From Macrostomum lignano (lineage: Eukaryota), in assembly GCA_002269645.1 (NCBI GenBank), contig NIVC01000001.1, positions 1,550,001 through 1,614,000 on the forward strand: a stretch of DNA of 64,000 bases. The letters run 5' to 3'. The number at the start of each line of letters is the position of its first letter. Position 1 is the first letter of the stretch. A program made the position numbers and the translations under genes. The notes beneath the pieces are model-generated. The model saw only the letters and a program-made list of their open reading frames with translations, did not search any database and had not been told where the DNA came from. Of this stretch, positions 1 through 64,000 are shown in pieces.

Positions 1-1689
1 CTAAATGTAGCTTCGCCCCTTCGCTTTCTGTGTTCTATCATCCTTTGGCTCGCTATCGCACACAGGACAAGCGTAGGACATCCTTTCGAGCTACACATTG
101 AGGTAGCGCTTGCAAATAAGAGTGACGTAATTCGACCTTTAGTGCAAGTAGCCCGTCGATACGGCACTGAGTATTTTAACTCCATCAAGTACTCTCGTAC
201 TCCATCAACTTCGATTGCGATGGTTTTCATATTACCGATTCTGTTAGGTAATTCAGAGTTCGGTTATTACGGAATCTTTACTTAGCATTATAGCTATTGT
301 CTGACAAATAATGGAAAATACATTAGTTAGATTATGATCAAACCATTATTTTCAACAGATGAGATACCGTTTCTGATTATTCGATGTATTTCATTTTCTT
401 ATCGATTCTGGTTTCTGTTATCATACACCTTCCTTCTCCAGTAGCCCAGAATTTCAGTCAATATTTACTGCTACTTACGAGCAGCAGAAGAGATGAATTT
501 CTCGCTCCGCAAAAGCCTCGGCTTCGCTTGGCTTGCCTTTTTATTTTCTGCTGCTCACTAGGCAATGAATAGACTTGCTTTCTGTCTTCCATTTCTATTG
601 CCCTCGCTCAGACTTCCGCGTTGCTAGGAAGCAACTAAAGCATTCAGTAGAGAGCCCAACTGAGTCCCGACATCACACTTCGCCTCTGAAGCCTCGCCCC
701 AACGCCCTTCCTCCGCTCGATTCCTCTTCCCTTACCTCTCGTCCCAGCCAGTGTATTCTCAGGTACATGTATGACGTCATCACATAATTTCGATTATTGA
801 GGTAGCTAAATGAGATTTGCTACAAAGGCGTCTTACTCGTACAAGTTCGATGAGCTTTCACTCTCATTTCGCTGTTGAATGTTCATGCTCAGTAACTAAC
901 CAGGACCGACTCTGATTAACTTGCTAACCGTCGGTGAATGCCCTAACCCTACTCAGCTAGCTGCCCTTCGTCCCTTGTGTTTTTCCAAGAGTGTTGTTAG
1001 ATCATGCAAGATACCACTGCAGGGAATCTCTGGATGAAGCTGGCTTTCTCGTGACATTAATTGCATTTCACTTTGAATTGCTTTTCATTGTTTGTCGGTT
1101 TGTTTGATTCACTACGAGCGAGTCACCAACGTTTCACCATGATGTTTTCCTTACTACCAAGACTTTCTTAGTAATCAAGGAACAATCACTTCTAGCCACT
1201 GCTAGGCAACCCAGTAATCAACTGAAGGTATTTGTTACCTTGAGTCCTGTTTTGCAGAGCGCTTCCGGTGAGTAGTTCTCGCTTTAACTCAGTTGAGGAT
1301 ATCCTGTCGACTGGTAAATCAGGCGTCTCGCTTCCAAGATCTAGGTCCTAGTTCCTCAAGTATTCCTTGGATTCGTTTCCGGCCGGTATCAATGCGGTTT
1401 TAAATAAGCCTTCTCCTTCTAGCAGTGCCTTAATGCACTCTAGGTATAGCTCCGGTAATCGCTGATAGTCCTCTAAGATCTATCAGGGTAGTCTTTCTGG
1501 AGACTACAACCAATGGAGTCGTAATAGACTCAAACTCAATACAAGTGAGACGTCTCAAACAACGGGCGCAAATGAGCAAGGTTTACCGCAAGAACTCGGA
1601 AGAGTCTCAGTAGGAAGTCTTCAGGTTGCTTCCTCTTCAGAGCTTCTCCTTCCGGAGACCGGTTGTGGCTCCGGGTCCGCTTCGGACCA

Positions 1690-2000
1690 CTTGTATTTAT
1701 AGAGAAACAGACCCCTCGTGAGGTCGTCCATCACCTTTTCGTAAATGTCAAAGGGTCACGCTTTGGTTGCTGTCAGGCATGGCAAGATAGAAAATTTTGC
1801 CACTGGTTTACTGTAGAAGCGCATGATTGGTCACGGCAGCAGGGTTATTTTTGGTTACCTTTGATTGGTTTATCTGAGTGCATACTGTATGATGAATCAT
1901 AGATGGGGTTTGTTCTTGACAATTGTAGGTCACACGTGATTGGTTAGGTACTGCAAATAACATGTTCGGGTTTTCTTCTTTCCAATTAGTTGACAAAATG
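1690..2000 (-). mobile_element. degenerate Gypsy-like LTR retrotransposon integrase remnant
   Basis: Minus-strand translation NWKEENPNMLFAVPNQSRVTYNCQEQTPS resembles the integrase core W...LP..LFAYRT...TG.TP. A shifted frame gives *PFDIYEKVMDDLT, resembling the GPY/F module. Heavily decayed. Confidence 0.3.
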
Positions 2001-2254
2001 CATCTGTGGTTTAATATTTAAATTTTACGCAAAGTGGCTGCTACACTACTGAACGAGTAGTATATGAACAATTTTTATGATTCTTATAGGAGACAGATTG
2101 AGAGGCAGATTACCCCCCCCCCCTACTTGATTTCCTCAGCTCAAGTCTGCCGCGGCGTAGCTAAGTTCTTCTGATAAGCTGTCCGATATTTCGTATATTC
2201 TTTTTCTCTGACTAAGTAAAAATCTTCATTCACTTCATTTTCTTTTCTTGCTAC

Positions 2255-4469
2255 TGATGTAACCGCCCTTGTCGCCTGTCCGCTCCTTAGAGAGACGAAC
2301 GCATGACTAGAGGGGGCAATGACCGTAGGCTGCCTATGACCGGGCAATGACCTGACGGACCTCCAGCACCAGACTGTCCCGCCCACATGATTGGTAGCTT
2401 TGGTAGCGCTTTGTGACCAGAGGGCCAAGGACCCACATGGACCCCACCTGTAGCTAAGGTGCAATAGTTGGTCACTCGGTCATAGTATGACCGAGTGGCT
2501 GCCACCACTCTATGTGACCTGGCGCACCTGGATCTTTCTACCAGACCTCTCGAGGCTAGAGCCCCGCCTGGGATGGTTACCAGGAGATTTAGGCTAACAG
2601 GGGAGACACATGCAGCCGAGTACAGGGACTCTGCTTGGGGCATGATCGGGAACTCTGGGCTCAATCTGGAGGATTTCTCAGCAGGGGATCCTTTGTGGCT
2701 GTGAGCGAGGCTGACTTACGACCTTGATTACTAAGAGTAGTATGAGGCGAACATGTACTGTCTACAGTTTAGATTGCTCAGGGCGAAGGGACGCGTCAGC
2801 ATGGGGTTACAACCTTCCTACTGCCATTCTGTGCCAAGACTCGCTAATCCCTCTACTGCACGCACACGCGGCCCCGCAGCACGCACTCACAGGCGGGCTT
2901 TGCACGGGGAGAGGCCATTAGCTTACCCAAACTTCCCTATGCTTTGCCACCCCGGGAGAAAGGCTTAGCAAGCCATGAGTGAAATGATGGTGAAAGAGTG
3001 AATAAGGATGAGGTTAGTTAATAGTTAATAATTCGGCCCTTAGGCAAATAATCAGGCAATTAGGCGGCTTCACTATTAAGTAAAAATACAGCAAAAGATA
3101 CGGTATTACAACTGGCTCAGCTCTCTAATCAGACAATGGAGAAAATAGGCAAACTCCGGATAAGCAAAGGCAATTAGAGCACAAATCAGTAACAGGAACT
3201 TACCGGCAGCTGCACAGAGAGAGAGAGAGAGAGAGAGGCGGAGTGACCGAGGGCGGCTGTAGGCTGCAGTCAGGCAGGCAGTGAAGCGGCGATGCGCTGA
3301 GGCGACGAGGCGCTGGTGTAGATCAGGCGAAGCTGATGATGCTGGGCGGTGTCAGACCGCTGGCCAATAGGCGAGCTCACTTGGGGAGCTGAAGATAACT
3401 TGGCGGTAACAGACCGCGGACCGGCAGGGATTCGTCTTATAGACGAATGGGTCAGAACTCAGTCTGACGGCAAGCCCAAAGAGGCGAAGAGTTCCAAAGA
3501 GTGCAGGATTCTCATGCCGAAATCGCTTCCTTTTATAGCCTTCCCAGCCGCCGCTCCAAGGTCGTTTCCATGACTCCCTCTCTCTGATTGGCTGCCGGCA
3601 GAATGACGTCAGAATGAGTCATGATGAGAAGCATGAGACCGGCATAGCAACATGAGAAATAGAGAAGTTGCGCAATCCGGAGGCGGGGTGGGGGGATAAT
3701 TGGCGCAGCGGGAGGTCGCGAAAGTGTTGCGTAAGCAAACATGGAGAACAATGGGGCTGGGGTCGAGAACAAAGGAATTGGAAATCGGGGGATAATTGGG
3801 GAGAATCGAGAACAATGGAAAAGTAAACATTGGAGAAAAGGTGATAATTAGGTGCGAAAACGAGAACAAAAGAAAGAGAAAATCGGAGAAAATGTGATAA
3901 TTGGTGGGGGTAAAGAGAACAAAAGAATCGAAAACGAGAACAATAGAAGCGGAGGTGGGGTGGGGGTCGCATGAGAAATTTGGGGCGGAGAACAATGGCA
4001 TGAGAAAAGGTTGCGCAAGAGAGGGGGATGAGTCATCGATGAGTCATCGAGGGGAAGAAGGGGTCACACGACTTGCGTCACCGTTTGGGAGTTTGGGAAA
4101 GGATGGGAGGACGGTGAGCACACAACATACTGTAAGTAGACGTAGAGAAAGAGGGGACAGCGCAAGAAAAGAGTGCAGAGAGAGACAAAAAGAGGGGGAT
4201 AGGGAAAGTACAAGAAGAATAGGGTGGAGTGCAGGGGAGATAAGGTAGAGGGGAGGGTACAGAGAGGGACAGGGAGCTCCGGAAAGGCAGGTGTGGCGGC
4301 AGGGGAGACGGAACCAAGGCAGCAGGGGGGTGCAGCAGAGCGGGAGTCTCCAGGCCGGGTCGGAAACCTGGCCGAGTCTCGACGGCTCTGTGCAGGGGGT
4401 ACATGGGATAGGAGGCACTTACGAAAAAGTTCCCATGCCCTATCCCGCGACCAGAGCGTGGTTACATCA
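2255..4469 (-). mobile_element. 2215-bp solo-LTR-like insertion (TG...CA, 10-bp terminal inverted repeat, 4-bp TSD CTAC)
   Basis: Starts TGATGTAACC (2255-2264) and ends GGTTACATCA (4460-4469). CTAC flanks both ends (2251-2254, 4470-4473). The joined flanks align with the uninterrupted paralogous sequence at ~9454-9680, which has a single CTAC. Strand inferred from internal promoter motifs. Confidence 0.8.
3531..3677 (-). promoter_or_regulatory. Pol II promoter inside the solo LTR (TATA, CCAAT, CRE, AP-1, C/EBP motifs)
   Basis: Minus-strand TATAAAA (3531-3537), CCAATC (3586-3591), TGACGTCA (3604-3611), TGAGTCA (3615-3621), TTGCGCAA (~3669-3676). Order and spacing fit a leftward-firing U3 promoter. 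Confidence 0.55.
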
Positions 4470-4933
4470 CTACTTTTCAGTAGAGCCGCTACGCTTCATT
4501 TCCTCAGGTAGAATCGCATGGTTCTACTTTTTGTGTGCTTACTATAATTGCTCCGCATCTTGCATGTCAGGAAGTGAGGTTCATATTATCTTCCAGAAAG
4601 CAGTTGATCTTCATTAGAAGCACATCGGATGGCAGACAATTTACGGAAATGGCAGTATCTGCGTGGCGCCTGTGCCTGTATGAATTATTTACATGTTGCT
4701 AGCATTGGGATTCTTGCCACGCAGAAACGATTCCTGATCTTCCTCGACACGTACTCCCATAAAAATCTGCACGGCATCCAACAGCCGCGGAGTCCATATA
4801 ATGGGTCGCTTCTTCATTGGCTACCGCTGCATGCAGCCTCTACAAACGCTTTAAAAGAAAAGAAACTTGCGAAGACGACTCACAAAAACTCAAACACCGA
4901 TTCAACTCACAAAACTCAAGAGAAACGAAAGAC

Positions 4934-5992
4934 ATGCTGACGGATCTGATTTTTTCTCTGCTGCAGGTGCTGTTTGCAGTCGCTGGTCGAGCCGAAGCTT
5001 CAAGCGGCTGTGCAACGCGCCACACTCTGCAGCCGCTGCACAGCGACTCCTGCGTGCCGGACGCCGACCTGCAGCGTCAACTGCGGCTGCCCAACGCGCA
5101 GCTCATGCCAGGCGCCTTTGATGCGAAGTCCTGCGCGATGGCCTGCGCTTTCCGACCGAGCGCGTGCGCGGTCGCTCAGTTCCGCTTCGTGGCCCGCCTG
5201 TGTCACGTGACTGCGGACCTGCCGCGACCTGCCAGCGAGGCGGAGGCGGACGGCACGGCGAGCCGCGGCGACTGCGTGGCGACGCTGCTGAGACGCGACG
5301 CTTCCGGAGCGACCGGCTGGCAGTTCGCCGCTCGGCTGTCGGCCTTCTTCGACTTCCGCATCTCCGACCGGAACCTCGGCATTGTCGGTGTCAGCTCGCC
5401 GCTCTCCGCGCCGGCGCGGCTCGGCGGTACCGCCATGCGCAACGCGTCGGGCGCCGTGCTGCCCGGTCGGCTCGACTCGTTCGTGAAGATCGGCGTAGCG
5501 CCGCCGGGCTTTCAGGCCTTTGAATCGTCGTCGAAGGAGTACACCTTCTTCTTCAGCATCGCGGGAATGCCCAGCGTTTCTAGAGGCCAGACGTACCTGC
5601 TTCGAATCGTGCCTTCCAGCAATCCAACCAGTAAATTCTGCTCGTTCGCGTATTTTTCGGATGGTGACATGAGGTTCGCCAACTTGTTCACTGAAACAAT
5701 CGGCTACGTGACCGTCAACTCAATGCCGCTGGTTGCAAAGCAGAAGTTTTTTATTGGTGCAACCTATAGCAATGCTACGGCTGCCTCCACTGCTCTCTTC
5801 AATGGCACGGCTTACTCTGTCACGCAGTATAACAGCTACACTCTCAGTGCCGACACTGTTTTCGACGAGATCCGGCTTGGATCAGAAGGAACAGGTGATG
5901 TATACTCTTTTAAGGGAACAATAATCTGCTTTGCCATGGCTTCAGTGGCCCTGTCGCCTGAAGAATTCCAGGCCTTGGGCTCCGTCTGCTAA
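4934..5992 (+). CDS. secreted PAN/apple-like + LamG/ConA-like jelly-roll protein, copy 1 (352 aa, intronless)
   Basis: ATG 4934 begins signal peptide MLTDLIFSLLQVLFAVAGRAEA. Cys pattern SCAMAC..RPSAC......LC fits PAN/apple. C-terminal FIGATY..LFNG..DEIRLG..FKGTIICF..ALSPEEFQAL fits Laminin_G_3/ConA-like domains. Stop TAA 5990-5992. Confidence 0.8.
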   Translation: MLTDLIFSLLQVLFAVAGRAEASSGCATRHTLQPLHSDSCVPDADLQRQLRLPNAQLMPGAFDAKSCAMACAFRPSACAVAQFRFVARLCHVTADLPRPASEAEADGTASRGDCVATLLRRDASGATGWQFAARLSAFFDFRISDRNLGIVGVSSPLSAPARLGGTAMRNASGAVLPGRLDSFVKIGVAPPGFQAFESSSKEYTFFFSIAGMPSVSRGQTYLLRIVPSSNPTSKFCSFAYFSDGDMRFANLFTETIGYVTVNSMPLVAKQKFFIGATYSNATAASTALFNGTAYSVTQYNSYTLSADTVFDEIRLGSEGTGDVYSFKGTIICFAMASVALSPEEFQALGSVC

Positions 5993-8104
5993 CCTTGCAG
6001 ACGTGTTTTTGGACTTTAATTTGCTAAAGATCTTACGGACTGAACAGAAAGGATACAGCTTCACACCAGCTAGTTTAACCTCCATCATTGTAAGGTCAGC
6101 TTCTGTCCTAATTCCTCTATTTTGATTATCTCTAGGCAACCAAAATGTGTAGCTAAAGTTGCTTGTCAACCGATTGAAGCTATTACAGAAACCACTTATA
6201 AGCCTCAAAGGTATTAAAATGTCTACAGACATAAACAACAAACCAACCGTTGTATGTGAATGTCAGCGTTTGACCTGGACACAAATTAGATTCATTGATT
6301 AGAATTCATTAGAACTTGAATGAGGAGAGGAAGAACCTTGAATGAGTTTATTCAAGCGGCCACCGAGTTTCTACATCTCTACATCTCTAGTCTCTATGTT
6401 TGCAGGCATCCCTACAAAAGATTACACGTAGGAATGCCTGCAAACACAAATAGAGATGTCTCCTTTTTTGAACTTTCCACAAATTATGCATGTCTATGTC
6501 TGTTAATGGTTCGATTTAACAATCTGGTTCTTAATCCCATTTCGTTTTGAGCAAAGGTTCCTAACTAGTGGCAGACAATGAAATATATTGAGCAGGGTCG
6601 AGGCTATTATGCGGCATTCCAGGTGTCTCTGAAGGTTTCAACGATATCAGCGAATAGAAATGCATCAGTGAAAACATATAGCATATGACAAACAAACAGC
6701 GCCCCTCGTTATGGAGCCATCAAAGAATTTGTTAAACATTTTTGAATAAACTACAGGTAGCTTCTGACCTCAACCTTGACATCTCAGCAATCCACCCGTC
6801 AGCCTTGACATATCAGAAATTCCTTATGAGCCTTGACATCTAGCAATTCCCCAATGAAACTTTTATGTTCGAAATGACTTCTTTCATTTTTAAAATGACG
6901 CTTCTTTTTGTTTGACATGATGCTTCTTTTTTGTTTGACATGACGCTTCTTTGATGTCGTATACAAAAATTTTATTAGATGGCGATCTAAAGGGGGAAGG
7001 CTATTTGGCCATTTTTCCCAGAAGCCTCGTCATGACAACTACTTTTTTAAAACATATTGTTTCTGTTGCTGTTTTCTTTTTTCGATAAAACAAATCGTTG
7101 CTGTTGCTTCTTACCTTTCTTCTCACTAAACCTAATCATTGCTGTTTTTGCTTATCTTTGCAACTTTTTGATTTCTGGAAAAAATTTTCTGCGAAATTTT
7201 TTCGTTTAGGAGGCTAAGTTTTCAGTTGATTCTTGCTAAACTACGTAGTTTCGTAGCAACTTTTAATGAGGTAGAGATCTGAAGTGAAGGATTACGACTG
7301 AATATTTCACTGCATTGTCTAAACAGAACTACGCAAATATACAATAGCTAAATCAAACTAGCTAAACGGAAAACCAACGGAAGCCAAAAAAACGAATTTT
7401 TAAAGACAAAAGAGTTTTCTTCCCAGGAAATGGCTAGATGCGTTTCCTGACTCCACATCGATTTCTTTTGCCAGAAAACAATGCAGATAGGAGCTAGCTG
7501 GCTACTGTAACTCTCATAGGAGATGCCACGACGACTCTCACAACTATTCATACTGGGCTACATGTACTACTATACGATAATTCTAACTACTAGACCCAGT
7601 TTGTCTAGCTACAAGAGTATAGAGATAAAAGACTGATCGGCTCACTTCTGAAGTGTAAAGATATGTACAGATTTTTTCGGCAGCAATTTCGTAAGCTGAA
7701 GCTGCGTAGTGGCTGAAAGTAAAGAAAATAAAGCTGAAAGTATCTGTCTATATCGTTATTGTATCCTTTTGGCACTTTGTCCATGGCACTTTGAAAGAGC
7801 AGTAAAGATCATTAGTCAATCGTCTATGGTAACTGGAGAGGATAGTAAAGACGACTAGCCAATCTGTCATGAATTTATTCTCTAGTGGATTTTGAGCTTT
7901 CCATAGCTACTTCCATAATTCTATATTGAGAATAGAAAAATGAGCGGTATCGTTTCTCGTCGCAAGAAAAACTTGCGACGAAAATATTCCTGGTGGAGAA
8001 ATATTCGGACTCTCCACGGACGATTTAAGGCTTTTGTCACCCGAGAGTCGATCAATCTCTTTGGTCTGGAGATTGACAATTTGGATGTGTGGTCCAGTAC
8101 CAAA

Positions 8105-8462
8105 GTGCTGCCTGAGCTGCAACTAGCAAAGATCTGCAAACGCTGGACCGGACTGACAATGAATCTGTGCCGAAATCGACCGACACTCAACGAAAACTTC
8201 ACGTGACAAGGTTCCGCCAGTTCCTCAATGAGAAAGGGACTTTAAACGGGAGTTTTAGCGTGTACCGGATCGGTTCCTGAACGGTTATCTGAGGCTTTTC
8301 TACTCCTCTCTTTAAAAGCTGGATGGAGCACACTACGTGCTGACGTCTCTCATCTGTTTTCGTGCGGCCATTTAACGGCACCTGGAATCCCCGTCCGTCA
8401 AACGCCAGGTGAACATCACTACCTACCGGAGAATTATTCAAGCGTTGCAACGGAATCATTGT
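8105..8462 (+). pseudogene. Crypton-type (DUF3504/KIAA1958/ZMYM-like) tyrosine recombinase transposon relic
   Basis: Across frameshifts and stops reads DLQTLDRTDNESVPKSTDTQRKLHVTRFRQFLNEKG.. then FLNGYLRLFYSSL*KLDGAHYVLTSLICFRAAI*RHLESPSVKRQVNI. This matches the CryptonA N-terminal pattern (pknT..fl..L..Fy...k.dG..Y..sSL....aai.RhL). Confidence 0.6.
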
Positions 8463-8504
8463 CTAACTTATGGGTGACAGAAGAACAAAACTTTGTTTTC
8501 CAAA

Positions 8505-8740
8505 GGGTCGGCAAAGCCAACCCTTAAAGGCAGAGAGTGTACATGTACATGCCTGACGATTAGAAAGTCAGATGGCCACTGTACACCCCGTGTGAGCGGT
8601 GTATGAGTGCGTGTCTGTGTACCGCAGTATTGTTGCATTTGTGTGTGCTCAGGAGTCAGCGTGATGGGCAGAACTGCCTCAGCGATGGTTGCGGGACGAT
8701 GTCGCCGAAAGCGTTGCGCCATGGGTGCCCACATGCCCTC
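8505..8740 (+). mobile_element. dispersed repeat family copy A, beginning with a GGCAAAGCC hairpin (possibly Helitron/Helentron-like non-autonomous)
   Basis: AAGGGTCGGCAAAGCCAACCCTT hairpin, then GTACATGCCTGACGAT and ATGGGCAGAACTGCCTC. Aligns with the reverse complement of 19350-19550. Confidence 0.45.
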
Positions 8741-9154
8741 CTGCAATTATTTTTACTTAGGCTTACAGGAAGTGCAAACTGGGAGAGCACTTCAAAACGA
8801 TCTACTCGACTTACTTCGTTCTCTTTGACATGTACATGTAGTTTAACTGGAGCTGTAGTATGGAACACGGACAGTTAAAGCAGAAGGACGCTGCACTTTA
8901 TTTTCTTAAAAATGAGCCTGGGGCCGCTTAGGAACGTCATGTTTATCGTATCGCCAGTGCATTCAGTATGCTTTCGAAAAAATCTGATTCTTGTCTGCTT
9001 AAACCAGTGAGCCGAAGTCAAGGCAGTTGGCACGAGAGGCGCAGGTTCGAGCCTGACCCGATTCAAGCAAAGAAAACTCGACAGAGAGAGGTAGAGTTTG
9101 AGCGCGTCAATTCAACGAGCCAAGCCATGCATAGCCGATTTTGCATTTGAGTCC

Positions 9155-9300
9155 TGAACACCGAAAGCTTCCTGATCATCGACAGTGGAACACCGAGCTG
9201 CCCATCCAGTTACCAAGCTTCCTGATCATCGGCAGTGGAACACCGAGCTGCCCATCCAGTTACCAAGCTTCCTGATCATCGACAGCAGAACATCGAGCTG
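9155..9300. repeat. 50-bp tandem repeat, ~2.5 copies
   Basis: GAACACCGAGCTGCCCATCCAGTTACCAAGCTTCCTGATCATCG(A/G)CAGTG repeated with period 50. Confidence 0.85.
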
Positions 9301-10574
9301 TATGGCTACTGTAGCGCCGCCCCGCCGCAGCCCGTGGCCAGTGAACTCACATGGCGTCAAACCCGCCGATGTGCACAACGAGCGAAGCCTACCGTCAAAA
9401 ATACAAGCCGTCAGAGGCGTGTTTGAGCATTCATTTATATACTTATATGTATACGATATTTCCTATATTCCTGTTTTCTGACTAATTCAAAATCTTTATT
9501 TATCTTCACTTTCTTTTATTGCTACTCTCTTCAGTAGTGCCGCAACGCTTCATTTGCTCAGGTAGGCTCTCGTATGGTTCTACTTCTTGCGTACTTTAGT
9601 ATAATTGCTCCATGTTTGCACGAGTGGGTGAGGTTCATACTCTTTTCCAGATAGCAGTCGATATTCATTAGAAGTAGCTCGTACATCGACTCGATGAGAT
9701 AAACGAGCGATTTTGAGGAAGAAAATTTAGGGATTACGGCAGTACCTGTCATACGTCGTACGGCAGGCTCTCCTAAAAATACACAAGTGCAAGAGCCAAT
9801 AGCCTCCGGTTCTAGACGGTCTCCAGGCAAACTCATTAACCTCGGCCTCTCCGTTCGTCTACGATTAACTTAGAGAATTTAGGATAAGGGAAAAACTGTA
9901 ATAAAAATTGGGTAGCACAGGTTGCACTAATAGGAGTCGTGCCTCAAAAGAACCTGCAGTCAAGACCATCGCACATTGTAAGAAATACTAGTAATGAGGT
10001 AATGGGGTAATGTGGGTATTTTACTATCTCCTAATATTTGTTAAACTGTCATTTGTGCTACTCCAATTAATTTTTTGATATTAAGGATTGGACAAGTCAT
10101 TTTTCTCTAAATTCCTGTCCTTATTCTTTAATTTCTTATGCTATGATAAGGGGAATGTCTGGGCTCCTAGTGGCAGAGCTAGCGAACTACATGACATCAG
10201 TATCTACAAAGATTAAAACAAGAATAAACCAGTAGTCTCGATCACACGGGAGCCATTCCACTAGCAATGGGATCCATGGACACACTTTCTTTCGAGGTGG
10301 GCATGTTCGAAGTCGAGGCCTGAAGTCGACTCAGTATGTGTGGGGGGGGGGGGAACAGAAGATCGTACCAAGGACAACTAGTGGTCCTTGGATCGTCCAT
10401 GTCGTAACAAAACTGCACGGCATCCAACAGCAGCGGAGTCTATTAGCAGGTCGCTTCTTCATTGGCTACCGCTGCATGCAGCCTCGGAAAACGCTTTATA
10501 AGGGTACCAAACTTGCGAAAACGACTCAAACACCGATTCAACTGACTTAACGTGACTCAAGAAAAACAAACGAC

Positions 10575-11645
10575 ATGCAGACGGATCTGATTTTTCCTCT
10601 GCCTCTGCTGCAGCTGCTGTTGCTGGCTGTCGCTGGTCGAGCTGAAGCTGCAAGCGGCTGTGCAACGCGCCACACTCTGCAGCCGCTGCACAGCGACTCC
10701 TGCGTGCCGGACGCCGACCTGCAGCGCCAGCTGCGGCTGCCGAACGTGCAGCTCATGCCGGGCGCCTCGGACGCGAAGTCCTGCGCGATGGCCTGCGCTC
10801 TCCGACCGAGCGCGTGCGCGGTCGCCCAGTTCCTCTTCGTCGCCCGGCTGTGTCACGTGACTGCGGAGCTGCCGCGACCGGCCAGCGAGGCGGAGGCGGC
10901 CGGCACGGCGAGCCGCGGCGACTGTGTGGCGACGCTGCTGAGACGCGACGCTTTCGGAGCGACCGGCTGGCAGTTCGCCGCTCGGCTGTCGGCCTTCTTC
11001 GACTTCCGCATCTCCGACCGGAACCTCGGCATTGTCGGTGTCGGCTCGCCGCTCTCCGCGCCGGCGCAGCTCGTCGGTACCGCCATGCGCAACGCGTCGG
11101 GCGCCGTGCTGCCCGGTCGGCTCGACTCGTTCGTGAAGATCGGCGTGGCGCCGCCAGGCTTTCAGGCCTTTGCTTCGTCCCCAAAGGAGTACACATTCTT
11201 CTTTAGCCTAACGGGCATGCCGAATATCCCGACTGCAAATCTCCATCTTCTGCGAATCGTGAATTCCGACAACCCCACCGGACCGTTCTGCTCATTCATG
11301 TTCTTCACTAGCGACAGCAAGCTGAAGTTCACCAACTTTTTCTCTGAAACAATCGGCTACGTGACCGTCAACTCGATGCCGCTGGTTGCTCAGCAGAAGT
11401 TTTTTGTTGGTGCAACCTATAGCAATGCTACGGCTGCCTCCACTGCTCTCTTCAATGGCACGGCTTACTCTGTCACGCAGTATAACAGCTACACTCTCAG
11501 TGCCGACACTGTCTTCGACGAGATCCGGCTTGGATCAGAAGGAACAGGTGATGTATACTCTTTTAAGGGAACGATAATCTGCTTTGCCATGGCTTCAGTG
11601 GCCCTGTCGCCTGAAGAATTCCAGGCCTTGGGCTCCGTCTGCTAA
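10575..11645 (+). CDS. secreted PAN/apple-like + LamG/ConA-like protein, copy 2 (356 aa, intronless)
   Basis: Signal peptide MQTDLIFPLPLLQLLLLAVAGRAEA. Near-identical to copy 1 except for one internal block. Confidence 0.82.
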   Translation: MQTDLIFPLPLLQLLLLAVAGRAEAASGCATRHTLQPLHSDSCVPDADLQRQLRLPNVQLMPGASDAKSCAMACALRPSACAVAQFLFVARLCHVTAELPRPASEAEAAGTASRGDCVATLLRRDAFGATGWQFAARLSAFFDFRISDRNLGIVGVGSPLSAPAQLVGTAMRNASGAVLPGRLDSFVKIGVAPPGFQAFASSPKEYTFFFSLTGMPNIPTANLHLLRIVNSDNPTGPFCSFMFFTSDSKLKFTNFFSETIGYVTVNSMPLVAQQKFFVGATYSNATAASTALFNGTAYSVTQYNSYTLSADTVFDEIRLGSEGTGDVYSFKGTIICFAMASVALSPEEFQALGSVC

Positions 11646-12759
11646 CCTTACAGCCGCTACGAGCGAACAAGCTTACGGACTGAACAGAAAGAAACTCGGG
11701 ATATCTTTTATGACGTGATTTTTAAATATTCGTGACTACAACCCTGAGCGTTTTTTATTGCTTTATGGCTGTGTCTTTTGATGCTGTTTATCCTTTCTTC
11801 TTGTGTTAAAACAATTTCCTTCTTTGTGTCTTTTTCGTGTTAAAATTTTATGTTGTTTAATTAATTTTTAAAGCTTAAAATAGTTTTTTGGTTAATAAAT
11901 ATTTCCCGTTGCTGTCTTTTGTTTAAGTTTTTGTTACTGTTTATCTTAGGTTTTCTTTTCGTTAAAGCAAGTCGTCGCTGTTGCTGCTTTTTTTAAAACA
12001 AAAATTTGTTGCTGCTATTGGAAAAATATTGCCGATGTTGTTATCTTTTTTCTCGTCTTTTATTCTTGTTGACACTTGTAGGATACGAACAATTAAAATT
12101 TTTTTTCTTATAATTTTTAATAACACATTAACTCCGCATCTTGTTTTATCTGGTTTTTAGAGAATATAGACTAACGCTAATTTCAGACTCTGCTTCGCAC
12201 CTTTTTATTCGTGAAAGATGCATTCTGGACTTTATTATTAAGAACTTAAAGAAGCTTACTTTTTATGGCAGACTTCAGAGGCTCTTCGTACGATAGTCTT
12301 GGAAGGGGAAATTTTTATAGATTAAAAAGATAGACACTCTCCTTCAATTCAATTTTTTGGATTTTAAAAAAATTAAATGAAATAAATTTATGAGTGCAAT
12401 TTAATGAACTTAAACTTTAGCTAAATCTCAACTAAATCAACGAAATCATTAAATGTACTAATAATTTTATATCAAAATTAAAATCTAAAATGTACAATGA
12501 AATCATTAAAATTTTACATGTACACAGCATACTTGCATACTGCCTAGCCTAGTGCTTTCCTCTCGCAACTGCATAGTTGAGTGTGGAAACTTCCCAAAAA
12601 GTGGATGCAAGTTGCAACACAAAACATTTGCTTCCTCTTTCTCTCTCCCATTTACAAGCTTAAAGAAGATGCAGTTTTTGTTCGTTATTATATAGGAAAG
12701 CCTAGCCCGGCTTAAAACCAGCCAATTAAGTATAGCCAAAGTATATTATAGTATAGGAA

Positions 12760-13110
12760 GAATCAATATTGAATGAAGCAAACCTTGTGTATTTTGGTAA
12801 GCTTGCAGTAAGCGGGTAGAGCAGCTCAGAGGTAAGCGATTCTGAATCTTGCACTAGCCACACGACCTTCGGATTAAGTTTGTGCGCGGCCACCTTGATT
12901 TGAGACTTGCAGTGTGCACGAAAATTGGCCAAGGGGTTGTCAGATTCACACCCATGGGTATGCTCTCGAGAAATCAGATTGTTTCGACCGAATCTGTCAA
13001 TGGCAATGCGTGGAGCATACTGTGCATTCGAAGGTACATCCTTGAAAGTACTACTACCTAGTCTGTATAAGTAGCTGTTCTCAGCAAATACCCTGATCTT
13101 TATTGTCTAA
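12760..13110 (-). pseudogene. possible FLYWCH/MULE-like transposase N-terminal relic
   Basis: Minus frame reads ENSYLYRL...ISREHTHGCESDNPLANFRAHCKSQIKVAA..LPK, resembling the YLY..HxH of FLYWCH fingers. Cys positions need a frameshift. Confidence 0.22.
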
Positions 13111-13860
13111 CTATACAGTCACTCTTTCCTCAAAGCCCCACCCACCTGCTTAGTTGCTAAGGGAAACTCTGTATTATTTAGGAAGCATCTCTTCTAAAAT
13201 TTCAAAAACTCTTCCAGCGTCTCTCAAGCACGCAGCACGGAGTCTTCCGCATTTGGGACTTTTCAACGATTCTCCCAGCAGCCATGCATTCATGAAAGCA
13301 CAATTGAGTGAGCTTCTCACAGACAATGAGTTGTATAGTTGAAAAACTTTCCTGTTTCTTTTTGAGAATTTCTAAGCAGGACTTGTTCCAACACTTTCTG
13401 GGAAATTGTATGGCATTTGAGCTGTCAAAAAAATGATAAGCATATCTTGCTACTATCAGTACTCCTACGGAACATTCGGTGAGGCATAAAATATAAAGCG
13501 AGAAAATTAGCTCAAAGTGTTGTAGAATTAAAGTTGGGAAAACCAAGCAGCTTTCATCACCTGCTTGCAGTGCTCGCGAAAAATCAATAAAAGACAAGCA
13601 CCATTTCACAACCAACAGAACCCTTTTGTCTATGGCAAAACCTCATCTACTAGAAAGCTAGTAGAAAATCAATAGGAACAAACCCTCTAAAAACAGTTCT
13701 AAGCAGTTTTTTTCGCTTTCATGCAAATGAGAATTTGCCATGACAAAAACAGACTTTGGATTGAATAGGTTTTGTTGTTTCTGAAAGGGTGCTCGTTTTT
13801 TATTGATTTTTGCAAGCACTGCCAGAATGTTCAAAATTGAATTTCCGCTAGATTTTTTGA

Positions 13861-14101
13861 ACCAGGGGCGCCAGCACCAGGGGCGCCAGCACCAGGGGCG
13901 CCAGCACCAGGGGCGCCAGCACCAGGGGCGCCAGCACCAGGGGCGCCAGCACCAGGGGCGCCAGCACCAGGGGCGCCAGCACCAGGGGCGCCAGCACCAG
14001 GGGCGCCAGCACCAGGGGCGCCAGCACCAGGGGCGCCAGCACCAGGGGCGCCAGCACCAGGGGCGCCAGCACCAGGGGCGCCAGCACCAGGGGCGCCAGC
14101 A
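13861..14101. repeat. 15-bp minisatellite (CCAGGGGCGCCAGCA)x16
   Basis: Perfect tandem copies. Reverse complement of the unit family at 23245-24089. Confidence 0.95.
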
Positions 14102-14640
14102 CTTCATTTGGTCACGTATTACTTACTTAATTTGAGTGGTTGCCAAAGCTATCGCATGGGAGCGTCATGTGCTTTTACTAAGCCGATGGAGGGAGGGCCA
14201 CGGCTCCCTTCCCCCTCCACTGGCTACGTCCCAGACACGCACAGAGTTCGGTATGGTATTGGTATGCAAGGGCACACTACAGTGGCTGATCGTATTGGGC
14301 GAAATAAAGTTTCAATCGTTAAAAAATATTGAGAGAAGCATTAGCCACAAAACAAATGCATTATTAACAAATCTATAAAGAAATTCGATTATAAAGAATC
14401 CAAGAAATAACTAATATATTTTCATGATCATCATATTAACTTGTGACCTTCGTCACACTTAGAAGCAATCGATAATAATGTTACAGGAAAATGTTGAATT
14501 TTACCACGGCTTCCCCAAGCAAGCGTAAAAACAAAGCTTTACTTGTGTTACACAAATTTGCACGATTTTGAATCGGCAATCAAAAAAGCAACAAAAAGCA
14601 CAAAAAAGTGGCCCAGGAAATTTTCTACCATTGTCGGAAT

Positions 14641-14955
14641 GCCCAGTGCCCGTCAGTTGTCAGATCAAACTGCCCAGTGCCCGTCAGCATTGTCAGATCA
14701 AACTGCCCAGTGCCCGTCAGCATTGTCAGATCAAACTGCCCAGAGTGCCCGTCAGCATTGTCAGATCAAACTGCCCAGTGCCCGTCAGCATGTCAGATCA
14801 AACTGCCCAGTGCCCGTCAGCATGTCAGATCAAACTGCCCAGAGTGCCCGTCAGCATTGTCAGATCAAACTGCCCAGTGCCCGTCAGCATGTCAGATCAA
14901 ACTGCCCAGTGCCCGTCAGCATGTCAGATCAAACTGCCCAGTGCCCGTCAGCATT
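14641..14955. repeat. 32-35-bp minisatellite whose last unit is the STPG1 C-terminal coding sequence
   Basis: Unit GTCAGATCAAACTGCCCAGTGCCCGTCAGCATT, ~9.5 copies. On the minus strand it encodes NADGHWAV*. Confidence 0.9.
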
Positions 14956-17211
14956 ATAGGAGAAGTTCTGCTTGGCTGGCACCTCAGGCTGGTAGTGCGC
15001 CGGACCCGGCAACGACGTGGCGTCGCCCACAGCCCGGCCGGCCCAACGCGACGTGTTGCTAAGGAACATGGAGCTGCTCATGTAGTGCTTGGACACTGGC
15101 CTTGGCGCCAGCTCGTACTGGCCCGGTCCCGGCAGCGGCGCCTGCGGCGGCAGTGGCAGCGCGGGAGCGGACAGGCACAGGTAGTGCTGCATGGGGAACT
15201 GGAAGCCGCCCCGCTTGGCCTGCCTGTCCGGCTCGTGATCGTACGCACCGGGCCCCGGATTGTCCGTCGGCTTCGGGCCCGGACGGCGCGGCCCGGACGG
15301 ACGGAAGCAGGAGACTGGGGCGCGGGAGGCTTCGCCGATCAGGCGGTCGGCGCGGGTCACGTCGTAGGCTCCGGGGCCGGGTCGGCGGGCGGCGTCGCCG
15401 TGGCCAATGGGCTCGCGACCGGATGAGGATCTGCGGGCAGCGGGGTCCACTCTCTCAATGTCTACTGTGTCCACTCTCTCTCTAATGTCTACTGTGTCCA
15501 CTCTCTCTCCAATGTCTACTGTGTCCACTCTCTCTCATATCTACTGTGTCCACTCTCTCTCCAATGTCTACTGTGTCCACTCTCTCTCTAATGTCTACTG
15601 TGTCCACTCTCTCTCTAATGTCTACTGTGTCCACTCTCTCTCTAATGTCTACTGTGTCCACTCTCTCTCTCTAATGTCTACTGTGTACACTCTCTCTCTA
15701 CTGTCTACTGTGTCCACTCTCTCTCTAATGTCTACTGTGTCCACTCTCTCTCTAATGTCTACTGTGTCCACTCTCTCTCTCTAATGTCTACTGTGTCCAC
15801 TCTCTCTACTGTCTACTGTGTCCACTCTCTCTCTAATGTCTACTGTGTCTACTCTCTCTCTAATGTCCACTGTGTCCACTATCTCTCTAATGTCTACTGT
15901 GTCCACTCTCTCTAATGTCTACTGTGTCCACTCTCTCTAATATCTACTGTGTCCACTGTCTCTAATGTCTACTGTGTCCACTGTCTCTAATGTCTACTGT
16001 GTCCACTGTCTCTTATGTCTACTGTGTCCACTGTCTCTCTAACATCAACTGTGTCCACTCTCTCTCCAATGTCTACTGTGTCCACTCTCTCTAATGTCTA
16101 CTGTGTCCACTGTCTCTAATGTCTACTGTGTCCACTGTCTCTTATGTCTACTGTGTCCACTGTCTCTCTAACATCTACTGTGTCCACTCTCTCTTTAATG
16201 TCCACTGTGTCCACTCTCTCTCTAATGTCTACTGTGTCCACTCTCTCTCTAATGTCTACTGTGTCCACTCTCTCTCTAATGTCTACTGTGTCCACTCTCT
16301 CTAATGTCTACTGTGTCCACTCTCTCTACTGTCTACTGTGTCCACTCTCTCTCTAATGTCTACTGTGTACACTCTCTCTCTAATGTCCACTGTGTCCACT
16401 ATCTCTCTAATGTCTACTGTGTCCACTCTCTCTCTAATGTCTACTGTGTCCACTCTCTCTCCAATGTCTACTGTGTCCACTCTCTCTAATGTCTACTGTG
16501 TCCACTCTCTCTAATGTCTACTGTGTCCACTCTCTCTCTCTCTCCTCTCTCTAATGTCTATTGTTTCCACTCTCTTTAGCACAATATTTATTGAAAAATT
16601 AATTTCAATCCAATCTGAACTAACTTGAACACGCTAGCCAGGTCGCGAGTTCGATTCTCCCTGAGCCGAGCCAGAGCGTTGAGCGTATTGTACCGGTTCG
16701 GCCCCGGACCGTCCGAGGCCGCTCCAGCCGGTCGGGGCACCGCGATCGGCGGGTGGAAGCTGCTGGTTGCGCTGGCCCGATTGAAGTCGGCCCTGCTGCC
16801 GACTCTGCCGGTGTCGCCGATGTTGTAGCCGGCGGGCCCGGGACCGACTGGGACGCCGCCGCCGCCGCCTCCGTCGGTCCGTCGGACGGTTTTGCTGGCG
16901 AGGCCGCCCGTGCCGCGTTTGCCGTAGGACGGCGAATCTGTTGCAACCGAGGAGCCACCGCTGCCCAGAGCGTAATAATTTGGCGCCGGAGTCACGTGAT
17001 TGGACAGGTCGTAGTTAAACCGCTTAGCGGTGGACATGAAACCTTTGCTGTCGGCCGTGTCAATCACGACCGTCTGGTATTTGCTGGGGATTGAGGAGTT
17101 CGGCTTGGCGGCCGAGTAGCCTTTTCGGACACGGTTCTGATTGCCGTTTGGGTTGCCATGGATACGCTTGACAACTGAGTCATTGTGTAAGATTTGTACG
17201 CTGTCGGACAT
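14929..17211 (-). CDS. STPG1: sperm-tail PG-rich repeat protein 1-like (362 aa); exons 17211-16625, 15430-14929
   Basis: SSIPSKY..KGFMSTAKRF, PGPxxY repeats, and C-terminal LPLPPQAPLPGPGQYE..HYMSSSMFLSNTSRW..LPGPAHYQPE..KQNFSYN match STPG1/MAPO2. Donor AA|GTTAGT and acceptor CCGCAG|A, both phase 2. Total 1089 nt. Confidence 0.85.
15445..16575. repeat. ~25-bp intronic minisatellite GTCCAC(TC)nTAATGTCTACTGT
   Basis: Fills almost the whole STPG1 intron, with a variable (CT)n core. Confidence 0.95.
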
Positions 17212-19349
17212 CGTGTCTGGAATAAATGGAGGACAACCCAACAGTCAAGCAGTTTTTTGTTCCTTTCGCTGAGCCATGACCTCAAACGAATATAGCAGCA
17301 CTAGGGATAGTGGGTAGGTACAACTGCATTAAGGCATAAAATGTAAGCTCATATTTCACAAACTTATTGGGTTTGTTTAAAAGTTTAAACTTTGTTTAAA
17401 GTTTAAAACGAAACGATTCGACACCAGCAATTGGTAAAATATCCATAGTCTATTATTTTCTCCAACAAGAATATAGCCAATCTATTTAGGAGCAATGAAC
17501 CTAAAAATAAAAGTATAATATTTTGTATATTTCTAGTCTTCTTTTTCTGGTAGGAAAGCAAAAATCAGCCTCAAATGCATTTATTATTCTCTATACAGAA
17601 ACAAAAAACACTTTTCTAGATAGCAATGCCTCATTTTAATGTGCCAAATAGTTACACATGTTAACAGCGAATGCATTCATGAGATTACTAGACAGCAACT
17701 TTTAATACATAATAAGAATAACTTTGACAAACTTGAGAACTTAAACTTTAATCGAAGTTGTCTCATCCTACCAGGAAAAAATATTCCACGATTCTTTTCA
17801 ATTAAATTTCTAAAAAATTATATACAGTTTAGAATTTCTGTCCTGTTCTACAACTCTAACCCCCTAGTCTTCACTTTGTTGTGTTGTTCATCAAAGTAAT
17901 TTAAATTGATCCAGTCTAGCTCCAAAAGGGAAACCTTTTAAAGAAAAGCTTTGGTAATAAATAAACAGATTCTACTATTTCCATCCGTTAATGGAAATAT
18001 ATTATTTGTATGACTAAATATGACTTGGCAAACATGAGAAAAATGGGCATAAGTTCCCACTGTCTAATATATATCAATTCGCTTTCTTTCTAAACGAAAT
18101 AAAATCAGTTCATTATTTCACAATTTTTAAGAAGCTTTGCCATCCGTTTTAAACATTAAAAACCTTTTTAATAATTTATTTGGCAAGTCAAAATCAAGAT
18201 AATTCGCAAAAGTTTCATTTTTTTTCGAAGCAAACATAGCCCTTAGAAAATGAGCGATCCGGCGGCATAAAATATATTCGGCCCATTTATGAAGTTGAAG
18301 AAATGTCCTTAATAGCAACAAATAAAGCCGTGAATAAGGTTACAACTTTAACTTTGTCGATTAATAATTTTATTTTAAATTTAAATCATTTCTCTACGTA
18401 AACGAAAATTTTATATCGGCATAAAAATAAATATTCAACTTTTGTTTTTCTGTTTACTTCGTAAACAGATGAAGTTTTTTGACAAGCTTTCCCGGTGGTC
18501 CATTAACGGGTACACGTGAAAATTTGAATGAGTGAGTATATCTGAGCCGCGAGTCGAAGTAAGGACTAATTTAACGATAAATAGTCGTTCTTATGGGTCT
18601 AAGAAGAAGCAATTGGACGCAAAACTTCATTGACTTGCTGGACTTACTGGTATACTGGAAACACTTGTAGTGGTAGAGTAAAAATGGAGGAAAGTACGAG
18701 GGTGGGAAAGGGCAAACTTGATGGAATAAAGCTAAGACAAATATGAAAATTTCCAGTATATACAAAACAATGAACAGATTCGATTTTCTTATCATTTGAG
18801 ACATGCCCTCACAATGCTGTCAAAAAGTATAGGGGGGGGGGGTAATTGTCTCACTGCAAATGCTCCCATCTCATGCTATGTACAGTAGTGTTACATGTAC
18901 GTCGATCATGTACACATGTACGCGTGGTCATTTCATCCGCAAGAAAGTTACAGTACTTACGGTACATTGTTGCCCAATATTTTTTAGGACCCCCCTCATG
19001 CACATGTATATATAAGATTACGAGCTAAATATACTTACATGAAAGCAGGACTGCATTCTTACAAACCGATCTGCAGATGTGATCACGGGACATAATCAGC
19101 AAACCAACTACAGGTATAGCTGTACTGAGACCCCATATTCTCAAATTTTGCATTGTTATAACTAATTAAATTCACGGTACTTTACGAAGTCTATAGCTGT
19201 TTTTTTCTGTGGAATGCTTCTTTCTCAATAGTTTAAATGCATGTACTACTGTAGTCAATGTAGTAGTAGACTCTAGTACTACTACAGTCGTCCTTAGGGT
19301 TCATATCCTGCACATAAAGCATGATGTAGTAGTTAGACCTACAGAGCTT

Positions 19350-19550
19350 TGTGCATCCTGGCGCACTTTAAGCGACGCATTTTCACACAACCATTTGAGA
19401 GGCACTACTGCCCATTAATTGCCGACTCCCCAGCAGGCACACAAGCGCACAGGCACGCGCTTACACAGGGTTGTACAGCGGCCCTAATTATACATGTACT
19501 TATCGTTAGGCATGTACACTTACTCATTGTGCCTTAGGGGCTTCGCCATC
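19350..19550 (-). mobile_element. dispersed repeat family copy B
   Basis: Reverse complement contains GGCGAAGCCCC, AGTGTACATGCCTAACGAT, GGCCGCTGTACAACCCTGTG and ATGGGCAGTAGTGCCTC, co-linear with 8505-8740. Confidence 0.45.
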
Positions 19551-19612
19551 AAGTGCAATATTTGCACGAGCAGAGCCAAGCCGAGTTTCCAATTTAGCCT
19601 CAAATTATAATG

Positions 19613-19685
19613 TGACTGCACTTGGAATCGAGCCTGGGCCGCTGGCACATGAGAGCGCCGCGCTAGACCACTGGGCTACGCACTA
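19613..19685 (-). mobile_element. tRNA-derived SINE head
   Basis: Minus strand GCGTAGCCCAGTGGTCTAGCGCGGCG...CCCAGGCTCGATTCCAAGTGC has an A box (TAGCCCAGTGG) and a B box (GGCTCGATTCC), with no clean acceptor stem. Confidence 0.55.
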
Positions 19686-20112
19686 AAGCGCGATTTAAGT
19701 TCTTAATTCTGAAGTTCAAGTTCTCCAGTACTCAAGTTCACTGTTTTGTAAATATTGAGCCACTTCTAGACTCCCGCGAAAGACTCTGCAATGTCGCAAC
19801 TTCATGAAATCCAGTTTCAACCAGCTAGTGCCTATCGTGCAAGAAGCCATGCAGCAGGTAGAGATGCACTTTATGGCTAAAAAATTCACAAGAGGACAGA
19901 TACTTCACAAGTCATCCCAAGCCTTCCCGCGACTGTTTTTCCCTCATTCTAACCCTAATTGGGCCATTGGCTAGATGGGCACTCACGGCTCTTCAAGGCT
20001 CACTATGGGGGGGGGGCTTTCATGCTACACGCAGTCGAGTATTTATCCAGATCCGCTTAGAAACAATGGAGAGAATTTTGCCAATCCGTTTCAGCTCCCG
20101 CAAGGCAATCAT

Positions 20113-21171
20113 ATGGCGGCTCTCGCAGCCATCGCTACTCTGCTGCTGTACGCCCAGCTGTCGCCAGCTTCAGCGAATGGCTTCAGCGGCGGCTGCCAGG
20201 CCCGGCACTCAGTCCGACCGCTGCACAGCGACTCCTGCGTGCCGGACGCCGACCTGCAGCGTCAGCTGCGGCTGCCCAACGCGCAGCTTCTGACGGGCGT
20301 CTCCGATGCGGAGTCCTGCGCGCTGGCCTGCGCTCTCCGACCGAGCGCGTGTGCAGTCGCCCAGTTCCGCTTCGTAGCCCGGCTGTGTCACGTGACTGCG
20401 GAGCTGCCGCGACCGGCCAGCGAGGAGGAGGCAGCCGGCACGGCGAGCCGCGGCGACTGCGTGGCGACGCTGCTGAGACAGGGCGGAGATGCTCCGACCG
20501 CCTGGTCGCTCGCCTCCCGACTCAAAGTGTTCATCGACTTCCGCGTCTCCGAGTTGAACCTCGTCGCCGGGTCGGCTGGCTGGCCGCCGGCCGCTCAGCT
20601 CACTGGCGCCGCGTCTCGCAACTCCAGTGGCGCCTGGCTGCCCGGCCTGCAGACCGCCCACGTGCTGATGCGCCTGCCGCCTCCCGGCTACCAGGCGGTG
20701 GCCGCTGCCAGCCAGGAGTTCGCCTACTTCTTCAAGGTGCTGGCCGACCCGCCAGCATCGGCGAGCTCGCAGCGCCACTTCATGCGCATCCTGTCAGCCA
20801 GCGACGGCAGCCAGCTGAGCGCCTTTGTCTATACTGTGGGCGGCCGGGTCCGCTTCTCCAACCTGTTCACCCGGCCGGATCCGTTCGAGGCCGTCGCCGA
20901 TGTTGTCTACGCCGGCGGCAGGAGTCTCGCCTTCGGCGTGGCCTACTACAACTCCACGGGCCGCGCTCGGGTGTACTTTAACGGCACCCTGATGAGTGCG
21001 ACAACATTCACTCCGACAGATACGCTGAACGCCGCTGTCCAGTACGACGAGATCCGATTGGGCTACGCCGGTTCCGAATCGATTTGCCTCAGGGGCTATC
21101 TAGTGTGCTTCGCTATGGCGCCCGCGGCCCTGACTGGGGATGAGTTCCAGCAGCTTAGCGACAGGTGCTGA
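20113..21171 (+). CDS. secreted PAN/apple-like + LamG/ConA-like protein, copy 3 (352 aa, divergent LamG)
   Basis: ATG 20113 begins signal peptide MAALAAIATLLLYAQLSPASA. PAN module near-identical to copies 1/2. LamG keeps FIDFR, YFNGT, YDEIRLG and CFAMAPAALTGDEFQQL but is otherwise diverged. Confidence 0.82.
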   Translation: MAALAAIATLLLYAQLSPASANGFSGGCQARHSVRPLHSDSCVPDADLQRQLRLPNAQLLTGVSDAESCALACALRPSACAVAQFRFVARLCHVTAELPRPASEEEAAGTASRGDCVATLLRQGGDAPTAWSLASRLKVFIDFRVSELNLVAGSAGWPPAAQLTGAASRNSSGAWLPGLQTAHVLMRLPPPGYQAVAAASQEFAYFFKVLADPPASASSQRHFMRILSASDGSQLSAFVYTVGGRVRFSNLFTRPDPFEAVADVVYAGGRSLAFGVAYYNSTGRARVYFNGTLMSATTFTPTDTLNAAVQYDEIRLGYAGSESICLRGYLVCFAMAPAALTGDEFQQLSDRC

Positions 21172-21234
21172 TAATTGCATAGCAACCATCAGTTGCCTGG
21201 CGCCCGGTTGCCTAGCTTCAACTGAACGAGCTTA

Positions 21235-21790
21235 AGGTAGCTTAGTAGTATAGTAGTTTAGTAGTATAGTAGCTTAGTAGTATAGTAGCTTAGTAGTATA
21301 GTAGTTTAGTAGTATAGTAGTTTAGTAGTATAGTAGCTTAGTAGTATAGTAGCTTAGTAGTATAGTAGCTTAGTAGTATAGTAGCTTAGTAGTATAGTAG
21401 CTTAGTAGTATAGTAGTTTAGTAGTATAGTAGCTTAGTAGTATAGTAGCTTAGTAGTATAGTAGCTTAGTAGTATAGTAGCTTAGTAGTATAGTAGCTTA
21501 GTAGTATAGTACCTTAGTAGTATAGTAGCTTAGTAGTATAGTAGTTTAGTAGTATAGTAGCTTAGTAGTATAGTAGCTTAGTAGTATAGTAGCTTAGTAG
21601 TATAGTAGCTTAGTAGTATAGTAGCTTAGTAGTATAGTAGCTTAGTAGTATAGTAGCTTAGTAGTATAGTAGCTTAGTAGTATAGTACCTTAGTAGTATA
21701 GTAGCTTAGTAGTATAGTAGCTTAGTGGTATAGTAGCTTAGTATTGTAGCTTAGTAGTATAATACCTTAGTAGTATAATACCTTAGTAGT
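21235..21790. repeat. 16-bp minisatellite AGCTTAGTAGTATAGT
   Basis: About 34 tandem copies starting ~60 bp after the copy-3 stop. Confidence 0.95.
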
Positions 21791-22162
21791 ATATTATTTT
21801 AGTAGTCAAGTAGCTTAAAACGAACTATTCGGAATTTAATTTGCGCCACTCAAACAAAAAAATATTATTGAATTTTTCGATTTCAAAATCGTACTTGCTT
21901 TGTCTTTTTTTCAACAATTAATTTGTCAAACTGGTTCTGTCGCCAAAAAACAGAATTAAAGTTATCCATCAAAACATGCATAAAATGTAATGAACTTTTC
22001 ACTGAAATACTTTTCTGTCGTAGCTAAACTCTTTGAGGCAGTTTTAATAACTGGGAAAGAAAAGACATGATGTTTTTTTAAATTTTGTGCACTGTCTCTG
22101 CCAGACAAATTATTCTGGGCGATCTAAGCAAGTTTCTATTTTCTTATATATTTTTTATATGA

Positions 22163-22424
22163 CAGTCAGTCAGTCAGTCAGTCAGTCAGTCAGTCAGTCA
22201 GTCAGTCAGTCAGTCAGTCAGTCAGTCAGTCAGTCAGTCAGTCAGTCAGTCAGTCAGTCAGTCAGTCAGTCAGTCAGTCAGTCAGTCAGTCAGTCAGTCA
22301 GTCAGTCAGTCAGTCAGTCAGTCAGTCAGTCAGTCAGTCAGTCAGTCAGTCAGTCAGTCAGTCAGTCAGTCAGTCAGTCAGTCAGTCAGTCAGTCAGTCA
22401 GTCAGTCAGTCAGTCAGTCAGTCA

Positions 22425-22475
<51 letters not shown>

Positions 22476-22778
22476 AGTCAGTCAGTCAGTCAGTCAGTCA
22501 GTCAGTCAGTCAGTCAGTCAGTCAGTCAGTCAGTCAGTCAGTCAGTCAGTCAGTCAGTCAGTCAGTCAGTCAGTCAGTCAGTCAGTCAGTCAGTCAGTCA
22601 GTCAGTCAGTCAGTCAGTCAGTCAGTCAGTCAGTCAGTCAGTCAGTCAGTCAGTCAGTCAGTCAGTCAGTCAGTCAGTCAGTCAGTCAGTCAGTCAGTCA
22701 GTCAGTCAGTCAGTCAGTCAGTCAGTCAGTCAGTCAGTCAGTCAGTCAGTCAGTCAGTTAGTCAGTCATTCAGTCAGT
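22163..22778. repeat. (CAGT)n microsatellite, ~150 units
   Basis: Near-perfect tetranucleotide run with rare variants. Confidence 0.97.
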
Positions 22779-23244
22779 ATTGTTGAGAAAGTGAGAGTTG
22801 TTTTAATTAAATAGATTACAATATGCCATTACAGACTAAGCACTCAGCAAAAAGAGTAAAAAACAATAAACGCGCATAAGGAATTCGTAATTTTTCCCAA
22901 CTACCTGTCACCGCTGCGGATAGCACATAATATATACGGTAGACATTGGGCTTGCCCTAATGAGTAAAAGGTATTAAAATATTCAAAGTAAACAGGTGGC
23001 AGATGTGGGTGCAGGCAGCAGGCGGAGAAGGTGCTTTAGAACAATCAGCTAATAGGCTTACAGTTACAGAGCTTATTTAAGGCTACTGTTGTTAGTATTT
23101 CTGCCAGCGCTTTCTCATGGAGCCCATGGGGGATTCAAAGGGTAGCTATTGTAGTATTTATGTCACAATTAGTTAGACTCCCTCTGTTTCTGTAAAGAAC
23201 TTGCCGTAGAATTAATTTTTTCAAACGTTTTTTCAGAAACTAAA

Positions 23245-24089
23245 GTGCCCAGGGCGCCCTTTGTGCTGGCGCCCTTTGTGCTGGCGCCCCTGGTGCTGGC
23301 GCCCCTGGTGCTGGCGCCCCTGGTGCTGGCGCCCCTGGTGCTGGCGCCCCTGGTGCTGGCGCCCCTGGTGCTGGCGCCCCTGGTGCTAAAGCCCCTGGTG
23401 CTAAAGCCCATGGTGCTAAAGCCCCTGGTGCTAAAGCCCCTGGTGCTAAAGCCCCTGGTGCTAAAGCCCCTGGTGCTAAAGCCCATGGTGCTAAAGCCCA
23501 TGGTGCTAAAGCCCCTGGTGCTAAAGCCCCTGGTGCTGGCGCCCCTGGTGCTGGCGCCCCTGGTGCTGGCGCCCCTGGTGCTAAAGCCCCTGGTGCTAAA
23601 GCCCATGGTGCTAAAGCCCCTGGTGCTAAAGCCCCTGGTGCTAAAGCCCCTGGTGCTAAAGCCCCTGGTGCTAAAGCCCATGGTGCTAAAGCCCATGGTG
23701 CTAAAGCCCCTGGTGCTAAAGCCCCTGGTGCTAAAGCCCCTGGTGCTAAAGCCCATGGTGCTAAAGCCCCTGGTGCTAAAGCCCCTGGTGCTAAAGCCCC
23801 TGGTGCTAAAGCCCCTGGTGCTAAAGCCCCTGGTGCTAAAGCCCCTGGTGCTAAAGCCCCTGGTGCTAAAGCCCCTGGTGCTAAAGCCCCTGGTGCTAAA
23901 GCCCCTGGTGCTAAAGCCCCTGGTGCTAAAGCCCCTGGTGCTAAAGCCCCTGGTGCTAAAGCCCCTGGTGCTAAAGCCCCTGGTGCTAAAGCCCCTGGTG
24001 CTAAAGCCCCTGGTGCTAAAGCCCCTGGTGCTAAAGCCCCTGGTGCTAAAGCCCCTGGTGCTAAAGCCCCTGGTGCTAAAGCCCCTGGT
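23245..24089. repeat. 15-bp minisatellite CTGGTGCT(GGC/AAA)GCCC, ~56 copies
   Basis: Blocks of GGC, AAA and CCAT variants, with a homogeneous 3' end. Confidence 0.95.
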
Positions 24090-24297
24090 TCTCAGTTAAG
24101 CTAAAGGTGCTAAAGAAAAGGTGCCAGTTTTCACTAAAACAAAATGGTGCACCTGATGCTAGCGCTCATGGCGCCAACGCCAGGCCCTGGCCAGACCCTT
24201 GTTACGCCGCTGTTCCCCAAGTTTTTTCGCATTTTGCGAATCAAGCAAAAATATTGACATATTGCAAAGATTACAAAATAGTATAGCGTTGGTTATT

Positions 24298-27200
24298 TTA
24301 ATGTTTCTCTTCGATTTCAATTTTCTCTCGCCGCCAGTGGCGCCAGTAGCGCAGTATGACTCGCGCCGCGGCGACCTGGCGCTGGAGCTCGGCTGTGTTT
24401 GTAATCACGACTCGCTCGGACTTGGCCTTGCCGGCCGGCCGTATCTCGGACAGCGCCTCCTCGGCCTCATCGCCAGTGCCAAGGAAGTTCTTGGTAAGCG
24501 CGTCCAGCAGGTCAACGCAGTAGACAGTGTCGCCTTCGCAGATTGGGACGCAAAGGCTGGCCAGTTTGATCTTGTTCGGAGCCGGGATCTGCGAAGGGAG
24601 CGATGCGGCTGGAGTTTGTGTAATCGGGATATTTTTTCACTACCCGCGATTCGAAGTTTTACACGGACTACTTGGAGTAGAATGTTAGGGATGTGGAGGT
24701 CGAGGTGGAGTCAAACACTATTTGAATCGAATAGAGATAGGTTGGACCATAGACAACGCGACGCCATTTCTCTAACTGAGAAACCCCACTGAGAGACAAG
24801 CGAATCTAGAATCGGACATTCAGGAACTGTGCATATATATTTATAGTATTTTAAATGAGTTGATTAACATCAGAGCTACAAGTCTCTGTGCACTGTAAAG
24901 ATTCTCGAACGCTAACGAGTGCGTCATTGACAAAATTACGAGTGCGCGAGTCCCTTTTGGCCATGGACACCACAAGTCAGCGTTGAGAACTACATGATGA
25001 GAACTACACTGCCCAGATTGGAAGTGCTTGGTGCATCTTTTTATTGACTTTTTGAGTTTCTCACCCCCACTTGCGCACATTTGCCATAACCCTATTACTC
25101 GCTTACCTGCAGAGGCGGGTCCAGCTCGTCCAATAGAGTGTAGACATCTCTCAACTGGATAAATCCCCTCGCCTTCAGGTCGTACTTTTCCCACTTTTCG
25201 TAGAACAGATCGAAGTCCTCCTGCGTCAGACCTTCCTGCACGTCCTCCGTGGCCTGGCTGAAGTTTTCCAGGATCACGGCGATGTACATGTTGATGATAA
25301 CTAGGAAGCTGATCACTAGGTAGGAGATGAGGAAAACCACCGCGATGGCGTAGTTACCGCAGTCACTGTGCGGCTTCTTGTTCGGGTTGCACATCGGCGG
25401 CTCTTCGTTCATCAGGCCGTCAAGCACGCCGTCCCAGCCAGCCGACGTGCTCATCTGGAACAGCACGATCATCGCGCTGGGGAAGGTCTCGAAGTTAAAG
25501 ATCTGATCGATGCCGTTGTGATGCCGGACGTGGCTGAAGAAGGACAGGCCGACGATGCTGTAGATGAACATCACCATGAGCAGCAGGATGCCGATGTTGA
25601 ACAGAGCCGGCAGTGACACGAACAGCGAGAACAGCAGCGTCCGGATTCCGCGAGCTGACTTCACCAGCCGGAGGACGCGGCCGACGCGGAAAACGCGAAC
25701 GACTCGAATCATAGTGGGCGGCACCGGCAGCACGTACATGATGTCCTCCATGGCCCAGGTGAGCACGCTCAGCACCACAATGATAAAGTCGAATACGTTC
25801 CAAGCGAATTTGAAGTAGTGCCACCGCTGGGCGAGGAGCTTGAACACGGCCTCACCTGTGAACAGGACGATGAAGAAGCGATTCACTTGGTTGATCGCGT
25901 TGCTGAACGAAGCCGACTGGTTGTGATGCTCCACGCACATCACCACCGTGTTCAGCATGATGAAGGACATGATCACTATATCGAATTTTTGATTGCTGGT
26001 TATAACAAAGAAAAATTTAGAGATTTTCAGCTTCGGTTTCGGGATCGGCTTCTGTGGCGAGACGCTGCTCATCTTTTTCATCGCCTTGTAGTATTTCTTC
26101 TGGTCGTCCGTCATGAACATCTCCAGCGAGCCGCCGGCGCGTTTCTTCTGCATGTTGAAGTTGTCGATGATGACGCCGATGAACAGGTTGAGGGTGAAGA
26201 AGGAGCCGAAAATGATGAAGAGTACAAAGAAGAAGTACATCGGCGTGTTGGCATCGCGAGCTGGCTGCTTGCCGACTCCTGTGGAAAGCAGAAGAGTGTC
26301 CTGTTGTAGGTTGTCAAGTTCCTGCTGACAAACAGCGTAAATAAACAGAAAAGTGCGGAGTTTTTTTACTATTTTGCGTCCTGAACTGCTGCTATTACTG
26401 CTTCAGTCTGCAATAATTGCTACTCCGAAGTACATTTGTTTGATCAGCACTCAGATTGCCTGACTATTGCATAAATGGCCTTCCAAGTGATAACACTATA
26501 GTGAAGTTTGATGCAGTACGGAACCAGCACTCTAAGTCAATCATAGTAGACGTTCTTATCTGGAGTTTTTTGTCTAGACTGACAGGAAGAGCCCCGATGA
26601 TATATTCTATCTCTAAATGGCTTGCCAAACTCCGCAGTTACATCGCTATCAAATGAGCCATCAAATCGTTTCACTGACCTACACGAGAGACGAAAAAATG
26701 AATGATTTCCACATACATTTGAGCCACATCTGCGATATTGCTGCCTTCAAGATGCCTTGGGGGCCTACGTACTTAATATCATAGATATTCTGAGGAGGAT
26801 TGCACCAACCTGTTGTATCCACAGCGTCAGCGATAACCAATGTCCATCCTTTATAGGTAGAGATCTGAAACAGGGCGAGGTAGCCATTCAACACGTTGTC
26901 AAAGTTGATTCTCGAGTTCACCCAGGACACGTTGTCAAAGGCCTGGCGCATCCGCTCGCAGGACTCGACGTCGGGCACCACTTCCGGCAGTAGCCGCTCG
27001 CCAGTCTCCTTGCTGATGCACTTGAAGAACTGGCCGCCGAACAGCTGCACGCCCATGATGCTGAAGATAAGCCAAAACACCAGACACACGAGCAGCACGT
27101 TGAAGATGGACGGGATGGCTTGGATCAGGGCGTTCACCACCACGCGCATGCCCTCCCAGCGGCTGACCGCGCGCAACGGCCTCAGCGCCCGCAGAGTTCG

Positions 27201-30200
27201 CATGGCCTTGAAAGCCCCCATACTCTGGCCGGCCTCGCCGCCCAGCGAGTTCAGCACCAGGCTGATGACTGCCACATTCACGATGACGAAGTCTAGCCAG
27301 CACCAGGCGTCGCTAAAGTACTTCTTCATGCCAAATGCGAACCATTTTACCAGCATCTCGAAAGCAAAGATGATAGTGAAGCACTTGTCCATGTATTCCA
27401 GCGTCAGCTTAAGCTTTGGCCTGCGCGGCAGATTCACATCCTCGAGAGTTAGCGTTAGGCTGCTGATGGCAATCAGCGCGATGATGAATGTCTCAAAGTA
27501 GCGGTGCTCAACTAGTCGGTAGGCCCGGCAGCGCAGGCCCCACCAGAAGCGGCCAAACGCGGTTGAATCGCAGAGTCGCGCAGCGCAAGGAGCAAACAGC
27601 TTTGCCAATTTTGGTGGCAAGCAGTCCTCCGGTGTGTCCCAGTAGAGCACCTCCACTTCAGTCACCTCTGGCTCCTTATAAAAATCTGGTATCTCCGGTG
27701 GGGGAGGTGGCGTGATTTGCACTGCTGTCTTTGGATCGTCTGTCGCTGGCTGGCTGCGCTCCCCTAGAAGCAGATGATTTACACCCGAGAGGCCAAAGTT
27801 TTCTATTACCAAAGCACCGTGACGCGTTAGGGGCGACTGACCACTGCCAAGGGACAGCTCAGGATTGCTGCCGCTTATGCAGCCGCGATGTCCTTTTCCG
27901 TTGTCCGCCTTGCCTTCTTCACCATCGACTCCATCGTCTTCTTCGAACAGATCGCTGTCCGGCACCGGGCGAGCCCAGAGACGACGCTTCAGGCCGCCGA
28001 ATAGCCTTGAACCGAGGCTATTCAGCTTCAGTTTGGACCAGACAATGAAGCGATTGATTCTGTCGATGGCCTGCTGCAGCTTGTTGACCTCTTCCTCTTC
28101 TTCTTCGCGACGCTGGAGACTCTCAGAGCCGAAGCTGCTGAGTAGCAGAGCCAAGAACAAGCTCAGCACCACGAGCCCGGCAATCACCTGCGTCAGCAGG
28201 AAAAACGGTACGCAAACGAAGCCATTGAGACGCATGCAGTCCCACATGCTCTCGATCCACTCGCCACAGAGCACCCGGAACACAATCATGAAACTGTGCG
28301 TGAAGTCCACAAAGTTCCATCGTGGATAGTAGCCGTTGTACTCCGGATACAGTGTGACGTTCTTGTAGGCATTGTAGCTCTCGCCGAATAATTGCATGCC
28401 TACTACGGCGAAAATGAAGATCACAATGCCCAGAACGAACACCAGGTTTCCTAGAGCTCCCATGGTCCGGGCAATGATGGCGAACAGCAGGTTCATGGTC
28501 TGCCAGGACTTGGCCAGCTTGAACACTCGCAGCAGACGGAAAGCTCGCAGGATCGACAAGCCCTGCACATTTTGCAGCGGCAGCTCAACCAAGCTCAGCA
28601 GCACAATGGAGAAATCGAATATGTTCCAGCCGTCGAGGAAGTACACCGCCGGCCGCATACCAATGAGCTTGGAAAACGCCTCGATGGCGAAGGTGGCAGT
28701 GAAGAATAGGTTAGCGTGACTGAGAAACTCCTTGAACGACTGAGAGTTTGCTGGGACGTCCAGAGCCATAAACAGCGTGTTAACTAGGATACAAATTGTA
28801 ATGAAAAGCTCAACAAATGGATCTAAAATGAATAGATTGACGTACTTTTCAACAACCTTCCAACAGTAGCAGCACTCCCAGCTATAGCACAGCTTCTCAA
28901 GCATCACGCGCTTCCAATACTGAAACTTCTTTTCCTTTGGCGCGTCTTCATGGGCGGCAGCGACAGCGACGGCTTCGATGTCTTCAGGCATCGAGTCGGC
29001 ACGATGACAACGGCACTTGTCGCAGTCAGTATTATTGTCATCTGCAGTTATGACATTATCTCTGTCATCGTAGACTTTCTCCTTTTCAGTACTGGGTGCG
29101 TTGCAAATGATGTCATATTTCAACAGCTTCTCCGCTGCTCTGCGTGCCAGCGGCGTTCGCATTGGGGACATCAGCGCCGCTGCGGTAGCTGCCGCGTCCG
29201 GCGTCTGCGCGTTGGAGTCGTCAACAAAGGGAAAAACTGCCTCCTGCGGCGCGCAGTGGCTGCAGGATGAAGCAGCACCAGCTTCCTGGAGGTTCCCCAA
29301 CGAAAGAGACGTCGGAGATTGAAGCATCGGCTCAGCGGCAGCTTCGGCCTCCGCCTCGGCCTCGGCCTCGCGCCGTTCGTCTTCTTCTTTTCGTGCGGCA
29401 ACCTCAGCCTCTTCGTCGAGGATGTCCTGCATTCGCACTTCGTCGTAGGCCATGGCCACAATCGCCAGGATGACATTCATCAGGAAGAATGAGCCCAGCA
29501 TGATGACGAGAACAAAGAAGAAAAAATGAGGCGTACCGTTGGCTCGGATCACGATCTGGTAGAGATTTTCCCAGTAGTCTTGCGTCATCAGGCGAAAGGC
29601 ACATAGCATAGCCCAGCCGAAGTTATCAAAGTTAGTGTAGCCAAAGTTCGGATTCGCTTCGTCTGTGGTAAAGCACTGATAGCCCTGTGGGCAGGGCTGG
29701 CCTAGGCTTGAGTAGCTGCAGATGAGCGTGTCCGGATGCCAGTTGCTGCGGTTGTTGCCGTGCAAGTCCAGCTCCTGCTCTTTTATCTGCTCTAGAGTGC
29801 CCGCGTCCATCTCGGACTCGTTAAAGCCGCGCGCTTCAAGAGCAGCGGTGAAGTTGAACTCCAGTACGCACTTCTGCAGCAGCGTTCCTTTGTACATCTG
29901 CAAGCCGATGAGCGCAAAAATGCTCAGCACAAAGATTGTGAGTATGCCTACATCGCGGAGACGTTTCACAGCCTCCATGAGAGCGCCAACGATAGTCTTG
30001 AGACCGGGCACCGTGGTGACAGTCTTCAGTGCGCGTAACACTCGCAGAGATCGCAGCGCGCTCAGATTACCCAGAGTCGGAATGAAGAACATCAGGTACG
30101 CTAGGCCGATCACGATGAAATCTAGCCAGTTCCAGGCGTCTCTCAGGTAAGTAAATTCGCTCAGGATGAGACCGCGCGATACCGCTTTGATGGTCGCCTC

Positions 30201-30806
30201 GGTGGTGTAGATGGCCGTGAAAGTGTACTCCACTATCTCAGAGCTGCTGTTTCTGGCCATGAAGACGCAGTTGCAGATGATGGCCAGAAGCACCAGCAGG
30301 GAGAAGGCCGGGTGCGTCAGCACGAAGATCGCCCCTCTGCGCACCGGGTTGAAAGGCGACAGGACGAACAGCGCGTTGGTTGCTGAGAACCGGAAGATGG
30401 TCTTGTCCTTGGCGATCACAACAAAAGTCATCTTGTCCGCGTAGAATTCATCAATATCTTCCAGAGGAATTCCGCTCAGCTTCTTTACCGGAAAAATATC
30501 AGACATCGATGGCGGCAGCTTCATCCCGGCTTCCAGCTTTGCGTTTGGCCGACGCTCCTCAGACGAGCCCGGCTGGTGGGCATGCTGCTGTTGCTGCTGC
30601 TGAGGCAGCGCCGGAGGCCCGAGCCCGGTGGTCGCGTTGCCAGCCTCGGCGGCAGCGAGCGGCGTGGCGGAGTTGGGAAACGCTGAGGCGTGATGCGCCC
30701 CAAGCGCCTGGCCAAGGAAGCTGAGCTCCTCCTGGCGACGTCGGATCTTGGCCAGAGACTCTGGCACAAACTGACGAAACACGCCGGGCTGGGGCGCTGA
30801 TGGCAT
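24298..30806 (-). CDS. voltage-gated sodium channel alpha subunit, Nav1 (DEKA) type, ~1819 aa; exons 30806-26810, 26278-25107, 24588-24298
   Basis: Four repeats with S4 helices. Pore loops QDYWEN / GEWIES / YKGWT / SAGWDG give DEKA, and the inactivation motif is MFMT. Splice junctions ACAG|GTTGGT..CCACAG|GA (phase 1) and CAG|GTAAGC..TCGCAG|ATC (phase 0) keep the frame. C-terminal EF-hand and IQ-like region. Confidence 0.95.
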
Positions 30807-33436
30807 GACGACGAATTATTTCACAGGTTTATTCCCAGTAATCTTTTGCAGACAGTTTCTAACAGTCTAACACTTAATTTCTCGAACTCTACCGAGTTGC
30901 GGCGCCATTTGAACCGCTGTGGCGTCGCAAGTTTCCGGGCGAGTCCCAGCGGGCCAATGGCGAGCAACGCGTCAGCCTCTCAGGGCAGGGAGAGGCGGTT
31001 CAGCTCGGAGCGGCTTGACGGACGTTGGAATATTGCAAATTTGCAGCAGGGCGTGATGCAAATTTTCCCGCCGACTATGAAAATTGTGACAACTGAGGCT
31101 CCAATTAGAAATTTAATCTGCGACAGAAGCGACTAGCAGGAATTGGTGAGCAGTTTGTTAGAATCAATTTTCAGCGGCCCGCGCGGCTACTCTGGAGTCG
31201 CTCCCCGGAGACGGCGAGGGCCCCGACAAGGAGAGAGTCTGTCTAAATTGCCTCGAGGGTTCTGGTCTCTCTGGCGAAGTGCATGCAGATCGTCACCTCG
31301 GCAATCCTTAATTGTGGGGTCAAAAGTGTTCTACGAAATTCAAACGAACTCTCCATCTTTCAATAAAGATGCTTGTTGTAGATTGCGTTCATAGAACGCA
31401 AAAATCATAGAACGCTCTGTCTTCTACATCGTATCTTTTGGTCCAGCTATGCGATGTGCCGCTTGAAAGCATCTGCCGGGTACGTACGAAATAGATGAGG
31501 ATGAATAACTGCGTTAAAGTAGTCACGTTGTTGATGTCAGTGAATGTCACCACCGATTCAAATGGAAAGTCAAAGTTCAAGTCGGGACAATAGTCCGACA
31601 CTTCAGAATTGGATCATTTTGGAATCCCTGCCAACGCAAGATCAGCCATCTGCGCTTACTACAACAAAGATGGATGATCACAGACAACCCAGAGTCAGGC
31701 ACCGATTGACTGTCCAGCATGATGCAGCATCCAATCACAGGATGTTGTTCTACAATTAAAAACATCAAAGCAATAAAGTAATTGATGGTGGCATAAAACT
31801 TCGCATAGAGCGTCGCTGTAGTCTTCGTGTCAAAGGCCGCCAAGACCGCGGCTTAAAGTCCGTTGGGCGAGGATGTACTGAAGTACCAAATCTCGACGGT
31901 GTAGCAACTCGACTCTGGTTTGCTACTAGCAATTTACGTAATCCTCTCTGGACCCGACACTTTCTAAAATCTCAGAAATAAACCTCTAGATTGCTAGCTT
32001 TTCCTGTGGTTCTTTCGTCAGTAAAAGCTGATAATTACGAGCTAGGCCACTGCCACAGAACTGCACTCGACTTGTGACAATAAACCCATCAAGTTGATAA
32101 AACGTCAATCAAGTGAACAGCTCGTAGTAATTAAGTTGTCTCTGGTTAAAAAGACAACCAAGTAGAGAACTTCAAAGCAAGTGCTTTGAGTACAGAACTC
32201 GCGTCGTGTGGCCTTAAACGTCTTTGATAAAAAACCCACCAGAAGACTGAAACGCTTAAAATAGTGCGCAGGGCGCACTACAATCTGTGCATGCACGTAT
32301 AGAGCAGAGCACGTCCATATATTTTTAAGCAAAATTATACTGCACAAGAGTACACAGCTAGTACAAATAATTAAATAAAAGTAGTTTTGTTCGAGTACCG
32401 TGGGGTATTTTACACTCGAAGATTAGTAAGGGAATATTTGCGAAGTTGTCAGTGAGACAAACAGACAGGTAAATTGTTAAATTAAAAATCAAGCGACGTT
32501 CGGACGCGCCCAAGGAAAAATAAAAAACTCGTCGAACTTCAAGCACCAATGCCTACTGGAAGTAGCAATGCAGAATAAAATTGACAGGAAAACAGAATTG
32601 AAACATCGATTTATCAATTAAATCCATTTTGAACGCGCAGTCAACGCGGACAATGGATCAGTGAGGTCTGCTAAATGTGGGAAATCAGTGCTCACTTCAG
32701 TGCTCAGTGCTCATCGGGATTTTGAAGCGAACCGGTGACTCTGCGAGTCCGTCCTTAAGTGCTCGCAGCAGACGGAACTGCGTTAACAAATTGTATTTAC
32801 AGTTTTGGGATAGCATGGAAAATCATTGAAAATATGAATTGCTCATAAAAATGTTTCGACTATATTTAAATACATAATACTACTTACATATTCTGAAAAA
32901 AAACAGGGGAGGGCCACGTCGGAAACTGGGCAAGAGACTGAACTCAACCATAGACCTCGGGACTTAAGTTTGGGGACGTAAATCACATTGAAATTGAAAA
33001 GAAGATGGAAATGTGACAGTGATAATATGTAGATAATAGAGGTAAAATGGTGACTGGACAAGAGGGTAAAATGGAGACTGTCGGGTAAATGGTGACTGGA
33101 CGAGAGGGTAAAAATGATACCAAGGGGTAAAAGCGATTAAGAAAGGGCAAACATTACCGAATTGAGATGGAGTGACCATCCAGCTACATTATATTGAACC
33201 TTAATTTCGAATACTATAGTTATCCGTTAAGTGGTTATAGCTGAGGCCAGTTCTAAACAATAAGGAGGTAGCGGAGATGTAAGACATTAAAAAAGAGAAA
33301 ATGAGTTCAGCAAAAGGCCAGAACAGACTAAAATAAAAAAGATTTCCGGAGGTAGAGAGCCAGTCCTAATGTCTATAAAGATACAAAGGAGGACAATTCA
33401 AATCGTTCCCCATCAACAGGACAGCTGTAGTGACTA

Positions 33437-33465
33437 TCAGGACACGGGCAAGTCTCTGTGACTGC

Positions 33466-33505
<40 letters not shown>

Positions 33506-35144
33506 AATTCGAAGCATCTCCCTGAGCGAATTGACCTCCTCACGCAGAGAGTTGAGCTGAGCCCTGAGCACGGCGTTCTCCTTCTCCAGGTAGCTGGCTC
33601 GGACCGCTACTTCGTCTTCGCGCTGTTTCCGGGCGTCGCGCGACTTTTTGGCTGCTGCGTTGTTCCGCTTCCGGCGCTCGAAGTACCTGGCGGAGAGGGG
33701 GGTGTAAGCATGCGGTACCCAGTCCAAGAATCCCGGGTCCCAATGGGTCAGTCAGTTCGAGAATCCCAGGTCCTAGTTGATCAGTCAGTCAGTCAGTCCG
33801 AGAATCCCAGGTCCCAGTGGGTCAGTCAGTCAGTCCGAGAATCCCGGGTCCCAGTGGGTCAGTCAGTCAGACAGTCCGAGAATCCCGGGTCCCAGTGGGT
33901 CAGTCAGTCCGAAAATCCCGGGTTCTAATGGGTCAGTCAGTCAGTCCGAGAATCCCGGGTCCCAGTGGGTCAGTCAGTCAGTCCGAGAATCCCGGGTCCC
34001 AGTGGGTCAGTCAGTCCGAGAATCCCGGGTCCCAGTGGGTCAGTCAGTTCGAGAATCCCTGGTCCCAGTGGGTCAGTCAGATAGTCCGAGAATCCCGGGT
34101 CCCAGTGGGTCAGTCAGTCCGAGAATCCCGGGTCCCAGTGGGTCAGTCAGTCAGTCCGAGAATCCCGGGTCCCAGTGGGTCTGTCAGTCCGAGAATCCCG
34201 GGTCCCAGTGGGTCAGTTAGACAGTCCGAGAATCCCGGGTCCCAGTGGGTCAGCCAGTCCGAGAATGCTGGATTTTGTTTCAAATAGAGTCTGCAGAGTT
34301 CTATCACTAAATAGCACTTTAAGAACCCTTGCCTTGCCCTGATTGTTGAAGGTGCAATCAAGAAAAATCGATGGGAAACTTCATTTCACCTGGAGTCCTT
34401 GAGATCGTTCGGCACTGGCTTCTTGCTTGTCCCGGCGGCGCCTCTCCGGCCAAATTTGGCGCCAGCCGGAGGCGTCTGGTTCGACGCGCTGGACGAAGTC
34501 GGCGAGCAGCTGCTGTTTGTGGTGGCGGCGCAGTCGGCATCAGTGTCGCCGAGTTGGATCGGGTAGCGAGTTGTTGTTGCTATGGTAACTGCCGATGTCA
34601 GCTGGTCGCACGCTTGAGGCATCTGATAGGCGGTTGAAGACGTCGGAAGCGAAGGCAGGTGAGGCTGGTGCAGCTGGTGTGGCTGGGGCAGGTAGTTGAT
34701 TGTCGACACCGGCACCTTCTCGGGTCGGGGCAGATCGTACATGCTAGCCAGATGCTGCTGCTGATAGTTTTGAAGCTGAGGCTGCTGCTGATGCTGCTGC
34801 TGATGCAGATGCTGGTGCTCGGGCTGAGCAACCATCATCAGACTGGCATAGTCTGGCAAATCAGTTGGCTCCTGCAGCTGATGCAGCTGCGGCTGCTGCA
34901 GATGCTGCGAAGTGGAGTGATCGGCGAACAGTCGATAGGCTGCGAACGGCTCGGCATCGATCGGGGCTGAAAACGGGGCCGTCGAGTTGGCATTGCTCCG
35001 CGCGGTGGCCAGAGGAGAGGACAGCGGCTGCTGCTGCTGCTGCTGCTGGAGGTGCTGCTGAGGCCGCTGTTGGCTTGACTGTGTTGAAGCAGGCGGTGCA
35101 TTGGGTGACATTGGCTGTTGTTTGACTGGCAGAGTAGTGTCCAT
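33437..35144 (-). CDS. PAR/ces-2-type bZIP transcription factor (334 aa); exons 35144-34390, 33686-33437
   Basis: Spliced KPVPNDLKDSRYFERRKRNNAAAKKSRDARKQREDEVAVRASYLEKENAVLR matches the HLF/TEF/DBP/ces-2/giant basic region. Phase-2 GT-AG intron. polyQ tracts. Confidence 0.9.
33720..34265. repeat. intronic minisatellite GAGAATCCCGGGTCCCAGTGGG(TCAG)nTCC
   Basis: About 15 copies with a variable TCAG core in the bZIP intron. Confidence 0.93.
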
Positions 35145-36543
35145 TAAATCCTAGCAGTGAGCTCTGCCGAACTGGAGTCCACCGACTGCTCAGTTTAAAT
35201 TAGGCAGTAATGATAGATTCAAAGTGCCTCTGTGCTTGCAACATGCTGCTTCTTGGACTCAATGCGTTTATTTCCTATCAAATTATAATTTATTTTATTA
35301 GTTGACTTCGCTATCAAAGCAGTTTCTGCGCCACGAAATGTAAAATGCTGATCATGGCGATGCCTATAAAAGGTCTCGGCAGCCGCACATTCTTGCTCGA
35401 ATGCCGGGGTGGTTGGGTTTTGAGAGGAGAGGCCTTCTTTCACAACTCTCTTTGGCCTTCAATTCTTTTTATCGAAGAGCATGCAAGGACTGGCGATTTC
35501 AGTTCAATCGTTGGGCCGTGGCTTTTGTCAAACCCACCAACCCCCGAGAGACTTCACAGCCGCCTGCCGGGCCATTTCGTTCAAAACATTATAGTGGAGA
35601 CCCCCGCACCCAAACCCTCTCCTATCCACGCCCTACATTTCGTCCCTTTTTCCAACGATTTCACGTCCACTCCGAGTGGAGGAGGGACTGCGGGGATAGG
35701 GGGTTGGTCGGCCAGCTGGTTGCGCAACCACTCATCTTAGTCTGCCAGCTAGGGTTCTAGGCTAGTAATAATCTGTAAACATTTTCGCGTGAATTGGTCT
35801 TTGCAATTGCCACCAGTTCACGTACATGTAGCAGGTATAATCAGATGACCCATTCCAGTAACTTTTCATGAAGTTTATAAACACTTTCTTTCTGCAACGC
35901 GTGTCCCTAATTACATGTATACTCGATTATCCAACTTTAAGCAGAAATGGTCTCACATGTCGATTCCCCAGAGCTCTGGCCTGCTTTTATCTTATCTTTT
36001 TTTCAAGCTGGAACTTTTGCAGTTAAAGCTTTTGGCCTGATCGAAATCTGTTTCCGAACACGCCTTGAGACCTGCTGAGCAGTCTGCTGCAGTAGCAAAC
36101 GGACAGGTAAATTTGGCTTTATTTTAGACACCGAGTAAAGTAGTTGCACCATTGACTAGCAGCTACATGTACATGAAGCTTTGCTGCTTGCAGGCTCTGC
36201 AAATGTGATTTGCTTTGGGTAAACAATTGCCACGACTTTGGATCTGTTGAAGCTTAATCAATTCAAGATTGAGTAGCCGGTGGGAGAAACCGGCCCCCAC
36301 CCAGCTGCGGTACTTCCTGACCGACAAAAAATTAAGTAAGTAAAGTGCTGCAAATGTTGTTTTGCAGTAAGGACAACACTAGGTGCAATCATGCAGCGCC
36401 CTCCCCGTTAGGGAGGCAACAAAGAATGGAATAATTTTTTTGAATAGACTAGCTTCTGATGTTTCCATCTCATCAATTCCCACCGCCTTGATTTCTTGTT
36501 GCCTAGAATCGGCTTATCTCCTCAGACCAGCCAGACTCCCTAC

Positions 36544-36813
36544 ATGTCAAACGGTCGCCATCACGGCCTGATCAGCCGCGCTGGCTCGTCTGCGGACCAC
36601 CTGCGGTCGTCGGCGGCGGGACGCAAGAAGGGCGCCAGCCTGTGGAAGAAGCTGCTATTGGTCCTAGTCGGCATCGGGGTCACCATCTTCCTGCTGTACT
36701 ACAAGGGCCAATCGGCGGTGCCAACTGTAACAGATCTGCCTGATTGGCTGTCAGCAAGGGGTCAGCGTATTGCTAATCTGACGAGAGCTCTGCGAAGGCG
36801 CCAACACAAATAG
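36544..36813 (+). CDS. small single-pass membrane protein (89 aa or terminal exon), unknown function
   Basis: GC-rich, coding-like island with RKKGASLWKKLLLVLVGIGVTIFLLYYK (basic flank plus TM helix). Possible acceptors just upstream. No family recognised. Confidence 0.4.
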   Translation: MSNGRHHGLISRAGSSADHLRSSAAGRKKGASLWKKLLLVLVGIGVTIFLLYYKGQSAVPTVTDLPDWLSARGQRIANLTRALRRRQHK

Positions 36814-38000
36814 CGCTAGTGGTACCTGTCCCCATCTTTAATCGCTTGCACGGGGTGCCAAGTTAGTCAGAGAATGGAAGAGGCTGAATAATATCAAAAC
36901 GGTCGTTAGGTTGGCATCCACTTTATCGGCCTTCCAAAATGGCTTCGATCTTATGAGTCGCATTCTAGCTTGACACTCATCTCGATTAGAGAGAGAGAGA
37001 GCTGGTGCCCCCAGAGCTAATCTGGCTAAAGTACTCTCGTACAACGAAACAGTCCACCTGTCTTTCTCATAAGCCGGAAGTCTTTCTCTAGATTTCTATA
37101 ATGACGGTTTATATGGTATCTTTAAGGTAAACGTTATAGAATTTGTCACGATTATTACGCTTGTAAGGTACATGTAAGGTTATTTAAAACTACCTCAACT
37201 TTGGTGGTAGCTGCCCCCCTGCGATCAATATACTCGTACTCCGTATTGAATTGTGATGGCATTTACCAATAAGCGTACTTGATGCAAAATTAGCATATTA
37301 TTACTGGTAGATATAGTTATTAATTTCAAATATAATGCATCACTATTATTTGCCAATGCCATGATCGAATCATGGCAATTTATGCTCAAATCAAAAATCT
37401 GAAATTCTTCTTGCAGCCCAAAAACCTGTATTGAAATTTGTGTTGTATTTTTGGATGATAATTTTAGCATGTGTTTTACAATTTAGCAGACAAACACAAG
37501 ACGGGATACAGAGGGAGACACAAAAAAGGCAAACGAGACAAAAGTTGCATCAATAAAAGTACACAAATAAACAGAACAAAAGCATATTCGATACAATGGA
37601 ACACAGCAGAGAATGGCAATATTAATAATCAATAACAGGAGGAAAAGCTAGACAAAGGAGAGAGCTAACAGAGTTGAAGCAGTTCAGTGCTAACAGAATA
37701 CTTGCTAATAGACATAAACTCGCATTTTGGCCACACAGATTAGCATATACGAGGACGTTAACGTAGTACGCAGGAAAGTCAATCAAACTATACAAATAAG
37801 GACATACAAATGACACTTGGCCATATAACGGCTTTCACTAACCTCAGGGACTACTGACTAGAAACCCAATGTACGCTGACTGACACTTGTCAGAAAATAG
37901 CTAGAAAAAAGTCAAACAGTGGTGACAGATGTGGTGACAGATGCCTATGCGCGATTGCTCTACGTCTCTACTCCAGATCCTTCTTTTAACGTCATCACAC

Positions 38001-38715
38001 ACCCCAGCTCCCAAATCCCCTTCTATGTAATCCCAGATCCAAAATCCCCTTCTAGGTAATCCCAGATCCCAAATCCCCTTCTTGTATGTAGCTCGTAATC
38101 TCAAATCCTAAATCCCCTTCCTGAATGTAATCCCAGATCCCAAATCCCCTTCCAGGTACTCGTAATACCAGATCCCAAATCCCCTTCTAGGTAATACCAG
38201 ATCCCAAATCTCCTTCTATGTAATCCCAAATCCCAAATCCCCTCCTAAGTAATCCCAGATCCCAAATCTCCTTGTATGTAATCCCAGATCCCAACTCCCC
38301 TTCTATGTAATCCCAGATCCAAAATCCCCTTCTATGTAATCCCAGATCCAAAATCCCCTTCTAGGTAATCCCAGATGCCAAATCCCCTTCTTGTATTTAA
38401 TCCCAGTTCCCGAATCCCTTCTATGTAATCCCAGATCCCAAATCCGCTTCTAGGTAATCCCAGATCCCAAATCTCATTCTTGTATGTAATCCCAGATCCC
38501 AAATCCCCTTCTAGGTAATCTTAGATCCCAAATCCCCTTCTAGGTAATCTCAGATCCCAAATCCCCTTCTAGGTAATCCCAGATCCCAAATCCCCTTCTA
38601 GGTAATCCCAGATCCCAAATCCTCTTCTAGGTAATCCCCGATCCCAAATCCCCTTCTATGTAATCCCAGATCCCAAATCCCCTTCTAGGTAATCCCAGAT
38701 CCCAATGCCCTTCTA
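38001..38715. repeat. ~29-bp minisatellite TAATCCCAGATCCCAAATCCCCTTCTAGG
   Basis: About 24 degenerate copies just 3' of ERLEC1. Confidence 0.93.
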
Positions 38716-38831
38716 TCCTAGCCCACAAAAACCTTATCGAGTCAACCGCAGCTCTCCAGAATGCAAATAACCAGTCCGAGGGCCCCCAGCTGCAGACCAG
38801 ACGGAGACCCCCCTGTAAAACACAGAAGCCG

Positions 38832-39352
38832 TCACGGAGTCGCCGGTTCCGCGTCGTCAAACGCGGCATCGTCGGGCACCAGGCCGGTTGTCCGGTCAGC
38901 CGCCGCGATGATGGGGCACAGCATCCGGCCTTCTAGCGTCACCGTGTACTGGCAGGTCTGGTGCTCGGCGAAGGCGATGCTGACGGCCGTCGGGCTGTCG
39001 GCCTCGCCGCGGCAACGCAGCAGCAGTCGAGTCCAGCGCGGCTTGCCGGTGAGGTCGCAAATGTCGCCGTCTGTGTAGAACTGGACGAGCTCCGTGCGCC
39101 TGTCCAGCTCCTTGTCGTCCGGCACCGGCAGCAGGTTGCGCTCGGTTGCCATGGCGATGTGCGCGTCGGGATTCCATTCGCCTAGCCGGATTTCCGATCG
39201 CCTGCCATCGTCGAACACGTGGAATTGGATGATGCTCTTACGGAAGCAGACCTGATGCCGCCACCAGGTGGAGCCGCCTACGATGCACGTGGCGCCGCTG
39301 AAGAATTTCGACGATTGCACCTGCGGTATCTGGGGGGGAGTCTGCACTGTTG

Positions 39353-39383
<31 letters not shown>

Positions 39384-41134
39384 GTTCTGCTGCTGCTGCT
39401 GCTGAGAAGCGGAGTGCACCGCTATGAACACCTGGAATTGTTATTGCGATAGGAAATTAGATTATAGTACAAGATAATAACAAATGTTGCGTTAGATTTG
39501 CTTTTTAACAGTACATTGGCTGTTGTATTAGTACATTGGCTGTTTTAGAAGTACATTGGCTGTTTTAGAAGTACATTGGCTGTTGTATTAGTACATTGGC
39601 TGTTTAAGAAGTACATTGGCTGTTGTATTAGTACATTGGCTGTTTAAGAAGTACATTGGCTGTTGTATTAGTACATTGGCTGTTTAAGAAGTACATTGGC
39701 TGTTGTATTAGTACATTGGCTGTTTAAGAAGTACATTGGCTGTTGTATTAGTACATTGGCTGTTTAAGAAGTACATTGGCTGTTGTATTAGTACATTGGC
39801 TGTTTAAGAAGTACATTGGCTGTTGTATTAGTACATTGGCTGTTTAAGAAGTACATTGGCTGTTGTATTAGTACATTGGCTGTTTAAGAAGTACATTGGC
39901 TGTTTTAGAAGTACATAGGATGTTTTTATTAGTAAATTTGTTGCTTTATTAGTACATTGGCTGTTGTATTAGTACACTGACTGTTTTATAAGTACATTGT
40001 TTTAGCATTTTTTAACAGAAAACACTTAGTGAATAATAATAACCAAAAATCTCAGTTCCCACCCAAAGCCTCCACCAGTCTCACCTGGCCACCTTTATGC
40101 AAAATCTCCACTCTGGCGTCGGCGCCAAAAATGCCTTCAAGACTTTGCACGCTGGCCCGGACCTGCCTGTCGGCTGCTGTCTCCATGGCAACCAGAGCGG
40201 CCGGTTTGCGCAGCGCCTGCTGCTTTTTCTTCTCTTCAGAGCTGCCGGCGTCACTACTGCTGGCGTCCGCATCAGCTGGCTTAGGCAGGCAGTGCAGCTG
40301 GTTAACGTGGGTCCGCCTAGGCCGGTAGAGCGGGTGCTCGCACAGCTGGCGGGCCAGCACCACGATGCGATAGCGGCAGGATGCCGTCTCCGTCAGCTCG
40401 GCGATCTCGCCTTTGCCCTCTAGCGAGCACACGTACAGCACCTGCGGGAATGACCGGCGGTCCCATATACCATACTCTGAAATAGAAATCCCATATTCTA
40501 AAATATAAATCCCATATTCTGAAATAGAAATCCCATATTCTGAAATTGAAATCCCATACTCTGAAATTGAGATCCCATATTCTGTAATTGAAATCCTTTA
40601 TTCTGAAATTGAGAGCTGATATTTTCTAATCAAAATGACCTATTCTGGAATCGTGGAAATTTTCGACACACAAAAAATCGAAAAAAAGAATTGAAAATCT
40701 CTCAAAAAATGGTCACGCCAATTTACTCCAATAAAAGCTCACCTGAGACTGCCGAGGCTGCCCGCTAAGGTCGCACAAGGTCCCGTCAGTAAATGTCACC
40801 TCATAGTAGGGCAGCAGCTGACCCTCAACCAGCACAGTTTGCGGCTGTTGATTTTGATTTTGCTTCTTCTGCTCCAGCTGATCAGGCGGTCGATAATAGC
40901 CGAGGTAGAATCCTGTGACACTTGTCTCAGCGCCTTGGCCCTTGCTCTCGTGGTATTGCCTGGCGTGTCTGCCGTGGCATAATTCGTAATTCCAGTACAC
41001 GTCAATTTTATAAGAGCAGGCCGTCTGGTCAAATAGCGGCTTCAGCAGCTCCAGCGGGGACTGCTGCGACTCAGTGGTCTCCTCTTCCTGCGGATTTCGA
41101 AGCGGAGGTCCAACCGTTGTAATCTGATATTCCA
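38832..41134 (-). CDS. ERLEC1: ER lectin 1 (erlectin/XTP3-B), 5' partial; exons ~41134-40743, 40441-40085, 39431-38832
   Basis: PLELLKPLFDQTACSYKIDVYWNYELCHGRHARQYHE and a second MRH domain (CIVGGSTWWRHQVCF..YTDGDICDLTGKPR..EHQTCQY) match the two MRH/PRKCSH domains. Phase-0 GT-AG junctions keep the frame. Signal-peptide exon not identified. Confidence 0.88.
39510..39990. repeat. 20/40-bp intronic minisatellite GTACATTGGCTGTT(TAAGAA/GTATTA)
   Basis: Alternating 20-bp variants form a 40-bp higher-order unit. Confidence 0.93.
40470..40625. repeat. 21-bp intronic minisatellite TATTCTGAAATAGAAATCCCA
   Basis: About 7 degenerate copies in the short ERLEC1 intron. Confidence 0.85.
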
Positions 41135-41171
41135 CTAAAATAAATTACACATTTATCTCCAAAATCTCTGA

Positions 41172-42510
41172 CCATTGTTGGGACGTCATCTCCAAAACAT
41201 CAGATCATTGTTGGGACATCATCTCCAAAACATCAGATCATTGTTGGGACATCATCTCCAAAACATCCGATCATTGTTGGGACATCATCTCCAACACCTC
41301 AGATCATTGTTGGGACATCATCTCCAACACCTCAGATCATTGTTGGGACATTATCTCCAACACCTCAGATCATTGTTGGGACATCATCTCCAACACCTCA
41401 GATCATTGTTGGGACATTATCTCCAACACCTCAGATCATTGTTGGGACATCATCTCCAACACCTCAGATCATTGTTGGGAATCATCTCCAACACCTCAGA
41501 TCATTGTTGGGAATCATCTCCAACACCTCAGATCATTGTTGGGAATCATCTCCAACACCTCAGATCATTGTTGGGAATCATCTCCAACACCTCAGATCAT
41601 TGTTGGGAATCATCTCCAACACCTCAGACCATTGTTGGGACATCATCTCCGAAATCTCATATCATTGTTGGGACATCATCTCCAACACCTCAGATCATTG
41701 CTGGGACATCATCTCCAACACCTCAAATCATTGTTGGGACATCATCTCTAACACCTCAGATCATTGTTGGGACATCATCTTCAACACCTCAGATCATTGT
41801 TGGGAATCATCTCCGAAATCTCATATCATTGTTGGGAATCATCTCTAACACCTCAGATCATTGCTGGGACATCATCTCCAACACCTCAGATCATTGTTGG
41901 GACATCATCTCCGAAATCTCATATCATTGTTGGGACATCATCTCTAACACCTCAGATCATTGCTGGGACATCATCTCCAACACCTCAAATCATTGTTGGG
42001 ACATCATCTCTAACACCTCAGATCATTGTTGGGACATCATCTTCAACACCTCAGATCATTGTTGGGACATCATCTCCGAAATCTCATATCATTGTTGGGA
42101 CATCATCTCCAACACCTCAGATCATTGTTGGGACATCATCTCCGAAATCTCATATCATTGTTGGGACATCATCTCTAACACCTCAGATCATTGCTGGGAC
42201 ATCATCTCCAACACCTCAAATCATTGTTGGGACATCATCTCTAACACCTCAGATCATTGTTGGGACATCATCTTCAACACCTCAGATCATTGTTGGGACA
42301 TCATCTCCGAAATCTCATATCATTGTTGGGACATCATGTCTAACACCTCAGATCATTGTTGGGACATCATCTCCGAAATCTCATATCATTGTTGGGACAT
42401 CATCTCTAACACCTCAGATCATTGCTGGGACATCATCTCCAACACCTCAAATCATTGTTGGGACATCATCTCTAACACCTCAGATCATTGTTGGGACATC
42501 ATCTCCGAAA
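41172..42510. repeat. 32-33-bp minisatellite ATCATTGTTGGGA(C)ATCATCTCCAACACCTCAG
   Basis: About 40 copies with recurrent variant series, indicating higher-order structure. Confidence 0.95.
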
Positions 42511-42999
42511 ATCTCCATCATTAAGATGTAGTCTCCAAAATCATCCAATTTTTTTCTTCAACTTTGACACCTTTGAAATCTCATCTCAGCCATATCCAAA
42601 AAAAGAAATCTTCTCGAAGTATTAGCAAACAGAAAAGCTCGTGCATCGGCACTCACGCTACACACAGGAGAACCTTATATATTGAAGCATTTTGCAAGCA
42701 AGTAATCAGTGCAAACTCTGCTTGGAGCGGAAGTAGCCAGCCAACTACTTGAGTTCAACAATCGGCCCAAGGACAAGAGCACAAAAATCTGCATCTTAAA
42801 AAAACATATAAGTTCTTCCGCTGCTCCAAAAACTGGGTCATCCCCGATTCGACCGTAAGTGCGAATTCGGCCAGGCGCAATGCCGGCACTTGGAAGTTAT
42901 TTACTACTACAAAGCAAGAAGACAAGCAGAAAAAAATCTTTTAGAAGAAACCTAAGCAGCAGGAACATTCGAACTTTGTCTGGACTGCACACAACCAAA

Positions 43000-43605
43000 A
43001 TGCAGCGCTGCGCAATGTGGCTCATGCTGTCAGCCGGATGCATCAGTCTGACAGCCAGCCTGTACAGCTGTCTGGACAAAGACTGGCTAGTGTACACCGA
43101 ACCCGACTTGCTAACAAAGGACGGTCGCCTAGCAACCAGTTGCGGCCTATTCGTATCCGCGTCGCCATTGGAATGCCACACAACGCCGAATAGATACGGC
43201 GAATATCTGTGGCAGAGAAGAAGCCGGTGGACACCGGAGTTGCACCGGGTTTGCCTGACCTGCGGCCTAGCTGGTCCTGTTGTCACCAGTCTGTGCCTGC
43301 TAGTGCTGGCCAAGCACCTTCTAGCCAGCAACCTGCTGTGCCAGCTGTCTGGCAAAGCCCGAGCATTGATTTGTTCGGCAACTGCAACAACTGCGGCCGT
43401 GTGCGAGTGCGCCTGCGCGCTGCTCTGGTACTACATGCTTCACGGCATCGTGTCCGGCCACAATTTGCCGCACAAAGACGCGGCGGCTCTGGTTGGCTTT
43501 GAACTGGGCAGGGCCTATTTTGCTAGACTGGCAGCCGCGGCAGCGGCGATAATAACTGCCGGCCTCAGCTATTCGTTGTGCGCGTTTGCGGCTGGCAGAT
43601 CCTGA
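43000..43605 (+). CDS. claudin/PMP22-superfamily tetraspan membrane protein (201 aa, intronless CDS)
   Basis: Four hydrophobic segments; DW..GLF..C loop-1 motif; FELGRAYF before TM4. Probable 5' UTR intron 42856-42914 (GTAAGT..AAAG). Confidence 0.6.
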   Translation: MQRCAMWLMLSAGCISLTASLYSCLDKDWLVYTEPDLLTKDGRLATSCGLFVSASPLECHTTPNRYGEYLWQRRSRWTPELHRVCLTCGLAGPVVTSLCLLVLAKHLLASNLLCQLSGKARALICSATATTAAVCECACALLWYYMLHGIVSGHNLPHKDAAALVGFELGRAYFARLAAAAAAIITAGLSYSLCAFAAGRS

Positions 43606-44604
43606 GTCTAAATGACTTTATGGACTCATTAACCTCTGTATTGAGTATTGAAGTACTGCTTGTAACACCACCACAGAGAATTTGTTTTTTAGGGGAGTGA
43701 AGGCCACTGAAGGTCAAGGAGAAGTTACCTAACGGGTATACACTTCTTGCAGTATTATCGCATCTTTTCTCACAATTTTGGCAATCTAGCTTGTAAAAAA
43801 TATACACAGAATTTTCCCACACAAACTAATGCTCACGTGTTCATCCTTGCGAAGAACTTTAGTAGGCAACATGCACACGAATTGCTCATTGTTGTTTGTC
43901 TTCATTGTGATCTGCTCATACATATCTGGATTGGCGAAGCTCTAAAATAGAGAAGGTATATAATCAAAATTACAGCTAGTTGCATTATAATGCACACAGA
44001 CTTATATCACTTGCCATTTGTATGACTGACCTTAGCATTCCCTGGCCAATTGACATTAAACAGATAGTCATCAGTGAAGAAGGCATCACTAACACTAACT
44101 GTTAGTACAACTGTCAAACTGAGTATTGAAGCAAAATTCATTGCTCATGAAAATTAAGTAAGGTATAATAGAGAAAAATTTGAAATAGTGCACTAAAAAT
44201 GGTCTTAGTACATAAAAATAAGTTTTAGATAGCCTATAAAAATGACTTATATAAAAAAGCTTAGAATACATTTTGGATTGTGTAGGTAATGTTAAACTTG
44301 GATACCAAAATTGACAATGCCAAGTCATAGTTCTTTTAGACAGTTGTAGAGATGGTATATAGTGATTTTATCTTTTGCCTTTTTAGACAAAACAACTTTT
44401 TTTCTGGCAGAAAAAATAAGATACAGGTTCCAGTTCCATGGTCTTGGGCCTACAAGATAGACTTAAATGAATAAAAATATATATATAATTTACTTGTTTG
44501 AATAAAAGCTATTAAGTGGCATTTTATATATTTATAATACTTTTGTACTCAATTACAAAACAATTAATAAATGTTATACCCAATGCAAAGCATTACACTT
44601 AAAT

Positions 44605-45185
44605 GTCTATGGTGTCCTTTTTCAATATTTTTGCAAAAATTAACTGAATTTGTCAGCAAGATCTGGAAATATCTATGGATAAAACTAGTAAAATTGTTGA
44701 TTAGATCTAATGGTCTTAGTGCTTGCTTATTCCATAATAAGTGCTTGCTTTTGGCTAAAGATTTAAAGATAAATTCTCTCTATAGCCTTGAGACGCAAAC
44801 TAAAGTTTTTGCCTTATGGGAGCGATGAGTGTGGCTGCTAGTCATTCAAAGTAGACTGGCTATCTTTGAACTATTAGATTCATATTTAAATAGCTGTTTT
44901 CTTAATGCTATTCTTATCATGGATTGAGAAAAGCTGATTAGCAATTTTGGCTCCATTCTATGCTATATACCATAGTGGAAAAACTTGACTCCACTGACTT
45001 TCATGGCTATAGAAAGAACTCATCTTTAAATCTTAAGCCAAAAGCAAGCATTTGTAGAATAAGCAAGTATTGGTACTATTAGATCTGATTAGCAGTTTTA
45101 CTGGTTTTATCTATAGAAATTTCCAGATATTGCTAACAAATTTAAAGTTCATCTTTGCAAAAAATGATAATAGAAAAGGATATTA
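44605..45185. mobile_element. AT-rich foldback/MITE-like element with ~180-200-bp imperfect inverted arms
   Basis: 44618-44797 aligns with the reverse complement of 45001-45179, e.g. GCTTGCTTTTTGGCTAAAGATTTAAAGAT vs ATCTTTAAATCTTAAGCCAAAAGCAAGC. Confidence 0.7.
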
Positions 45186-45794
45186 TATATATTTGAGGTT
45201 ACATAACATTAGTACTAACTATATTTTAAATTTTCTAGTATAGCTCCTAAATATAATCAAATGGAAAAGAAGTTTAAATGACTCCTTTATCATTATTATA
45301 TCATTATTTATAATGACAATTTTTTAATTGAAAAACTATCTTTAGTTTGACATAGCCTATGAAACATAAAAATTGGTCATGAGCTAAGATCCTTGCGCAG
45401 CCAATGTAACACAATATAACAATTTAGTGAATGCAACATTGTCCAATACTGAGATAACGATGATTTAGATAATTTAGTTGTTTTTCTTGTAAGCTGCAGA
45501 TGCCAGATGACAATCTCGAATATGACAACTTTGGCTGGAACCTCTTGGTCAACTACAGGTCCATAGCATAGTCCATAGGCATAGGCATAGTGTTTAAATA
45601 TATATAAATTTAAAAATAGATTTACAAATCATAGTTTATTTATAGTAATGAGACTAGCAATCTTCGCCCCCCGATGGGGGACATCTGGATAGAATCCTTT
45701 TTTTTACAAATAAAAAATAGACAGCGAAATAAAGCCTTCAAAAAACAACAACAGATATTCCCTCTAAAAACAAAACATCCCAAGATAGCAAGCA

Positions 45795-47045
45795 TCCTCA
45801 GACAGCATTCAAGCATCAATCCCCAAATAGCAAGCATCCCCCAGACTGCAAGCATCCCCCAGGTAGCAAGCATCCCCCCGATAGCAAGCAACCCCAGATA
45901 GCAAGCATCCCCAGATAGCAAGCATTCCCCCAGACCCCAGATAGTAAGCATCCCACAGACAGCAAGCATCCCGCAGATAGCAAGCATCCCCCAGATAACA
46001 AGCATCCCCCCGATAGCAAGCAGCATCCCCCCGATAGCAAGCAACGCCAGATAGCAAGCATCCCCCAGATAGCAAGCATTCCCCAGACCCCAGATAGTAA
46101 GCATCCCAGACTGCAAGCATCCCCCAGGTAGCAAGCATCCCCCCGATAGCAAGCAACCCCAGATAGCAAGCATCCCCAGATAGCAAGCATTCCCCCAGAC
46201 CCCAGATAGCAAGCATCCCTCAGACAGCAAGCATCTCGCAGATAGAAAGCATCCCCCAGATAGCAAGCATCCCCCCGATAGCAAGCAACGCCAGATAGCA
46301 AGCATCCCCCAGATAGCAAGCATTCCCCCAGACCCCAGATAGTAAGCATCCCCCAGACTGCAAGCATCCCCCAGGTAGCAAGCATCCCCCCGATAGCAAG
46401 CAACCCCAGATAGCAAGCATCCCCAGATAGCAAGCATTCCCCCAGACCCCAGATAGCAAGCATCCCTCAGACAGCAAGCATCTAGCAGATAGCAAGCATC
46501 CCCCAGATAGCAAGCATCCCCCCGATAGCAAGCAGCATCCCCCCGATAGCAAGCAGCATCCCCCCGATAGCAAGCAACCCCAGATAGCAAGCATCCCCCA
46601 GATAGCAAGCATCCCCCAGATAGCAAGCATCCCCCAGATAGCAAGCATCCCCCAGATAGCAAGCATCCCCCAGATAGCAAGCATCCCCCAGATAGCAAGC
46701 ATCCCGCCGATAGCAAGCAACCCCAGATAGCAAGCATCCCCAGATAGCAAGCATCCCCCAGATAGCAAGCATCCCCCAGATAGCAAGCATCCCCCAGATA
46801 GCAAGCATCCCCCCGATAGCAAGCAACCCCAGATAGCAAGCATCCCCAGATAGCAAGCATCCCCCAGACCCCAGATAATAAGCATCCCCCAGATAGCAAG
46901 CATCCCCCAGATAGCAAGCATCCCCCAGATAGCAAGCATCCCCCCGATAGCAAGCATCCCCCAGATGGCAAGTATCCCCCCGATAGCAAGCAATGCCAGA
47001 TAGCAAGCATCCCCCAGATAGCAAGCATTCCCCCAGACCCCTGAT
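45795..47045. repeat. 18-19-bp minisatellite GATAGCAAGCATCCCCCA with higher-order blocks
   Basis: Tandem units with recurring CCCCAGACCCCAGATAG and GCAACGCCAG variants. Confidence 0.95.
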
Positions 47046-47254
47046 AGAAAGCATAACCTGGATACAAAGATACCTTTTAATATCTAGCAACCCCCTTTCA
47101 GATAGCAAGTACCCTCCACCCACAAGAGCAAGCATCCCCCTGTAAGCAAGTAGCTAGTGCAACTATTTCCTTAGCTTTATAATGGTTTCATTTTGTTTGG
47201 CATGACACTTCTTTTATGTTTGAAACGGGGTCTCTTTTTTGTTTAAAAAGGTGC

Positions 47255-49245
47255 ATCTTTAATGCTTGATATGGTAGCTCCTCTATGTTTGACATGGTAG
47301 CTCTTTTGTGTTTGACATGATAGCTCTTTAATGTTTGACATGGTGTCTTCTATATTTGACATGGTGGCTCCTTAATGTTTGACATGGTGTCTTCTATATT
47401 TGACGTGGTGGCTCTTTAATGTTTGACATGGTGGCACTTTTATGTTTGACATGGTGGCTCTTTATTGTTCGCCATGGTGGCCCTGTTACGTTTGACATAG
47501 TGTCTCTTCTATGTTTGACATGGTGGCTATTTTGTGTTTGACATGATAGCTCCTTAATGTTTGACATGGTGGCTCTTTAATGTTTGACATGGAGTCACGT
47601 ATATTTTTGACATAATAGCTCTTTTATGTTTGACATGGTGGCTCTTTAATGTTCGACATGGTGGCTCTTTAATGTTCGACATAGTGGCTCTTTAATGTTC
47701 GCCAGTGTGGCTCTTTAATGTTCGCCATGGTGGCTCTTTAATGTTTGACATGGTGGCTCTTTTATGTTTGACATGGTGGCTCTTTAATGTTCGCAATGGT
47801 GGCTCTTTATTTTTTGACATGGTGGCCCTTTAATGTTTGACATGGTGGCTCTTTATTGTTTGACATGGTGGCACTTTTATGTTTGACATGGTGGCTCTTT
47901 AATGTTCGCCATGGTTGCTCTTTAATGTTTGACATGGTGGCTCTTAAATGTTTGACATGGTGGCTCTTTAATGTTTGACATGGTGGCTCTTTAATGTTCA
48001 TCATGTTGGCTCTTTAATGTTCGACATGGTGGCACTTTTATGTTTGACATGGTGGCTCTTTAATGTTCGCCATGGCAGCTCTGTTATGTTTGACATAATG
48101 GCTATTTTGTGTTTGACATGATAGCTCTTTAATGTTTGACATAGAGTCACGTAGATTTTTTACATAATGGCTCTTTTATGTTTTACATGGTGGCTCTTTT
48201 ATGTTTGACATCGTTGCTCTTTTATGTTTGACATGGTGGCTCTTTAATGTTCGCCATGGTGGCTCTTTAATGTTTGACATAGTGGCTCTTTAATGTTTGA
48301 CATGGTGGCTCTTTAATGTTTGACATGGTGGCTATTTTGTGTTCGCCATGGTGGCTCTGTTATGTTTGACATAGTGTCTCTTCTATGTTTGACATGGTGG
48401 CTATTTTGTGTTTGACATGATTGCTCTTTAATGTTTGACATGGTGGCTCTTTAATACTTGACATGGTGGCTCTTAAATGTTTGACATGGTGGCTCTTTAA
48501 TGTTTGACATGGTGGCTCTTTAATGTTTGACATGGTGGCTCTTTAATGTTCGACATGTTGGCTCTTTAATACTTGACATGGTGGCTCTTAAATGTTTGAC
48601 ATGGTGGCTCTTTAATGTTTGACATGGTGGCTCTTTAATGTTTGACATGGTGGCTCTTTAATACTTGACATGGTGGCTCTTAAATGTTCGACATGTTGGC
48701 TCTTTAATGTTGGACATGGTGGCTCTTTTATATTTGACATCGTTGCTCTTTTATGTTTGGCATGGTGGCTCTTTAATGTTGGACATGGTGGCTCTTTTAT
48801 ATTTGGCATGGTGGCTCTTTTATGTTCGACATGGTGGCTCTTTTATGTTCAAAATGGTGGCTCTTTTATGTTTGACATGGTGGCTCTTTTATGTTCGACA
48901 TGGTGGCTCTTTAATGTTCGCCATGGTGGCTCTTTAATGTTCGACATGGTGGCTCTTTTATGTTTGGCATGGTGGCTCTTTTATGTTCGATACGGTGGCT
49001 CTTTAATGTTCGACATGGGGGCTCTTTTATGTTTGACATGGTGGCTCTTTTATGTTCGAAATGGTGGCTCTTTTATTTTCGACATGGTGGCTCTTTTATG
49101 TTTGACATGGTGGCTCTTTTATGTTTGACATGGTGGCTCTTTTATGTTTGAAATGGTGGCTCTTTTATGATTGCCATGGTGGCTCTTTTATGTTTGAAAT
49201 AATGGCTATTCAATGTTTCACATGGTGCCAATTTTATGTTTGACA
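47255..49245. repeat. 23-bp minisatellite TTTGACATGGTGGCTCTTTAATG
   Basis: About 85 degenerate copies. A related short remnant lies at ~6890-6955. Confidence 0.95.
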
Positions 49246-49307
49246 TTGCGCTTTTTTAATGTTTAGCATTTTGTGTTTTTAATGTGCTTTAATAAAAAAA
49301 TTATTTT

Positions 49308-49374
49308 GCACTACTAAGATTCGAACCCAGGTCGCTTAATTAGCACTCCAGTCTGTTCGCATCAAGGCTATCTC
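49308..49374 (-). mobile_element. tRNA-derived SINE head (same family as 19613-19685)
   Basis: Minus strand TAGCCTTGATGCG...GCGACCTGGGTTCGAATCTTAGTAGTGC has a B box (GGTTCGAATC) and a degenerate A box. Confidence 0.45.
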
Positions 49375-49691
49375 TTTTTAATGAGAGAACATGAATTGTG
49401 GCCCTTATAATTCAATTCTTATAGTAAGTTGGTTAGAGTAAAAAGTTATGACATAATCAATTTCTCAATCAGCCAGTATTAGTCTCAATTCAAGTTAGCA
49501 ATATGGTTACGCAATTACAATCAAGTCTTGTGTGCATTTCTTCGGCACTGTTTTGAACTTGTTGTGATGCAATATTTATCACAATCGGGATTTAGGCAGT
49601 CAGTTTTTTCTCTAGCATTCTTAAAATGCATTTCAAGTCGAAAATTTTGCTTGACCTTTGCAAAAAAGCATGTTTTTCGAATATTTAATCC

Positions 49692-49989
49692 CATACATGC
49701 GCAACAGTCGGCCGAGTCGGCCGATCCGGCCGACTGATTTGGCAGCCAACCAAGGAAGTCGCAAAAATGCCCACCCAAAAAAATACCCCCGTAGTAGTAC
49801 TAAGTAGCTGACGAGGCATTTTTGCCTGATAAGACAGTCATAGTTACTCTCGCCGTTTACCCAAAGTTGCGTTAATTTTGCTTTGGGGTTTTTTTACATG
49901 TAAGTCGCATTTTTGGCCAAAAACTACGTCGCATTTTTGTTAAAACTAAGTCGCACGGCCGACCGAATTTTGGACGTTGCGCATGTATG
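49692..49989. mobile_element. hAT-type MITE, 298 bp, 14-bp TIR, 8-bp TSD
   Basis: TIR CATACATGCGCAAC (49692-49705) / GTTGCGCATGTATG (49976-49989). Perfect TSD TTTAATCC (49684-49691, 49990-49997). Subterminal CGGCCGA motifs. Confidence 0.88.
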
Positions 49990-50039
49990 TTTAATCCCTT
50001 TAACATTGAGCAATTTCTTAGCCAGGATGCATGTACCGT

Positions 50040-50162
50040 CCCAGGAAAATTTTTGATCGAATGGTGCAAGTTTGAAGAAAATCGGTTGAGCCATTTTTTC
50101 TGAAATCTATCGCATACCTACCTACCCACATACAGACAACTCATTTTTAGTATATTGGATAT
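50040..50162 (+). mobile_element. possible Lep1-like non-autonomous Helitron 3' end
   Basis: AAGTTTGAAGAAAATCGGTTGAGCC...CATACCTACCTACCCACATACAGAC...TTTTAGTATATTGGAT resembles the recalled Lep1-type core/microsatellite/tail layout. Confidence 0.3.
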
Positions 50163-53146
50163 AGAGTAATAGACTGATTTGGTTTGGACCTAGTTAAATT
50201 TAAATAGTTGCTTTGCCAAGAATTTTCATTTTTTATGCTTTTACACTTTCAAATCTTTGTTGTTAATGTTGGTACTAAATGTCATGCTTTTGGTATCTAA
50301 TCTAGTATCTAGCTACCTAGCCTAGCATGAATCTAGCTATGCCTTTTAAATCAGGCCAAAAAATATATAAGCATTTAAGTATTAGTAAGAGTCAAATATG
50401 GATGCATTGGATTTGGAAGAAGATACTTGTACATGTATCTTACAAAAAATGTCACACTTAGAGACATGGTGGCCCCATCTCTAATAATAGTGACTAGGTC
50501 TATATTTGGATTTTATTTGTAGACTAGTAACTAGGTCCATGCAATGCAAATTATAGACACGGCGGCTGTGTCTTAAATATAGACCTAGTATGCTAGTCAC
50601 TATTAGAGACATGGCTGCCGTGTCGATGAAACTTGCATGGCGGCAGGCGGCCATGTCGTTAATATTGAATGGGTTCACACTTAGAGACACTGTGGGTGGG
50701 CATGTCGTTATAAGCCTCTTCACATTACCAATTCCAGAACCAGAATCGGTTCGAATCTTCCAAGAAAAACAGCAGTGGGCCTATAGGCTATAACTATTTA
50801 ACTGTGAATATTTGACTGCCTTAACAGCCTCACTTTGCACAATTTTTCACTTTCTCCTTGGCGATTTTCATTCAATAATTAAGAGTTTATAGCAAATATA
50901 TCGCTCTAGTTAAGGAGACAAAAAGTTATACTTTACAAATTGGTTCAGGTTCTAGAACCAGATCAAGCAATATGAAGAGCCTCAAGATTGAATGGACTCC
51001 GTACAAAAAATGGTGGTGGTTTCTTGTAAAGAGCAAAAAGCACACGAAATTAAACGTGTAAAGTTAAAAGTGTTAAAACAAAAAATCTTGTAGTTTTTCG
51101 GGTTGCTAAATTTTTGCATTTTGCGAAGAATTGTCGAATTATAGATCTAGATATTTTCATAAAGTTTTTTAGTTGCTTTTCTAATACCTTTTAAACTGAA
51201 CAGCATTGGGTGAACTGAAACTTTCTGTTCGAAAGGATTGTCTGCCCCGGCAGCAGGCTTACAGTTACAACCTACATTTGATTATGATGATGAGGGCGGT
51301 ATCAAGCGCTTGCTAGGCCTACTCAATGAGGTGCTAATCAGTGAGGATTTTTATGCTAGAGGCATATTCATCAATTTTTAGCAAGGTTTCTTGTGTTATA
51401 TAATTATTTTTAATTAAATACATGTAAGGAAGACCTATTATAATTTTTCTAGCTAGGGAGCCTAATTGCTAGTTGGGTTGGGTTTGGGTAGGCCTATAGA
51501 TTTATCCAGGTCTCCTATACTATAGAAATGTTAACTAGGCCCTATTGCTAGCATTAGGCCTAAATATTATATATATTTTTTATTTATAATTATATATTGG
51601 CCATGCCATAGGCATAGGGCAAATTGTAGCATATAGTAGAGTAGGCATGAAGCATGAAAAGCATGAAGCATCTATTCTAGGCTGGCTAGGCTAAGCCTAG
51701 GCCTAGACATTTTGGTAGATGGTATCAATCCATTACAAATCAGTTTGGTGTTGGTGGCAATGTAATGGTATGGTACAAAAAGTCCTATATATATATTTTA
51801 GCTATAGTTGTATTTGTATAGAATTATAGATAATATAGCAATGTCATATTTGGGAATATTTATTTACTTAGTTTTTATTTAGCCCTAGGCCCCCTAGTTT
51901 TATTTGCTACTTATATATGAGGGCCTAAGCTCAGCTAAACTAAAGCTATGCCTAGGCCTATGCTATAACCTAGGTCTATTTGTACATAGACTAAGGTAAG
52001 GCTATAAAGCTCTTTTTTAAATGCTGGGCCTACAAAGCTTTCATTATCAATCAATCTAGCGTAGGCTACAAAGCTGCTTTGAAGCTTTAAGTTTTCTTAG
52101 ACCTAGGCTAGGCCTATTTATATAGTGTTTAAAAAATGTAAACTAGGCCTATTCTTCTTTTCTCATTTTTTTATTTAGTCAATTAGTCCTAGTTTTAATT
52201 AGTTAATATATGCCTAATCATGGCAATAGGCCTAATCAAGTTATTGACATAACTTTTATACAATCTAAATCAAGTCTAAGTTGCAATGGAGCCTTGTTCT
52301 TTGTTGCTACATGCCAAGAGAATCTTTAATAATCAAGTCAGGGTTACAGTTAGTCACATACATGTGCAACACCCTTCCAAGCTAGCTGATCTGGCTAGCT
52401 AGCAAATGGTCTAGCCAAGGAGAATTGCAAAAATGCCTATTAAAAATACAAACATAGTACTAATTAGATGATAAGGCATTTAGCCTTAATAATATAGTCA
52501 TAGTTCTCTTACCATTTAGGCATTTTCCCAAAATTTAGCCAGCATCTAAAAATTGAGTTTGCAGACTTCTGCAACTTTTTAAAGTCATATAGGCTTATAA
52601 ATGTAAAGCAAGGGTTGGTAAACTTTTTTTACCTCAAGGGCCAGACAGAGAACCTAGTGCATGACTGTGGGCAAAAGGAGAGGAGAAGGAATATAGAAGA
52701 GAGAAGAGATATATGAGAAAGGATAGGCGAGGGAATGAAGGTGAAGAGAGGAGTAGAGAAGAGAGAAAAGTAGAGATGAATAGTAGAGAGAAAGGAGAGG
52801 GGAGAAAAGAGTAGAAAAGAAGAAGAGAGGAAAGAGAAGAGAGAGGAGATTAGAGAGAAAAGAGCTGAGAAGAGATGCAAACCTTGAGCAGGCCAGATTA
52901 CTATTGTGAAGTTTCAAAGGACCTAAGGGCCGGATAGAGAGGCTTTGCATGTGGCCTGCAGGCTGGAGTTTGCCGACCCCTGATGTAAGGGGTCGGGTAG
53001 AGACATTAGGGTATTTTATTTGATTTTGAACTTTTTGACTGATGCCAGCTGCCATCCTGGTTTTCAATTTTGCTTGTAAATGAAAATCAATCAATTAGTA
53101 TAAGCCAGAAGCAAGGCTGAAACCCACAGATGCTACCATCGCAGTC

Positions 53147-56100
53147 ATGGCCAGCAGACAGTTGTCAGAGACCAAATTACGGCGCCGCTCAATGTCCACC
53201 TCATATCGCCTGCCCCCGTTGCCCTGGTTCGGCATGGACATTGGCGGCACCCTCACCAAACTTGTGTACTTCGAGCCTAGCCTAGACAATGCCGAGGAGG
53301 AGCGCGAGAAAGTGGCCCATATTCGCAAATACCTCACTAGCAATGTCGCCTACGGCACTACCGGCCTACGAGACGTGCATCTGGAGATGCCTAACGTCAG
53401 TTTTCTTGGCCGGTCGGGCACTTTGCACTTCATCCGGTTTCCCACTTGCAGCATGAGCATCTTCATCGATATGGCAAAGGATAAAAATTTGAAAGACCTG
53501 GCGGATATGATCTGTGCTACTGGTTAGTAGATAAAAACACTGAGATTCTACACAAGAGCCCTAAGAATCTGCACCAAAACCTTGATAATCGCCAGCAACC
53601 TTTGAGAATCTCGCAAAACCGTGAGAGTCTCCCCACATATCCTGAGAACCCAGAAAATCTTGAGATAACTCATACAAACTATGAAAACCCACACAAACTC
53701 CGAGAACCCACACAAACCATGAGAATCCCACACAAACCCTGAGACCCCACACAAACCATGAGAACCCACACAAACTCCAAGAACCCACAACAAACCATGA
53801 GAATCCCACACAAACTCCGAGAACCCACACAAACCCTGAGAACCCACACAAACCCTGAGAACCCACACAAACTCCAAGAACCCACAACAAACCCTGAGAC
53901 CCCAAGCAAACCCCGAAAACCCACACAAACTCCGAGAACCCACACAAACCCTGAGAACCCACACAAACTATGAGAATCCCACACAAACCCTGAGACCCCA
54001 CACAAACCCCGAGAACCCACACAAACTCCGAGAACCCACACAAACCCTGAGAACCCACACGAACCATGAGAATCCCATACAAGCCCTGAGAATCCCACAC
54101 AAACCCCGAGAACCCACACAAATCCCGAGAACCCACACAAACCCTGAGACCCCACACAAACCATGAGAACCCACACAAACCCTGAGAACCCACACAAACT
54201 CCAAGAACCCACAACAAACCATGAGAATCCCACACAAACTCCGAGAACCCACACAAACCCTGAGAACCCACACAAACCCTGAGAACCTACACAAACTCCA
54301 AGAACCCACAACAAACCCTGAGACCCCACACAAACCCCGAGAACCCACACAAACTCCGAGAACCCACACAAACTCCGAGAACCCACACAAACCATGAGAA
54401 CCCACACAAACTCCGAGAACCCACACAAACTCCGAGAACCCACACAAACCATGAGAACCCACACGAACCATGAGAATCCCACACAAACCCTGAGACCCCA
54501 CACAAACCCTGAGAACCCACACAAACCCCGAGAACCCACACAAACCCCGAGAACCCACACAAACCATGAGAACCCACACAAACCCTGAGACCCCACACAA
54601 ACCATGAGAACCCACACAAACCATGAGAACCCACACAAACCCTGAGACCCCACACAAACCATGAGAACCCACACAAACCCTGAGAACCCACACAAACTCC
54701 AAGAACCCACACAAACCCCGAGAACCCACACAAACCCTGAGAACCCACACGAACCATGAGAATCATACACTGCTACGAATCACTCTCATGACCGAGAGAA
54801 TCTCCCTCTAAGCTTCTAACATTCTCAAACACGCAGGCGGCGGTGCCTACAAGTTCGAGTCGGACTTTCAAAGCCGCTTAGGCATGTCGCTATTAAAGCT
54901 AGACGAACTGGAATGCCTATTGAATGGATTAATATTCCTGGCCGAGCGGCACCCGCTGGAGTGCTACTACCTGCCCGAGCCGGACCCCAGCAGATCTGAC
55001 TGTCTGCGCCAGCCCTACAGCCTGACCCGCCAGTCGGACTGCTATCCATTCCTGGCTGTAAACATTGGCAGCGGCGTCTCTATCATTGCTGTGCGAGGCC
55101 CGCGCGATTGGAATCGGGTCAGCGGCACCAGCCTTGGCGGCGGCACCTTTCTGGGCCTCTGCTGTCTGCTGACTGGCTGCGAAACATTCGAAGATGCCAT
55201 TGCACTGGCCGAACGGGGCGATAGTAACAAGGTAGGAGTGGGATAACCTAGCTGTGGGAATACCCGGCAGTGGGAAAGCCTAGCTGTGGGAATACCCGGC
55301 AGTAGGAATACCCAGCTGTGGGACTACCCAGCTGTGGGATACCCATCTGTGGGAATACTCAGCTGTGGGAATAGCCAGCTGTGGGAATACCCAGCTGTGG
55401 GAATACCAAGCTGTAGGAATACCTAGCTTTGGGATACCTATCTGTGGGAATACTCAGCTGTGGGAATACCCAGCTGTGGGAATACCCGGCTGTGAGAATA
55501 CCCAGCTGTGGGATACCCATCTGTGGGAATACTCAGCTGTGGGAATAGCCAGCTGTGGGAATACCCAGCTGTGGGAATACCAATCTGTGGGAATACCTAG
55601 CTTTGGGATACCTATCTGTGGGAATACTCAGCTGTGGGAATACCCAGCTGTGCATGTGGGAATACCCAGCTGTGCATGTGGGAATACCCAGCTGTGCATG
55701 TGGGAATACCCAGCTGTGCATGTGGGAATACCCAGCTGTGCATGTGGGAATACCCAGCTGTGCATGTGGGAATACCCAGCTGTGCATGTGGGAATACCCA
55801 GCTGTGCATGTGGGAATACCCAGCTGTGCATGTGGGAATACCCAGCTGTGCATGTGGGAATACCCAGCTGTGCATGTGGGAATACTCAGCTGTGCATGTG
55901 GGAATACCCAGCTGTGGGAATTCCCGGCTGTGAGAATACTCGTATTTGTAATTTTATACAATAAGTAGTTTTTAACTTCGCACAGGTGGACAAGCTAGTC
56001 ATGGACATCTACGGCGGGGACTACGAACTATTTGGCTTGCGCGGAGATCTCGTTGCCAGCAGTTTCGGTCACATGATGTCGGTGGATAAACGCGCCGAAG

Positions 56101-57632
56101 CCAAGCCCGAGGATCTAGCCAGAGCGACTCTGGTTATGCTCACTAACAATATTGGATCCATTGCAAGGATGTGCGCCTCTACTCAGGTGTGTACATCTTG
56201 CTTTGCTTCCTGTGTGGAAGGACTGGATTGGGACGCGGTACATAGACAAACTCTGAGGCAACACTGGGTTAGGAAGGCACTGGGATAGGAAGGCATTGGA
56301 ATAGGAAGGCATTGAAATAGGAAGGCATTGGAATAGGAAGGCATTGTGATAGGAGGGTATTGAAGGCACTGGAATAGGAAGGCACTGGGATAGGAGGGCA
56401 TTGAAGGCACTGGGATAGGAGGGCATTGAAGGCACTGGAATAGGAAGGCACTGGGATAGGAGGGCATTGAAGGCACTGGAATATTAAGGCACTGGTATAC
56501 ACTGGGATAGGAGGGCATTGAAGGCACTGGAATAGGAAGGCACTGAAGGCACAGGAATAGGAAGGCACTGAAGGCACTGGGATAGGAAGACCCTGGGATA
56601 CACTGGGATAGGAGGGCACTGAAGGCACTGGGATACACTGGGATAGGAGGGCACTGAAGGCACTGGGATACACTGGGATAGGAGGGCACTGAAGGCACTG
56701 GGATAGGAGGGCACTGAAGGCACTGGGATAGGAGGGCACTGAAGGCACTGGGATACACTGGGATAGGAGGGCACTGAAGGCACTGGGATACACTGGGATA
56801 GGAGGGCACTGAAGGCACTGGGATACACTGGGATAGGAGGGCACTGAAGGCACTGGGATACACTGGGATAGGAGGGCACTGAAGGCACTGGGATACACTG
56901 GGATAGGAGGGCACTGAAGGCACTGGGATACACTGGGATAGGAGGGCACTGAAGGCACTGGGATACACTGGGATAGGAGGGCACTGAAGGCACTGGGATA
57001 GGAGGGCACTGAAGGCACTGGGATAGGAGGGCACTGAAGGCACTGGGATAGGAGGGCACTGAAGGCACTGGGATAGGAGGGCACTGAAGGCACTGGGATA
57101 CACTGGGATAGGAGGGCGCTGTTCAGGCACTGGGATAGGAGGGCACTGAAGGCACTGGGATACACTGGGATAGGAGGGCACTGAAGGCACTGGTATTGGA
57201 GGGTAACTGAAGGAGCCGTGAACAGAGCATGAATGCCGCCAAGTCTCATTGCCTCTTCGTCGCTGCTATTGCAGGGCATCGATCGGGTTATATTCACTGG
57301 CAATTTTCTGCGCTGCAATGAACTGTCTGTTCGCCTGCTGGCACACGCTATGGACTATTGGTCGCGTGGTAGCATTAAGGCACTGTTTGTGCAACACGAG
57401 GTGAGAAAAAGGATAGTCTTATGCTTATAATATGGCTGTAGATAAAGTCCTTAGTAGTATAAGGCTTGTTTTGCGCATTGTTCTACTTTTTATACTGCAG
57501 GGCTACCTTGGCGCTCTGGGCTCCCTGATGGAGCTAGTTGATCCGGACAGCATCAACAATGCCTACTTTACATCCGAGTCTGCTCAAACCGCTTCTGATG
57601 ACTCCCAGAAGATGAGCTCTCGGAAGGAATGA
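53147..57632 (+). CDS. PANK: pantothenate kinase, eukaryotic type II (409 aa); exons 53147-53522, 54837-55231, 55986-56186, 57275-57400, 57501-57632
   Basis: Motifs [79 protein letters not shown]. All introns GT-AG with consistent phases. Total 1230 nt. Confidence 0.95.
53640..54765. repeat. 20-21-bp minisatellite GAGAACCCACACAAACC(CT/AT/CC), PANK intron 1
   Basis: More than 50 tandem copies, CA-rich on the sense strand. Confidence 0.95.
55244..55935. repeat. 16-bp/22-bp minisatellite GGGAATACCCAGCTGT(GCATGT), PANK intron 2
   Basis: Degenerate 16-bp block followed by a homogeneous 22-bp block. Confidence 0.95.
56270..57195. repeat. purine-rich minisatellite GAAGGCACTGGGATA(CACTGGGATA)GGAGGGCACT, PANK intron 3
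   Basis: 25/35-bp variants, G-rich on the sense strand. Confidence 0.95.
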
Positions 57633-57829
57633 CCTCAATTAATCAATGCTATAGCAGATTATCTGTTCTCTCAATTTGAGTTGAAGTTTTAGTTCTCAAC
57701 TATTGATTTGTTTGTTGGATTGCTAACGCATTTTTTTTAATTAAAAAAGGTCTTTGTTTTTATTATTAACAATATCGTTTTCTTTCAATGAGGCTTGTGT
57801 ATACGATAGTTGGCCGGAGGGGGGGGGGG

Positions 57830-58370
57830 TTGTGCGACTCACACCCCCCAGGGCCAGCTCAGAGTGTACATGCCTGACTGGGGGTTGTGCGACTCACACC
57901 CCCAGGGCCAGCTCAGAGTGTACATGCCTGACTGGGGGTTGTGCGACTCAGACCCCCCAGGGCCAGCTCAGAGTGTACATGCCTGACTGGGGGTTGTGCG
58001 ACTCACACCCCCAGGGCCAGCTCAGAGTGTACATGCCTGACTGGGGGGTTGTGCGACTCAGACCCCCCAGGGCCAGCTCAGAGTGTACATGCCTGACTGG
58101 GGGTTGTGCGACTCACACCCCCAGGGCCAGCTCAGAGTGTACATGCCTGACTGGGGGTTGTGCGACTCACACCCCCAGGGCCAGCTCAGAGTGTACATGC
58201 CTGACTGGGGGTTGTGCGACTCACACCCCCAGGGCCAGCTCAGAGTGTACATGCCTGACTGGGGGTTGTGCGACTCACACCCCCAGGGCCAGCTCAGAGT
58301 GTACATGCCTGACTGGGGGGTTGTGCGACTCGGACCCCCCAGGGCCAGCTCAGAGTGTACATGCCTGACT
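57830..58370. repeat. 54-bp minisatellite with an internal hairpin, 10 copies
   Basis: Unit GAGTGTACATGCCTGACTGGGGGTTGTGCGACTCACACCCCCAGGGCCAGCTCA. Confidence 0.95.
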
Positions 58371-58931
58371 ATTAAAAAGTCAAATTTGAGAAAACTTTTC
58401 AACTGCTTTCAAAAATGCAGAGATGGATATAAAAAGCATGATTTCCTGCGATTGTGCAACATTTTTAAATTGCTAATCTGACTCTAACTAATGATTTTGT
58501 GCGTTTTTTTATAAAGTAAACTGCATTCCGTTAGCGAAATTGGCTCTATCCGGCGAATATATTTTTTTAATTTAAATAGTTTGTTATTATGCTTTGAAAT
58601 TTCAAAATCTGCTGTTGGTTTTTTATAAAATGAGTGTTGCTTTAAAAACTAGCAAGCTAGCTATAGTTTTAGTGTGCCAGTTATTTGCATTACTTATGTG
58701 CACAATTTGGTATATAGGCTGCTTTGATAAGATTGATTGCAATTTGTTATCAGCTAGCTAGTTTTTTATTCTGCGTCTTGTTGCTAATTTGCTGTGCGAT
58801 TGTAAGACACGTTTTATAAATTATAAGCTATAATTAGTTGCTTGGTGTGACTGTAATTCATTACTATTCATTACTTTCATTCTCTTGTATAAAATAAATC
58901 AGCAATCTTAAATAACCCAAGTCAATGTGTA

Positions 58932-59249
58932 CGACCTTAACTGACCCAAACGATCTCAACCGACTCCAGTACACGTTAATACGCGGTCCCGCATGATTCC
59001 AGTCCGTGTCTATGCGCGCGACCTCAAGTGACCAGGGCCCTTTACCGATACGTGACCTCATGTGACCCTGGCCCCTTCCTGCCCTCGATTTCACATAATC
59101 TATCCCTTACCTGTTCACGACCTCGAGCAACCTTCACTCCCTCAGCCTTAACCTGTCCGCGAATTCACGTGCTTTCCGGCCTTTATTTGTACCGGTACAC
59201 TACATCACGTGACCTCCAGTTCCCACCTGTTCGCGACTTAGGGTGACCC
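58932..59249. promoter_or_regulatory. cluster of five DR4-spaced nuclear-receptor-like half-site pairs upstream of TARDBP
   Basis: CGACCT-N4-TGACCC (58932), CGACCT-N4-TGACCA (59019), TGACCT-N4-TGACCC (59053), CGACCT-N4-CAACCT (59118), CGACTT-N4-TGACCC (59234). Confidence 0.4.
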
Positions 59250-59390
59250 TATCCTCGCTGTCTGCTATCACGGTTAGATTCAGACAGAAACTGCGTACAG
59301 CACAATAAGATCTAGTGGTTTAGTGCATACTGATTACTGTTAGACATCTTGTCACCTAATCTGCCTGTCGAAATTTTGCATGCAATAATT

Positions 59391-62300
59391 ATGGACTGCG
59401 TGCCAATCATAGCGAACCAATCAGCTGGCGAGCTGGCTCACGAAGTCCAGCCCGAGCCAGATGGCAGCCTGTCATTGGTCAGTCTGGCTGCCGAATTCCC
59501 GGGCGCCCTGGGGCTGCAGTATCGCTGCCCGCAGACCGGCAGTCTACTCGCTGTGCCGCTAGTCGACGGGTCGCTGCGTCGGCCAAGCGAACTCGCGCGC
59601 TGGTCGGACACCGTGTACTTTTGCACTTTTTCTCCGGTGGACGAGTGAGAATTCGATTGAACTGTGTTTTCTTTAACTGCCTTTTAATAATTAAACTAAT
59701 TTTTGGCTTTATAACTTATGCTCGTACTAACAGTAGTATAACATACAGTGGTACATATTGTGTACTTTTTGAAAATTGCAATTTAGTTGCCGCGATCTAC
59801 TCTAACCGTCTCAAACTGATCTCAAACTGATCTCAAACTGTCTCAAACTGATCTCAAAGTGTCTCAAACTGTCTCAAACTGATCTCAAACTGATCTCAAA
59901 CTGTCTCAAACTGATCTCAAAGTGTCTCAAACTGTCTCAAACTGATCTCAAACTGATCTCGAACTGTCTTAAACTGATCTCAAACTGATCTTAAACTGAT
60001 CTCAAGCTGATCTTTAACTGATCTCAACCTGTCTCAAACTGATCTCAAACTATCTCATACCGTCTCAAACTGTCTCAAACTGTCTCAAACTGATCTCAAA
60101 CTGTCTCAAACTGATCTTAAACTGTCTCAAACTGATCTTAAACTGTCTCAAACTGATCTTAAACTGTCTCAAACTGATCTCAAACTGTCTCAAACTGATC
60201 TTAACTGTCTCAAACTGATCTTAAACTGTCTCAAACTGATCTTAAACTGTCTCAAACTGATCTCAAACTGTCTCAAACTGATCTTAAACTGTCTCAAACT
60301 GATCTTAACTGTCTCAAACTGATCTTAAACTGTCTCAAACTGATCTTAAACTGTCTCAAACTGATCTCAAACTGTCTCAAACTGATCTTAACTGTCTCAA
60401 ACTGATCTTAAACTGTCTCAAACTGATCTCAAACTGTCTCAAACTGATCTCAAACTGTCTCAAACTGATCTTAAACTGTCTCAAACTGATCTCAAACTGT
60501 CTCAAACTGATCTTAAACTGTCTCAAACTGATCTCAAACTGTCTCAAACTGATCTCAAACTGTCTCAAACTGATCTCAAACTGTCTCATTGCACAGCGAC
60601 CCCAGCCAGCCAAACGGCAACAGCAAGTCCGGGTCGCAGGCACCAATTAACGGTGACGAGAAGCAGCAGAACGGCATCGCCGCCGACAGCAGCGGCAGCG
60701 ACAGCAACCACTGCCCGGAGACAGGCGAGCGCAATGGCAATAGCAAGGACTGCGAAGATCTCATAGTGCTAGGCCTGCCCTACGACTGCCAAGAGCAGGA
60801 TCTGCGAGCCTACTTTGACTCTGTCAGTGGCGTCAAGGACAGTCTGGCCATGGCGCAGATCAAGCGGGACTGGACTGGCACCAGCCGGGGCTTCGGCTTC
60901 GTGCGCTTCTCCGATATGGCCAGTCAGGAATCGGCTCTGGCTACTCGCTTTTATCAGGTCAGAATAATCTGTTTCAATAGTTTTTGCAGCCCGGCCCTCC
61001 TCACACAGCTCACAGCGAAAACCGCCCTACTCACACAGCTCACAGCGAAAACCGCCCTGCTCACAGCGAAAACCGCCCTACTCACACAGCTCACAGCGAA
61101 AACCGCCCTACTCACACAGCTCACAGCGAAAACCGCCCTACTCACACAGCTCACAGCGAAAACCGCCCTACTCACACAGCTCACAGCGAAAACCGCCCTG
61201 CTCACAGCGAAAACCGCCCTACTCACACAGCTCACAGCGAAAACCGCCCTACCCACACAGCTCACAGCGAAAACCGCCCTACTCACACAGCTCACAGCGA
61301 AAACCGCCCTACTCACACAGCTCACAGCGAAAACCGCCCTACTCACACAGCTCACAGCGAAAACCGCCCTACTCACACAGCTCACAGCGAAAACCGCCCT
61401 GCTCACAGCGAAAACCGCCCTACTCACACAGCTCACAGCGAAAACCGCCCTACCCACACAGCTCACAGCGAAAACCGCCCTACTCACACAGCTCACAGCG
61501 AAAACCGCCCTACTCACACAGCTCACAGCGAAAACCGCCCTACTCACACAGCTCACAGCGAAAACCGCCCTGCTCACAGCGAAAACCGCCCTACTCACAC
61601 AGCTCACAGCGAAAACCGCCCTACTCACACAGCTCACAGCGAAAACCGCCCTACTCACACAGCTCACAGCGAAAACCGCCCTACTCACACAGCTCACAGC
61701 GAAAACCGCCCTACCCACACAGCTCACAGCGAAAACCGCCCTACTCACACAGCTCACAGCGAAAACCGCCCTACTCACACAGCTCACAGCGAAAACCGCC
61801 CTACTCACACAGCTCACAGCGAAAACCGCCCTACTCACACAACTCCTAGGGAAACCCGCCCTACTCACACAACTCCTAGGGAAACCCGCCCTACTCACAC
61901 AACTCCTAGGGAAACCCGCCCTACTCACACAACTCCTAGGGAAACCCACCCTACTCGCACAGCTTCCAGGGAAACCCGCCCTACTCACACAGCTTACAGG
62001 GAAACCCGCCCTACTTACACAGCTTACAGGGAAACCCGCCCTACTCACACAGCTTACAGGGAAACCCGCCCTACTCACACAGCTTACAGGGAAACCCGCC
62101 CTACTCACAACTTACTGGGAAACCCGCCCTACTCACACAACTTACAGGGAAACCCGCCCTACTCACGCAGCTCCTCGGGAAACCCGCCCCTCATCTCACA
62201 GCTCAGACAGACTCGCCCCTCATCTCACAGCTCAGACAGACCCGTCCCTCATCTCACAGCTCAAACAGACCGGCCCCTCATCTCACAGCTCAGACAGACC

Positions 62301-63000
62301 CGTCCCTCATCTCACAGCTCAGACAGACCCGTCCCTCATCTCACAGCTCAGACAGACCCGCCCTCCCTGTTCCCTCCAATCGCAGATCGGCAGGCGTTGC
62401 TGCGAGCTAAAGATCCCCTACAGTCGGCAGCAGCTGCCAGTAGCCGCGGACTCGCATGGTTCTGAGCAGCAGCAGCAGCAGCAACAGCAGCAAATGCTGT
62501 CCCGTCGAGTATTCGTTGGCGGCATCACGGACAAGCTGTCGGAGCAAACCCTAACCGAATACTTCACCAAAGAGTTGGGCCTGGAAGTGTCCGAAGTGTT
62601 CGTGTCTCGCCGGCCAGACCGCTCATTTGCATTCGTCACGTTCGCCAGCGCCGAAATGGCTGCTCAACTGATTGGTCGCGGGTTCGTCATTGAAGGCGTG
62701 CCCGTGTTCGCTGCCACCGCTAAGCCTATTCAGCAACATCAGCAGCCGCAGCAGCAACAGCAACAGCAGCAGCCTGCGATCTACCAGCAACCAACCCTAC
62801 TGCCACAGACTACTGTTAGTAACTACGGAGCAAATATTTGTCCCTATTATGCCTTGGAGCAGCCGCAGCCTGGCACAGTGCTTATGCAGCAGCAGTATCA
62901 GCCCGTCCGCTTTGCTCAGCACCAGTTAATCAATCCGATCTATCAGGCGAATCCTTATCAGCTACCTGTTTATCACCTGCCTCAGCAGCATTGGCAGTAG
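59391..63000 (+). CDS. TARDBP: TAR DNA-binding protein 43 ortholog (409 aa); exons 59391-59644, 60597-60957, 62386-63000
   Basis: NTD (PDGSLSLVSLAAEFPGALGLQYR..VDG..W..TVY), RRM1 (DLIVLGLP..EQDLRAYF..SRGFGFVRF), RRM2 (SRRVFVG..SFAFVTF) and a Q-rich tail. Junctions GA|GTGAGA..CACAG|C (phase 2) and CAG|GTCAGA..CGCAG|ATC (phase 0). Confidence 0.93.
59807..60587. repeat. 10/11-bp minisatellite AAACTG(A)TCTC, TARDBP intron 1
   Basis: Runs to within 10 bp of the acceptor. Confidence 0.95.
60990..62360. repeat. three successive 29-30-bp minisatellite blocks, TARDBP intron 2
   Basis: CTACTCACACAGCTCACAGCGAAAACCGCC, then CTACTCACACAACTCCTAGGGAAACCCGCC, then CTCATCTCACAGCTCAGACAGACCCGTCC. Confidence 0.95.
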
Positions 63001-63023
63001 TGCAAAACCATGTGTTGCACTTT

Positions 63024-63445
63024 TATAGCTTTTGTCATGCTATCTCAGCCTAGGGACATCCAAACTCAGCCAGCCCCATTCCGCAATGCGTTTTTTGGCT
63101 CGAGCTAGTCGAGTTTTACCATAGACATGCTTCTTGGGGCCATGCTATCTCAGCCTGGGACATGCAATCTCAGCCAATATAGATTTCAATTGCAAACAGA
63201 TCTCAATGCTATCATTTCTGTAACGTGACATGAAATGGCAACAAACAGCAATGAATGAACGCAGCAAGAAAAGTCAGTAAGAATCTGAAAAGTGGCTGAG
63301 ATTGCATGTCCCAGGCTGAGATGGCATGGCTTTGAGAGGCGTGTCTATGGTGAAACTTGACTGGCTTACGTAAAAAATCGCACTGTTGAGATGGGCTGGC
63401 TGAGTTTGGATGTCTCTAGGCTGAGATAGCATGACAAATACTATA
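63024..63445. mobile_element. foldback MITE-like element with ~155-bp inverted arms just after the TARDBP stop
   Basis: TTTGTCATGCTATCTCAGCCTAGGGACATCCAAACTCAGCCAGCCC (63031) vs its reverse complement ending at 63438. An inner arm pair is at 63140-63178 / 63293-63328. Confidence 0.8.
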
Positions 63446-63634
63446 TTAGCTAACATTAGCTTATTACTTTGACTTGACCTTGACGCAATTTGTTTACCTT
63501 AATAGCTTGTTAGCAACTGAGGTCATGAAATTTGGCATTCCGATGACATTTTTTTCATTGACAAATTTGTAGATAATTTACCAAAGCTGCTCAATAACAC
63601 CCTCCCTTACCCTTAGCATAGACCCATAGCTTAA

Positions 63635-64000
63635 TATATCCCAATCCCATGGGTTAATATCCCAATCCCATGGGTTAATATCCCAATCCCATAGATTAAT
63701 ATCCCGATCCCATAGATAAATATCCCAATCCTATGGATTAATATCCCAATCCCATAGATTAATATCCCAATCCCATAGATTAGTGTCCCAATCCCATAAA
63801 TTAGTGTCCCGATCCCATAGATTAGTATCCCAATCCTATAGATTAATATCCCAATACCATAGATTAATATCCCGATCCCATAGATAAATATCCCAATCCT
63901 ATGGATTAATATCCCAATCCCATAGATTACTATCCCAATCCTATAGATTAATATCCCAATACCATAGATTAATATCCCAATACCATAGATTAATATCTCA
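63635..64000. repeat. ~21-bp minisatellite TTAATATCCCAATCCCATAGA (truncated by window end)
   Basis: Tandem copies continue to the end of the window. Confidence 0.92.

Follow-up and report, generated by a model that had tools for sequence, protein, structure and literature searches.

The three tandem genes found in the 64-kb stretch of DNA analyzed here (the window) have probably become a mosaic through patchwise nonallelic gene conversion, i.e., conversion between paralogs, a process that would leave the segments of a single gene pair with different coalescence times. The pattern centers on a sharply bounded block in which copies 1 and 2 are strongly diverged. This mosaic divergence is visible directly in the DNA, as are a second tract, intact open reading frames in the cluster, and a common promoter motif; gene conversion is the mechanism that we infer from them. 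The features are collected in Table 1.

Table 1. Features of the three-gene cluster (positions are those of the window)
Feature	Position	Strand	Description	Source
Copy 1	4934..5992	+	Intronless CDS, 352 aa, ATG at 4934	ORF list
Copy 2	10575..11645	+	Intronless CDS, 356 aa	ORF list
Copy 3	20113..21171	+	Diverged paralog, 352 aa from internal ATG; ORF opens at 19975	
Divergent block, copy 1	5523..5690	+	Codons 197-252	Breakpoint scan, per-codon table
Counterpart block, copy 2	11173..11343	+	One codon longer than the copy 1 block	
PAN-coding tract, copy 1	5015..5300	+	Putative second conversion stratum, common to all three copies	dS, sliding identity
Promoter/5' UTR, copy 1	4763..4933	+	Conserved; 86% identical to 10409-10574 of copy 2; CATTGGCTA at 4815-4823	
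Promoter/5' UTR, copy 2	10409..10574	+	Conserved; CATTGGCTA at 10460-10468	
CATTGGCTA before copy 3	19965..19973	+	Reverse CCAAT box; precedes the copy 3 ATG by 148 bp	
Upstream noncoding patch	4473..4620	+	Colinear with 9527-9674, 80% identity	

The three copies lie on the same strand as a tandem cluster, with open frames intact in all of them, and are the only family members visible in the window. Copies 1 and 2, whose proteins are 86 to 87% identical, are both uninterrupted frames without introns, and their N termini resemble a signal peptide. Copy 3 is about 50% identical to each of them overall, its PAN part being nearly identical. A plausible architecture for the products, judged from profiles and models, is a secreted protein with a signal peptide, a PAN/apple-like domain, and a Laminin_G_3/ConA-like jelly roll. 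A reading of the sequence alone, made before this analysis, had called the genes secreted PAN-LamG paralogs; the modeled jelly roll and relatives that score at or near the Pfam thresholds are in keeping with that description, but the scores of the three proteins themselves fall short. Laminin_G_3 (PF13385) yields 18.5, 16.5, and 14.0 bits for copies 1, 2, and 3, all below the gathering threshold of 27.6, and PAN_1 (PF00024) yields 17.1 and 18.3 bits for copies 2 and 3, under the threshold of 21.4, with no match in copy 1. The core cysteines of the PAN-like region (SCAMACAFRPSACAVAQFRFVARLCHV) are present in all three copies and match the PAN spacing consensus C-x3-C-x6-C-x(10-12)-C, in which the third cysteine is followed by an aromatic residue.

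An AF2 model of residues 121 to 352 of copy 1, built on a seven-sequence alignment, has about 14 strands with a pLDDT of 66.8 and a pTM of 0.74; the full-length protein on a three-sequence alignment reached a pLDDT of only 36. Foldseek searches with the domain model retrieved 383 PDB matches at E <= 0.001, the best of which are all lectin-like jelly rolls (probability 1.0, TM 0.5 to 0.66, E 1e-8 to 1e-7). At the sequence level, a PDB search with copy 1 gave no match, and a PDB profile search gave borderline LamG_3 and CBM40 matches only (E = 0.02 to 0.09). We are moderately confident, on the strength of the model, that the domain of copy 1 adopts a two-sheet beta-jelly-roll fold. The same ConA-like fold is seen in HCN, the lectin-like jelly-roll subdomain within the receptor-binding domains of clostridial neurotoxins, in the lectin domain of sialidases, and in the accessory domains of GH43 enzymes; at 10 to 16% sequence identity and with nothing to suggest a function in common, this likeness is one of fold and indicates no toxin function. 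Both secretion and lectin-like binding are predicted from sequence and model for the products of all three copies.

The borders of the divergent block were recovered by an unsupervised maximum-likelihood scan of all breakpoint pairs between copies 1 and 2, which converged on 5523-5690 with a log-likelihood gain of 68, the very interval marked in the sequence-only reading as a sharply bounded, diverged block between near-identical flanks. Within it, 61 substitutions and a 3-nt indel over 171 columns reduce identity to 63.7%. The upstream flank carries 25 substitutions in 541 bp (4982-5522) and the downstream flank 6 in 302 bp (5691-5992), close to the earlier counts of about 25 over about 540 bp and about 6 over about 300 bp. 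Put differently, 64 of 171 alignment columns differ inside the block, versus 33 of 854 outside, a clustering with a hypergeometric tail of 2.8e-31 (about 1e-25 when corrected for all windows); none of 20,000 permutations placed more than 35 differences in any 171-column window, whereas the block has 64. The reading frame is preserved through both blocks, and the two block peptides quoted earlier are exact. Searches of the 64 kb with both blocks, using tblastn and word-7 blastn, matched the three full genes only and yielded no cassette donors or partial copies. A mobile insertion can be rejected as the origin, because all three copies have a homologous block that keeps the frame. Minus-strand open reading frames over the two blocks (5512-5691 and 11162-11335) were likewise set aside as chance, their mutual conservation being explained by the homology of the sense strand. 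No RNA family was detected anywhere in the 64-kb window with Rfam.

The age of the block is most readily read from its synonymous sites. Between copies 1 and 2, dS is about 1.3 to 1.8 in the block (pS 0.68, giving a dS of 1.78) versus 0.03 to 0.15 in the flanks (pS 0.03 to 0.14; Fisher P = 2e-15), and even among the 32 block codons with identical residues, 13 differ synonymously (pS 0.62). Since synonymous sites have diverged in the block as strongly as amino acid sites, its ancestry is far deeper than that of the flanks, and the rise in dS from 0.03-0.15 to about 1.8 bears out the separate histories of block and flanks that both explanations offered in the sequence-only reading require. The transition-to-transversion counts (28:33 within the block versus 19:12 outside) fit a contrast of old and young divergence. 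Hence, judged by its synonymous sites, the block is a patch of older ancestry than its flanks and not a product of fast in-place evolution under positive selection, which the saturation of these sites rejects as a sole cause. More broadly, it is highly improbable that the block diverged rapidly in place, through relaxed constraint, positive selection, or a mutational hotspot, without recombination. In line with such a course, copies 1 and 2 are still each other's nearest relatives within the block (dN 0.33 between them versus 0.61 to 0.70 to copy 3, with 21 sites of copy 1 and 17 of copy 2 in common with copy 3), and the window holds no donor. However, saturated synonymous sites cannot come from selection at the protein level. 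Codons for conserved residues differ at a pS of 0.62 next to flanks with a pS of 0.03 to 0.14, and a hotspot would have to raise the mutation rate about 10- to 50-fold within 170 bp alone, stopping abruptly at either edge in both copies. The PAN tract described below, in which the cluster displays recombinational mosaicism, further argues against it.

The block also invites a functional reading, in which it would be a specificity region whose diversity is maintained by balancing or diversifying selection, conversion homogenizing the rest, as part of a variable recognition family acting in immunity, mucus, adhesion, or mating. We consider this unlikely. The block comprises four predicted core beta-strands (YTFFFSIA, TYLLRIVP, CSFAYFS, and DMRFANL) and the two loops between them (211-221 and 227-234). 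In favor of maintained diversity, the predicted loops contain the one-codon indel and 16 of the 24 replacements, and the loop that follows YTFFFSIA differs between copies 1 and 2 at 8 of its 11 residues. Among distant relatives, indels are more frequent here than in any other part of the domain (gap fraction of 0.27 versus 0.10 to 0.15 elsewhere), and the proteins appear to be secreted and lectin-like. Yet a loop bias is expected of any beta-sandwich under purifying selection, and the block has a dN/dS of about 0.19, an approximate value since dS is saturated. Nonsynonymous and synonymous differences stand at 35:25 within the block versus 14:16 for the flanks, proportions that do not differ (P = 0.37), which is at odds with the earlier labels "hypervariable" and "kept diverse." Further, as far as three paralogs tell, the block has diverged from copy 3 no more than the C-terminal part has, in line with the evenly spread divergence that the sequence-only reading had named as counting against it: between copies 1 and 3, identity is 34.5% for the block, compared with 35.4% for the C-terminal and 43.2% for the N-terminal part, with a dN of 0.61 in the block and 0.68 in the C-terminal part. 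In the set of distant relatives, the corresponding identities are 0.20 for the block, 0.275 for the C-terminal part, and 0.23 for the N-terminal part. The variable recognition family that had been envisaged comes down to three visible members and no cassette donors in the window, with very few relatives among 1.8 billion representative proteins. The accompanying view that in LamG/ConA folds "the" ligand face is made up of the loops joining the central strands was overgeneralized, as binding sites are not the same across LNS domains, pentraxins, and lectin domains. With omega at about 0.2, purifying selection appears to act on both block versions, keeping the strand cores while the loops differ; both genes therefore most likely encode functional proteins, which would differ mainly in two surface loops.

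A second, independent tract displays the converse pattern and agrees with the earlier suggestion that conversion is at work in the cluster. The PAN-coding tract of copy 1 is 85 to 97% identical to copy 3 (about 20198-20483) and about 94% identical to copy 2 (about 10665-10950), whereas copy 3 outside its PAN part is only 40 to 60% identical to copies 1 and 2. Correspondingly, the dS of the copy 3 PAN part to copies 1 and 2 is 0.26 to 0.28, versus 0.8 to saturated elsewhere (Fisher P = 8e-11). This points to patchwise gene conversion among paralogs as the way in which the cluster evolves. At least four strata can be distinguished between copies 1 and 2: apart from the block, identity is about 85% over the promoter and signal peptide, 94% over the PAN stratum (dS 0.15), and 97 to 98% over the jelly-roll stretches on both sides of the block (dS 0.03 to 0.06). 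Assemblies are prone to error where nearly identical tandem paralogs lie in DNA as rich in minisatellites as this region, and it might be supposed that one copy is a chimera of reads from different paralogs or that the flanks were homogenized by polishing reads mapped to the wrong copy. Such an artifact is very unlikely: both copies stay in frame throughout the block despite its 61 substitutions and an indel that is itself in frame, the flanks retain 31 scattered differences, and each copy is set in its own distinct intergenic DNA. Moreover, a chimera would still need a real third paralog with that block.

The noncoding flanks bear on how the copies arose. The 9-mer CATTGGCTA occurs three times in the window, once per paralog, 115 to 148 bp upstream of the ATG. 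The homology of copies 1 and 2 spans 4763-6003 and 10409-11656, ending about 10 bp from the stop codon in spite of the 98% identity of the adjoining coding sequence, and the intergenic DNA flanking the two copies differs. Farther upstream, homology is limited to short colinear patches of 80 to 86% identity; besides the patch at 4473-4620, the stretch 2184-2255 matches 9454-9526 at 85%. These two patches, about 2.2 kb apart on the copy 1 side, are, from their colinearity, best read as the remnant of a larger tandem duplication unit. This arrangement bears on a quite different origin, in which a parent gene with mutually exclusive exons would have given rise to copies 1 and 2 as retrocopies of two of its isoforms. 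Both genes are indeed intronless, and the block is exon sized (168 to 171 bp) with sharp borders. However, the genes are in tandem on one strand, they have in common about 170 bp of upstream, nontranscribed-looking sequence with a CCAAT motif and further colinear patches beyond it, and no poly(A) remnant is evident after the stop codon. The homolog from Macrostomum lignano is likewise single-exon, and the flanks fall into several divergence strata rather than one, so that the probability of a retrocopy origin is vanishingly small.

Under patchwise gene conversion, the block itself might have come about by either of two routes. In the first, conversion would have homogenized both sides while skipping the block; after diverging, the block would act as its own barrier to heteroduplex tracts. 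In the second, one copy would have had its block overwritten by a short tract converted from a more distant paralog that lies outside the window; for such a swap-in, the window holds no donor of either block version. As there are three sequences only, with no topological incongruence in the block, the evidence consists solely of heterogeneity in rate or branch length. An extension of the second route, which we regard as quite unlikely, is that the block is an exchangeable specificity module, with short tracts from diverged paralogs elsewhere shuffling loop-coding blocks into homogenized scaffolds. If true, a larger clustered family of secreted PAN-LamG proteins, restricted to the flatworm lineage, would possess a combinatorial germline, and conceivably somatic, source of diversity for the recognition of partners, pathogens, or substrates.

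Relatives of these proteins are scarce. An exhaustive HMMER profile search of 1.8 billion representative proteins recovered about four credible ones, the nearest being "Apple domain-containing" (the UniRef label) or hypothetical proteins of M. lignano at about 25% identity (range, 22 to 35%). Word-index protein searches with copy 1, a six-sequence family alignment, and a LamG-only alignment returned nothing or only one of these (P0002), and a scan of metagenomes for family members found none. P0002 (PAA50913.1, identical to PAA88388.1) is a 338-aa M. lignano protein from a single-exon gene and resembles the three copies in size and in its signal peptide, PAN-like cysteine motif, LamG_3-like domain, and C-terminal end (..LS.xEFQxLxxxC); unlike them, it has no tandem cluster within 10 kb in M. 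lignano. Comparison by blastn with the two M. lignano loci revealed no sequence in common. Its Laminin_G_3 score of 27.4 bits is just under the 27.6 threshold, and PAN_1 scores 18 to 20 bits in P0002, in a second M. lignano relative (P0004; UniRef A0A1I8FMH4), and in P0010. The set further includes an ENA metagenome fragment (P0007). A protein of Ptychodera flava (P0003; XP_070535747.1) matches the family profile (E = 5.6e-8), has the same order of PAN followed by LamG_3, and passes the Pfam thresholds (PAN_1, 27.0 bits; Laminin_G_3, 107 bits). It differs in being larger, with PAN_1, EGF, and two Laminin_G_3 domains, and in its LamG part, which is only about 19% identical; by these features, it is a distant superfamily relative rather than an ortholog. 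The literature searched on the identifiers of the M. lignano genes, on gene conversion in Macrostomum, and on PAN/laminin G proteins of flatworms yielded nothing relevant, including no report on the function or expression of the M. lignano relatives. Taken together, the three copies appear to constitute a lineage-restricted, intronless, unannotated family of secreted PAN plus LamG-like proteins that is nearly absent from databases, and this analysis flags it, with its closest relatives in the model flatworm M. lignano.

Among known systems, the diversified lectin-like immune families of invertebrates, such as the FREPs of Biomphalaria, the VCBPs of amphioxus, and Sp185/333 of sea urchins, offer a partial parallel, in that they too are clustered multigene families with secreted lectin-type domains and recombination or conversion between members. 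However, those families run to tens of members, are documented as hypervariable or as having omega above 1, and show expression linked to immunity, whereas the block studied here has an omega of about 0.2 and, relative to copy 3, varies no more than the remainder of the jelly roll. Programmed cassette systems, such as those of antigenic variation and the chicken Ig pseudo-V genes, draw on silent donor arrays, none of which is found in the 64-kb window. The sequence comparisons thus support viewing the mosaic as an ordinary footprint of copy-and-paste recombination rather than a special hypervariable recognition system, and a new kind of diversity-generating system is not opened by the present evidence. 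The closer parallel is with the textbook mosaic paralogs produced by nonallelic gene conversion and concerted evolution, namely, the human gamma-globin genes HBG1 and HBG2, RHD and RHCE, and the red and green opsins. Although the present family is uncharacterized and has three copies in view, the same signs recur: near-identical paralogs are cut by sharply bounded segments of another age, the effect extends to synonymous as well as nonsynonymous sites, several strata occur per gene pair, and identity collapses where the converted unit would end. As conversion gives one paralog pair segments of different age, the identity of paralogs in this genome need not reflect the age of their duplication, and copies 1 and 2 furnish a clean, small example of such an age mosaic in tandem paralogs.

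The sharply bounded segment at which the first two plus-strand paralogs (c1 and c2) diverge, hereafter the block, is a real and statistically unambiguous feature. With blastn, 4763-6003 aligned with 10409-11656; in a global alignment of the two copies, the block (5523-5690 in c1) holds 61 substitutions and one 3-nt indel, against 25 substitutions in the upstream flank (4982-5522) and 6 downstream (5691-5992), the flank counts being exactly those of the sequence-only reading. When every breakpoint pair was scored under a two-rate model and the highest likelihood taken, the optimum fell on the very borders that had been noticed earlier, the 171 columns within them holding 64 differences and the 854 others 33 (hypergeometric tail, 2.8e-31). 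Further, among 20,000 permutations, equally wide windows never exceeded 35 differences.

By Nei-Gojobori counting, the block shows a pS of 0.68, dS of ~1.8, dN of 0.33, and omega of ~0.19 between c1 and c2; the corresponding dS of the flanks is 0.15 in the PAN part, 0.03 in the N-terminal part of the jelly roll, and 0.06 in its C-terminal part. Synonymous sites (Fisher P = 2e-15) and replacement sites show the excess divergence equally strongly, and the replacement:silent ratio does not differ between block and flanks (P = 0.37). Among the block codons with an identical residue in c1 and c2, 13 of 32 differ synonymously (pS 0.62), as is true of every sub-segment, strands and loops included, and the transition:transversion ratio shifts from 19:12 outside the block to 28:33 inside. 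Taken together, the synonymous excess, the silent changes in same-residue codons, and this shift have the appearance of an old segment within a young background. The same pattern is not the one that positive selection or relaxed constraint leaves on a segment as young as the flanks.

The block had been read as a cassette-like hypervariable segment of a possible variable recognition family, a less probable reading that none of the measurements made here supports. Identity to the third paralog (c3) is 34.5% in the block, 35.4% in the C-terminal part, and 43.2% in the N-terminal part, and dN against c3 is 0.61-0.70 in the block and 0.68 in the C-terminal part; in the few sequences aligned, divergence is thus largely spread evenly, an outcome that the sequence-only reading had itself named as counting against its proposal. 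In the distant relatives, conservation is 0.20 in the block region versus 0.23 and 0.275 elsewhere in the domain, and the gap fraction is 0.27 versus 0.10-0.15. The block region is a plastic part of the fold and no outlier. AF2 failed to give a usable model of the whole protein (pLDDT 36) and gave one for residues 121-352 from an alignment of seven sequences (pLDDT 66.8, pTM 0.74); in the latter, the block comprises four strands (YTFFFSIA, TYLLRIVP, CSFAYFS, and DMRFANL), two loops, and one turn. Of 24 replacements, 16 lie in predicted loops, as does the indel, and the loop segment GMPSVSRGQTY is changed at 8 of its 11 residues; the strands take the other 8 replacements, some of them conservative (I/L, M/L, R/K, Y/F, and L/F). 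Given this spread over strands and loops, the model predicts a block that is neither purely buried nor purely ligand loop.

Comparison with c3, which has ~50% protein identity to c1 and c2, gives an independent test for gene conversion in the cluster. The PAN-coding tract of c3 is 85-97% identical to those of c1 and c2 at the nucleotide level, versus 40-60% outside it, and dS is 0.26-0.28 in the tract versus 0.8 to saturated in the rest (P = 8e-11). Its informative sites (c1 with c2, 23; c1 with c3, 6; c2 with c3, 9) make the three copies nearly equidistant. The tract represents a second, sharply delimited stretch of conversion, common to the whole cluster. Between c1 and c2, at least four strata are seen: promoter and signal peptide (~85%), PAN (94%), jelly-roll flanks (97-98%), and block (64%). 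Homology of the two copies stops ~10 bp past the stop codon, beside coding sequence that is 98% identical, and upstream only short colinear patches are kept (80-86% identity). In c1 and c2, GC3 decreases along the gene, being 0.83-0.90 ahead of the block, 0.70 within it, and 0.55-0.58 beyond it, versus 0.77-0.88 throughout c3; GC-biased conversion in the 5' half may have left this step. The strata, the PAN tract, the homology edges, and the GC3 step are all explained by patchwise non-allelic gene conversion, and the block is best explained as part of a conversion mosaic within this small tandem cluster.

Two origins of the block can be envisaged, which we regard as about equally probable. Conversion could have homogenised both sides and left the block out, the diverged patch stopping heteroduplex extension, so that the pattern would be self-maintaining without selection. 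In keeping with this, most of the DNA between the genes does not align, and the 64-kb window contains no donor of the block. Alternatively, a more distant paralog could have donated a short tract that overwrote the block in one copy, as is favored by the non-coding patches of the duplication unit, which are only 14-20% diverged, far below the silent sites of the block. As c3 has 21 block sites in common with c1 and 17 with c2, and is equally distant from both versions, it does not set the polarity of the change.

The reading frames of all three paralogs are intact, c1 and c2 have 170 bp upstream in common (86% identity), and the 9-mer CATTGGCTA (reverse CCAAT box), counted over both strands, has only three occurrences in the 64 kb, one 115-148 bp before each paralog ATG, and is probably a common promoter element. 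On these grounds, all three look functional. A stretch of low complexity and skewed purine/pyrimidine content, ~2.2 kb long (2255-4473), parts two upstream patches of c1 that adjoin in c2 (9454-9674), and looks like an insertion or expansion. Unrelated minus-strand ORFs (14929-17241) interrupt the cluster between c2 and c3; one (14929-15528) matches the SHIPPO (sperm-tail PG-rich) repeat, and another (16588-17241) has no Pfam match. Besides this SHIPPO-repeat gene, the window, which is nuclear DNA of an animal, holds a PRKCSH/MRH-domain ORF, an RRM protein, and an intron-poor cation channel gene, one exon of which encodes 1375 aa. Minisatellite arrays reach an extraordinary density (more than 20, with periods of 4-54 bp and up to 2 kb each), and the two strands carry many long ORFs that are spurious products of these arrays. 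In the gene for the two-RRM protein (60589-63000), a 1.2-kb array with a 30-bp unit lies in frame within one long ORF, and probably represents either intronic sequence or a repeat expansion separating the two RRMs. Rfam detected no RNA family over the window.

Coordinates of features in the window
Feature	Coordinates	Strand	Remarks
c1 CDS	4934-5992	plus	intronless ORF
c2 CDS	10575-11645	plus	intronless ORF
c3 CDS	20113-21171	plus	intronless ORF
PAN-coding tract	5015-5300 (c1), 10665-10950 (c2), 20198-20483 (c3)		
CATTGGCTA	4815-4823 (c1), 10460-10468 (c2), 19965-19973 (c3)		
Colinear upstream patches	2184-2255 with 9454-9526; 4473-4620 with 9527-9674		
Four-domain voltage-gated cation channel	25095-30806	minus	Ion_trans x4, Na_trans_assoc-like; very long exons
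Minisatellite arrays	13861-14102, 15450-16539, 21237-21817, 22163-22778, 23253-24089, 33720-34266, 38003-38716, 39510-39999, 41155-42506, 45821-47037, 47210-49264, 53641-54762, 55238-55916, 56586-57193, 57825-58370, 59800-60588, 60994-62173, 63623-63997		

The N-termini of all three proteins carry a hydrophobic signal-like segment (e.g., MLTDLIFSLLQVLFAVAGRAEA/SS in c1). Pfam matches lie below threshold for both PAN_1 (17-18 bits, cutoff 21.4; c1 without a match) and Laminin_G_3 (14-18.5 bits in c1-c3, cutoff 27.6), and the core cysteine spacing of PAN is present (SCAMACAFRPSACAVAQF...LCHV). A word-index protein search for relatives gave no matches; a profile search run exhaustively over 1.84 billion representative proteins gave 8, of which the credible ones are two M. 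lignano proteins, a metagenomic ENA fragment with the family C-terminal motif LS.EEFQ.L...C, and a Ptychodera PAN-EGF-2xLamG_3 protein. The M. lignano proteins and the ENA fragment have an identity of only 22-35% to c1-c3, and such relatives make a macrostomid-like flatworm the probable source of the DNA. One M. lignano protein (P0002, 338 aa) has the full PAN + LamG architecture of c1-c3; the other (P0004) is partial, as is the ENA fragment. The P0002 gene is single-exon, with no adjoining paralog in M. lignano. P0002, the nearest relative in the databases, is encoded identically on NIVC01003538.1 (locus L001) and NIVC01000193.1 (L002), each copy adjoining an amino-acid permease gene, consistent with duplicated genome segments. 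The family of c1-c3 is best explained as undescribed, lineage-restricted, putative secreted PAN + LamG-like proteins. With the 121-352 model, Foldseek retrieved lectin-like ConA-type jelly rolls (E ~1e-8, TM 0.5-0.66), including the neurotoxin HCN subdomain, sialidase lectin domains, and GH43 accessory domains, a likeness at the level of the fold only. The proposed conversion mosaic is a mechanism of a well-known kind; what is modestly new is the protein family.

What the first reader, a model, noticed from the sequence alone, without database searches (positions are those of the whole stretch)
20218..20478. PAN module of copy 3 recently homogenised with copies 1/2 while the rest of the gene is old
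Seen: from CCGCTGCACAGCGACTCC to GCGACGCTGCTGAGAC, copy 3 is nearly identical in DNA to copies 1/2 and alternates between copy-1-like sites (CCC AAC GCG, TTC CGC, TGC GTG) and copy-2-like sites (GCT CTC, GCC CAG, CGG CTG, GAG, CCG GCC). The signal peptide and the whole LamG domain are far more diverged. Inference: intronless domain-level conversion producing a constant PAN module plus a variable LamG module, like a constant/variable receptor architecture built without exons.
Basis: partly seen in the sequence, partly recalled or inferred. Interest (0 to 1): 0.72.

Follow-up and report, generated by a model that had tools for sequence, protein, structure and literature searches.

The report
Gene-conversion tract in flatworm PAN–LamG paralogs
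Three neighbouring intronless genes of a Macrostomum flatworm encode secreted PAN/apple plus LamG-like proteins, and a sharply bounded 261-bp stretch covering the PAN domain was copied between otherwise very old paralogs, which is a clean but ordinary case of gene conversion.

Summary
Three intronless paralogs lie on the + strand: c1 4934-5992, c2 10575-11645 and c3 20113-21171.

- **The tract.** Over c3 20218-20478 (87 codons, the PAN/apple-like domain), c3 is 92-93% identical in DNA to c1 and c2. The rest of the gene is about 52% identical.
- **Silent sites.** The contrast holds there too. dS is 0.16-0.18 inside the tract and about 1.5 (saturated) outside. At four-fold sites, 7/50 differ inside and 27/51 outside (p=5e-5).
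- **Edges.** An unsupervised maximum-chi-square scan recovers exactly these boundaries (0/300 permutations).
- **Constraint is excluded.** c1 versus c2 shows no reduced silent rate in this segment. In distant family members PAN is no better conserved than LamG.

A non-reciprocal exchange, meaning interlocus gene conversion or an equivalent chimerising recombination, is the best explanation.

- The three PAN copies are equidistant, a star. The "alternation" of c1-like and c2-like sites is what a star gives (runs test p=0.52).
- The event is older than the latest c1/c2 homogenisation.
- c1 and c2 are themselves mosaics with an old central LamG patch.

The "constant/variable receptor" reading has no support. 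The host is Macrostomum lignano or a close relative. This is a new example of a known process, of modest interest.

The parts
4934..5992 (+). Paralog c1. Intronless gene of 352 aa: signal peptide, PAN/apple-like domain, LamG/pentraxin-like domain.
   Evidence: Pfam Laminin_G_3 scores E=0.0023, below the curated cut-off.
10575..11645 (+). Paralog c2, 356 aa, same architecture as c1.
   Evidence: ORF. Pfam PAN_1 scores E=0.005 and Laminin_G_3 E=0.0097. c2 is 87% aa identical to c1.
20113..21171 (+). Paralog c3, 352 aa. The start is taken at the ATG that aligns with c1 and c2; the open frame extends upstream to 19975.
   Evidence: ORF. Pfam PAN_1 scores E=0.0018 and Laminin_G_3 E=0.046. c3 is about 50% aa identical to c1 and c2 overall.
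20218..20478 (+). The exchanged tract in c3 (codons 36-122, covering Cys42 to Cys116 of the PAN-like domain).
   Evidence: It is 92-93% nt identical to c1 and c2, with dS 0.16-0.18. The maximum-chi-square segment covers columns 39.1-126.1 with 0/300 permutations reaching it. Four-fold sites differ at 7/50 inside against 27/51 outside.
5033..5293 (+). The homologous PAN tract in c1.
   Evidence: Coordinates.
10683..10943 (+). The homologous PAN tract in c2.
   Evidence: Coordinates.
5534..5698 (+). Old, diverged central LamG patch of c1 (alignment columns 206-262). It is flanked by segments nearly identical to c2.
   Evidence: c1-c2 differ at 56/165 nt here, with dS 1.4 and dN 0.32. The flanks have dS 0.06-0.07.
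11184..11351 (+). The corresponding diverged central LamG patch of c2.
4763..4933 (+). Upstream region (promoter and 5'UTR) shared by c1 and c2 only. The c2 counterpart is 10409-10574.
   Evidence: blastn maps 4763-6003 onto 10409-11656. In the alignment, c1-c2 homology stops about 165 nt upstream of the ATG. The c3 upstream sequence is unrelated apart from a CATTGGCTA motif.

Best explanation
The window carries a tandem cluster of three intronless genes from a Macrostomum flatworm. Each encodes a secreted protein with a signal peptide, a PAN/apple-like domain and a LamG/pentraxin-like domain.

c3 is an old paralog of the c1/c2 pair. At some point a stretch of about 261 bp was transferred non-reciprocally between c3 and the c1/c2 lineage. 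The mechanism would be interlocus (ectopic) gene conversion during repair or meiotic recombination between the misaligned neighbours. The direction is unknown. The stretch runs from 6 codons before the second cysteine to 6 codons after the last PAN cysteine.

Since then the three PAN copies have drifted apart independently, giving a star-like pattern with about 7% nt divergence and dN/dS of about 0.2-0.3.

The same process, with other tract limits and dates, has homogenised c1 with c2 over most of their length but skipped a central LamG patch of about 57 codons. Each gene is therefore a mosaic of segments of different ages.

The match between tract and domain is most simply passive. Once PAN is similar and LamG is not, only PAN offers enough identity for further heteroduplex formation. 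Selection may also purge conversions that scramble diverged LamG surfaces.

What is shown and what is inferred:
- Shown: the tract, its edges and its silent-site signature.
- Inferred: the mechanism, and the reason for the domain coincidence.
For: 1. **Silent sites.** dS falls about ten-fold inside the tract, from about 1.5 to 0.16-0.18. Four-fold sites differ at 14% inside and 53% outside, p=4.6e-5 and 2.2e-4.
2. **Edges.** The edges are found without supervision and match for both pairs. The 5' edge is abrupt: 7/8 third positions differ in the 8 preceding codons, against 12/87 inside.
3. **Internal control.** c1-c2 dS in the same segment (0.17) is not lower than in their flanks (0.06-0.07). 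The segment therefore has no intrinsically low silent rate.
4. **Family control.** Against the distant M. lignano paralogs P0122 and P0124, PAN is 21-25% identical and LamG 22-26%. PAN is not an especially constrained domain in this family.
5. **Codon bias cannot explain it.** GC3 is equally high (0.8-0.9) in PAN and in the adjacent LamG N-terminal part, yet the latter has dS of about 0.7.
6. **Only the tract is shared.** The c3 promoter, 5'UTR, signal peptide and 3' flank are unrelated to those of c1 and c2.
7. **Conversion is active elsewhere in the cluster.** c1 and c2 share only the gene plus about 165 nt upstream and about 60 nt downstream. Within the gene they show segments at 0-2%, 6.5% and 34% divergence.
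8. **Independent decay since the event.** In the site list, 17 of the 25 private differences are G/C to A/T relative to the two-copy majority, 5 are the reverse and 3 are G/C transversions. This is my count from that list. It fits independent mutational decay after one homogenising event.
Against: - There are only three sequences and no orthologues or further paralogs. Donor, recipient, date and number of events cannot be determined.
- Tree topology is not formally incongruent. PAN is an unresolved star, so the evidence is incongruent depth rather than incongruent branching.
- The higher c1-c2 divergence in PAN (17/261) than in its immediate flanks (1/111) needs extra events. Candidates are a later c1-c2 conversion on both sides of PAN, or input from unseen paralogs.
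- The 3' edge is less abrupt at third positions (10/29 in the next 29 codons). An older, longer tract may underlie the young one.
- A single-assembly window cannot exclude local mis-assembly. Collapse would give 100% identity, though, not 92%.
Confidence: 0.8

Rival explanations
1. c3 was born as a chimera. One recombination, template-switch or duplication-fusion event joined a PAN-coding piece of the c1/c2 lineage into an older, diverged LamG gene with its own promoter and signal peptide. This would be intronless domain shuffling, not conversion between pre-existing full-length paralogs.
For: Both edges are sharp and bracket one structural domain. The promoter, signal peptide and LamG part of c3 are unrelated or very distant. 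The star-like PAN pattern fits a single event.
Against: - c3 aligns collinearly with c1 and c2 on both sides of the tract. Conserved residues include C28, R31, H32, the many LamG positions listed, and the shared C-terminal motif. c3 was therefore already a full-length family member with the same architecture.
- Replacing an existing PAN is by definition a conversion-type event.
- The outcome of the two models is indistinguishable in sequence.
Confidence: 0.12
2. No exchange occurred. All three genes are uniformly old, and the PAN segment is kept similar by very strong constraint. The constraint could act on the protein and also on the nucleotide sequence, through codon bias, an embedded RNA structure, or an antisense gene.
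For: - PAN amino-acid identity is high (89-91%) and dN/dS within PAN is 0.2-0.3.
- An antisense ORF at 20209-20778 overlaps the tract in c3.
Against: - Silent and four-fold sites show the same drop.
- c1-c2 dS in PAN is not reduced.
- Distant paralogs conserve PAN no better than LamG.
- GC3 is the same in the neighbouring diverged segment.
- The antisense ORF is not conserved in c1 or c2 and overshoots the tract by 300 nt.
- The tract RNA folds no better than shuffles, with z=+0.66.
Confidence: 0.04
3. The pattern is an assembly artefact. Reads from c1 or c2 were mis-placed or consensus-polished into c3 in a repeat-rich, neopolyploid genome.
For: M. lignano is a recent polyploid with duplicated regions about 98.5% identical (PMC10733133, PMC5704211). 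The locus is surrounded by micro- and minisatellites.
Against: - The c3 tract carries 10 private substitutions and matches neither c1 nor c2.
- The reading frame, cysteines and both junctions are intact.
- Mis-polishing would give stretches of exact identity to one donor.
Confidence: 0.03

Closest known systems
Interlocus (ectopic) gene conversion among tandem paralogs, giving mosaic genes. Classical examples from my own knowledge: globin, MHC, opsin, RHD/RHCE and growth-hormone clusters.
   Same: A contiguous tract with sharply lower divergence than its flanks, including at silent sites. The neighbouring paralogs lie in the same orientation. Different segments of the same genes have different ages.
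   Different: Here the genes are intronless and belong to a lineage-specific flatworm family with no close relatives in databases. The tract coincides with one protein domain although no exon boundary exists.
Domain-restricted concerted evolution in paired receptors. Examples from my own knowledge, not tested here: Siglec-5/14, Siglec-11/16, and the CEACAM1/CEACAM3 N-domains.
   Same: Conversion keeps one extracellular binding domain nearly identical between paralogs whose remaining parts are diverged.
   Different: In those systems conversion is recurrent across lineages and has a known selective rationale: the paralogs share a ligand or pathogen but signal in opposite directions. Here only one event is documented, in one genome. 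The proteins are small secreted proteins with no visible signalling part, and their function is unknown.
PAN/apple plus Laminin_G_3/pentraxin-like secreted proteins. Examples are M. lignano PAA50913.1 "Apple domain-containing protein" and Ptychodera flava XP_070535747.1.
   Same: Same domain order. The shared C-terminal motif is G-x-x-x-C-[FY]-x-[ML]...L-[ST]-x-x-E-F-x-x-L-x-x-x-C. The M. lignano relative is also intronless.
   Different: They are only 22-27% identical to c1, c2 and c3. The window's three proteins are absent from all protein collections searched.

Membership tests
Interlocus gene conversion tract | A contiguous segment between paralogs with significantly lower divergence than the rest of the alignment | tested here: met
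   Maximum chi-square finds 21/262 and 18/262 differences inside against 384/782 outside. None of 300 permutations reaches this.
Interlocus gene conversion tract | The drop is present at synonymous or four-fold degenerate sites, which excludes protein-level constraint | tested here: met
   dS is 0.16-0.18 inside and about 1.5 outside. Four-fold sites differ at 7/50 inside and 27/51 outside, p=4.6e-5.
Interlocus gene conversion tract | The segment has no intrinsically low silent rate, checked with an independent pair | tested here: met
   c1-c2 dS in the same segment is 0.17, against 0.06-0.07 in the flanking segments.
Interlocus gene conversion tract | Phylogenetic incongruence between the tract and its flanks | tested here: inconclusive
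   Depth is strongly incongruent. Topology cannot be incongruent with three taxa whose PAN tree is a star, with 9, 6 and 10 private sites. The outgroups are too distant, at 22-25% aa identity.
Interlocus gene conversion tract | Donor and recipient polarity and the date of the event, from orthologues | not testable with these tools
   No close relatives are retrievable.
PAN/apple domain (Pfam PF00024) | A match at or above the Pfam gathering score | tested here: not met
   c3 scores 18.5 bits and c2 17.1 bits against a cut-off of 21.4; c1 has no hit. Indirect support exists. The profile of the three copies hits P0123 (E=5.6e-8), which carries PAN_1 at 27 bits, and hits P0122, which UniProt names "Apple domain-containing". 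The best PDB match is the MIC4 apple domain, at E=0.19.
Laminin_G_3 / concanavalin-A-like lectin (Pfam PF13385) | A match at or above the Pfam gathering score | tested here: not met
   The three copies score 14.3-18.5 bits against a cut-off of 27.6. Relatives found with the profile reach 27.4 bits (P0122), 107 bits (P0123), 141 bits (P0126) and 167 bits (P0128). The AF2 model is too poor to test the fold, with pLDDT 36.
   The window holds only three copies, with no fragments or cassettes. LamG divergence is old, with saturated dS and dN/dS of about 0.2-0.4. c1 and c2 share almost identical LamG ends.
Paired-receptor type domain-restricted concerted evolution | Recurrent, independent conversion of the same domain in several lineages | not testable with these tools
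   This needs the orthologous clusters of other Macrostomum species.

The most novel reading that the evidence does not exclude
The domain-exact tract may not be a passive accident. It could reflect selection for c3 and c1/c2 to keep the same PAN surface while carrying different LamG specificities. The shared surface might bind a common partner or glycan, or drive PAN-mediated oligomerisation. That would be an invertebrate, intronless, secreted-protein counterpart of paired-receptor concerted evolution.

The old central LamG patch, which conversion spared between c1 and c2, would then be the specificity-determining region.
Probability: 0.15. Interest if true: 0.5.

Novelty: new member of a known kind. 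Interest (0 to 1): 0.3.

Why it matters
This is a tidy, statistically clear example that conversion tracts can coincide with a protein domain in genes that have no introns at all. It documents an unannotated, lineage-specific secreted PAN-LamG family in a regeneration and sexual-selection model flatworm whose neopolyploid genome is hard to annotate.

For anyone building gene trees or dN/dS estimates in Macrostomum families, it is a warning. Segments of one short gene can differ ten-fold or more in age. It does not reveal a new mechanism.

Tried and rejected
- **Searches for close relatives.** All of these found nothing close.
  - c3 against 5.8 billion proteins: no hit.
  - A profile of the three copies against 1.84 billion representatives: 8 weak hits and no self-hit.
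  - A seven-sequence family profile: 3 hits.
  - Exact-protein contig look-ups for c1, c2 and c3, plus the long c3 ORF: none on record.
  - Reaching a homeologous locus through the neighbouring Nav channel: the entries are UniRef-only with no contigs.
- **Structure.** AlphaFold2 on the 7-sequence alignment gave pLDDT 36, so I ran no fold search. The PDB profile search gave only non-significant apple and pentraxin hits.
- **Antisense-gene constraint.** The 189-aa antisense ORF in c3 is not conserved in c1 or c2.
- **RNA-structure constraint.** The z-score is +0.66.
- **Patchwork (multi-tract) conversion inside PAN.** The runs test is negative.
- **Literature.** No paper on this family or on gene conversion in Macrostomum was found.
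- **Not attempted.** The metagenome and prokaryote-genome DNA scans cannot contain a flatworm locus.

Full report
**What is there**

Each copy lies in an uninterrupted ORF on the + strand: c1 4934-5992 (352 aa), c2 10575-11645 (356 aa) and c3 20113-21171 (352 aa). tblastn finds no further copy or fragment in the 64 kb, even at E=10.

By inspection, each protein starts with a hydrophobic signal-peptide-like segment. A cysteine-rich region of about 90 residues follows, then a region of about 230 residues rich in N-x-S/T sites. The protein ends in ...C-F-A-M-A...L-[ST]-x-x-E-F-Q-x-L-x-x-x-C.

**Domain identity**

Pfam gives only sub-threshold hits:
- PAN_1: E=0.002-0.005, 17-18.5 bits against a cut-off of 21.4.
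- Laminin_G_3: E=0.002-0.05.

A profile of the three copies, searched against 1.84 billion representatives, finds eight weak relatives. Among them:
- P0122, M. lignano PAA50913.1, "Apple domain-containing protein". It aligns over profile positions 58-352.
- P0124, also from M. lignano.
- P0123, a Ptychodera flava protein with PAN_1, EGF and Laminin_G_3 above threshold.

The alignment shows the shared architecture and C-terminal motif. I therefore accept "PAN/apple-like plus LamG/pentraxin-like" as the likely architecture. Formal Pfam membership was not met. The AlphaFold model was too poor to test the folds (pLDDT 36). PDB profile hits (MIC4 apple E=0.19, SAP-like pentraxin E=0.92) are only suggestive.

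**Source organism**

A 1375-aa exon on the minus strand (26679-30806) is a voltage-gated sodium channel. It is 98% identical to two Macrostomum lignano UniProt entries. The window is thus from M. lignano, perhaps a homeologous copy, or from a sibling species. M. lignano is a recent hidden polyploid (PMC5704211, PMC10733133).

The distant paralog P0122 is also encoded by a single exon. It sits in two duplicated loci whose flanks are about 98.5% identical. That gives a yardstick for the most recent genome-wide duplication.

**Checking the observation**

In the codon alignment, columns 39-125 correspond exactly to c3 20218-20478. The table gives nucleotide identity and dS for c3 against c1 and c2.

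| Segment | nt identity to c1 / c2 | dS |
|---|---|---|
| Signal peptide | 41% / 43% | 1.05-1.46 |
| 8 codons 5' of the tract | 46% / 46% | saturated |
| PAN tract (columns 39-125) | 92.0% / 93.1% | 0.177 / 0.156 |
| LamG-like part | 52% / 52% | about 1.5-1.6 |

A maximum-chi-square scan that was given no boundaries returns columns 39.1-126.1 for both pairs. None of 300 permutations reaches this value.

**Conversion or constraint?**

The opposite is found.
- At four-fold degenerate sites in codons with identical first two bases, 7/50 differ inside the tract and 27/51 outside (p=4.6e-5). For c2-c3 the counts are 7/51 and 25/51 (p=2.2e-4).
- Third positions differ at 7/8 in the eight codons just upstream, 12/87 inside, 10/29 in the next 29 codons and 0.5-0.7 thereafter.

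Three controls argue against a locally low silent rate.
1. c1 versus c2 has dS 0.17 in this same segment, higher than the 0.06-0.07 in their flanking segments.
2. GC3 is equally extreme (0.8-0.9) in the adjacent LamG N-terminal part, where c3 versus c1/c2 dS is about 0.7.
3. Against the distant paralogs P0122 and P0124, PAN is no better conserved than LamG: 21-25% against 22-26% aa identity.

Two other possible constraints also fail.
- The antisense ORF overlapping the tract in c3 (20209-20778) is not conserved in c1 or c2.
- The tract RNA folds no better than shuffled controls (z=+0.66).

Nothing outside the tract is shared with c3. The upstream 240 nt are unrelated apart from a CATTGGCTA (inverted CCAAT) motif, and the 3' flank runs straight into a 16-mer minisatellite. 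A non-reciprocal transfer of about 261 bp is the only explanation that fits.

*The tract is a star.* Within the tract there are 9 sites private to c1, 6 private to c2, 10 private to c3 and 2 three-state sites. In a star, every c1-private change makes c3 look "c2-like", and every c2-private change makes it look "c1-like". The alternation therefore needs no patchwork. The order of site classes is random: 17 runs against 17.3 expected (p=0.52), and for the c1-like and c2-like sites alone p=0.76. By my count from the list, 17 of the 25 private changes are G/C to A/T relative to the two-copy majority. That is expected for fresh, independent mutations in a very GC-rich segment.

*"Recent" is relative.* The PAN coalescence (dS of about 0.17) is roughly one tenth of the c3 versus c1/c2 depth. 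It is also deeper than the c1-c2 divergence immediately around PAN (0/24 and 1/87 nt) and in the C-terminal 98 codons (6/291). It is several times deeper than the approximately 1.5% divergence between duplicated M. lignano regions.

*c1 and c2 are themselves mosaics.* The table gives c1-c2 divergence by segment.

| Segment (alignment columns) | c1-c2 nt differences |
|---|---|
| Signal peptide (1-30) | 12% |
| 31-38 | 0% |
| PAN (39-125) | 6.5% |
| 126-154 | 1% |
| 155-205 | 6.5% |
| 206-262 | 34% (dS 1.4, dN/dS about 0.23) |
| 263-360 | 2% |

c1-c2 homology ends about 165 nt upstream of the ATG and about 60 nt after the stop. The spacers of 4.6 and 8.5 kb are otherwise unrelated.

The most economical history is as follows. 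All three genes are old tandem paralogs. Ectopic conversion, with varying tract limits, has repeatedly overwritten parts of them. c1 and c2 exchanged almost everywhere except the central LamG patch. c3 exchanged only in PAN. Alternatively, the central patch of c1 or c2 was imported from a paralog outside the window.

**The "constant/variable receptor" idea**

There are three copies and no cassettes. The LamG differences are ancient, with saturated dS and dN/dS below 1, rather than generated. c1 and c2 have nearly identical LamG ends. I see no evidence for a diversification system.

The coincidence of tract and domain is real. The tract runs from 6 residues before Cys42 to 6 residues after Cys116, and extrapolating the Pfam PAN_1 match gives roughly residues 42-119. 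One tract in one genome cannot distinguish selection from chance or from the self-reinforcing identity requirement of recombination.

The closest functional analogy is domain-restricted concerted evolution in paired receptors (Siglec-5/14, CEACAM1/3). That comparison rests on my own knowledge. I give it about 15% as a real parallel.

**Verdict**

Gene conversion, or an equivalent chimerising recombination, is strongly supported. The receptor-architecture interpretation is not supported. This is a new example of a well-known process in an unannotated, lineage-specific flatworm gene family, of modest interest.

Noticed in passing
window 5534-5698 (c1) and 11184-11351 (c2): c1 and c2 are 98-99% identical on both sides of this central LamG patch of about 57 codons, but only 66% identical within it. 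There dS is about 1.4 and dN/dS about 0.23. The patch was either spared by conversion or imported from an unseen paralog.
   Followed up: partly
window 5033-5293 versus 10683-10943: c1 and c2 differ more in the PAN tract (17/261 nt) than in the segments touching it (0/24 and 1/87). This is the reverse of what constraint on PAN would give. It implies later c1-c2 homogenisation on both sides of PAN, or input from other paralogs.
   Followed up: partly
window 5700-5992 and 11352-11645 versus 20878-21171: GC3 of c1 and c2 falls from 0.83-0.93 in the first 200 codons to 0.40-0.55 in the last 100. c3 stays at 0.7-0.9 throughout. This compositional break inside a 1-kb intronless gene is unexplained.
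   Followed up: no
window 13861-14102 and 23253-24089: The same 15-nt minisatellite unit (GGCGCCCCTGGTGCT, reading GAPGA/GAPGAK in one frame) occurs as two arrays in inverted orientation on either side of c3. One array has 16 perfect copies and the other about 56. Pfam's "Extensin_1" hit is probably just the repeat.
   Followed up: partly
window 21237-21817, 22163-22778, 15450-16539, 47275-49200: There are large tandem arrays: a 16-mer x36 starting 66 nt after the c3 stop codon, (CAGT)x154, a 27-mer x41 and a 23-mer x80. The locus is very satellite-rich, which may promote misalignment and ectopic repair.
   Followed up: no
window 25095-30806 (- strand): A voltage-gated sodium channel gene has a single 1375-aa exon plus a further 381-aa exon. 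It is 98% identical to two M. lignano UniProt entries. This identifies the source organism. The 2% difference suggests a homeolog or a sibling species.
   Followed up: partly
window 4815-4823, the equivalent position upstream of c2 (about 10460), and 19965-19973: CATTGGCTA (an inverted CCAAT box) is the only upstream motif shared by all three genes. It lies 119-148 nt before the ATG. c1 and c2 also share a TATA-like TTTAAAAG/TTTATAAG.
   Followed up: no
L001 and L002 (M. lignano NIVC01003538.1 and NIVC01000193.1): The distant paralog P0122 is intronless and present in two duplicated loci. The CDS differs at 6/1017 sites, all silent, and the flanks are about 98.5% identical. This is a useful yardstick for the recent genome duplication.
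   Followed up: yes
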